A stretch of 64,000 bases of DNA from Balanoglossus misakiensis (lineage: Eukaryota > Animalia > Hemichordata): NCBI GenBank assembly GCA_040954595.2, contig CM082585.2:12266341-12330340 (forward strand). Reading direction: 5' to 3'. The notes under the pieces were generated by a model. That model saw only the letters and a program-made list of their open reading frames with translations. It had not been told where the DNA came from and made no database searches. The position numbers were made by a program, and so were the translations under genes. Shown here piece by piece: positions 1 through 64,000 of this stretch (position 1 is the stretch's first letter; every line of letters starts with the position of its first letter).

Positions 1-3000
1 TCGCAGATTCTCTACAAACGTATTCGAATCAATATCGAAAATGTAATCACGGCATTCAAAAATAGACCCGTTACATTCAAAATATTTTGACTCGCAAAAT
101 TTCCGATGACTGAGATAATTTGGCGTTGTGAAGTTTTTTTACCGGTCAGACAAAATTGTATTTTGTGTTGCGCCTAAACACCGCCAAGTTTGATGACGTA
201 TTCCTAGCCGTCCGAGTCGAAGACTCGGATAAGAAACATGATTTTGAATTTTCCAAATTCCTCAATAAAAATCGAACAGATGCAGATGAAGCGTAGATCA
301 ATTTCTCATCAGATAGGAATTTTTATGGTCGAAATAATAATCATCTTTTGTTTATAATTAAGTTTTATTGTGAGCATTAAAGTATAATTCAACTCGTTTC
401 TTGGTGCGATCGAGCTGCAATATTTGATATGGCCCAGTAACAACGAAAGCTAGTAACCATCAAAAGTAACCATCAAACAGGCCCTATTTTGAATGTAAAA
501 CTGTTTTAGCTTGATCATCTGGCTATTGAAGGAGGAGTATAGCTGTAACTTTTAAGACATTTACTCTGATCAATTATTTCCATGAGCATTTTCAGTCAAC
601 AGTGGTAGGACGCAGAAAGAAAAACAAACTTGGACGTATCAAGCTTCGCGATTTGTAATCAAACTCGTGTGTTTTTACATTATGATGGTAACAGGCAGTT
701 ACTGTTACTTTGTCAGTTATCTGTTTATTAGTAGGATAGCAACGTTTGTGCTGAGAAGAAAAATAGGAGTTTTTATGGCAACAAAAAGTTCTAGGTGTAA
801 TTTAGACATTTAGACGTAAACTGACTGTAGCCTGCGTTGCTAATTGAAAGGTGAGCCGTGAATTCGTCACGGTACTAAACCCCTAAGGCGAGAGATAATC
901 GGCCAGGGCCCTGCTCTCTCGCTCTCTCTTTCTCTCAATATCATATGCATCTATTCATATCCTTAAGTTTATTCTCTGTCCGTCTGTCTGTCTGTCTGTC
1001 TCACTCTCCCTCTCCCCCTCTCTCAGTAAGACAAGACGACTGAAACACTTCGATTGCCAGACTATGATAACCCCTACACACAGTCGGACTGCACGCATGC
1101 AATCCTTCCCCTTGGTCGCTATTTTCCGAACGTTCGCCCCTGACCGCAAAACGCCTCGGTGGTCAGCAGTCTTGAATCTGAAAAGGCAATTCCGGACACA
1201 CCTAGAAAGAGTAATGATATATAAAAACAACTCCTACGTTTGATAGGACTATCCTACATTGTAATGTTGAAAAGCAACAACAAAAACGTCATAAATGACA
1301 AAAAGCGCGGTGAGCACTGGTTTGATTTTATTACGCCGGAACTGAAGTCTTCGGTCTGTGTGTCCCTATAAACAAGTACCTTTACAACGTTGCCCTTCCG
1401 AAAAAAGGGATTCATTTTACATATCTATCAAAAAACTTCACAGAACTATTATCCAGACCCAACGATACAGCGCTAACATCCCTGTGCGTCACCAGATTCC
1501 TTGATTTATGACTCCGTACGAGTCGAGGTGGATCTATTTACGAATTTATCATAAATTATTGTGACCACTTGTCTGACCGTTCACCGTTTTTCAACCGCGT
1601 GTAATTCCAGTGATAACTGTCATATTTCCCTCATTTGGAATAGAACTGTGTTTTGGTACTTCCCTCAGTAATGGCACATACCAGCTGCGATATGGGAGTG
1701 TTTTATTTGAGTTTTGAAATTTATCAGGACAGGGGGTCAAGCTAAAGTTTTGCCGCAACCAACAGGTGTGGATGCCGTGATTTAGTGCGGAATGTGAACG
1801 CACTACCCATGAATCATTTCGGCTGTCAAGGGTTTGAAGATTGATTTGTAATAGACTCCTCTAGTTGCCAAATATCCCGTATGTGGTTACATGGGCTACT
1901 AATCAGCAATAAGCATATTTGTTCAACTTCGAGAAGGAGTGAGAGCTTACACAAACATTGCAGAACGAGAAAATAGCTTCAATTTTCCTGGCGAGGTCTG
2001 TGTCAAACATTGGACGTTTGAGCATCTTCTTAATTCTGGTTTCAATTCTGAAGCGAATTTGAATGTTTTGAGAAGGCGGAGTCGGCTAATAATGCAAGGC
2101 TGTGATTTACAAGTAACGGTAGCTGTGTCAAGTATGTGCTAAACTTTACTTATGGGTACACAATAAACAATGCAAGCAAGTCTATAAAAATTCCAGAAAC
2201 GGCAATAATGTCCGTTTGACACATTTTCTTTATATTCTCGTTTTGACGACCGTTGCTACTTTTCGATTGTCGTCGTTACGTTTTAGAGTGAAACGTAAGA
2301 CAGGATATTTTTGGCAATTTCGAGTTGAAAGTATGCGACTCTGAAGGATGACAAAGTTCAACCTTTTCGACTTGTATTGATCACGTCACCTTCTATTAGA
2401 TTGTTAGACCAGTGGTGTGTTCGGTGGAATCGGTTTCACTTGTTCAGTTGGCCAATCACGTCGATGCTTTTTGCCCCTGTTTCATAGACAAACTGTACGC
2501 TTGATTCGTTATTACCCTGACTGGTTGGCGAAAAAATGCAGTAGGCCTACAAGTATATCTCAGGGTTCATTTGTTGCAGTCTCGAATCAATCGTGTGTTC
2601 TCTGCTTCTAACAAACCAATTCATTTCCACGGGACAATATGACGCAGTTTAGATTCTATAGACTGCATTCTCTGGTAAACCGATCACGTCAATAATAGAC
2701 AGCCATGAGAAGAAGGTAGATGCAAAACACCGGGTCAATAACCCCTCAAACTAAGACCTTAGTAGTTAATTTGTGTTCTGGCCATGACCAACACCATGAC
2801 GCTAAAGTAACATGTAAGTTGTCCTACGGAGTTTTTTGGTATTTTGTCAAGAGTGCGGCGCGTGGAATTCGGGTAAAATGTACGTGGCGCTAATTGGAGC
2901 CCAGAGTCGAAATGGGACGGCATGTTTTCTCTGTCCGTGTCGAAGCTTCTAGCGGAGCCGTGAAAAGTTTAATCCGCTCTCCCTCACACCTGCAGAAGGA

Positions 3001-6000
3001 GGTTCTTTCGGCCAACTGACCAATCACAGACGACCTCACCGGAATAATACATGTCAGGAATAATTTGAAGCTTCAATGATGAGTTCATTTTTTTCTCTTC
3101 CAAAAGGAGTCTGCGATTTTATTAGATGAAAGTATTTGCATTGCTGATCAGATGAGGTCACGTGGAGGACCGACTCAGTGGGAGGGTTTTGGAGTTGCAT
3201 GTGAAAGTCACCCTTTGTAATGTGAGAACACCCCTAATCCATATTTAATGGAATCGCGCATGTTGGGACTGAGGAGAACGTTACGGTTTCCCAGTCCAAG
3301 CGGCTTGTTCCCTCTAATTAGTGACTTAGTGTGTTGTTTCTTGTTCATGGCGAATTTCTATAAGTTCTACGGTTTCAGTCCCGCCAGGTGACAACTCAAA
3401 AATGACTGATTCGTGTTGACAATCGCGCTAGTTATAGTCGCGGCTGTTTGCAAGCTTGTAGCCAGAGAGGCGACCTTATCACTAACGAGACCAGATCATG
3501 CCAACCATCAACCCGGTATGGCGTCTGGGAAACAGAACGCGCTGACATCTTGGTGTGCTTTCAAAACATTTTCTCAAAGAAGCCCCTGTTTCGAAGAAAA
3601 ACATCAGTATTCCGTCAAATGACAAATAAAAAACACTGATAGTGTGACATATACCCGAGCAGAAGTTTACAAAAACGCAGTTCACGTGTCATCATGTTTT
3701 GGAATGCGCACGTTACAGACAGAGATTAGACCAGCGACATGTGACACTGAAATATTGATTCACAGTGATGGCATTTACAAAAACTGGGATTGCAGCGATA
3801 GATTATCCCAGACAACAGTTGTGGTGTTTGGGTTCACGTTTTATAAAATACAGACATCACTACCTACCACAGTCAAAAACGACATTAAATATCAGATTAA
3901 ACAGGATGTTGCCAGTTTTGATCAAACGGAAAAGATTCCAAGACATTTGTACACCTGACTCGACCAATGAAACGAGCTTCATGGTGTGAGTGTGCCCCTA
4001 AAATGGAAAATAGCAGAGACAAGCCGTTTTAAGCGAAATCTGAAGTTCAAAGAAAACGGCTTTTTTGTCGATTCTGTGGTTACTGTAGACACGTACTGTC
4101 TCACTCACGGACTTGTCTGTCAATTGGAGAGGTGCGTAAGCTGATCAAAAAAATCTTCTCAAAACCTAAGCTGATGATGTAAATTTACACGAGTATTTTG
4201 TGGGTACTGCGAATGAGGTTACATTTTGGTCATCTTAGGGGAGTTACAGTCGCAGTAACATCTGTCATTCATCTCTGTGCGCGCGCGCTCTCTTTCTCTC
4301 GCTAAGGGGTCTCGGTTACGTTACTTCGTCTTCCCATGAAGTTGTCTGGGGACGTGTTATGTAACAACGCCAGAACTAAACCAACAACCACCTCCGCGAT
4401 AATTGATGCTAATTATTAATAACAAATAGTTTAATTTGATTTGGTGCACCGTTACTGGCTGGATGTCTCCCGGGCGAACAGTGGCCCGTTGGCCAGAGGG
4501 TTTCTTGCGCTGGTCGCCTTACAGTTAAAACTCAGTGCAAACAACCAGTAGAGCAGTTCGGAAATATGATAAATGTCCTGACATCGGTGGGAACAAAATG
4601 CTCGTCTGCTCATCAACCCATTTGGGGGGGGGGGGGGGGGGTTGGGGGGGGGCTGATGTATGGAAGGTTTCTACGCTTCGATGCGCGCAGATCTGAAGTT
4701 CTTAAAATGCGTCTCCAGAGTGGCTCATAATGTTGTCAGTGAGTTTGACTGCTGTGGTTTAACAAGGTGGATTTTCTTACTGTGTCAGTTTTCCTTTTTA
4801 GTTTATGCTTCTTGTTGTGGTTTAATGCCGTGTATCTGATTCTCGTCACTTTTCTGTCTCTTAGAGCAAGAGAAAAAGATCAATATAAACCTCTGAAGTA
4901 CGAATTAAGTTGCTTTTCTCTTACGCGCCAGTCTCCGAGCAAAAGTAACTACGTACACGCTAGCTCCTAAACTAACTCGACAAGATTTATCGTTGAGTGG
5001 AAAGCTATCGCTGGCCAAACAGACTAACATCTTTGCTAATTTATAGGCAACAATTACAGAGACGTTTCGCGAACGACCAATCCCGTCTCGTCGGTAGCAA
5101 CGCCGTAAATTACTCAGAACGAAGACGCGCCCTTGACGATGTCAATCACGAGGACGCGCAGTCTGTGCGACACAAGAACGTACAAGTTCTGTCTCCGCGG
5201 GGAATCTTAGAAACAAGACGTTTTGGATGTCTCTGGCGGAACAGTCCATGAAGCTAGTTTCGCCAGGGACTACATTAGACCACAATTCTATGTACTTAAG
5301 CGTGACCCCAACAACCCCGGTCGAAGCAATCTAGTGCGACATTTCGATGGACATTGATCGATCGACTCTGCAAAGCACTCCCGGCCCGAGCAAAACAAAA
5401 TGCAACCGTGACTCTCTGAGCAGAGAGAAAAAATCGTGACAATTATGCAAGAAAAAATTCCCATGCTCTTAACGAGACCCGAACAAAGAAGAAACTACAC
5501 TCAGATAAAGGATAGGTCGAGTTAAACAAGTTCGTTTGTTCTTAAACATAACGGACTCTTGTTAATCAGCCTGGTTTAATTTCTGAATACTGAAACTGTT
5601 TGTTTAGTTTATGGATGGGAGGGGATGTCACCGTATATCTTTGTTGAAAAGAAATACATGCTTGGTTACTTTGGTAAACTATCTATTGGCCAATTCCGAA
5701 GCTGCTTGTCCAACGAGTCGGGAAAACTCGGGATTCACGAAGTTGTCCAACATCATTGTATGTCTAGTGTCAAAACGCAATGCCGAAAGCCAATTATTGC
5801 GTATGAAAGTGAACACAAAATCAACTTGAGTTGCACAGTTAAAAGAAAACATATTGACTACGATAGGGCTGTCTGCAACAAACCTTGAGATTCCGCGCAT
5901 TGTTTCCAGAAAATACTCTTGAGTTTTGTATTCTAAAGCATGAGTGTAAATGAAGCTAGTGGTTGCCATGGATATAGCAATTGTTGGGGCCAACCTATGC

Positions 6001-7441
6001 CAGATATGTGGGAGTTATTTGAATCAAAACGGAACATGAGAGCAATTTATCGGAGTAAGTTTGTCTTCGCTGCCTTCTCCGCTTTCAGCTTCTGTAAACT
6101 GTCAATCATTGACGCTACCAGTTTGTTTCTACTGTCGAGCAGTAACAGTGTTAACAAGTTCACACCTTCGCTGTCTCGGTTTCTCTGCAACTTGTCTGTC
6201 AGTTCGCTTGTTCAGTTGTCCTGCTGTCAATCTGAGATAAAACATCACCTTCAATCCGGCCTTGTTGGCGATTTACTCTGACAGCTAAGGGGACCTATAT
6301 GATCTTGTTGGTCGTCCCTCCTTGTCACTGACCCTTGTATCTGCAAACAGCGATCAAAGTTTATCTCGCAGTTTGAAAACTGCTTTATTTTATTCATGTA
6401 GTTTTTTCTAAAAAGACCTACTCTAAGTTTATAGACGATAAGATATTAACATTATATCGTGGAACTGATCACATGGTCCATGCAGCGGTTTATCTCAATT
6501 GAATGTACATGAAACTCTAATGACTGGTTCAAGTCACTCGACTCGTTGTTGAACCGAACTCTTTGGCACAATGCCGGACAAGACATGCGCAGTTATGCGA
6601 CTGCAATTTATCAGATACCAGACAAAGATCATATTTCCCGAGAAAGCGATGAAAATGTTACCGTTAAAATTATATTTATAGCAATCATAGCATAAGATGC
6701 GGCGTCTTTGAGAATATAACTTTCGTATCGTTTTGTGCGGCGCAACAATTATCGAATGTTTGGCCGGGCATATCGGCTCTTGTTGGCAGTGAAAGTAACG
6801 GACTGCAAATACCAAACATTTTCAACAGTGTCTTGGTCCATCACAAGGAATAATATACGGCTTATTAGAAAGCAAGTATATAGTAAAATTGAAAAGCAAA
6901 AAAAATCTAAGAAAATTAGGTATGCGAATCACTTCAGACCAGAGAAAATAAAACAGTGTCCAGCCTGTTTTGGCTCTTCCGGACGGCCAAGATTAAGCCA
7001 CGTGACAAGTCAAAAACGGTCAAAATCCGACCTTGTCGGATCGTGTGAATTCCATCGCATTCCAAGCTGTGCACAATTAATGAATGTTTGGCCATCGGGA
7101 CGCGTCGTTGTTTTTCTCTTTTCTTGTCTCATTTCAAACGAAAACAACAACAGCTTTTTTAAATAGCTCGGCTGCCCTTGCAAAAGGTCTGACGTAATCG
7201 AGCTGCTAAGTCTCTGCTCAACAATCGACGGGGGCTTCAAAGATAAAAAGATTCATTGACTAATTCCGACCAGATTTCCAACCTACTGAGAGTTGTTAAA
7301 TGGTCTTGTCTATCTATCAATTGACGAGCTTGTATGCAAAACTGTAGACAGACAGATAGACAGACATATATACATTTTGTGACATGGTTTTGCTATGTTT
7401 TTGATATGTTTGTTGACATTTGGTTTTTTGTTGATTTGCAG

Positions 7442-10101
7442 GTGATGATCTGTGGTAGGTTTGCTATAATATCGACAAAGTCGAAAAGCCAGGGACTGAT
7501 TCGTAATGTCCGGGTAAGTATTTCAGTTTTTATGCCTTTTATAGTCTTAGCATTTTCTCATAGGTATTGGTGGACATGTCATAACTCTGATTTGAGTCAT
7601 TCGGCACATAATCCTGTGATTTTTCCACGTTTTCATGATCGACATTTCAAAGACATCTTAGTTTGAAATTACTCCTATCAAAAAGTCGTTTTCCGGTTTC
7701 GGTTAAACGTTTTACAAGCACGGGACGATAAATTTCCACAAGAAACGATCAAAACATCTGGACTGAACGTGTCGCAATTGAAGAATCCGTTTTTCGCATC
7801 GAATAGGAAACGTTTGATGGTTAATAATGGTAGTGTCATTTTTCAAAAAGTTCATCAATTGTACGTACTTGCCCAACTTAAAATTACGTGTAATGTGAAT
7901 AATACAATATGGCTTATTAAATATTATGTATTCTCAATGCATTTTTATGAGATACATTTTTCTACCTGCTCATGTTACATAGGGTATATTTGAAAAATAT
8001 CGATGCAAAATGTGTTTTTATAATAGAAATTGATCGCAGTTCAGTCAGAAAACATAATACTCATTCGTCCAAGTGGGGTCTTGTTTTATAAGACTATTAT
8101 TTCGCCTCTTTTCCGAATCAAGTTTCATAATATGAGGTTTGCATGTGACAAATCGTTTTCACTGGTGTTTGATAACTTTCTACGGAGAAGTGTGCGAAAG
8201 ATTTTGCGAATACTGAACGGAAAGGGTTTGCATTCCAAACCACGTGACATAGATTTGCATCATTCCATGATCACATGTAGTGGTAAAGTTACAGTCTCGG
8301 GTATTACTTAATATTTTACTCATATTAAATTTCGAAAGTTGAACATTTCTGGCTATTTTGTTTCGTTTCTCCCGCCTTCTTGGCAGACACCGAATAATAT
8401 GAAAGTCGTTATAGGATGCGCTGTTTCGCAAACCTAGGAAAATCGTGTGTCAGTTATCCCAGTGTTCATTGCGCGTCTCTGAAGATGAGGCGAAGCGGAG
8501 TTGGCGTGCAGGCTTTGCTTGAATGTTTCTAATTATGCGGGTTCAAGGCAAGAGAGACCTAAATTGACACACAATCCTGTGTCAGATTCCAGATGGTATG
8601 TTTTTACAAGGCAAGAGAGACACCAGTAGCCAGCTCCTCAGAAGTGAAGTAGTTTTAATTTGCGCTTTCACAGGTCAGCACGTCCGCGCCATCGGAACAT
8701 TCTTCAAATCAAAGCCCCCTCGCTCCGTGAGTCACCGCAGCGCATAGATTAATTTCCTTAAAGAAACCGTTACATTATTAAAATTCCGACACGATGTCAA
8801 TGTAAAATCAATTACCCAAATATCTGCCATGTCAAGCTGTAAACGCTTTTTTGAGCGCTCCTCGCTCGATTTCCTTCGACTTTTCTACCCGTTCACTGAT
8901 CAATCTACCAGGAATACCAACATCATTACCACGACATTATGATTAGAATTATGAGAGTCCAATGAGAGCGTTGGATATTGTTTTAAGTAGATTTGACAAT
9001 GAACATACACAACACCCCCTCAACTGACTGACGTGGATGTGATGTCATCGCATGCTGTACAAGCTCGCCAATTGTTTTCTTCTAAAAAAGTGGCATTGCA
9101 TACTATCGGTCCCATGTGATAGTTGTTTTCTTTAAATAATTATGAGTACATGTGCGTACAAATTGTGTGAACATCTTGCTACATTCCAAACCGAAGACAA
9201 GTCAATTAGCAACTGTCAATCAATCTCATGCTTTATCAGTTCTGTGTTTTACTAATAAGAATTTGGAAACTTTCCAAGTGACACCAGAGTCGTGAGTTTT
9301 CATAAAGTGGGACTTGTACTGAAACCGTCGATTAAAATGTCGACTGTATTGCGCCTTGAACCGAGTTATTCCATAAATTCTTATTGTGCCAACATGAAAG
9401 AATGACCTTGCAATACATAGATAATTCTTTATAGTTAGTGTGATGTGATGTCATCCAGTTATGATTCTGCTCTGCAAAAAGAAACTTATAAGCCGCGTTT
9501 TATTGTTGATATTTTCAGCTGGCTCTGTTTTTAAGTTGCACGGTGATCTCTGTTGGTGTGTGTTCGTGTGCCTGTATCTTCACCTATCCGACGTGGATGG
9601 ACATCAGGCAATTTGGTTGCGTTCATGACGACGACGCGTCGGAGTGTGTGTGCGGCAGTGCAATATTTTCCCGGCTAGATTCCTGCCAAAAAATCACAGG
9701 TAAATGCACATAGGTGGCTGTCCTTACCCTTTTTACTTTGCTCACAGTACCTGTCGTATTCATAAAAGATGTCAAATTCAAATTAGATAATGGCAACTTT
9801 CCTTTTCTTGAACTCCATCTAGGTCATATTTATAGTTTACTCCTGACCAACCTGGTATTGTGCAGTCTTTGTATCAGTACAGTCGTCAGTGGGTTGATGC
9901 TTTCCTTATACGCATATAGTATATTTATCAGACAAATACCAGAAGATCCCACCGAGTCCCAGGTAAGCTGATTTGCGCCACCTATAGATTCATTTAGAAG
10001 GAGTAATCTTACTTTCCTCAAGTGAATGTATGAATGTATGTATAAAGTTATGAACTTCTATTGATTGATTGATTGATTCATTCATTCGTTCGTTCGTTCG
10101 T

Positions 10102-10184
<83 letters not shown>

Positions 10185-10568
10185 CTTTAGCTGTTAAGCA
10201 GCAGTACTGTTAACGGTAGCGGCACCGTTCTTTCAACGTTCACACCCGACGGAACGCTACAAAGGAACGGCTCGCTGTGCGGTGTCACCTTGCCCATCAT
10301 GTTGAACGGCAACACTAACAACAACGGAGGAGGGATGGTCATCCTTCCACCGACGTGTAGCGGGAAAATGCACGGTTGTTTGCGAGGAATTAGCTGTAAT
10401 GGACGAGTAGCTCTACCAAAGCACCTGCCAAATGTACCACCGAACGGGTACGCCAACGGATCCCTGAACAGCATCCGAGTGGCCCAGCCACACAGGACGA
10501 GGACGTGTTCGTGTTCATGCTCTGCCAGTTCGGGTCCGACATCTGTCGGTCAAGAAACGCAAATCTAA
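7442..10568 (+). CDS. Sarcospan/MS4A (CD20-like) tetraspan membrane protein, 3' exons only (5' exon(s) not found, probably upstream of the window)
   Basis: Phase-compatible GT-AG exons 7442-7513, 9519-9699, 9823-9962 and 10191-10568 translate to VMICGRFAIISTKSKSQGLIRNVR / LALFLSCTVISVGVCSCACIF (TM) / Cys-rich loop GCVHDDDASECVCGSAIFSRLDSCQKIT / GHIYSLLLTNLVLCSLCISTVVSGLMLSLYAYSIF (TM) / low-complexity tail ending QETQI*. The family call comes from topology and Cys spacing only. Confidence 0.6.
10061..10184. repeat. Compound tetranucleotide microsatellite (TTGA)(TTCA)(TTCG)(TTTA)n
   Basis: Directly visible; ends 6 nt before the acceptor at 10190. Confidence 0.9.
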
Positions 10569-12622
10569 TTGACGGTTTTGACAATTGAACGCATTGTCTG
10601 ATTTTCTTGGAAACTTATATACAGAAGATGGATTCTGAAAGAAACGTCACCTTGAAACCATGGCAATCTTTGTGATAACTTCTTATAGAAATATTGAATG
10701 ATTCTACTGCTTTGCCCATACTACGTATATGCTGCTAAGTCTCGAATTTTAATGCCGATGCTTGTTGATTTATACAACCAATTATCAACAGTTACCTTGC
10801 TTACGCTTTATGTAAATTAATTTGTGTTATTTTATCTTATATCTCATATAATTTTATATTTCGTTTTCTGTGTGTATATAGTGCTTTGAGCTATGGATTT
10901 CTCATTCTTTATTACCATGGTAACGCGGTGCAGCAAATATTGCTGATGTTACACAGACACGGTTTGGAAAAAAGGCAAAGCCTTCATTTTTTGTTGTAAG
11001 GATTCGTTCTACAAGTTGAAATTCCCACCAGAAGTAAGAAATGACATTTACAGTGAATCATGTACACTAGTAACCTCAAACTTGAAAACCGAATGGACCA
11101 AAGTACACCGATTTCATTTGCTGAGAAACTGCACAGTTTAGTATCTAAAGATGTTGCAAAATCGGGTTTGTTAGAATTGTATATGCACATGATATTATCT
11201 TATATGATAACTGCGCAAGGTTTTATTCCAGTTTAACTGATAGACCTGTTATCCTAAATAGAACAGACCCCTGCTCTTTGAGACTTCGGACTGTTACTAC
11301 GAAGTCTCGTTGCTTCTCGCGCGAACGGCTTATGTTTATGTCACGTCATACACTTACATTCTTTGTGGATCCAGTAAGATGTTCACTGTGGAATGGGGTT
11401 ACTTTTAAACATTGTATTATCGAAGAATGCTTGAAAATGACAAAGGACTAAAGTATTTCCATGACAACCCACCGAAGTCAAATTTATCTTATATTTAGAA
11501 AATGAGAATAGAAACTATTCATTTGTTCGAATCATCGACGCATGTTTAAATATACACTCTAATTTTAAAACGAAACTTCATATACTGCCAATGTTAAACA
11601 CGATAACGATGTCTGACATTTCTGTTTCAAAAAGTACTATATTTTTCCAACCAAAGTTATGTTGTGTAAATCTAGCCGTCTACGACACTGCATAAGGCTA
11701 TTTGTTTTTATAGGAAATCCTAGAAGCGTTTGGAATGATTTGTAAAATGTGATTTCTAGATTGGTTGAAATTGTTGTTGGCGTAGAACGTCTGTATATCT
11801 TATCATTTTCGTTGGAATTTTACAGATAACTTAATAAAACATTAAATGAAGCCGTAAAGAAGACTGTGTTTGTGTCATTGTGTGTGGAAGTGTCAACTGA
11901 GGGGAGGGGGGGGGGGGGGGGGGGCTAAAGCAAACTTGAATTGGCAGGGAACACCCTGTATCTGGACATGATTGTATTCAGCTATACTGGGTTAATAAAA
12001 AAACAAAAGCATAATGCTTCTGTTATTGTTAATGGCGCTGTATCAGTTACATTCGCTAACCTTTTTTAGTGGCTATGGCAGTAGCTCGAGATTTTGCCTG
12101 GTTTTAGTAGCTGGACGGTGAAACCAGAAGACAAGAAAATACACAAAAGTATTGAAAATCTTTATAAAGACAAAAAATCACCAAGCGACCAGCGGGCTAG
12201 TCTACCTGCATGCACCTATTGCACAGGCGAGAGAAATGTTGGTGGCGCTATAATATTTATAAAAAGTGTGACCTACGGACAGGTGACCCCGCGCGACCTG
12301 GGGACTTGGACAAGGCCAGAATGGTTGATTTGACCTGCTAGTAGTACCACATATTCTTCGGTAGTTATGGTTATGGGAGGAATTCCCTTCTACGAGAGCT
12401 CAGTTGGCTTGGTCAAGTTCATGTGACGGGATTTGGATCAAAATCACGCCTACGGTAGTGCCCATAGGTTGCAGTTCCACTGGTAGGCTGGTAAAACTGT
12501 CGAGTCATATCGTGAATTGGACAACTTGATAGGCATAAATAATTGCATGAACATTGTGAGAAAGAACACCTGATAACGCCAGTTCGGCGCGGCTGCACTC
12601 CATGTTGCATGTATATTCGTGC

Positions 12623-12865
12623 ATGTGTTTCAAGAAGATCATTCGTTCGTCGACGCTGAAGTTCCTCTGCAGACGAACATTGGCAGCTTCAACAGATAGC
12701 TTGCACACGGTTATTGGTAACCGTGGCTTGTGTAATTCAGCCTCGAAGAGTGACAAGATGTCGACGAGACTGGTAGATTATGTTGCCCCTTCTTGGGCAA
12801 GTCGTCTGCAGTGCATACCCAAACAAAAAGTGCAGGTAAGAAAACAACGAAATTTGTCATTTTGG

Positions 12866-12911
<46 letters not shown>

Positions 12912-15108
12912 CGACCATCCATATACATGTACTACTAACTTGAGTTGCCAATAACATCTTGATTCTTGTTTGTCCCATTGTTTTGATAATTTTAGCTGTC
13001 AATGTACAACACACCCATTCATGCATGGAAAATCCCAGACATTCCTAGCGAGTTTGAACTACATGTGAAACGGGATGATTTGACCGGAAGTACATTATCT
13101 GGAAATAAGGTATGGTCCCTAGAATTATCAAAAAGATAAAAAACTACATTTTGCAATAATTCATTCACTTTATTTTTGTGTTTTAAGGTAATGATCCTTG
13201 AATACTAAGATATAACACAAGATTTAGTTTCAGCAATTTTAACTTGCAATTTTAGGTGCGTAAATTGGAATTTCTCTTAGCGGATGCAGTTAGTCAGCAA
13301 TGTACATGTGTCATCACAGCCGGAGGAATTCAGTCCAACTTTGCTCGATCTACAGCAGTGGCAGCACGACAACTGGGCATGGATTCACATTTACTGCTCA
13401 GATCTGAATCTTCAGGTGAGTCACATTTATATTTATTACTTTTACAAAATATTGCCAAATGTGCTTTTAGTGTGCACAACTCTTTGAAGCCAAGTAAACT
13501 CAGATGCATTGAGTAAATTTCATCCATTGCCATTATCATTATTTCCAGGAGCCAGATTCTATTGGTTGCCAGGGTAACCTACTTCTAGATCGCCTTGTTG
13601 GATCATATATTTATTTGATTCCAAAAAGAGCTCAATATGAAGCTGACATCAAAGGAAAAATGGAAAAACTGGCTGATAAAATAAAGTAAGAATTTAGCTA
13701 TTTATTTCACTGCATTGTACTAACATGAACTCAGTGGAAACTGTTGGGCATTGGTGATAGACATGGTCTCACAGAGCTTATTTTTAATTGTTTTTACCCA
13801 TTTCTGTTTTCAGCAATGATGGCGGGAAGGCATACTGTATTCCTATTGGTGGATCTAATGAGATTGGTTTGTTTGGATACCTGGAAGGTTTTAATGAACT
13901 TGTACAACAGGTACACAAAATAGAGTCTATTTTGTGCATTCATTTTATGAAGATTTTCTTGCTTGGTTTGAACACTAGATAATTACCACACTGACTTTCT
14001 ACACCAATCAGATAACAACCCCCCAACCCTAAACAAAGTTTGGAAATGTGACATGTGACAAAGAATGCTTTGAACTTGGACATCCTGGCATCCTTATGGG
14101 CTTACAAGGAAACATTCATTCTAACAGTCAAACCTATTTTTTTCACAGAATGTGTTGGAAGATTATGACGATCTTGTTTTCACAATTGGCAGCGGAGGCA
14201 CATCTGCCGGACTTGCCATTGGAAATTATCTGACCGGAAGCAAATTGAAGTAAGTATTCCTACTCTCTATAGCATGTGTTAATTTGGACATATATTTTCA
14301 TGTGTTTAGCCGAATTCATACTCCGATTTTTCCCAACCATTCCAGGTGCCATGCCATAGCCGTATGCGATGGTGCCGCGTACTTCCATGCTGAAATCAAC
14401 AAAACACTCCGTCAGATTGGTCTGGGATCAGAGACAAAATCAGAAGATATTGTGGAAATTCTGGAAGGTGCTAAAGGGAAAGGATATGGGGTGTCAACAG
14501 AAGAAGAATTAGGTTTGACAAGATGAATTTTGATTTACAATTTGAACCTTGGCTTCTATTTCCATGTTTGGATTTTGTTTCATGGTACGTGTGTCCAACA
14601 TAGTCAAGTACATGTAGTGGTCATATTTTGACAATTTAAGTATAATAGTGTTTGATTGGAGTCATAACTTGTGAGTCAGATTTGATTTTCATCTTTTTGG
14701 CAGAATTTATAATGAAGGTTGCAACAAATACTGGAATAATGATAGATCCTGTGTATACCGGAAAAGCTGTGAAGTATTTAGTGGAGCAAATGAATAACAA
14801 ACCATCAATGTTCAAAGGAAGAAGGGTGTTATTTCTTCATACAGGTACTCACATTAATTTTATAATAACTGCATTGTAGTATTCACTGTAACTTGACCTA
14901 AGACATTTTGTAACCCACTGACCACTGTACTAACAATTCCAGTGAGTGTTTTATTTAAAATTCAAAAACCCCTTTTCTTGTTCTTCATACAGGGGGTTTG
15001 TTTGGTTTATTTGATGGACGCGTTGATCATCTTTTAAAACAGCCTGGAACTGTTGGCAACAGAATCCACAACTGGGTGGATCCCAACTCTCCAGTTCCTG
15101 ATGTGTGA
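12623..15108 (+). CDS. D-cysteine desulfhydrase (DcyD)/ACC deaminase family PLP enzyme, paralog 1, with putative mitochondrial presequence
   Basis: Exons 12623 (alternative ATGs 12602, 12758)-12835, 12996-13109, 13256-13415, 13549 or 13556-13685, 13814-13910, 14149-14249, 14346-14512, 14704-14844, 14993-15108. Motifs: [19 protein letters not shown]|VRKLEFLL (PLP lysine), GGIQSN, IPIGGS, GSGGT, DPVYTGK, FLHTGG. One junction has a phase ambiguity (see findings). AATAAA near 15366. Confidence 0.9.
12866..12910. repeat. (ATC)n microsatellite in intron 1 of desulfhydrase paralog 1
   Basis: Directly visible. Confidence 0.9.
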
Positions 15109-15676
15109 TTTACACGCTGTGCTTCCAAGTGACTTCCTATGAATCTGAAACTGGCTCATTTTGAGAAACTTTCATTTCAGAATTCAAAACAGGAATTGTG
15201 AATCAGACTAAAAATGTTTTACTTTGTTTTATACAACTCACAAACTCTGGTGCCCATTTTGTGTAACTCTAAATTTCTGGAAGACTGCAAAAATGCCAGA
15301 GACAATCAGCTTCAGATGCTTGATGTATGTTTAATTATGTAATGGATAGTACACTGAGGAATAACAATAAATTTCAACTTTATTTTAACCAATATCATCA
15401 TCAGCAGCAGCATGATCCGCAAATACGTCGCACTTTAAAAAATCGTAGAAACCGGTGTCAGTAGGATCAGAACACTTCTTTTCAGAGCGGCCAATCTCCA
15501 CCGCATGAGGGCGCTATGACACGTCATCATTATATGTCGTCACTATTGTACATTGTTCTCCACACGTGTGTATGATATGTACCGTTGTAACTGGATTACC
15601 AGAGCCTGTCATGGCACAAATACCGATAAAAGAAAAAGAGTATCAGGATGTTAGAAACATTTAGAAATCCTACAAG

Positions 15677-16357
15677 ATGGGAAGTCGACGAATACGGAGT
15701 AATTGGTACAGGAGTTATGAGATGGCTCGCCAACATCAGTTGGCCTGCCACGACGCTGTGCGTCGATTACGAGAATCTATTTTATGTCAAACACAACTGC
15801 AACTTTCGCAGACGTCAGATAGACTGAGAAAGGAAAGATTGGCTGGAAGATTTACTGTCGGTGGGCACAGATCGGCGACAATTACAACATGCGGGCATAA
15901 CGGATTTCCTTTACGATATTCAAACCGAATGACCGAATACAGAAAGTCGCGGCTGAAGTTGCCGAAAGGCGGTAACGAGAACGACAAGGATTCCGACATC
16001 AGGCAAAAGCGACAGGCTGAGTTGGAGGAAGAAATTCAAAAACGAGTGAATGAAATGCTTCTTGAAGATGAATCTGACTGTTACCATGGAAACAAAAATC
16101 AGCACAACACCATCAACTTGACGCTTCCTCAGATGACGTCACTGTTTACGGCCAACCGAATTGCAAATGTCGGACTGGAAACAGAAGACCAATATGTCAG
16201 AAGACAGTCTTCCACAAGCATCCCACCGAAAAGAGCAGCTCAGAGTCGACACGTCGATTCAGATGGTGTTTTTCCGCGCAAAACCTGTTCTAGTTCGGAA
16301 TGCAGTGCTAGTGACATTAGCAGCAGCGATAGTGAATTTTCAATATCGTTAGATTAA
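15677..16357 (+). CDS. Uncharacterised single-exon 226-aa protein (helical/coiled-coil N-half, Ser-rich disordered C-terminus)
   Basis: Longest uninterrupted ORF in the window, strong start context (acaagATGG), located between the 3' end of paralog 1 and the start of paralog 2. No family recognised. Confidence 0.55.
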   Translation: MGSRRIRSNWYRSYEMARQHQLACHDAVRRLRESILCQTQLQLSQTSDRLRKERLAGRFTVGGHRSATITTCGHNGFPLRYSNRMTEYRKSRLKLPKGGNENDKDSDIRQKRQAELEEEIQKRVNEMLLEDESDCYHGNKNQHNTINLTLPQMTSLFTANRIANVGLETEDQYVRRQSSTSIPPKRAAQSRHVDSDGVFPRKTCSSSECSASDISSSDSEFSISLD

Positions 16358-16901
16358 CGAAAAAATGGTCAGATTTATTTTAGTCTGCACAAAATTAGTT
16401 TCATCCGCAAATCTATTTGAATTGCAGATATTAAACACATGCATTTTTTATTTTAAAAATACATTGTCGTTTTCTTTCTTTCCAAAACGGTAAAAATTCG
16501 CCCAAAATACAATATTGCAGATTGTGGCACAACATGTGATAGTTTCTGAGAAGTCAATTTGTTGGCAGAGGAACAACAACGGACAGGCAGCCTTTCTGAT
16601 AATCTCTGTGTCATGTCGCGGACAGCAAAGCTAAAAGGCTAGTTACAGCTCACGGTAGTATTGTGGTCTGCAGTAAAGTACGAGCAAGGGCGAGATACCC
16701 TTGAAAATAGGATGGGATGCCCTCAGCGCGCTTCAATTTCCATACATTGTAGAAATGTGAGTGAGCTAAAGGGTCTTGGACTCGCAAAAACGTGGCGTGG
16801 TGGAAAGTTCCGCGTGACCCCACACGTCAGAGTACACGCCGCGTATCTTTACACTGCATCAGCTAACCCGTCGTAACGTGCGTCATTCCTATCTCCCCCA
16901 G

Positions 16902-19900
16902 ATGTCAGAGCAGCCCGAGAAAAGAGCTAAAATGGACAGACTCGAAACAGCTAAGAGTTATCTTGAAGAATGGGACATGCCAGAATTCGCGAAAAAGATG
17001 AAAAATGTCCCCAAGCACCGAGTGCGGGTAAGACGATCGTCTCGTGCATTGTTTTTGCAACTGTAGCTCTGTATTATTCGCCGGTAAACCGAAAAAGCCG
17101 GGTAGCTGGTAGAATGCCCGTGTCATGCCACGTTTTGCTAAGCGGTTTGGTTAGCTGCTTCCAACATGCGGCTTTGCAGACGAGTGTTTTTCTTCAAGTT
17201 GATCGTCCATAACTTGACAAGCAAACACCTTTCAAAAACGTGGACCTGTCCATTGTTTTCTTGTGAATCTATTATGCGCGAAGAAGTTAAAAGCCTGCGA
17301 AAGCGCTTGTTGGGTTTCGTAAGCCATGTTCATTTTGATACACTCCGCGTCAGTTGCCAAAAGTGTCCATTTCTGGTCTTGTAAGTTTCATTGGTTACAC
17401 AAAATTGCACGTTTTTTTTCTCCGCATATCTTTCACGCGATTTGCAATGGCACGCACGCATGCATGTCATACAAGCGCAGCTAAACACTGGCTGCATATA
17501 TTCACCGGTCGCATGTGACGGGAATTTTCCACATAATAAATGAGAGCGTGTTTCAACAGAAGCGCACGCTGGTTCGCGTCCTAGATAACTCTACAGTTCC
17601 GCTTGCAGTATGGGAAAGACTCATTTTGACTGATATACAGTCAATTTTGAGCAGATTATTATCCAAAAAGAAGTTATTCGCATAGTTTTTCCAAGGCAAT
17701 TCGTGACACTGACATTGTGTGTAAAGACTGCGTGAAATGCAAAAGTATAGTTTAGCATACTAATCCTAGACCCTTAGGATTGTGAAGGCCAAGGATTGCC
17801 TATTGTCTGCTATATATTTTCATTGCCCTTTGGGTGCATTAAAAGGCCATGGCCATTGCTTCCACAAGTCGCAAACCTTTGAATTACTTCTATGTCAGTG
17901 TATGTGGGACATCACACCCCAGCTGTAAGAAACCCAAGTTCTTAGCTTATGCTGATTGGATGCTAAGAATAGTTCGAATGTTCCGCCCCCAGATTCTGAG
18001 CTCCCATTGGCTTAAGACCGGTCAGGTTATTTGCATAACAATTGAAAAATGGAACTTTGAACTTTCTGAGCTCATGCTACCAAGATTATAATAGTTTATG
18101 CATGAATAATAAGTTCCATTGATGTATTTGACCCACTTTAATGTAAAATGAGTTAGGGGAGGTACCGACATGCCTTAGTAACTATCATTTCAACATCTAT
18201 AAAGTTTTAATCAAATGATTTGTAGTGATTCTAAAATGTGGACTTTGGAAGTCAATAGAATGTGGGTAAAGATGTCATTCTTTTCTGGTGCGAGTTAAAA
18301 AGTTCTGATGGGCAGGTTCCTGTTTTAATGAACATACTCTAAGAGACTAGTAATGGTTGATCTGTGAATTAAAACTCATTATTGTTCACCTGGGAATTAA
18401 TATCCGCAATATGATAGATCATATCAACAGCCATATGTACACATCAAAAATCTGACAATAAATCCAGTCAGTTTTCCTCCTGATAACTTTCTCTTTTTCT
18501 CCCCACAAATTTTAAGTTTGTCACTTTTTTCTTCTCATTGCAGTTGGCCAACATGAACACCCCCATCCATCGTTGGAATATTCCAGGCGTACCAGATGAT
18601 TTTGAATTGTATGTGAAAAGAGATGACATGACAGGCAGTACACTTACAGGCAACAAAGTGAGTTAATGACAGTTATCTCTAACTTTGGGTGTGTATGGTT
18701 GCCATATTTGATTTGCAAGTCAGAAATTATTTTATTTGTGGACAGATGAAAAAATAAGACTCTTTAATTGACCCATGACTACCTTATTGATTACTTTGAT
18801 TAAATATGTCATGTTTTCCTTTTTCCTCATTTAGATCAGGAATTTAGAGTTCCTGTTGGGTGATGCCGTTGTAAATGATTATGATTCAGTCGTCACATGT
18901 GGTGCATTTACATCAAATCATTGCAGAACGACAGCAGTAGCTTCCGCCCAGCTCGGTTTGGATGCACACATTCTTATACGTGTAAGTTTTTCAAACTTGG
19001 TAGAAATAATCTTTTATCCAGGACAATATATTCTGATTTGCTTACATAATACAACATTGCCAGAGATTACAAACGTTATCAAATCAAATACATATGGTAG
19101 CTTGCAGCTTAAGCATAATTTATCTGATATACATTGGAGGGACTGTGTGGTCAATGAAGGTCCCGTTCTTTGTTTGCCATTCATTCTATGTTCACGCCAA
19201 TTCCTTTCATTTCTTTCTGCAGGGCGGTGGTGAAAAAATTCCAATGCGTGGTAATTTGATGTTGAGTCGCTTCAGTGGTGCCTCGTTATACAGGGTACCA
19301 GATACAGTCACAGACACTGGGTTCTACGACAGAATGGTTCAACTCTCTCAAAAGGCCAAGTAAGTAAACAAAAGAACATTATTCATTTATTTTACTTCAC
19401 TTGGAGATGTCATGTTTTTTCTCTATTGTATTCAAATGAATCTTTGTTGGAGCACATCCACAAATCTCTACCTTTTCATACGTAGCTGTATTCACATCAC
19501 AATTTTTTTCCTCAGGGAAACCACCGGCAAAGGCATCTATGTAATTCCCATTGGCGGTTCCAGTTATCCAGGACTGTTTGGATACATCAACTGCTGGGGT
19601 GAAATGATGAACCAGGTATAGTACGTTTGTCAAGTTGAAACCTATTCATCTATTTTTTTCAGACACATTGAAAGGGGCTTATCCAATAATTGTAAATTTT
19701 TCTTCTCCTACAGGGCATTCTAGACAGATTTACAGACATTGTTGTAACTTGTGGTACAGCTGTGACAACTGGCGCATTGGCGATTGCAAACTACCTTACT
19801 GGTTCAAAATTGAGGTAAGAAAATTCAAATTCAGTAAACCAAAAATCAAAATTTGGTGTCTTTACCAATGTCTTTGATATAGATAACATTCCCTTCACTG

Positions 19901-20452
19901 GTTTCTTTCATTTATTTTCATCAACAGGGTTCATTCCTTCAGTATCAAACGCCCAATGGATTTCATCTATGGCTACGTACAAGAGAGTATTGATCTTGCC
20001 GGTTTGGACATCAAGGCAGAAGACATCGTCTCAGCCTGTGTTGACTATATCGGTGAAGGTTATGGCAAAAATACAGAAGTGGAACTTGATTTCATCCGCA
20101 ACACAGCTGACACCACTGGTATCTTCCTTGATCCAGTCTATACCGGCAAAGCTTCCAGAGGCATGGTTGAAGAAATGAAGAAGAACCCAAGCCGCTTCAA
20201 GGGCAAGAAAGTACTTTTCCTTCACACAGGTTAGTTCTGCTCCTGAATTTCTGTCTTATGTGCTTGTCCAACTTCTTTGCACAAGTTTAAATATCTGTTC
20301 TTTTGATTTTCTTTGTAGGTGGCATTTTCTCAATCTACACAGATCAACGTTTCGATGGAGTCATGACCAAAGCTGGCTCGGCTGCCGATAAAGTGATGTA
20401 CTGGTCAGATGGTGACCCGCCAATGACAACTATAGCAAATCACGAACAATAG
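16902..20452 (+). CDS. D-cysteine desulfhydrase (DcyD)/ACC deaminase family PLP enzyme, paralog 2 (divergent)
   Basis: Exons 16902-17027, 18544-18657, 18835-18981, 19223-19359, 19516-19615, 19714-19814, 19928-20229, 20319-20452, all phase-compatible. Motifs: VKRDDMTGSTLTGNK|IRNLEFLL, GAFTSNHCR, IPIGGS, DPVYTGK, FLHTGG. The ATG directly follows a pyrimidine-rich acceptor (ctcccccag), so an upstream exon ending at 16756 (aat|gtgagt) is likely. Confidence 0.9.
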
Positions 20453-21974
20453 ACAGTTGGAACGAACAAAGTTTGTCAAAAAATTCCCAAATTTTGTGAT
20501 TAAAATGCAAAAGTAGCAATGCGTAAAAGGAGCTAAAATCAGAAGTAACTAAAGAACCTTCCAAGACATGCAATAGCTGTGCTGCGCTTTTTTTACATCG
20601 ATGTACGGAAATTATGATCATGAAGAAATTCAAGGACTATTGTACAAAACTGTTTCTGGGTAAAATCAATGACAAGTTGTATATTTTTCTGGAAAGGTGG
20701 ACATTTTAAACCTTTTTGCTGATAAAGAATGCAATCAACTTTGTTTCAAATAGCTTGGTTGGGTTCATTTACAAGGAAGTTTGAATAAAATCAAGTGGTC
20801 TGAAAGTGCATTTTCAAGTTTTCTTTAATGGTTTGGGCAATAAAAGCATTGTTTTATTCAGAAGTCTCAATATGAACGTTGAAAGTTTCATAATTCAAAG
20901 TACATTCACTGTCTTAAAGTACGGTAGAAATGTTTTTTTCTGCGTCCATTCAAAATTCAACTGCCAAGTTAGCCTCGGATTCAGATGCCATTATGTATTA
21001 CTTTGTATTCTGTGTGCAGAATAGTTAATGCAAAGCTTTACCACATCAAGTTGCCAGATAGAGATTGCTCTGTAGTATTCAAACAACCAGTATGGTGTGA
21101 AATAGTTTTATCCCGCTTCAAATATGTACTAGTATGTATATAAATGTAAGCAGTTTTATCAAACTATTTACTCATCTTGCAAGATTTCTTTCAGTTTATC
21201 ATAACAAAAACAGTTCATAAACCTTTTATATCAGCTTAAGTTTTGCATGTCTACAGAATTTTCCTTTGAAAAAGCACTTGTGCTTATTTTGTCCTTGTAT
21301 TTTCGAATATGACAACATTGCAACTGTCCAATGTATAAAATTTATCTTCACCAGGCTATCTCACTATGACCTTCAGTTTTTGGCGTACAGCTAGCTGGGT
21401 GTAGCATTCCTTCAAATCTATAGACATTTCTTTTCTTACAAATAAAGTCATACATTCAAGTATTTGATTTGTGTTTTTTTTTTAGATCCCACTTGTCTTT
21501 ATGTCACGACCATTGGGGAAGGAGTACATTGAGAAGATTACGTGTACTTTTTCATCAGTCTTAGAACTTTTGGAGACAAGTGCGCCACCTACGTTGGAAC
21601 CATAAAAACACAAAACTTTCTTTTAAATACACTTATGAGAATCATCACATAAATTATGTGCAAAAATAAACCATATTTCCATACAATGGTCTTTGCAATC
21701 ACGAAAAGGAAGAGTTGTGGAAAAGCGTGCACATTTTAATATTTTTTAAAAATTCAGTGAAGGAAATTTTGTTATGCAGATGGTGTCCTGGTCATGGATG
21801 GATGAAAGTTTTTGCTTCCCACTTTCATACCAGTGATGACGTATTATTACTTTTAAAAGCTGCCATTTAATATCTTGACTATTATATCCCACTCATGCAC
21901 GTACTACTGATAATTTTTAAAATGCAAATATTGGCTGCATATCTAATTAACATGCAATATAACAACAAAGTCAC

Positions 21975-22034
21975 TTCACTTCCTGGTCTGGGATATGGGC
22001 ATGCGCATTTTGAGCAGATTGTAAATTGTTCAAG

Positions 22035-22042
<8 letters not shown>
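21975..22042 (+). promoter_or_regulatory. Housekeeping-type promoter of AMMECR1 (ETS-, NRF1- and YY1-like motifs)
   Basis: CACTTCCTGG (ETS-like), GGCATGCGCAT (NRF1-like) and CAAGATGGCGGC (YY1 consensus, overlapping the ATG at 22035). Confidence 0.5.
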
Positions 22043-26939
<4,897 letters not shown>

Positions 26940-28967
26940 TGACACTAACAGCCACATAGAGATCATGCTCTCTTCATTTGGGTTGATACTAAGTTATGTG
27001 TTTAGTCTTTATGTAAGGATTTACAGGTCTGTGTGTAACCCCATCCAAGATGTACAGGGACTCTGGTCCTAATACGATACCTAGAGAGCTTGCAGGACAA
27101 ATATGAGGCATTGTACTGTAATACACACTTTTCATAATTCTAGCGCCCTCACACAGCCATCATGAATTGGAACTCAAAGCGAGGCTAATCGGTAAAGCCA
27201 TTGATGTCCATCCAAAAGATTGTCCCCGCAGACAAAGTCTTGAAGGGACTAATAACTATATCACTGACATTTGTTCAGTTGTGTGTGGTAGATCATGAGT
27301 GTTCGACTGTGGAAAACCTTGCAAGCTCTCTAAGCATCTATAGTTTGATGTACCGGGGTACAAATATTCAACTTTGAAAGACAAATGTCCCGTACATTCA
27401 TTTCTTGTTATGATCTGTTGTTTTCCCAAAGGGGCCTACCAACCCTACTTATCCACCACTCATGGTGTGATCCAGCCACTTTGAATGGATGGTTTATCCC
27501 ATTTGTGGCTTGTGGGTAAGGTAGACGGAAGAGTATTCACTGTCTGCAGCATCTCATAGATTCATGTTCATTGCGAGGTTTAAACACCCTTTGCTCCATG
27601 TATGCTAGACCTAGATTTATAATTATAATATGGTTTGAATGATTTGTTTCTGTGGTTCCGAATTTCCAGAAATCAAAGAGCATACATTGATCAAAGGGTC
27701 AAGGGTTAGTGATAAAAACAGATACCCAGACTCGGATGTGAATCTTCAATTTCAATCAGGGATATTGCTGTGCCAAAAATAACTCCATTCCATTCTATGC
27801 CCAAATCATGTCATTTGCTTTCTAAGTAAAAACTGTATGAAAGTTGGTGTTCAATTGGCTGGAAATTTCTATCAATGGCCAGGTTGGTTTAAAACTGAAT
27901 CTTTCCTGTGGAATCTACAACAACTAGTATTGCCCCAACCCTTTTTTCGCAACCCTATAATCTTACATCTTAACATCAGGTGTTGTTATTAATAGTTAGT
28001 CCATTATTCAATGAAATTTACTAGGTTTAGATGCATGAAACGCACAAAACATGCTTCATAAATACATTGCGTAGGTCTTATTGTAGGTGATATTGTTTTG
28101 TGAAGAAAATGACTGTTATGTCATTTTTCCAGGCAGTCTAAAATTGGAGTGTATACAAAAAGGAAAGAAACAAGACCTGCATTGTAGCTAAAATACTACA
28201 AAAATCACTAGAGCCAGCACTGACGATTTTGAATAGTGAAGTAGAATGAGTCAATAATTTGCCTGCATGTGATTTTTTGAGAGACGCACAAAATGTGATT
28301 ATAATGTCAAGCAACTGTTGTAGTGTAGTTGATATTATGTTTAAAAATTCTTTGTGTGGCAGGGATTTCTTCAGGTTATCTTAAGTGTAACACGTGATGT
28401 AGAATGTAAGAATTATAAATTTGAGAGAACACTGTTTTGGAGTTCATGACTACGGTCAGATCCTGTTCTGTCTGTTGTCTCTCAGGTTTTCTTTGGACAA
28501 GATCTCGATTGTTTGGTATTCATGAGAACCATCACTGATTGTACTGCTACAAAATTATGAATATTCGCATGACATCACTAATTATGTGTTTATAGAATTC
28601 TGAATACTTGTGAGGACCACCAATTATGTAGACGTGGATCTATGGTCGAGTGAAAGATTCAGTTGTGTGTGGACTTCACAAAGTACTGCAGTGCCCTCCT
28701 ACATCCTGGCTGAATCTTTCAGTCGACGTATTATGGATATTGATGAGGATCGTCACAAATTGTGTAGCTATTGAATTATGAATATTCATGAGTTTTCTGA
28801 TGTTCCAATTTGCTCGTTTATGTTAAATTATGCAGATTTGTAATTTGTCATGGCTGTTTAATGGTAGCTTGAGTAATTTACACATTGTTCTCATTGAAAA
28901 TTGATATTTGAATTGCACAAATTTATTATGACAGGAAGTGTGATGTGACTTGGTTGAATATTTCTGA

Positions 28968-29060
28968 TTAACCCTTTCACCCCCAGTTCCCTCTTTAGAG
29001 GTCCAGCCTTACCATAGAAAACAATGGGATTGGACTGAACCATGGTGGTGAAAGGGTTAA
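28968..29060. mobile_element. piggyBac-type MITE (85 bp, TTAA target-site duplication)
   Basis: TTAA-CCCTTTCACC...GGTGAAAGGG-TTAA with a perfect 10-bp TIR; several related copies in the window. Confidence 0.75.
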
Positions 29061-30871
29061 TAGGTGGACTGGGGTGACTGGTGTAGTTTTGTTTGTACAG
29101 AGGTGCATCGTGAAGTTGTGATGTGAATGTCGTCAATGTGAATTTGATGAAGAACCGATACAAGCAGTCATTGCCTGTTCTAAAATGTTAGGCGGCCATT
29201 TTGAAACAAACTGTCATCTGCCCATCTTAAAGGAGGCCTGTGGTTGAAAGTAGTTTCAACAAAAAGTGGAAAGCATATTACACTCATCTGGGACCGTAGA
29301 GCTACTGAAGAATATTGTTCAACTGACTACCAGTAAAAAAAGTATTTTGTCAGATCCATCAAGGTAGTCCTTGTGCTTTTATCTGCGGATATGCATCTCA
29401 TTAAAACCATCAATCAAGAATTGCATTGGTACCTGTGTAACAATGCATCTCATTAGCCCTGCCAATTAACGGCTGTAGTGTGCACTTCATCAGAGCCATC
29501 ATAATAATACACCAATATTTCTCATCAAGTCCATTGAATTCTGGAATAAAGGTATAAGATAATGCTGAAAATGAAATGGCTGTAGCCTAATAGTTGTCTT
29601 TATGTAATCCACTATGTGGATTCTAAGAGTTCTCTTCGCTTCCACATTTTACAAGTGTCATGTGTGCATTTCTGTAGCAGTTTCATATTCAACATGTAAT
29701 CTGTGTATAGTCTTTCAGCCACAAGCCACTTTTGAGAGGAAATTGAACATGTTGTTGTTTTGATGTGTTACTGGTTGTCATCTGGCCAGGGAAATTTCCA
29801 GCAGTATCTGTTTCATTTTTGAGAAAGGAGTGATAGTTTTGAGTAATGTAAGGGTCATACTATGTCAGCATGACATTGGTTGTACGAAGGTCAAAGTGAC
29901 TGTAAATGAAGAGACTGAAATTGTAAATGTTATACAGAAATCTATCCCTTCTAGCTCAACACTACACGCACTTTTGAACAACAAATGACTGATCCTCTTT
30001 GCAGCAAGAAGCCAGAGGGGGAACAAAACTCATCTACATAAAAGTTGAATTCAGTGGCAGACTGTTAATAATGGATGATGCATCATCGTATTACAAAATG
30101 ATGAACAAATCTTCTAATGTGAGAAATATTTGATTACAGAAAAATGTTAAATCTCTATGTGGCTGAAGATAATTTGAATATATTGATACTAATGATAACT
30201 TGTAGGAATATGTGTTTTTCTAAGAACATGGCAGATCTTTATATTTCCAGCACTGTTACAATCAGATTGAAGTTCCATCTTCTCTATTTTACATAATGTG
30301 CTGATTTGATACCCATGTAACCTCCTGTCACAGTTTTTTGGTGGAGTGTGTTTTTTTGGTGATGCGATGTGTTCCAGTATTTAATGCTTAACAGGAGAGA
30401 GAATCTCAACAACCATGCTGGTCCCGATGCTGCAATGCTCTGCAGATATTTGTCGCTTGATGCAAATACAGACGCACATGGAAAATGGAATATAGACGCA
30501 CACAGAAATGAAGTGATCATGGCTGATATTACCATACTGTTGCCTTCATGGACAATAGTAACAGCAGTTAATAAGAATAAGTCATTTTAATCATGGATCA
30601 CTGTGGATGGGGCCAAATCTTGTAAGATTGTGTAATGTTATCTTGAATATTCTGTTGTCGAAATTATCCGAATATTGCTTCCTACCACAAAGATTTTGAA
30701 GTTTTGTCACATAAAAGCGTGAGCTGCAGATGACTGAATGTTGTTGAAGCTTTTTCATCCAAACTTAAATGTTACTGGTTAAGTGTTAAGAGGTTGTAAA
30801 CAGGGTACATGATGTACCATCTGGCCATAAAAAGTACTGAATTGTACTTCTCCTGGGATACTGTCATTTCA

Positions 30872-30940
30872 TTAACCCTTTCCCCCAGTTCTCTCTATAG
30901 AAGTCCAACTAGGACTGAACCATTGGGGTGAAAGGGTTAA
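30872..30940. mobile_element. piggyBac-type MITE, internally deleted copy
   Basis: TTAA-CCCTTTC...GGACTGAACCAT...GGTGAAAGGG-TTAA, with the same internal sequence as the 28968 copy. Confidence 0.7.
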
Positions 30941-33921
30941 ATGACTGTTTTATTAGTGATGGTTTTCCATTTCTTTAGGAACTGTCCATCATTCAGAATA
31001 CACTGTTACGTCAGCCATGCTGCATTATATTCGACGCAGAGCAGTGATGGAGACGCATATATAATGCAGGTGAATGCAGGAGCATACATTTGCCATAAAA
31101 GGCTAACATAAGAAAAAAGGCTAAAATGATTTTATTATGATTTAAAACTTACTTCTGTATCATGTCCAGATCATCAAGGAATATTTAAACAAGCTTACTG
31201 TTAATATCTTGGCAACTGGTTAATTCGACTGCAGATTTTTGATGGCTCACAATAGTAAGAATGTCTGTTTGATGACTGAAATATGAATTTTCCTTGAATG
31301 TACCATATATCATCAGTATAAGCATGCTTTGTAGATGTGTGCTAATAAAACGCAACAACAGGGTATATTCAGGACAGAAGCTTATTTGCATCCACACTGC
31401 AACTTTGTAATAATCTGTGTTTTCATATATGTTTATTTTAATCAGTTTTTGTCACAGTTTTGTTTCTAATCAAACATTATTAATTGTGCCGTGTATTGAG
31501 TTTTAACTTTTAGTAATTATGTAGTGAGATGGATGATATAAACATAAATTTGGATTAATGTTTTAGTATTAATACGTAACCTTGTTTTTAAAGTTATTTT
31601 ATTTCATCTTTCATTATTATGTGTAGTCATTATGGTTACATATTGAGACGCACAGGATGAGTTTGCTTACAGCAAGATTTGGGATTTGTTTGGTGGGAAG
31701 CAATTTGTTTGTACAGTATAGAATTCATGTGTAGTTTTACTTTTTTTGTCAAGTGGCAACTTTCTGCAAAGTTTGGTGGAAATTGAGTTCTCGATCAACT
31801 GGAGGCCGTCGTCTGTTCTGTAATGTGCGATGTGTTGATATCTTTCATGTTATGGTATTTTAAACCACTGTCAACAACTGGAATATCCAATATGGGAGGA
31901 ATTCACTGTTTGTCATCTGGTAATTTGAAGGAACCGGAGTGTTTAGAATGTTGTATGAATACATCCTGGAATACATTGAGAATTTTGTGTATGAAAGAAT
32001 GGAAAGATACTATTTGAAACCATCCTAGTTGAACTCTGTTATTCTACAATTCCACCACTCCTTGCAAGAAAGTTGTAGCAGGTATGTATTTTGCTTTCCT
32101 CACATTACATGTTTCTTCACTGATTGACAAGTTTCATGTATCTGATTGAGGTGTACTTGTTTCAAAAACAAAAGAGAAAAAAAAAGAACTATATGTAGGT
32201 GTCATTTAATTGATTTTAGATTTGTTATTTACTTTTAATGTTGATTCCAATCCAGAGGTATTGACAGAAATAAAAGCTTGGGATTTCCCCAGAAAGCTTG
32301 TGTTTGTGTCCTGTATCAAGGTAAGGTGACATTTTAAACATTCATGTATGTACCCATTTATCAGTAGAAGCTTATCGGATCAAACATTTTCTCCATCGAG
32401 AGCATAATTTAGTTGAGAAATTCGGATCGGTCAACAGTAAACTCCCACCATGAAGATGTGGAATGGTCATGTTTAACCAGGCCATGTGACTGCTTTCAGT
32501 TTGGCATGCAAAATACATTATGATGTCTGTTGGTAGGTTGTGAAGTGGACCTGGTACATGGGAGATCTCAAAATATCAGAATGCTTTGGACGAGTGTTCT
32601 GATCTCGTGGACAATTTGAACAATGTTAGTGGAGAACATTTCCAAGACTGCTTCAGGCAAGAAAGAAGGTAATGGAGAGAAAACTTTCGTTTATTTGAAG
32701 ACAACTATGCTTGGAAGAGATCAATTTTGTCGTGGGTCATCAGGGGGTCAAGGTGCAAAGGGTTAGAGGCCAAATTCTCTAGAATCTTTGCGTTCTCGTG
32801 ATTTTACATGATGGTAAAGTATGCAAACTCCCAAAGGGTCGCGGAGCAGATGGCCCTGTTACTCAGTGATAATGTAGAGGGCGCTCTTCATCACCTTCCT
32901 CTAATGAATGTCTATTTTGTCAGATTCTCTCAGCTGTACAATACTGTTTTACATGTGCAAAAGATTGTTTCCTATGCAGGTTATATTTTTCCATTCAAAG
33001 AAAACAAATTATGTGAATGCTCACATCCCTGGTTCTAGTCCTAGCTAGACGAAACACTAAATGCAGCATTTTTGTGGGAATTGGTCACATTTTATTCAAT
33101 ATGTAGAAAAAACATATCTACTAATCAAGGTATTTTGTATAAAAGATGAATCAGGTTTGTACATTTTTCTCCTTGGGAATTTTGAAAGAATCTGAGGTAT
33201 TGAAAAATTGTACTGAAAATAGCTGATAGATGACCCCCTCCCCGGCCGATGAATTTTGAAATTAGCTTACAGGAGAAATTCTCCCCTTCTCACAATGATA
33301 AATTACTGAAAAATTGTAATGTCTGTGGAAAACTCATTTGAATCAGAGTTTGGCATCTCATTGTTCCAGCGTATATATTTGTTGAGAATACTAGCTCAGT
33401 TGTTGCTTTGTCTTCAAAATATTTACAAATATAAAACCCCTAAATGGTAACAAAAAAGCAGACTCTTCATTTATTGTAATGGTATGACATGGTTTTTAAC
33501 ACTATGTCACAAATGGAACAAAATTACAAGATGGGAGAGATCATTCTCTTCAAAATAGTGAGGAAAGAAATTGTAGTTATTGTTGTGCATACATGTAAGT
33601 ACTCTCCCACCACATGTCTAGATTTTAGTTGAAGCCTTTACTCCAATACACAATTTTAAATTCAAAAGTGCCAGTGCTTGTTTCCAGTCCTTTAACTGAT
33701 TGGATCGGACAGTCATTTGAACTCTGAAGTCAAGTGTTTCTTTCACCAAAGCAAATATCTTCACTGAGTGAGTCTTCGTGGTGACACAAAACTGTTTTTG
33801 TCCACTGAACGACTGACTCCAGATGGTCTTTTTAATCCAGCAGAACTCATAAAGTGGACCTAGACTGGGTACATGTGTAATATACAACGAACATAGTCTC
33901 TGTCTACAAAAAAAGGAGAGT

Positions 33922-35465
33922 TCAATGGTCCGGTTCTGCATCATCAAACTGTCCTGTGTTGGTTTCCATGGCAGCATCCTCCACTCCATTTGTCCCTGAG
34001 AAAATGAAAACGCAAGAAACTGGGATTAGCCATGACAGCAGGATTGCCACATTGTGTAGCTGTATATATGTGCAGGTGTATGTGTGAACAACTTCTCATC
34101 AAGAAAAAAAAATGTAAAAAAGTTAATAACTGAATGCTTCCCCATACCTGATGCAGACGTTGCTTGCACTGGTTCACTTGTTTCCATGGGAACTGTCTGG
34201 CCGGCTTGTCCCATCTGAAGTAAGTTTTCTAATCTGTGGAGAGTCGCCTGACCTTCTTCTGTCAGTTCTTCAGCTCCCTCTGGTCCAGTGAACCACTGTC
34301 CATCACCCTCTCCCTCCCCCTCCCCTTCTCCTTCAACGGCATCTTCTGCAAATGTGATACAAAATTGAAGTGAAATTTTACCCACATTAGCATTCTAATG
34401 TGAACTGCTCCAGATGTACTTGTGAACAATCAAACATGAATTTTAAATTCAACACAAAACATACCGTAATTTGCCTCGTCATCATCTTCCGATTGTGAAT
34501 CATCTTCATCGGGATGGAGAGCTTGACATTTTGCCATGGCATCAAACATGTTATCCACTGGAACAGTCACAAAATAAACCATTATACAAATGACGGATGG
34601 AAATTGGCAAGACAAGAATGCTTGTCCCTTTTAAACAATTTGTCCACAAAATAAAATCATACTTACAGGATAATTTATCTTCTGGTATAAACCTTATCTC
34701 TGTAATCTGTGCCTGATCATCATCATCATCTTCATCCTCTGCCTCCCCTTCTCCTATTTTCGCTGCTGTTGTGTCATCATCCAGTTTGTAGTCTACCATC
34801 ACATACAAACATTCATGTGGATATGAAGAGAGGTCCCTCGACACGGCATGCAGGGATATGGCTGGATATTCCAGGGAAAAACCTTTACCACCAACTTCTG
34901 TCCAAGATAAGCGACTGTAAATGAAAAATTATAATGATCTAATTATTATTTCCCCACCTCCCTTTTTTACAATAAATACATCAAAAATGAAATGTCTTCT
35001 CATCTTAATGCTAACTGTTCCATCTTTTACATATTCTCATAAACTAGCTCGCAGTGATCTACAAAAGTGAACTTTTGATGGAAACTTGAAAACCCCTAAC
35101 CCTACTCACACTGTCATACATTTCTGTGTGTAATATACATGAAATACGCATATTACTACGACAACACACTACGTCATAAGACGCCATTCTCAAGTATATT
35201 GCACAGGGATCATGGTGACAGTAGATATCACCTTCCTCAGGGGCCACGATCATTTACTTGATAATAATAACAAGAAATAGATTATGCTACAGCATTAGTA
35301 CTATACTATACTATGAAATGAAATTCATTCGAAATGTCAGTATCACCTTTCTGCTATATAGAGAACACCCTGTCCTAAATCTTGCCCATTAATGTCTGCT
35401 CTTGTGTTTGGTTGTTGATGTCTTATACCGTCCGTTGGTGGAGGGAGAGAAGTGAGAACGACCAT
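33922..35465 (-). CDS. CLNS1A: Methylosome subunit pICln
   Basis: Minus-strand exons 35465-35347, 34914-34667, 34557-34465, 34345-34148, 33995-33922. LGQGVLYIAESRLSW...GFSLEYPAISLHAVSRD...LYVMV, acidic stretch, ITEIRFIPEDK, MFDAMAKCQALHPD, LTEEGQATLHRLENLL, C-terminal GQFDDAEPDH*. Confidence 0.95.
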
Positions 35466-36184
35466 TTTTAAACCGGTTCTTTCTCTTATTACTTTGTCAA
35501 CAACAGACCCGCGAAAGAAGCACGTTTTGCAGACGTCGGAATCAGCTGTTTGAAATCTCGCGGGGTTTATCTCGCGAGAAACTATGTAGCCAAGCCGAGA
35601 GGGTGACTGTTTCGGCGCGTGCGGCTTGAAGTACAGGCGCGTGCTAATACACATTGTTATTTAAATTCTAGCGACTGCTTCAGGTGAAAATTACACATAA
35701 TTAACACATTTCGTGAACTCTTGCACTTTCTTACAACAATTTGCATCTAACTGTTTTGATAACAAAGGGCAAAACAGTTATCTTCGAACTACTTTTTTTT
35801 CTGCGGAGAGATATCTTGATATTGTGAATCGTTTTGGGGATTTTCTGGAGTAATCCTCCGCGCTACTCGGTGAGGTCATCGTCGTTTACATACAGTAGAC
35901 GATATATTGTTGTCCTATTGAATGAGATCAGAGCTGTATTTTAGAGAGCGAAGTCCAACTCTTTGTGCCAGGGTCCGCTGTTATATCTAGCGTTCATGCG
36001 TGTAGGAAGTGTCGTATGATAACCGGATGTTTTCATTCATTTTTATAAGACCAAGGATGATGTGGAACACGAAGCGGACTTTATGGTGAAAAGGAACCCG
36101 TTGAAAACTTCAACCATTCGCCGATCGACCGTGGGAAACATATGACGATAATTTTGTGATAAATATCCTGTAAATACCAATAAT
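35466..36184. promoter_or_regulatory. Bidirectional CpG-rich promoter between CLNS1A and TMEM164
   Basis: Start codons diverge about 720 bp apart; local CpG enrichment; perfect palindrome TCTCGCGAGA at 35570-35579 with a near-copy ATCTCGCGGG at 35555-35564. Confidence 0.65.
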
Positions 36185-39100
36185 ATGTCAAGTTACAGTT
36201 GGCAAAATATGTTCGACTGGGCCTACGGTGGAGTGGATCCAAAATTCGTCGGTAACGGAGGTCCTGAGTGTGCAAATTTCATGGGACTTTGGCAAAGAGT
36301 GATCGAAACTGTGGTCTTCACGTCGATTGCTATTCTCGAAATTTACTACTCATGGGGACGTTTAAAAATCCCCGAAGTCCCAAAGACCGAGCCATCAGAT
36401 CGCATTGGGAAAAGGATTTTATTAGTTATTCTTTGTGTGACATTTGGCATAGAAATTGGTTTTAAATTCGCCACCAGAACCGTCATATATCTGTTGAATC
36501 CATGTCATCTTTTAACAGTGATTCAGGTGAGTGCTTGCTGATTGACGTACACACTGTTTACGAGCAGAAAAATATCGAAGTTATATGATTTTTTTTGCGT
36601 TTATGGTAGTTATATAGGCAGCTGCGCCGAATCACGACTTATATATTGTGTGCGACATGTGGGTGATTACTCAGCTCAGATCAGCTGATCATGCCATAGG
36701 TGCTAAAGGTAACACATATGCAGGTACGAAGGGACCCGCCTCTAGGCAGACTCACACGCGCCAAGCGAGGTATCAACCCCGTTTGGCGACACGTACGCGA
36801 CATGTAAATATACATAACGGCGTTATTAATCGTGTCAAAGTTTATCTTTACTGTGTTCTGACCATTGTTTCTTCCCTCAAAATTGTACTGTACAATTTAA
36901 TCATTTAAGTGGTTGGTCCAAAAGAATTGTCCGGTTTTCAAACATTGTTGCCCACGTGATTAGCAATGCAGAGATGGACAAGACTGTAGTGTATTAGTAA
37001 TGAACAACACCACCTATTGTCTATTACATAACACCTTTCACATGTATAGACACCAATTTTAAAGCAGTAGCTTCTCAATTTTTTTTACTTTTGCATTGTA
37101 CAGTCATATGTTTGGTTCTCAGGTTAACTTATTTATATTTGTTGGTAGGGTCTACTGGACTTTTGGAAAAAGCACATGACATGTACATAAATGATGAACA
37201 TAAATGTTGCACATGTCATGTGCAGTTCAGTTGATCCTACCCTCTCCTAACCCTTTCACCACCATGGTTTGGTCCAAAACCATTGTTTTCGTCTGTGAAG
37301 TTGGACATCTATTTGCTATCATCACATCCTGTATGGACCAAAGGTTTGCAACTGAAAATGCACATTCTTGGCAATTGAATTGAGCGTGTGACCATTTTGA
37401 TAAGAATGATTAATCTGTCCACACCCCCTTCCTCTCAATCACTGCCATCATCAATCATAAAAGTATGGCATTGGGTAGCCATCAAAGGTTGCCCTTGATT
37501 ATATCATATGACACTATTGACAGTTGTCATGTATTGTGGCCAATGCAGCAAGCATGTTTGTATCAGAATATACACTGAATTCAGAATTTTAATGTTTTGA
37601 AAAAGATAACACACCCCTTTTAAAATGTCCTTTGCATTGATTTTCTGTATGTATGGTTTATTCTCATATAGCTTGAGCAAGTGGACGTGTCCACTATGTT
37701 ATATTGGGAGGGCAGTTTTGAATTATTAGGGATAGAATTTCTCTCTTTTGTGCAGCACTATTTATTAATATAATCCTAACACATCTGGTGCATGAATGGT
37801 CGACCAGGGGATTACGGACGTCATACCTGTATATATCCAGCAGCAATTGTCTAGAAATGGTTACAAGAGTAGTGGAAATGAGAAGACAGTAGAATCACAT
37901 GGTTGGAAGTTAATACTCTTAATAAATGCTGTTTTTGAGGAAGAGTACATTTATAGCTTGGTAAATAGGCCAGGCATATTTTACTGAAATATCCTGTTGT
38001 AAATTGATACTGCCAAGAGTTATTGTTAAATCAATGAAGTCTTGTAAATGCAGCATGTGTGATAGAAGATTTGTTGATGTGGTTTGTGACAGGCTTATAT
38101 TGAGTGGACCTGCTAATCAGTATATGCGTATCACATGTCCTGTTACATTCTCATGGATCTCACAGTGAAAGTGATCTTTTTATTCAAAAATACCATCTGT
38201 CGGTTCTCAGGATTTGATCTCAGAAAAGGAAGAGGCAAAACCTGAAATTGGAATGGACCATTAGTATACAAACAAAACCATGTGTGTAAACAAACGTAAA
38301 AACAGACCCATTCCTGTTTGGTTGATCCATGTCTTTTTGTTTGTATCACTATCACATGACTTCTTTAACATGCAATGCATACAGTATTCCATAGAACGCT
38401 CAGTGGTATGTGTGTGTGACATTTTATAAGGCTTCTCTGATGCTGCCTGTAGCTTTACTCTGCCAAAATTTGGTCGATGCCATTATTTTTGAATGCCATG
38501 GGTGTATAATGTCATAAATACAGGGTAACAAATGTGGATCACCATTTCATTCTTCAGCATATTTTAGTTGTTCACAGATGCAGTAGTAACACTGACATTT
38601 CCTTGTAGAACAAGAATATTACTACAAATATTGAGAACATTTTTGTGACGTGTTTTACTGCAGCAAAACACAGATGTTGCAAATTAAAGCTAAGATCCGG
38701 CATGGCTAAACGTTTGCATAATAAAATGGCACTTTTAATTCCCTTTTTGTCACAATTCTAACGGGAAAGCAGAAACCAATAATACCATTTTAGTCTGGCA
38801 GTCGCTATTTGCATAATTGATTGCCCATGTGGTTTACAATATGTTAACTGAAGACATTTGCATAACATTTGCTGTAAAATTTAAAAAATACCCACACAAC
38901 TATTTCTCCTGGTAGCTGTATGGTACTGGTAGTTATTTTTAAGCATGATATTGCAATGCAAAGATGGGAGTGTGTGAATAAAAGCAGATGTCTTGAATAT
39001 CTCCAACTTCAAAACCCTTTATCTCCCTCCCCCTCCCCCTCCCCCTGTATACATGTAGAGGTCTAGCATAAACTCAGTTATGTTTGTGCTGTGGGAGGAG

Positions 39101-42100
39101 AAATATGAAATGTTTCTGATGATGCAGGCAACATATGTTTTTATACAATTTATTGAGACATTTTACTGCACAGTTTACCTGTCTACTTGGTGATTCAGTC
39201 CTGCCTCCCCTCAATAAAAAGACCACACCCTGCAACACAGCTGTCACTTTCTGTCTATTTTCAGCATCACCGAAACCTGTCCAACCATTGCATTAGAAAG
39301 GGGGCATTGACTGCCTCTGCAGCTTGTCTGTCTGTCTGATGAATAAAGAGCCACAGTTTGTATTATAATTTATGGTTATTTTTCAGTATTTTATTTGTTA
39401 TATGTACAAATGTATCAACTACAGCTGTCCATCCACAGAATATGCAATAGAAATGTACTAGTATGCTTGTGTCAGACTATCTCAGGTATTGATTTCATAA
39501 TAGGAATACAGATATGATTTATGTGTTTCGTAGGAACTGAAGCGATACAAGTTGTACATTTTTACAAAGTGATAAAAGCAAGCGTAACTGTTGGCTGATA
39601 TTTTACCAGAGAGTATTGGTAAGAAAATTGAGTTTATTGTGGGTTGGTATAAAAATAGATTTTATGGTCTTTTGACTATTAAAGTGTGCCAAGATTTGTA
39701 TCATTGCTTCAGTTGTTATAAATGCCAGCATCTGTGTAAATGCACTACAGAAACAACACTAGTAGTGGTGTGATAGGCTGTAGAGATTATTTTGGAAATC
39801 TAATTGGTGACGATTGTGTTTTGACAAATCTCCTTGCATCTTAGTTGGAGACCAACAGCTTCAATCTATATATTGCCCCAGGGTACAAATTCTCCTGGCA
39901 ATAAAAAGACAGGTTATAAGGACTTTGATTTTTGGTGGGTGTACTTTGCTCTGAAGCTGTTTACAGACGTTAACTGTAATCTTGTTGGTCATTGTCTGTC
40001 TGTGTCAACAAACTTTTGCTGGGGTTCTTTTAATTTTTGGCCATTGGTATATTGTAATGCATTGCACATAAACATTCAGATTCTGGATGTCACCTTGTAC
40101 GTGCATATACTTACATGTACATGTAAATGCAACCAAGCCAGTTATTGCCAGCCTTCCTTCTAAAAAGTATTTCTCATGTTTAGTGATAACAATGATATGA
40201 TGAATTGAGAGATCTAATTGATGTCAGATGAACATATTACTGGAATACACAGGGGTTAATATACTTCAATTGCACCGAGCTCAGTAGGACATTTATCTGA
40301 CGTGTAAATTATTTTATTTCCATTACCAGTAGGGCATTTACATTTCTGTTGCAGTGTTAATTTATTTTATTCTCATTGTCAAAGTAACAAGTACGGCTAA
40401 ATAATAACTGAATAATGGCACTACATCACTTGCCATGCTGTTAAAATAATTACAAAATTGATCATGAAATATTCATGCAATGTACATGCACACTGCAGAG
40501 TCTGATTATTTTGTGTGTATGTTTCAAACCACTCAGCCAACACCCCCGGAGGCTTATTTCATTAAGCGAGGTACAGTACACTCTCAGTTAAATTACTGCC
40601 AGTTCCTCTCAATTCTAACACTCACACAGCCGTTATATTAACCCTTTTACCACTATGGTCCAGTCCAAATCCTTTGTTTTTCTATGGGAAGGTTGGACCT
40701 CTATAGAGGGAACTGGGGGTGGAAGGGATAAAAGAGTCTGTGACTCTCATGTGTGAGCAGTTTGAACTTGAAATCTGTCAGGTGTCACGGGTACATGTAT
40801 GTCGCAGTGAACTTTGAAGAAATTAAGATGCAGCATTGTATTTCACTGATCCTCAGGTTCTGTCATTATTGATGGGTTTGTGCTGGAGACATGTAAATGG
40901 AGCCTCATCCTTCTTAAAAATTGATGAAATGTAGATTTTAGTGGCCATGAGAAATGCAAATACTAGATTCGCCCACACAGGCAAAATTTAAAAAAAAGAA
41001 ATTAAGTAGAAAGATTGTATGTGATGTGATAGTCTAGCAGTGTGCGTGTATGCAGAGACTGACAGGGTGTATTTGCATACCTGTTGTCAACCAGCAGGCT
41101 GATCAGTATCAACAGTTGCCCATCATGCATTCTGCCAACATACATATGACAGTAAAATCTGTCTAATCTGGAAACCTGTCTACCCTGACACATTTTTCTG
41201 TCCCTTAGACATAGAGAGCCACATATTAATTTAAAGAACCTCTATAAACCGGACACCTCTGCAAACCAAACAATTTAGAGTGAAGTATAATGGACTTGCC
41301 TACTATTCATCCAATATGTCGACATGCTCAGAGCCATTGTTCATACATCATTGTATTTTTAGAATAACCCTAGATAATATTTTACAGTCTCTAGATTAAT
41401 AGTGAGAGTAATTCCTGGAACAAAAGGACAGATTGAATCGGAAACTTAGAAGTTAGATATCCTCAGGGTTGCAATGATGTACGATGTAATGTTGAATTTC
41501 CTTCCACTCTATTTTGCCATTAGTTCTTCCAATGTATTGACATGTATATATGATCAGTTTCTGAAAAGCACCATATTCAGTTTCATTTCATTCAGTGTTT
41601 GTTATTCACCTCATACCATTGCCACTCAAACAGTTGTGTAGAGCATATTAGAAAAGTCGTACAGTGATGTAAGGTAGCTTGTGAGGCTTGTGTGGGTATT
41701 TCTATAAAAATTCCAAAAATTACTGCGATCTTTGAAATCGAGGTTCGCTAAATTGATAAAGAAGTCAGTGATCCACTCTAGATACGCTGGAAATAATCTC
41801 TGTTGCTGATCAATGAATCCTTGAAAATCCTTAAAATAGATCCCAGTATGAATCACCTTCAGGTAGCTTTACTTTTATGGAGTTTTTATTTTAGTTGCAG
41901 GGGGGTGGGGAGGGTGGAGGCTCAGCTGTACATGAATTCACACATCACAGGTCTTGATAATGATAGTTTTTTAATTGCCCCAAAAAGGCAGATCAGAGTC
42001 TATATTCAGAGTTGTCATCCCCAAAGATTGCCTATTTATTGGCAAGAATTTGGATGCATACAATGGAGTAGCAATTACACAGTCAACAGCTCTCAGTGTG

Positions 42101-45100
42101 TATAGCTTCATTTTCCTGTTAGCCTATTCAGAGTCAGCTGATGTGTTAAATTAAAATCTGAAGGTCGATCGCCAAGCGTGATGGCATCTATTCACAACCA
42201 GCCACTTCCTTGTCAATGATGATCACATTCAGGGGATAATTTCCGCTGAGGTCTGAGTTGTCAAGAAGTTTCATTTCTCATTCTAGCTGCCTCTGTCAAA
42301 GTTGGAAGGGATAAAGCTCAACAGCTGTCCACACTTTGGTTCTTTCTAGTTTCATTTTAATGGCAGAATGCTGAACAAGGGGTTTTCCAAATCTCCTATT
42401 TCCTGTATTCTCATTTGCCAAACTGCAGCAGCGAGCAACCAGAGGTTCATTCTATCATAGACAGCAGAGGGGAAGAAAAACCAATGGGCATGAGTTACTA
42501 ATTATGTACACACAACTAATGCCATGCACATGACTTCTTTGTAAGTACACAGGTTATTGGGGGGAAAAACACATTGAATAACTACTAATATTACAGTAAT
42601 TACAAAAATGAAAATCTACTAAGAAGTATAACAGTACGTAATAGCTATCACAAGACATTTATGATAGAAATGATTAGTTTCAATATACCGTACATGCACT
42701 AATGCCAAAGGTTATTTGAAATATCAAAGTATTTATTAAACTATTTCAAGGGTCAAGTAGTGACTTCCTCTGTACTGATCCATGTACCATATCAAGAGAT
42801 AATTCAGTTCTGTTTATTTATGCCATGGTCACTCAGCATTTGATGGCCACTGGGAGTGACTGTTTATGCCTAATTGATCATTCTGACATAGCTATAGTTC
42901 TGGTATGGACCCACGGAACTGTACATGTATAACCAAGTGTCCAGCCACATTTTTCATTGGCTGATCAGGTACAGGTGCAACATGGGTCAAGGGAATACAC
43001 TTTTTGTAAACACCAAAATGGATAAGCTTAACAAGGATACAATAGTTGATCTGCCTTCAGAGATACAAGGCCATAACTCATAAGAAAACCACAGGGGCAT
43101 CAAATGTATAAAACAAACAAAGAAATAAAATAACCACAAACAGAAGAATGACTGATATGCTTCTTTGCGTTAATTAATGCTTCCACTATATATAAAATAT
43201 ATCACAATAGACCACTTGCATTTCTTTTCAAGACCACCTGTATCAATACTGATTCACATCTCAAGATGGCTATGACTACAGCCTCAAACATATATTGCTT
43301 TCAGAGACTATCCAATCTAACTCTTTTCTTAATTCTTTTCTTTGTTCTTCCATTGCAGATTTATCTATTAGCAGCACAACCCAACAAAGCAGTACTAATT
43401 ATATTTCGCTTGCATCTATCCATGTTAAGTGGTGCCCTATTAGCTATCCTATTTCCTGTTGTCAATACAAGATTGGTAAGTGACACTTTATGTATTTGTG
43501 ATTATTAGCCTTTGAATTAATCCCTTTCGTTGTACTCCAGCCATGATTAGCCATCAGCCATGGTTAGCCATCAGATCTCCAGCCATGATTAGCCGTCAGC
43601 CATGATTAGCCGTCAGATCTCCAGCCATGATTAGCCGTCAGCCATGATTAGCCGTCAGATCTCCAGCCATGATTAGCCGTCAGATCTCCAGCCATGGTTA
43701 GCCGTCAGATCTCCAGCCATGATTAGCCATCAGATCTCCAGCCATGATTAGCCGTCAGCCAAGATTAGCTGTCAGATCTCCAGCCATGATTAGCCGTCAG
43801 ATCTCCAGCCATGATTAGCCGTCAGCCATGATTAGCCGTCAGATGTCCAGCCATGATTAGCCGTCAGATCTCCAGCCATGATTAGCCATCAGCCATGATT
43901 AGCCGTTAGATCTCCAGCCATGATTAGCCGTCAGCCATGATTAGCCGTCAGATCTCCAGCCATGATTAGCCGTCAGATCTCCAGCCATGACTAGCCGTCA
44001 GATCTCCAGCCATGATTAGCCATCAGCCATGATTAGCCGTAAGATCTCCAGCCATGATTAGCCGTCAGATGTCCAGCCATGATTAGCCGTCAGATCTCCA
44101 GCCATGATTAGCCATCAGCCATGATTAGCCGTCAGATCTCCAGCCATGATTAGCCGTCAGCCATGATTAGCCGTCAGATCTCCAGCCATGATTAGCCGTC
44201 AGATCTCCAGCCATGATTAGCCATCAGCCATGATTAGCCGTAAGATCTCCAGCCATGATTAGCCGTCAGCCATGATTAGCCGTCAGATCTCCAGCCATGA
44301 TTAGCCGTCAGATCTCCAGCCATGACTAGCCGTCAGATCTCCAGCCATGATTAGCCATCAGCCATGATTAGCCGTAAGATCTCCAGCCATGATTAGCCGT
44401 CAGATCTCCAGCCATGATTAGCCGTCAGATCTCCAGCCATGATTAGCCATCAGCCATGATTAGCCGTCAGATCTCCAGCCATGATTAGCCGTCAGCCATG
44501 ATTAGCCGTCAGATCTCCAGCCATGATTAGCCGTCAGATCTCCAGCCATGGTTAGCCGTCAGATCTCCAGCCATGATTAGCCATCAGATCTCCAGCCATG
44601 ATTAGCCGTCAGCCAAGATTAGCTGTCAGATCTCCAGCCATGATTAGCCGTCAGATCTCCAGCCATGATTAGCCGTCAGCCATGATTAGCCGTCAGATGT
44701 CCAGCCATGATTAGCCGTCAGATCTCCAGCCATGATTAGCCATCAGCCATGATTAGCCGTCAGATCTCCAGCCATGATTAGCCGTCAGCCATGATTAGCC
44801 GTCAGATCTCCAGCCATGATTAGCCGTCAGATCTCCAGCCATGACTAGCCGTCAGATCTCCAGCCATGATTAGCCATCAGCCATGATTAGCCGTAAGATC
44901 TCCAGCCATGATTAGCCGTCAGATCTCCAGCCATGATTAGCCGTCAGATCTCCAGCCATGATTAGCCGTCAGATCTCCAGCCATGATTAGCCGTCAGCCA
45001 TGATTAGCCGTCAGATCTCCAGCCATGATTAGCCGTCAGATCTCCAGCCATGATTAGCCATCAGCCATGATTAGCCGTAAGATCTCCAGCCATGATTAGC

Positions 45101-48100
45101 CGTCAGATCTCCAGCCATGGAGAACACCTGAATAGTTATTAATAACAAAAAAAGTGTATCAGAAGTTAGCAGCTGATATCTCTGCCACATACTTCAGCAT
45201 TTCTATTCTAAGTTCTACTAAAAATATAACGGCAACATATAGCCATTAAGAGGATGTGATGGCTGAAGACATTGCAAGACAGAAACTGCATTTAGACAGC
45301 CCTGCTGTAATTCAATTTATCTCTAGTAGTACTGTGGGAAATTTCAGTTAATGAAAAAGGTGCCTGATACAGCACCTCAAGAGGTTTGACACAAAATTTT
45401 CCCAAAGCGATCGAGAGTAACTTATTTTGTAGCTCTGATACTGGTTCATGCGTTTCCATGGATACTCGCCACCAGTAATAGATTGAGAATCAGACAAGTG
45501 CGTCTAACGCTGTATTTCTTGTGGAAGGACTGACACACATTAACATAGATGTAGATGATATCACCACTCTGTACTTTCCAATACTCAGAGCCTCGCCATA
45601 GAAACACAAGTCACTGAAAGTATCTAGTTTTCCCTCCTTGAACCCAAGATGAACACATCAGCCATTTTGTGAGTTTGCATTCAATTTGAGTGATAGAGAG
45701 CATTTGATTGACATGCAGTGTTCTGTATTCATGGAGATATGTTTTCATTAGTGTCACGTCCAACTGCAGTGCGTGGTTTATTCAGCTCTGCATACACTCA
45801 CCATTATTTGCTTTGTGTTGTCTCCAGAATTTGAATGCACTAATGACACCCTCTTCACTGTTGCTTTCTACCTGCAAACCAGTATTGCAATCTGCAGATT
45901 TTTGTTGTTGCAATAAACACAATTGTTCTGATTGCTTCTAAAAGTTAGTCAACTCCGGTCATTTGCAAACAAAAATGGAAAAGTGCATTCTGCAAATACA
46001 GTGCAAGAAAATACTGCTATAGTATTACTATTAGCCTGGGTAAACTTTGTAATGATTAATCTGTATAATAATTCTTCTTTCTCTCTATTTGCAAACACAG
46101 CTGCCATTTGAAACAGAAGTATACTGGGTCCAACATATCCTGATTTATATAATAATTCCACCTTATCTAATGAAATGTGGAGGTAAGAATCATACAATGT
46201 TCAGATCTGTCAAAATGATAACATCCTCTTTTCTATGCATGCGTCTACATCTAGCTTGATCCCAAATTAACTTTCCCTTTTTTTCTCCCGCTGTCTTTTG
46301 CTTGTGCTTTCAATTTTGACAAAAATGTTGCTATTAAATCGATCACTCCTGGGATTTGGTTTTATGAATTGATTGTATCTTTCATTCACAGGTCAGATCA
46401 TACTCATAAATTTCTTCTGTGTGTTTTGTATTCAGGAGATCTGCCAGAATGATATTCAGTTGGTTGTCATATTTATCATTAGGTTTAGTTATTTCAGGGT
46501 TGCTATGTGTGCTTTATAGCATATATTACATGGTATTTTATAGAAACTTAGGATGGTTTTAAACTTGCATAGCTGAACTCTGAGTACAAGGACAGTTCAG
46601 CTTTGGTTGGGCGGTGTGTGTGTGTGTGTGTGTTACATTTAAGACCAACCAGAGACTCCTTTGCCATGGAGACTGTCAACCAAAATGGAATACTGACAGT
46701 TTCCATGGCTACATGTACTCCCATCTCTCATCGCACCACTTTCATATTGTCCTTCCTTCCCAGCTGTTGCAGTGAAAAGAACATGTAAAAAAACAATGGT
46801 TTTTATCATTGGTTCAAGCATGCTGACTACAGCCATCATTGTTAAATAGCTATCTATTGTTGTTGTGAATTCACACAGCTGTGTCAGTCAAATTTAAATT
46901 GATATTTTATATTTGTAGCCGCAATATATAAGAGACATTTTTCCCAACTGTGTAGTAATATTGAATCAGTCATTATATGGTACTACTGTTTTCTCCAATT
47001 ACAAAGAAAATAGTTATCGTTTGCTTTGTTTTACTGTTACCGGGGCTATTTCAAATTTTCTTCCACAACATTCAACAAATGTGGTGAGGGTTGACCTTTA
47101 TGCCTGAGATAACATGATCAAATCAGGAGCTGTCAAATGTATTGCTCTTTACAAAAGGTGAACACTATCTTGGCACGAATTAAAATTTTAGATCTCATTG
47201 ACAGCCTTTGTACACGCTGACTGGTGTCTTTCCTTGCTCATATTACTGACATAAGTTTAAAACATGTGGCCACATTCATGATCACATTTCCCTGATATGT
47301 GAATCCAAATATAGATTTACTGTAAAAATTGTCTAAATATATCTTCAGTGCTTGAATGCAGTTTGCAGTATCAGAATAAAATGTAACCTTGAACCATACC
47401 AAGTTACTTTTCAGTAATGCTAACGATTTAAGACATCTTGGTGTTTGACTGATATCTCCTGTTGTGCCGTGCGATCTTTAAGGTCAAAGAGATTTTCCAT
47501 GGATTTCACTTTAACTCCATGGAGCATCTCCGTAATGTCTAAAAAGGACATAAATTTATCTCTTTGTGAGAGGATTCCTTAAATCATACATATTGATTAA
47601 TCCACCCTAAAAAATAAAATAGCAAAAGAGAAGCATAAATTTTAGCTTTTAAAATCTCCTACACAACTTACCATTAACTGTATGCTTTTCATATTTTTTT
47701 ACATGGACGAATAATTCATTTTCCTTTTACTACAATACTTGATCAAATTAGGTTTAGTACATGTGTACACATGCTGTCATGCTAAACACAATAATTCATA
47801 AAAATAATGCTTTAATTTTTATTGGAAGATTGTTGCAACACACAGCTAATTAATTGGCCAAATGTGATGTGCTGAATTATTAATGATGCTGAAGTAATAA
47901 ATGTTATCTTTTATATTTGTGTCTCGACAAGCAACATTTTTTTCATATAAAATGTTCAAGTAATGTCAGTGAACAGTATTTGAAGAAATAAGACCATATT
48001 TTATTGAAATTCTCATTCACGTGATACATATTTCATTTGGCTTTTAATATCCTATAAATTCGCTGTGATATTGTTATAAATTATGTCAAATCTAATACTC

Positions 48101-50517
48101 AAGTTTAGTTTTCTATTTTCCACAGATTTTGAAAAGCATTCTCAATAATAGGTGAAAGCTATTGTTTGAATACAACCTGAGTCAATTAAAAGCATATTGT
48201 GTGAATAGGCACCACAGAAGAATACTTGTTTCTACATGTATACTCACTCCTGTATTTGTTTGTATGTACTGAATTCATGTGACTTTTCAGCAAGCATTTT
48301 CCACAGAACACAGCACATGACTTTTTATTCCAGAGTAAACCTATTATATGGATTTTTCACCTGGGGAAAAATAAATCAATGAAGTATAGAGAATGTTGAA
48401 AGACTATTAAATAATGTATTTTCAGTTTAAAATATCTTTTAAAGTGCTACCATGATAATGTGTTTTCCCTGAAGGTATAATGATAAAATATTTGTATCGT
48501 ACTGCCTCTGCCAGTGTTTGTATGATTTGACTTCAGTTTCTGAAAGTGGCACTCCCATTTTGCTGAATATGTTCAATCTTTCATCCCCCATTTATCTCTG
48601 TAGAGGTCCAATTTTACATCTGGACTGCGAGCCAATTTTCCACAATTTTAATTGAAAGGATACTGAACTCTCACAACTATACATAAATATTTAAAAAATG
48701 GACGTGCCACTTGAAAATTAGGTGTATAATAATATTAATGGTAGTTTTCCAGTTCATTTTCTGTAAAAATCTATTCTTTGTGTTCTTGCTCTCCATCCAA
48801 TCCTTTCCTTTGCCCATCCTTATTCCTTTAATGTTACCCTTCAGTTATTACATGTATTAGTTTACCCGTGCAAGTCTGCTTCTGTGCGTTTGTTTGCAGG
48901 TGCTTACACCCCCGAACCACTAACCGACGCTTGGTGGGTGGTCTGGAATCTCGGTGTGCTGTTTGCCTATCATTTTGTCCCATTGCATGCCTTAGCCGTG
49001 GTAAGTAAAAAAAGAAATTCAGTGACCCAGGGGAACTGTCATGTCACCTGACATTAAATAAAAATGGTGATGTCACGTGACTGCAGCAGTTGTCACCTGA
49101 TCTCTACATCCTTGCTCATCAGTTTCATTTCTCTCTTCTCTCTTTCTCTTGTCCCTCTGTTTCAACTCACAGGTGTTTTTGTGCTTGAGTCTTCAAGTGA
49201 CTTTCATTGGTACATCTTAACAATTGGCTTCCTTATCTGGTATTGTTTTGTTCCATTACAGTTGCTTGGTATGGTAAGCAAAACCATATCTACATTCTGC
49301 CTTTTTCTCTCATCCCAATCACACTTTGGTACCATCAGCCACTTGGCATCTTCCAACTTTACGCTGGATGGTGTTGCCACAGCAACACTCTCCAGCTTTG
49401 CCTCATCTGTAACAAATGTCCTGAAGCAACCGGGGAAAGTGGTTCTGTGAAATCCACAGTGTCATCACGCCATCATTCCCAATCAAAACAGCCACAATCA
49501 AATTTCATGTTCTGTTTATTAAAAGCCATTATCTATGTTGTCAAAACTGAGTGAGAAGTCTTTTAAAAATGGCAGCTCTAGCATTCATGTTTTCGAGATT
49601 CTTAAGTTAAAACAGTTGACAGTGTGGTTTCCATCAACTATTAATCATTCTGACATTATAAAAAATGAATTAGTTGCAAGGTTAAATGGCAATTAAGACG
49701 GAAACTTCAAAGAGGCCCGTCTGGGCTCATTAATTTCCGAAATAACACCTGTCATTTATGTTTTTCATTTCGGCAATCATCTTTGTGATTAATATTGGAC
49801 AGATCCAAGCTTGAATTTTCATCTCCTTTGAAGATTTCAATAATTGCAGAAATCCATTCTTTTGGCTGTTTGGAAATTCTGAATTATCCAGCTCACATCT
49901 TTTGTTAGATCAGCTTTCCATCACAACAACAGACTGCATGCTGTCTGTCTGCTGGTCCATATCTACATGTTATTACATGTTTCATGACGCATTTCTTTTC
50001 GTTTTTTGCATGACTATTTCTTTTGCCAGAACAAACAAAAACTCACCATGTTTTAATAAGTGTAGAGACTTTATCACATGTCAAGTATAGTCATGTGCAA
50101 TCAACCCAACATCCTTTCAGGATGATCTGAAATTCATCTATGACATGCTATTGAAGAAAGTATAATCCCGCAAAAGACTTGTGCTTTCATTCTCTTTATG
50201 TTGGCCCTCTCTGATCTGCGCGTACAGTGCATGACTAAATGATCTATCTGTATTATACAGAGCCTGAAGAACACACATGCGTTTCACTAAAATTGAAATG
50301 TTTTTCATCCTCTGTGCAGGCATTGGAAGTCAACTTAAACAACATGCTGTGTCCAGCACCTAGTGATCCCTTCTACGGCAGGTGGTATCGCGTGGCAGCA
50401 TTCACACACCAACATGCCATGATTCCACTGCACCACAAACTGTACACTGTCATCGTCAAGATATTTCTGCCAGTGTCCAGGTTAGAAGATGAAAAGCCAT
50501 TTGACAAAAAAGGTTGA
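36185..50517 (+). CDS. TMEM164: Transmembrane protein 164 (membrane acyltransferase family) with two alternative versions of exon 4
   Basis: Exons 36185-36526, 43359-43475, 46101-46182, 48900-49000 (4a) or 49173-49273 (4b), 50320-50517. [42 protein letters not shown] (catalytic Cys motif), [51 protein letters not shown]. Probable long 3' UTR to AATAAA 54928. Confidence 0.96.
37248..37310. mobile_element. piggyBac-type MITE, degenerate partial copy
   Basis: TAACCCTTTCACCACCATGGTTTGGTCCAAAACCATTGTTTTC matches the reverse complement of the right end of the 28968 element. Confidence 0.55.
40638..40731. mobile_element. piggyBac-type MITE, full-length inverted copy
   Basis: TTAA-CCCTTTTACC...GGACCTCTATAGAGGGAACTGGGGGTGGAAGGG-ATAA is the reverse complement of the 28968 copy with substitutions. 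Confidence 0.7.
43535..45119. repeat. Minisatellite of interspersed 25-bp (CTCCAGCCATGATTAGCCGTCAGAT) and 17-bp (CAGCCATGATTAGCCGT) units in TMEM164 intron 2
   Basis: Directly visible tandem array of about 1.58 kb with low divergence. Confidence 0.97.
48900..49000 (+). CDS. TMEM164: TMEM164 alternative exon 4a ([34 protein letters not shown])
   Basis: tgtttgcag| 101 nt |gtaagt; phase 1 in, phase 0 out. Confidence 0.9.
49173..49273 (+). CDS. TMEM164: TMEM164 alternative exon 4b ([34 protein letters not shown])
   Basis: Long pyrimidine tract, cacag| 101 nt |gtaagc; same length and phases as 4a, and aligns with it without gaps. Confidence 0.85.
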
Positions 50518-52870
50518 TTGAGTGAATACATGTATTTCTAGCTGATCTGTTTTCAATTTAATTCTGCTGCTGATTTCAGGGAAAGGTCTTTGCTGTGTGC
50601 AATAGATAAAACATACAGCATAAGAGATGTTTTGTTTACAATATTAATTTCAGATTCAGATTGCTTAGGAAATGAATTTAGGATGGTCTGTCATAGAGAT
50701 AGCAAAGATAATTCAGTCATTCATGCAGGAAGTTTTATTTTGGAATACAATGCAAAACTGAAAGAGTTACAGTATTAATTTTGATTTTGTTTTATGCATC
50801 GACTGCAGTTTCTTGTTGTGCTCGCCACAAAATCCTGTTGAAATTTGCAAAGTACTTATGTTTATCTCGTCAACACTATGGTAGCATCAATAACATTTAC
50901 TTGGTGTAGGTTACTAGATATAACTGTGTTGACGAGTAAAGACTGGACGATTCAACATGATCCTGGGGTGACAACATGAAACTTCAATTTGCACAAAACA
51001 CTGAATAGTTATCCCAGGTGGCAGTTATTCCCCATTTTCACATTCTCCATTCACATAGTGGAATAATCCCGTTGTTTTCTAAAGTGTGGTTGGACCTATA
51101 CACTTGGAAATAGGGGTGAAAGGATTAAGAAAGAGATAGAACTTAGTTTTACATTCCACAATGTCTTGCAAATTTTTTAGGAATGAACAATTTACTCTCA
51201 TGCATATATTTCACAATCGTACCCTATATTTGATCATAGCTTTAATACATTCAGTTTTAAATATCAAATGCACTGCCCCTAATATTGAAATTTCTCCTGT
51301 TCCAGGGTAGATACTTTGGCTGAGACAAGTGACATGTCTTATGCAATGTATTATATGTAATCAGCATTGGAAAGCAAATCCATTTTCTGTAAATAGGAAT
51401 TTAAATGCTTCTTCAAACATTGGAGAATTGGACGGATTATATAGCAGGTGTTAGAAACATCTCTTTTCATGCATGTGACACCGTCAACGTAATTAATCTG
51501 AATTTCAACTGCCGTTGCACACTCTAGAGTTGATCAACAAATTTCTTTAATTCAATATTCTAAAGGTGTTCAAATTGAATTTTTAAAACACTATTCGGAA
51601 AAGAGGAGAAAGTTGAAGTTCAAACAATGAATTGGCCCAACATTTTCTGTCTGATTGGTTATTTCTTAATTGATAATATCATTTATTCATATTGGAACAG
51701 ACATCTAGCTTGGATTGTCTGGGTAGCCAATTTTTGCTGCTGTACCTCTAGCCAGGCCATGATAATCCAGATTTCACTTTGAAGTACATGTACATGTATG
51801 TACTTCCGCCAGCCGCAAAACTCTAGAGCTGCAGGTTTGATAGTATGGTAACTTGTAACTCATGAATTTTAAATGAGAATTTAATGTCAGAAACATGTTC
51901 TATTCAGAGATGCAGGATTTATGATGTAACTATGACTTGAACAGCACCATCTTGATTAAGAGTAGTGATACTTGCTGTCAATATAATACAATTGGAGATA
52001 TCAAAACTCCAGCATTTTAATCCAAGAAGCCTTGCAATATTCAACACCAGGTGGCGCTGCTCACCACTTGCGGTCTGACACACCATTGCGATACAATATA
52101 ATGAGTTTTGACATGATTTCTGAATATCTATGCAACATTCATTGGTGTCCAGAACATGATAATTCAAATCTTGAGAGTAAATATTGCAATATAGGATGTT
52201 TATGAATGTATAAAATTTGGATATATTTCTTCCTTTTATGACAATGCTCTCATTGTGACAATTTTAAAGTTTCCCAAGTGTGCTCAATGTTGACATTTCA
52301 AGTTATACAGATAAATGGTTAATATTTTCAAGTGAATTATATGTATTAATTAATAATAATCACCTTGTCCAAGTACGCTTCATATTGAAGTTGGTTAACA
52401 GTTTTTCCCACGTATTGTTTTAGACATCTCACAGCTATGTAGCTGCTCATGCCGTGGTAATTATAACGATAGACTAATAAGTATTTGTACTGCATGTCTC
52501 CAACAGTGTTTTTTTACACCTGGCCACGAGGATTCTTGCAGAATCCAACTGACACTCTTTGACACGAAAAGCTGAGATAATCAGTCTTGCTATGTTTATC
52601 AAGGTTGTTAGAGGTTTTTCGCAATGGTAAAGACAGTGGCATTTTGTCAACTTTTGTATTTATTCATTTTGAATTTCAGCTACATATAGATTGAAAGCTG
52701 GAATGTAGTTACTTATATTTGGGGAGGATGTATTGTCAGGGTGAGTAAAGGAAACTATCAGGGTCATTTTTGATGTAAGTTGTACATAGATACTGTCACA
52801 TCTTCTGACAGGTGTGGTAATGTTTGCTGAGTATATGATACTAGTAACATGTAGATATGGCAATTTCGCC

Positions 52871-52934
52871 TTAACCCTTTTACTACCATGGTTCAGTCTA
52901 AACCCATTGTGTTCTATGGGGATAAAAGGGTTAA
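52871..52934. mobile_element. piggyBac-type MITE, internally deleted copy
   Basis: TTAA-CCCTTTTAC...CCATGGTTCAGTC...GATAAAAGGG-TTAA. Confidence 0.65.
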
Positions 52935-54973
52935 TATACAGTTTATATGAGAATGGGGAAAATGTTTGAATGCTTTGATTTGTTTTCCTTACTTTAAGTT
53001 TAAAGGTTTCAGTTCAGGATAACCAATGCGATGAAACAAGTGGAATATTCCATTGTCCAGGGATAGACTGAACATACAGGTTGGCTAGGATTGAAGTGGA
53101 GACTAGACGAAGAGGAATTTTGATTTGAAAATGAATAGGAAAGAAGTGCTTAGTAAAACATGCATGCTGCAAAGATGAAGAAGAATGTAATGTATAGATG
53201 TCACTATCTGATGTCCTCCAGTATGCCCTTTGGAGAAAAGCATCATGTCCTCTTGGACACTGTCACTACCATGGATTGGTCCCTGTCATCAGTAGATAGT
53301 TACTGTGTGCATAGCAGACATCTATTGGAATGTGCTAGATGCTTTGGATGTGTTCTGAAACCCATGTATAACACTGTCCATTTCTTGAATCTCTGTTAGC
53401 AAGGGGTTACATTTACTTTTTCCCCAAGCAGCAGCATTTTGTGTTATGTATATTGCCAATATATTTTGTGTGCTAAAATGTCAGTTGTATGTTGAAAGGA
53501 TTTGGAGTAAAGTACAATGTAGATAGTCCAATTCAAGAGATAAGTTTTCCGATGCTGCCTTTAGTTATATTCAGCTCCATGTATTGAATTTTCTTGAAAT
53601 GCTTGTGTCTGCATTCAATCCAATAGAACGCACATATAAATATTAGACCACTTGAACTTCATGCCTTGATTTATCTGATAATAATGGTTTGAACTTTGTT
53701 TGTGTGAATGCATAGAATTGTTGCAAAAATGTGCCGTGTCAATTTTCGGATGTGCCAAAACGTATTTAGAATTGGTACTTGAAATTCTGATTTGCCAGGG
53801 TTTTATCTCGGACAAGCATTAATTTTAGAAAATTCAATATGTAGAGTATTGTTGATATTTCCGCATTACAGTAAGTTAATTCTTTTAAGACATGTTCTGC
53901 CAATATTTGATTGTTGAATGTATGAAAGTGGCTTGCTTGTAAAAAGTCTTGGAAGTTTTGCAAGAAATGGGATTTTCTTTTTGTTTAGACTTTGAGCAAT
54001 TTGTTGTAGTCTTTTCATCACCAGTCTCAACTAGTCGTTAGTCCCAACTAAGATATTTTCTTGTATGCTGAACCATGATGATACACTATCTTGCTTTAAG
54101 CAGTATTATTGAAAACTGAATTCAAGTCAGGACTGGAATTTGTTTGTCAACAACAACAACAATGCCAGTTCCACTTCGAAGGGGTATGCTTAAAAGCACA
54201 ATAGCAAAGTTGGGTTAAGTTAAGATGATACACAGAACAGCGATGCTGAAAATGGCCTTAAGTTACAGCTCATGTCTCCTTAACATATTCTGATATATTT
54301 AACATGAGAACTATATTTGGTAGGGGAGGAGATATAGATTTTCATAATTTCAACGACATCAAATACTTCTCTTTCTCGGAGATAGATTGTTTATGACAAT
54401 TGGGACTTAAGATGTTCCTATTTATTCAGGTTGATAGAAATCCAAAAATGGTTTGTGTGGAGTGGTTATATTTTACCTTTCATGAAAAAGTATTACTCTA
54501 AATACTCAATATGTGCAATTGTTGAAGATATTTTGAATTATTTCTTTGCAAATGTTTGAAATCAAAGTAACTCTTACTGTTTTTACAACACTCTGAATAG
54601 AGCAAGAATTTTGTTGGAGATATTTCTAGTTCAATTTATGAAATTATTTTTATTTTGAATTTTTGTGATTGGTATTTAGGTTGTCATATCTTTAAATGAT
54701 AGAAGAAATGCCAGAATATTAGAAAATTGACTTGAATTTTACAGGGTCACCGTTGTTTTTTTCCAGCAATGTTGAATCAGTCTCTATATATGCACAATGC
54801 AGAATGGTTTTACCATTTTGCTGTATATAGGGGTGGCCACATTAGTTGGAATGAGAGTTTGTGGTTGTCATGGTGACCTAAAGCATGTTCCTTGTTGAAA
54901 ATTGTATAAAGTTGCAGTTGATTAGTTAATAAAGATTTTTAGACTTGATCACAAATGAATTGTCTGTAACAAT

Positions 54974-55030
54974 CATACACACATACATATACATACAGAC
55001 ATACTCACACACACACACATACATACATAC
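54974..55030. repeat. (CATA)n/(CA)n microsatellite between the convergent 3' ends of TMEM164 and the FkbM gene
   Basis: Directly visible. Confidence 0.8.
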
Positions 55031-55243
55031 TTAGCAGATAATTGTACTATGGCTGTACAGTGAAGGTTTTACTGCAGAGGTAGATCAAATTTATTTCCAA
55101 ACTTTCTTGAACTGACACAGGAATTGACCAATCAGAAGAAACCTTGCAAGACTACATGTACTTCTCATCTGCCTAGTCGGACTTAATACATCTGGTATTT
55201 TATTGTTATGTACCGATACTTATTCATGGAAGCAATTTAAAAT

Positions 55244-56842
55244 TTATACTGTATCTGTGACATATTCAGCCATAACGTAACTTGGAAGTCCACCAACTGA
55301 GGTTTCAATGTAGTTGTCAACATCTGAAAGGGTACCAACATGAGAATCTGTCAATTTGTATCCAACCTTTTGAAGCCAAGAGAAAAATTGTTTCAAGTCA
55401 ACTCCAACTTCTTTTTGGGTCGTGTATTTCATCACGACAAAATGGATGTATTTTGGCGGATGCTTTCCTTCCAAAATGTTTTTCGCTCCATAAATGATCA
55501 AAGGGGCATACAACTCCACATCAACATTCAGTAGCCATATTTTCTTGTCTGGTATGACATCATCAAGCCTTTTCATATCCACCTTGTGTCTGGTTACATC
55601 ACAATCCAAATTGAAAGTACCTGAAAATAAATACAGGCAATACATAATTTACATCAGTTAAAGGGTGCACAATATGATACAGTGTGATACAAAGTCCAAC
55701 CTGTCTATAGTGGCCAGTCAAGGGAGTTTCCTAAGCTGGCCATTGTTTTCATTGTCAAACTTACCCGCCTCAATCCGTGCCATGGCTTGATTGGCTGTTC
55801 CTACTGACATACAATACTGTGAAGTTTCGTTTCCAAGCGCAATGTTGAAAGTGTCAATTGACTTCTCATCCATTTTGTTCAAGAAGATGCTTTCTTTCAA
55901 CAGTGCATAGTTGTGAGTCAGCGGTTCTATTGCAATCGTCTTGTATCCAGATGCAACCATGGACAGCGCCATAAAACCTGGTAAAAAGTACATTCAAAGG
56001 CAATGTTAGGAATAAGATATAGATGTAATGTACAAACAAATAAATTTGTAGATCATATTTCTAAGAGCCAGTTGTTCATGTGGAATGGATTGGAAATGCT
56101 GGAGACACACTATTGTGAAAAGCTGACAACTTTTCAAGAGTTACACTCCAATCAATTGGCATTGTGTGTACCTATGTGAGCTCCTGTCTCCACAAAATAA
56201 TAGTCATCCGGGGCCTTTTCCATGTACATCAATAGTTTGCTGACTTTCTCTCCTTCCCAGAAACCAGTGGAAAGTATCACTTTGCTTGCAGCTTGGTCTT
56301 TGTCTGGTGGATGCAGGGACATATAAAAACTGGGAATCCTGAAATGTTAGACAATGAAGCTGTAATGTATACACATGTATATTACCTGGTTCCACCTTCA
56401 GTGCAAACTATTCAGAACTAACTTTTTTGAAATGCTTCAAGCATAGAAATGTTTGAAGGTTAGAGTGAAACCGGTAAGAAAGATTTTGTACTTCGGCCTA
56501 CCTTTTTACACCTCTTGTAATAGCGATGATTAGAGGATTTCTGTTGGTATGTGAAACATGCTCCTCAAGAAAATCTCTTATTCCAGGAAGATCCACGGGA
56601 CAGCTTGGGCATTTCGGACAATCATGTACGCATTTCGGACAGGCTGGACAGTCCAGGGAATCTTCCCGACTGACCTTTACATGTTTCGTTCTCTCTTTAG
56701 CCTCTGCAAAATTTGTTTTTTGTTCCACAACCTGCGTCTCACCAAACTGCAATAAAGATGTACCAATGAAAAGTTGGAAAAGTAAAATGGCGCCGCCACA
56801 CACCATCCACAGCAAAACCATCATATTCAATCGGCACCTCAT
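55244..56842 (-). CDS. FkbM-family (Methyltransf_21-like) SAM-dependent methyltransferase, type II membrane protein
   Basis: Minus-strand exons 56842-56502, 56338-56172, 55977-55765, 55620-55244. N-terminal signal anchor, CPxC-repeat stem, TGFWE, motif I FVETGAHIGFMAL, IAIEP, FNIALG, RLDDVI...LLNVDVE, GY near the C-terminus. Confidence 0.85.
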
Positions 56843-57780
56843 GGTTTCATTTCGTCGCTAAAACGATCCCTTAAAATCGTAAACACGTGACAAAAATATC
56901 CACAATTTCTTCAAGCTTTGTACAGTGCTTTCTTTGACAGGCTGGCAAAATCGAAACATTCGCTTGTCACTAACCATTTCTTTAAGGCTTACATGAAAAA
57001 TCGATACTGGGTCATTCAAAGAGTTCCTCAACTTGGTCGATAACTTTTAATACTAAAACATTTATTTGCATCAGGACTGTCTATGGCTCATTTTAAAAAC
57101 AATTTGAAACAAAGCGCACACATAGATTTTATTTTATTTTTCTTTATTTCCCCCAATGAACGCTCATAACCCTTTTTATATTTCGGTAAATCAAGGGTCC
57201 AGAACTTTTTAAAACTCGACTGTATAAGTCCGATTAGGCCTATTTAGGCCAATTATTGAAGACCATGACCAGATGCACAACGGATCCAGATGGCTTTTCA
57301 CATGGATAATAGTAATACTCCGTAGGCCAACAGTATCGAATTTAGCAAAAACTAGTGGTATTGCCTTCTTTAGAACAAGTTTGTAAATTTGTTCCTAGGC
57401 CAAAGTTACCATCACCGTAAAAGAACAAACCAAACCTAAAGTTTCATTTAAAAAAATAGGCCTATAAAATGTTATGAGCTCTGGTGTTATCAGCTATCAC
57501 TTTCACTGCTGACGTTTTGGTTTATTCTCGTCTGTTTTCTTTTGACTTTTATATCTGAAAGCGATAATCGATGCTAAAACAGAACTGAAGTTCGAACTTC
57601 GAGATTATCCAGTCCATCTATCATTGCGCAGCCGCAACATCACGTGACTGTACCCTTTGACCCCATTAACCGGAACTAGCGGTCGACGGTCGTCAACGTT
57701 CACACACGTGCAGTGTATGTGTACGTACGTGTTCATGTAGTAGCGTTACTGAAATTTACACGAGCGTCCAGGTAGTAATC

Positions 57781-60700
57781 ATGGCATCACCAGATATTGT
57801 CAAGGGCCTCAAAATCGCCGCTGGCACTGCAGCTACCGCTGGAGTTCTCAACTACATCTACCCCTACTGGAGATATGATTTTCGTGTCCTGAATTTTGGG
57901 CGTCGCGTGATGTCAACATTCCGGGAGAATTTGGGGAAGAGGCATTTTGTGGTCGATATATTCATGGAGCACGCAAAATCGCAGCCGTACAAGCCGTTTA
58001 TTATACACAACAACACTATATATACCTACAGGGACATTGATATCATGTCTGACAAGTTCGCCAACTATGTTCGTCAACAGGGACTCAAGCTTGGCGACAG
58101 CGTCGCTCTGTTTATGTACAATGAACCAGCGTATGTGTGGATGAGTTTCGGCCTTGCGAAGTTAGGGATTGGCTGCGCTTACATCAACTACAACCTGCGG
58201 GGAGAGTCAGTTACACACTGTCTTGAAGTGTGTGGAGCCAAGTTAATGATCGTTGGACACGGTGAGGATATAATAGTTTTCTTTTCTTTTGATTCAACTT
58301 TGTTTTGAGTTCTTGAGACCAGGGGATCAAGCACTGATTTGGTAGTGCAATGTGGCACGGGCCCTTACCTAGCTAGTAAGTTTGTTTACCTTTCCATAGA
58401 CCCACTTTAGCCCTTTGCACTTTTCAGTCTATTAAAAGGATTATCTGATTCTGAGGCTATTGGACGAGATGTAGGTCAATTTGCTCTGTGTGTCGATCGT
58501 TACCGGCCGGCGGCCACGCCCCCAACCGGTTGGAGGATCAGTCGGTAAAAAATTTACAGCCCAAGCCAAAGTAAACCAATAAACTTTTTAAAGATGTATT
58601 GTGATATGAACTTAACCACAATTTGTCAATTTCCAGATTGTTTATCTCATTTCTTGGAGGTAGCACCAGTCTCCATGGTCAGATCGTCTATGCGCTTCGT
58701 TCATGAACTTGAACCACGTCACAGTTAAGGGACTGTGACCACGTCAATCAAAGATCGCGTGTTTTTTTCCCGGGGGTCAACCCCTATTGTTGATCGACAT
58801 TTACATAGGTCATGGTTACAAAACCAGGATGGACTGCAAAATTATTGCAGATGCGCGAAACTTGTGTGTACAAAAATGACCTGATAGAACTGCACTTCAA
58901 CTTTGTTTTGAAAACACTGGAAATAAAATTTAATTTGTTGACACTATGTCAAATAATGCTCATGGCTCTCTGAGTATTAAGTGTTGGCAGTTGGATGATG
59001 GCTTTAAAAGTCTTTCCAAACATTTTGACAAACAATTTTCTCATTTTAAATTTTTATAGAAGATGAATTGCAACGTGCAGCACAAGACATGTCTCTGGAA
59101 CTAAGAGAGAGAAACATTGACGTCTGGAGTTTCCATGGAGACAAGCAAGGATTCTTTAAGGATGTTCGAGATGAAGTGATGCAATCTTCTGAGAACCCCA
59201 TTCCAAAAGAAGTTCGAAGTGCTGTCGATGAAAACTCCATTTCAGCGTTTATTTTCACATCTGGAACAACAGGTAATGATCAAACTTTATTGCCACATAT
59301 TTTTGTTAGAAATAATTAGGCCAAAATAAGTAAACCCATACACTCATTGATTTCCAAGAAAAACACACACATACTTTTCTTGGGAAAACACCCAGTGTAA
59401 TTCAAAATTGTCTGACAAATTATTTTCTGTTTTTGTGTTTTTTTTCACAGGTCACCCAAAGGCATCAAAAATTTCCCATTTTCGTCACTTGCTTGCAAGT
59501 TTTGTTATGCTTGCCCAGAATGTAACATCTGATGATCGGTTGTACATTTCTCTTCCACTCTACCATAGTTCTGGATCCATGATTGGTCTTCCCATGGCCA
59601 TATCACTTGGTATGTATCAAGTAAATTTTTTTTCTAACAGTACAAATAATATGTTACCCATTTCTTGTCCCAAAAATAGAAATTTTGACGACCCCCATAC
59701 CTCCAGAAGTACGAGGACGTAAGGTCATGTAAGGGTCATGAAAGTGACCTACTGCTATGTGTTGCTGCTTACTAGCAATTCACTTGTCTCTCATGTAGGA
59801 ATGACTGTGATTTTAGCGAAGAAGTTTTCAGTTCACCATTTTTTGGATGATTGTCGCCGTCACAATGCAACTGTTATCCTGTACATTGGAGAAGTGTGTC
59901 GATACTTGCTAACATTACCAGAGGTAAGATTTTATGGCACTGAAGTATTTTTAGCTTTAATTTGGTGTTTAAACCAACGCAGCATATGAGATGCAGTTGT
60001 CATCCAACATATGTACAGACATGTACATACATTGTCATAGTAACAGCACATGTCCGCCATCTTGTTCTCTGAAACAGCTTGTCAGATGGCTTTGAAACTG
60101 TGTGTAGTAAAATGGTTTGTTTTCTACAAACTACTAGTATATTCAACAAACAATGGATTTTCATATGCCATATTCTCTATATTTTTATTGATATTCTTTC
60201 ATTCAGACACCAGAAGACAAGAGGCACTCAGTGCGAATAGCAATTGGAAATGGACTTCGTCCGGATATTTGGTCAACGTTCAAGAACCGATTTGGAATTG
60301 CACAAATCTCTGAATTTTATGGTGCAACAGAGGGACCTTTTGTTTCAATAAACAATGACAGTAGAACCGGGGCTGTTGGAAAGTTTTCACCTCTTCTCAA
60401 GGTAAGTTCACTTTGTTTGAAGTCCCAGTTACTCTAACTTTTGGCTGAGTACTCGTGTATGTTTGACACCGTTTGAATCTCTGTGATATGTTTTAACTAA
60501 ATCAGAAATAAAATCTGTTTGCTTTAAAGCGAATACTTGGATTTGAACTGATCAAATATGATTATGAAACGGCTCAACCCAAACGAAGCAAAGATGGCAG
60601 GTGCATTCCGGTCCAGAAAGGTAAGTTGAATTATGAATAATGAATATAAATGTAAATTTAGGAATTTGATAATAAAGAAAGCATGAAATAGTTTGGAAGA

Positions 60701-61908
60701 TTGGAATTTGGAACAAATTCTATTATATCCATGTAATGTGATTGATATAACCATTTGAAGGTCTGATTAGGAATTTTACTGCGTGAACATTTGAACATTT
60801 CTCAGAGAACAGAAATTGAAGAAGTTTATTGTTTGATATTCTTAGTAACTATTGTGGGAACTGTTATGTCAGTGACTATGTCATCTTAATAATTGCAGGT
60901 GAAGTGGGATTACTCATTGTTGCCATCAATGAAAGAGCTCGTTTTGATGGTTATAGTGGAGACAGAAAGTTGACCGAGAAGAAAATTGTTCGCAATGCTT
61001 TTCAAGATGGTGATGCTTTTGTAAACATGGGTGACTTGATGATTCTGGATAAGAATTACTACATGTATTTCGTGGACAGACTTGGTGATACATTCAGGTA
61101 AAAAATTCTATTGTCAAACAAAATATCTACAGGCGAACCTGTCTACAGTGCCCAGTCAAGGGACTTTCATAAACAGGCTTTATAGACAGGTGGCCTTTGT
61201 TTACAGGTCAGTTAATGTAAACTGTAAACTGCACAGGGACTGTAACATACTGGCCACTATATAGAGGTGGAAACTAACACAGGTTTGCCTTGTATTTGCT
61301 TTATCTTTTCTGCTCTCATGTAGATGGAAGGGTGAAAATGTTGCCACCACAGAAGTTGCTGAAATCATTGGAATGCACCCACCAATCAAGGAAGCCAATG
61401 TCTATGGAGTCCAAATCCCAGGTACTGTAGGCCAGTTTTTTTTTTTTTTTTTTGGGGGGGGGGGGGGCTAGTTTGGTGCAGTGGTGGGGTGGGGTGGATT
61501 CTATATGGTAGGGGATGTGGTAGCAAATTATTTTTTGGATTGTGCGCCTTTATTTTAACGTACACTGTCAAAATCTCAAATCCTTTTCTCTTTACTTCAG
61601 GTCAAGATGGCCGGGCAGGTATGGCAGCTTTGGTCCTCAGAGATGGATTGCAATTTTTTCCTGATGAGTTCTACAACCATGTCGTCCAACATCTACCCTT
61701 GTATGCTTGTCCCCGCTTTCTACGGATGATGAAAACGTTGGAAACAACTGGTACCTACAAGTATAAGAAAGGAGATCTCGTCAAACAAGGCTTCAATCCA
61801 AATTACATATCAGAAAAAATGTACTACTTGGACATCACACATGGTGCATACAAGCCTTTAGACAATGCTGCTTACTTATATGTAGTGGCAGGCAAAGCTA
61901 AGTTGTAA
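57781..61908 (+). CDS. SLC27A2: Very-long-chain acyl-CoA synthetase / fatty acid transport protein (SLC27A2/A6-like) with C-terminal PTS1
   Basis: Exons 57781-58261, 59060-59272, 59451-59609, 59799-59923, 60207-60401, 60530-60620, 60899-61097, 61324-61421, 61601-61908. AMP-binding [49 protein letters not shown] signature [33 protein letters not shown]; ends AKL*. Exact vertebrate paralog orthology cannot be resolved. Confidence 0.93.
61128..61294. mobile_element. TA-flanked Tc1/pogo (Tigger-like) MITE in an SLC27 intron
   Basis: TA-CAGGCGAACCTGT...ACAGGTTTGCCTTG-TA imperfect TIRs; the left about 55 bp recur at 55688-55740 in an FkbM-gene intron. Confidence 0.55.
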
Positions 61909-62789
61909 TTTTATTGTGGACAGAACAAGTCACTTCTGCACTCTGCACAGTAAGAGTTAGCGATGATTTGAAAATAAAGAAATATAAATATGCTTATAAT
62001 AAATACACTGATTTTTAATTTGAAAGCTCTCCGATGCTCATTTTACAAATGTGTGTAATTCCTGTCTTTTTAACATTTCGATTAATTCAAGACACCTTTT
62101 CCATAATTGTCAATTTTTTTAATACCATGAAATAAACTAAATTTAAACACTGGTTTTAAAGTGCTATTGCAGTCTTATCAATACTTAAAGTAGTCGGCAC
62201 TTCATTGAAAGTTTTTTAATTTTATCTTACATTTGTGGGCGAGAAGTTTTTTTATAAAAGAGATTACACTGTCTTGTCTTCATACAGTTTACACAGATAT
62301 ATAGTGACCAATCAAATTCTGTATCTTATACATAAAATTTATTACACAATATACATTGTCTTCCCACTTTTGTAGTGTTTTATTCTCAGGTTTTTGATTA
62401 ACAAATTCTTATGGGTGTTGAAACAAGACATATTACATTCCAGAAACATATATAATGCATTGTTGCCGTTTTTGTTCAAACAGGCCATATTTCTGTTTCA
62501 TGATTTCCAAGTGTTTAGGACTTTGTATTTTTGTTAAGCTTGACAATTTTTATTTGGATGAAAGTACAACTGTACCTATCTTGAAATTGATTTGACAATG
62601 TTTCGTGTTAGTGACCATTTTGGCACAATTTTACTGTTTTCATTTTCTTTCAATCTTGTAAACACCTGCACATACAGAATTTAGTGACAATAAAATTTAT
62701 GGCCAATATGGTTATTTATGAGAACTCTTGATTTTAGATTTTGTTGTGACTGCCAGTGTGTAAAAGTACTCTTTGTGATTACCGATAGC

Positions 62790-64000
62790 TCGTTACAGAC
62801 CAATTTGTCCTTTTTGAAAATTTTCATCAGCCATGAAAATTGTCCAAACATGATAAAATCATCAAAAGTTTGCAAAGTTGAGATTTTGTCTCTTTGAAGA
62901 TTTTCAGGAGCTATGACCCATGAAAAATGTCCAAAAACGTCAAAATCATTAAATGTTTGAGAAGTCGAAAATTTTTCTCTTTAAAGATTTATTAGCTATA
63001 ACTCATGAAAAATGCCCAAAAATGACATTTTCGAAAATTCGCAAAGTCGAAAAATTGTCATTTCTGGATGATTTTCATGAGTTATACCCCATGGTTTTTT
63101 TCAAAAAATGAAGAAATTTTGAAAATTCGCAAAGTCGAAAAATTGTCATTTCTGGATGATTTTCATGAGCTATAACCCATGTTTTTTTTCAAAAAATGAA
63201 GAAATTTTGAAAATTCGCAAAGTCGAAAAATTGTCATTTCTGGATGATTTTCATGAGCTATAACCCATGGTTTCTTTCAAAAAATGAAGAAATTTTGAAA
63301 ATTCGCAAAGTCGAAAAATTGTCATTTCTGGATGATTTTCATGAGCTATAACCCATGTTTTTTTTCAAAAAATGAAGAAATTTTGAAAATTCGAAAATTC
63401 GAAAAATTGTCATTTCTGGATGATTTTCATGAGCTATAACCCACGGTTTTTTTCAAAAAATGAAGAAATTTTGAAAATTCGCAAAGTCGAAAAATTGTCA
63501 TTTCTGGATGATTTTCATGAGCTATAACCCACGGTTTTTTTCAAAAAATGAAGAAATTTTGAAAATTCGCAAAGTCGAAAAATTGTCATTTCTGGATGAT
63601 TTTCATGAGCTATAACCCACGGTTTCTTTCAAAAAATGAAGAAATTTTGAAAATTCGCAAAGTAAAAAAATTGTCATTTCTGGATGATTTTCATGAGCTA
63701 TAACCCACGGTTTCTTTCAAAAAATGAAGAAATTTTGAAAATTCGCAAAGTCGAAAAATTGTCATTTCTGGATGATTTTCATGAGCTATAACCCACGGTT
63801 TCTTTCAAAAAATGAAGAAATTTTGAAAATTCGCAAAGTCGAAAAATTGTCATTTCTGGATGATTTTCATGAGCTATAACCCATGGTTTTTTTCAAAAAA
63901 TGACCAAATTTTGAAAATTCGCAAAGTCGAAAAATAGTCATTTCTGGATGATTTTCATGAGCAATAACCCATGTTTTTTTTCAAAAAATGAAGAAATTTT
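62790..64000. repeat. 88-bp tandem satellite running off the window end
   Basis: Unit GAAAATTCGCAAAGTCGAAAAATTGTCATTTCTGGATGATTTTCATGAGCTATAACCCAYGGTTTYTTTCAAAAAATGAAGAAATTTT; unit starts at 63121, 63209, 63297. Diverged copies at about 62790-63030. Confidence 0.95.

What the first reader, a model, noticed from the sequence alone, without database searches (positions are those of the whole stretch)
48900..49273. TMEM164 has tandem-duplicated, mutually exclusive exons encoding two versions of one transmembrane segment
Seen: two 101-nt exons (48900-49000 and 49173-49273), 172 nt apart, each with canonical splice sites and the same phases. They align without gaps ([34 protein letters not shown] vs [34 protein letters not shown]; shared G, E, D, W, G, Y-x-FVPL). 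Since 101 is not a multiple of 3, including both or neither frameshifts exon 5, so exactly one must be used. Known: mammalian TMEM164 is a Cys/His acyltransferase that makes polyunsaturated ether phospholipids linked to ferroptosis. Exon 4a resembles the vertebrate GAYTPEPL...YHF segment at its start; 4b has YHF changed to YCF but keeps a vertebrate-like LQ-x-LG end. Inference: both exons are old and under selection, and a splice switch could change lipid substrate preference by tissue. I do not know of a described mutually exclusive switch in this family.
Basis: partly seen in the sequence, partly recalled or inferred. Interest (0 to 1): 0.8.

Follow-up and report, generated by a model that had tools for sequence, protein, structure and literature searches.

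The report
Twin pocket-helix exons in acorn-worm TMEM164
An acorn worm's gene for the membrane-lipid enzyme TMEM164 carries two old, intact copies of the exon for one membrane helix, only one of which fits the reading frame at a time, so the animal likely makes two versions of the enzyme whose fatty-acid pockets are predicted to differ.

Summary
Observation confirmed. The window is an enteropneust (acorn worm; exon 1 is 87% identical to Ptychodera flava). Its five-exon TMEM164 has two 101-nt exons, 4a and 4b, with AG/GTAAG sites. Either alone gives a 279-residue protein; both or neither break the frame. 4b is only 49/101 nt like 4a, yet keeps all three invariant family residues; 0 of 5,667 stop-free neutral simulations reached its profile score. 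So 4b was kept by selection for most of its history. On the human cryo-EM structure the exon encodes a helix holding acyl-pocket residues M216, F217, F221 and H220. 4b changes F217 to Ile and the near-invariant H220 to Cys; the catalytic residues sit in shared exons. Not shown: any transcript with 4b. No RNA run was listed, no relative's genome was reachable, and the three annotated hemichordate proteins are all 4a-type. Tissue control and the exclusion mechanism are unresolved; splicing-motif and RNA-pairing leads were weak after controls. This is a new instance of a known class (tandem-duplicated mutually exclusive exons, as in ACOX1 and ACSL6), not found described for TMEM164. The scan's index held no earlier TMEM164 finding.

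The parts
36185..36526 (+). TMEM164 coding exon 1 (114 aa; holds the equivalents of E106, C123, H124)
   Evidence: 87% to Ptychodera flava P0001; residues found
43359..43475 (+). coding exon 2 (39 aa; M152, G155)
46101..46182 (+). coding exon 3 (82 nt, ends phase 1; Y177, H181)
48900..49000 (+). exon 4a, the family-typical copy (85% to Ptychodera's annotated exon); loop plus inferred TM6; contains one UGCAUG at 48984
49001..49172 (+). 172-nt intron between the copies: predicted hairpin within 49030-49100 (1 of 200 shuffles as stable), branch-point candidates at 49051, 49100, 49118, 49127, CU-rich tract and 48-nt AG-free zone before 4b
49173..49273 (+). exon 4b, the diverged copy; F217 to Ile, H220 to Cys (human numbering); intact splice sites and frame
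49280..49480 (+). intron stretch after 4b: strong predicted hairpin 49363-49398 (0 of 200 shuffles as stable), 12 YCAY motifs; regulatory role untested
50320..50517 (+). last coding exon 5 (65 aa plus stop; N236, M238, P241, A256); Pfam TMEM164 above cut-off

Best explanation
Exons 4a and 4b are an old tandem duplicate of one TMEM164 exon and are likely spliced either-or, which would give two 279-residue enzymes with the same catalytic residues but a different sixth membrane helix, predicted to reshape the acyl-chain pocket. Shown: anatomy, frame logic, catalytic residues all in shared exons, and a 4b sequence far better kept than neutral decay allows. Inferred from the human structure: the exon carries M216, F217, F221 (pocket for the polyunsaturated chain) and H220 (wall of the pocket); 4b keeps Leu at 216 and Phe at 221, swaps F217 for Ile and H220 for Cys, so it most likely changes which acyl chain or lyso-lipid is preferred rather than switching the enzyme off. 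Inferred, weakly: 4a is the default exon and 4b a minor, tissue-restricted one; exclusion probably comes from regulated splice-site competition, with double-inclusion RNA perhaps removed by nonsense-mediated decay (stop 53 nt before the last junction, borderline for the recalled 50-55 nt rule). About 0.75 that 4b is a live alternative exon; about 0.45 that it measurably shifts lipid preference.
For: Splice sites, phases and frames. 4b keeps G196, E201 and W208; E201 and W208 are present in 193 of 193 family segments (W208 was part of the extraction filter) and G196 in 29 of 29 representatives; it keeps 8 of the 10 most conserved columns, 4a keeps 9. Profile score 49.0, within the leave-one-out range of 29 natural segments (44-105) and close to Saccoglossus (50.1). 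Neutral decay from 7 starting sequences, 4,000 runs each: 5,667 of 28,000 stayed stop-free and 0 of those reached 49.0 (best 47.9). pS 0.80 against pN 0.43; codon positions 1/2/3 identical at 19/19/12 of 34. 7 of the 12 residues shared by 4a and 4b fall in the 10 conserved columns, p 0.01. No gaps, no charged residue in the helix part. W211 is shared by 4a and all 3 hemichordate proteins and by 0 of 29 others, while 4b has the common Leu, hinting the copy predates the enteropneust families. Pocket residues from PMC12830759 section 6 mapped by the 9LW1 alignment.
Against: No transcript evidence for 4b. The annotated proteins of Ptychodera, Glandiceps and Saccoglossus are single-member clusters with a 4a-type segment and no isoform label; searches with 4b found no matching protein (0 of 9 candidates at E 10; one unrelated repeat protein). 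4b scores second lowest against the 29 natural segments and loses H220 (His in 191 of 193). H220A had no effect on ferroptosis resistance, and Saccoglossus has Ile at 217 in its annotated protein, so the pocket changes may be mild. The simulation cannot exclude long selection followed by recent loss. The 34-column tree is unresolved.
Confidence: 0.7

Rival explanations
1. 4b was a functional alternative exon for a long time but has recently fallen silent; only 4a is now spliced.
For: No 4b isoform among three annotated hemichordates; low-end profile score and loss of H220. The neutral test only rejects decay since the duplication.
Against: Donor, acceptor, long pyrimidine tract (82% over 57 nt, the richest of the gene's five acceptors) and frame are all intact; its 5 residues unseen among the 29 representatives compare with 4 for 4a and 0-6 for natural segments.
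Confidence: 0.15
2. 4b is used, but the isoform is a dampened or inactive enzyme, or the switch mainly tunes TMEM164 dose through unproductive double-inclusion RNA.
For: Loss of near-invariant H220 and change of the loop motif at 199-203; the enzyme is a dimer; the double-inclusion stop lies 53 nt before the last junction.
Against: All five residues needed for activity in human tests (E106, C123, G155, Y177, H181) are in shared exons and H220A was tolerated; a poison exon would not need to keep the family profile; L003 and L005 carry Met at 220 in otherwise whole proteins.
Confidence: 0.1
3. The second exon is an assembly artefact (two haplotypes in a row), a neutral pseudo-exon from the start, or a remnant of a whole-gene duplicate.
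For: Hemichordate genomes are highly heterozygous (PMC11175523 passage); no reads could be laid on the locus.
Against: 49% nucleotide identity and flanks alike at only 20 and 22 of 60 nt, splice signals included are far below allele level; no second copy of any other exon in the window; 0 of 5,667 neutral runs match 4b.
Confidence: 0.05

Closest known systems
Tandem exon duplication-derived substitutions / homologous mutually exclusive exons (PMC8373072 supplement searched; PMC9741552 passages; PMC7954323 abstract)
   Same: Two consecutive homologous exons of one length and phase; conserved structural residues kept, variable residues near a functional site; class is enriched in membrane proteins and often tissue-specific.
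   Different: TMEM164 is not in the curated human list (0 hits in the supplement; 236 events); here transcript proof is lacking.
ACOX1 and ACSL6 internal exon swaps (listed in the PMC8373072 supplement)
   Same: Lipid-handling enzymes with an internal duplicated exon; their effect on fatty-acyl preference is recalled, not from a call.
   Different: Different folds; those events are dated to Chordata and proteomically supported; here the swapped piece is an inferred transmembrane helix of an intramembrane, CoA-independent acyltransferase.
Human TMEM164 (PDB 9LW1; PMC12830759 sections 6 and 9; bioRxiv 10.1101/2022.07.06.498872 passages)
   Same: Cys/His acyltransferase; all named catalytic and metal residues are present; Ptychodera model matches 9LW1 at E 3e-18.
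   Different: Single version of this exon in every annotated relative examined; 4b differs at F217 and H220.
OGDH exons 4a/4b (PMC7969005 passages)
   Same: Enzyme with a duplicated exon pair and a short intervening intron; best branch-point match here lies 51 nt from the 4a donor, at the ~50-nt steric threshold.
   Different: OGDH has a long AG-free tract after its distant branch points; here AGs follow and the AG-free zone is only 48 nt, so steric exclusion is doubtful.

Membership tests
Homologous mutually exclusive exons (tandem duplicate) | Two consecutive homologous exons, same phases, canonical splice sites | tested here: met
Homologous mutually exclusive exons (tandem duplicate) | Either exon alone keeps the frame; both or neither do not | tested here: met
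Homologous mutually exclusive exons (tandem duplicate) | Both copies shaped by purifying selection | tested here: met
   4a 85% to Ptychodera; 4b 0 of 5,667 neutral runs, pN below pS; recent loss not excluded
Homologous mutually exclusive exons (tandem duplicate) | Transcripts with each exon, rarely both | not testable with these tools
Homologous mutually exclusive exons (tandem duplicate) | Second copy conserved in related genomes | tested here: inconclusive
   no hemichordate genomic DNA reachable; annotated proteins 4a-type only
TMEM164 acyltransferases (PF14808) | Family profile, fold and Cys/His dyad with E106, H124, G155, Y177, N236 | tested here: met
   (Pfam hit on exon 5 only, 1 of 4 exons scanned; fold from the Ptychodera orthologue)
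TMEM164 acyltransferases (PF14808) | CoA-independent transfer of polyunsaturated acyl chains to lyso-ether lipids | not testable with these tools
   needs an enzyme assay
Sterically enforced pairs (OGDH type) | Branch point within ~50 nt of the upstream donor, followed by a long AG-free tract | tested here: inconclusive
   CTGAC at 51 nt but AG-free zone 48 nt and three more candidates 45-72 nt from the acceptor; needs lariat mapping
U12/U2 hybrid-enforced pairs | Minor-spliceosome splice site on one copy | tested here: not met
   both donors GTAAG, both acceptors CAG with pyrimidine tracts

The most novel reading that the evidence does not exclude
Acorn worms have, since before their families split (over 370 million years by the date quoted in PMC11175523), used a neural or otherwise tissue-specific exon switch to rebuild the acyl pocket of TMEM164, placing a second cysteine beside the metal/thioester site and changing which polyunsaturated ether lipids are made: a natural, splice-encoded specificity variant of a ferroptosis enzyme, overlooked by annotation.
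Probability: 0.25. Interest if true: 0.65.

Novelty: new member of a known kind. Interest (0 to 1): 0.42.

Why it matters
TMEM164's selectivity for polyunsaturated chains is attributed to a handful of pocket residues, and F217 and F221 were not among the mutants tested in the sections read of the structure paper. A selected natural swap of exactly the helix that carries them offers a ready-made test of what sets acyl preference, portable to the human enzyme as F217I/H220C or as an exon chimera. It would also be the first splice switch found in this family and a case of membrane-lipid composition set by alternative splicing in an invertebrate deuterostome. The class of event is well known and the lineage is narrow, which limits the surprise.

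Tried and rejected
RNA: no RNA holder listed for window 43300-52500; this is no evidence either way, and no reads could be laid. No own genome held. Relatives' DNA: 21 metagenome loci, none hemichordate-like by identity (26-61%); the 4 intron-bearing ones that reach exon 4 (L007, L008, L016, L020) show one copy, the last two near contig ends. 4b protein searches blank or spurious; weak, because a 4b isoform would cluster with its 4a twin and 34-40 residues score poorly. 15 clusters listed: no swapped exon-4 version appeared among the extracted segments. Long-range RNA pairing: the stretch 49403-49443 is the best partner of both acceptors, but 26 and 31 of 500 shuffles do as well singly, 17 of 1,500 jointly, and 17 of 418 real window tiles; region chosen after seeing the fold; not accepted. 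Selector-docking pairing between the inter-exon intron and the intron after 4b: no better than shuffles (436 and 232 of 500). Whole region fold z -1.65. Nova-type YCAY cluster after 4b: top 0.5% of window tiles, but 72 of 1,000 dinucleotide shuffles reach it and constitutive exon 2 has 9; lead only. Tree of 29 segments: 17 of 26 inner branches open, cannot date the copy; no clade test run. Dating by A/G228 dropped, the site toggles (12 vs 17 of 29). The 4b isoform itself was not folded; only the Ptychodera 4a-type protein (pLDDT 70). Literature: 'TMEM164' + 'mutually exclusive exon' 0 papers; TMEM164 + alternative splicing + isoform 8 papers, none on this by title or abstract start; two searches for ACSL6/ACOX1 specificity gave 0.

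Full report
Observation. The gene has coding exons at 36185-36526, 43359-43475, 46101-46182, 4a or 4b, and 50320-50517. With either copy the frame is open and the protein is 279 residues, the length of the Ptychodera and Glandiceps proteins. With both, a stop falls at 49218-49220; with neither, exon 5 is read out of frame. The copies share 49 of 101 bases and 12 of 34 residues; their flanks share 20 and 22 of 60 bases. No other exon of the gene is doubled in the window.

Organism and gene. Exon 1 is 87% identical to Ptychodera flava TMEM164, 78% to Glandiceps, 74% to Saccoglossus, 63% to a crinoid and about 50% to vertebrates. The window is thus an acorn worm, probably a ptychoderid other than P. 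flava (inference). Exon 5 passes the Pfam TMEM164 cut-off; the other three exons scanned gave no TMEM164 hit on their own. The Ptychodera orthologue aligns with human TMEM164 (9LW1) at E 1e-92 and its model matches that structure alone.

Is 4b alive? I pulled 193 exon-4 segments by pattern from the proteins and loci held (mostly vertebrate; records without the pattern were dropped, number not counted) and reduced the non-hemichordate ones to 29 representatives. 4b keeps 8 of the 10 columns conserved at 85% or more; 4a keeps 9. Its profile score is 49.0 against 69.5 for 4a, 50.1 for Saccoglossus and 44-105 for natural segments left out in turn. Neutral substitution from seven starting sequences down to 4b's identity left 5,667 of 28,000 runs stop-free, and none of these reached 49.0; the best, from the family majority sequence, was 47.9. 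Synonymous difference between the copies (0.80) exceeds non-synonymous (0.43). This rejects decay since duplication; it does not reject recent silencing. At several sites 4b has the common family residue where 4a is derived (V197, F206, L211, Q225); W211 is shared by 4a and all three hemichordate proteins and by none of 29 others, which hints at a duplication before the enteropneust families split. One site is thin evidence and the tree is unresolved. PMC11175523 (passages) quotes over 370 million years for the Ptychoderidae-Spengelidae split.

What counts against. The annotated proteins of the three hemichordates are single-member clusters with a 4a-type segment. Two searches with 4b found no relative. 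No transcript or related genome could be examined. A minor or tissue-limited exon could be missed by annotation, but that is an assumption.

What the swap changes. In the Ptychodera model the exon covers a loop and helices 191-206 and 208-214, the sixth of seven membrane helices by my count against the paper's numbering (inference). PMC12830759 (sections 6 and 9 read whole, further passages; supplements not opened) names F217 and F221 among residues holding the sn-2 polyunsaturated chain, adds M216 for the acyl-Cys123 intermediate, and places H220 in an inhibitor pocket; H220A lowered inhibitor binding but left ferroptosis resistance intact. By the alignment, 4a reads L216 F217 H220 F221 and 4b reads L216 I217 C220 F221. 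His is at 220 in 191 of 193 segments, Met in two (L003, L005); Phe is at 217 in 172, Ile in one, Saccoglossus. The residues needed for activity (E106, C123, G155, Y177, H181) and the remaining pocket residues lie in shared exons (Cys/His dyad also in bioRxiv 10.1101/2022.07.06.498872, passages). The most likely effect is therefore a changed pocket shape and lipid preference on an intact catalytic core. This is inferred and untested.

How exclusion might work. Both copies use major-spliceosome sites. The best branch-point match lies 51 nt from the 4a donor, at the ~50-nt steric threshold given in PMC7969005 (passages), but AGs follow it and three other candidates lie nearer the acceptor. Hairpins flank 4b on both sides (1 and 0 of 200 shuffles as stable; third and fourth lowest z in a scan of introns 3-4). 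4b's acceptor has the most CU-rich tract of the gene (17 TCT/CTC words against 2-8), 4a holds a UGCAUG, and 12 YCAY follow 4b. That pattern would suit PTBP, Rbfox and Nova control (roles of PTBP and Rbfox recalled; downstream YCAY enhancers in a tunicate, PMC12445529 passages), but the YCAY excess is not significant against dinucleotide shuffles (72 of 1,000) and the long-range pairings failed their controls. I commit to regulated competition with 4a as default, backed by decay of double-inclusion RNA, at low confidence.

Comparison and novelty. The event fits the known class of tandem-duplicated mutually exclusive exons, whose variable residues cluster near functional sites (PMC7954323, abstract) and which are mostly tissue-specific (PMC9741552, passages). 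TMEM164 is absent from the curated human list, where ACOX1 and ACSL6 stand (PMC8373072 supplement). Searches for TMEM164 with mutually exclusive exon or alternative splicing found no description; subscription papers are not covered. The scan's index returned nothing for this protein or place and only duplicated exons of other genes by words. Verdict: real feature, probably a live exon switch in a pocket-lining helix, new for this family, of a known kind; interest 0.42.

Noticed in passing
window 24750-25055 (+), 34026-35660 (-), 36185-50517 (+): An AMMECR1 exon (PF01871) lies about 11 kb upstream of TMEM164, with a pICln/Voldacs gene (PF03517) between them. AMMECR1 and TMEM164 are neighbours on human Xq23 (recalled), so this may be a deuterostome-old linkage.
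   Followed up: partly
window 49058-49450 (+): The 4b frame stays open for 58 codons past its donor; the extension shows no likeness to exon 5. Probably chance, but an intron-read-through end is possible.
   Followed up: no
window 46663-46709: Near-perfect 16-bp inverted repeat in intron 3 (z -7.6); could be a transposon remnant or an RNA editing substrate.
   Followed up: no
L003, L005 (L004 same peptide as L003): Unnamed intronless TMEM164 sequences with Met in place of the near-invariant H220, while the close relative L002 keeps His.
   Followed up: partly
window 18835-20234 (+) and 57670-61908 (+): A PLP-dependent enzyme (PF00291, below cut-off) resembling D-cysteine desulfhydrase/ACC deaminase (name recalled), and an AMP-binding, fatty-acid transport protein-like gene downstream of TMEM164.
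   Followed up: no
window 55244-56857 (-): Exons that look like an FkbM-type methyltransferase with an N-terminal membrane anchor (by eye; no Pfam hit for the one exon scanned).
   Followed up: no
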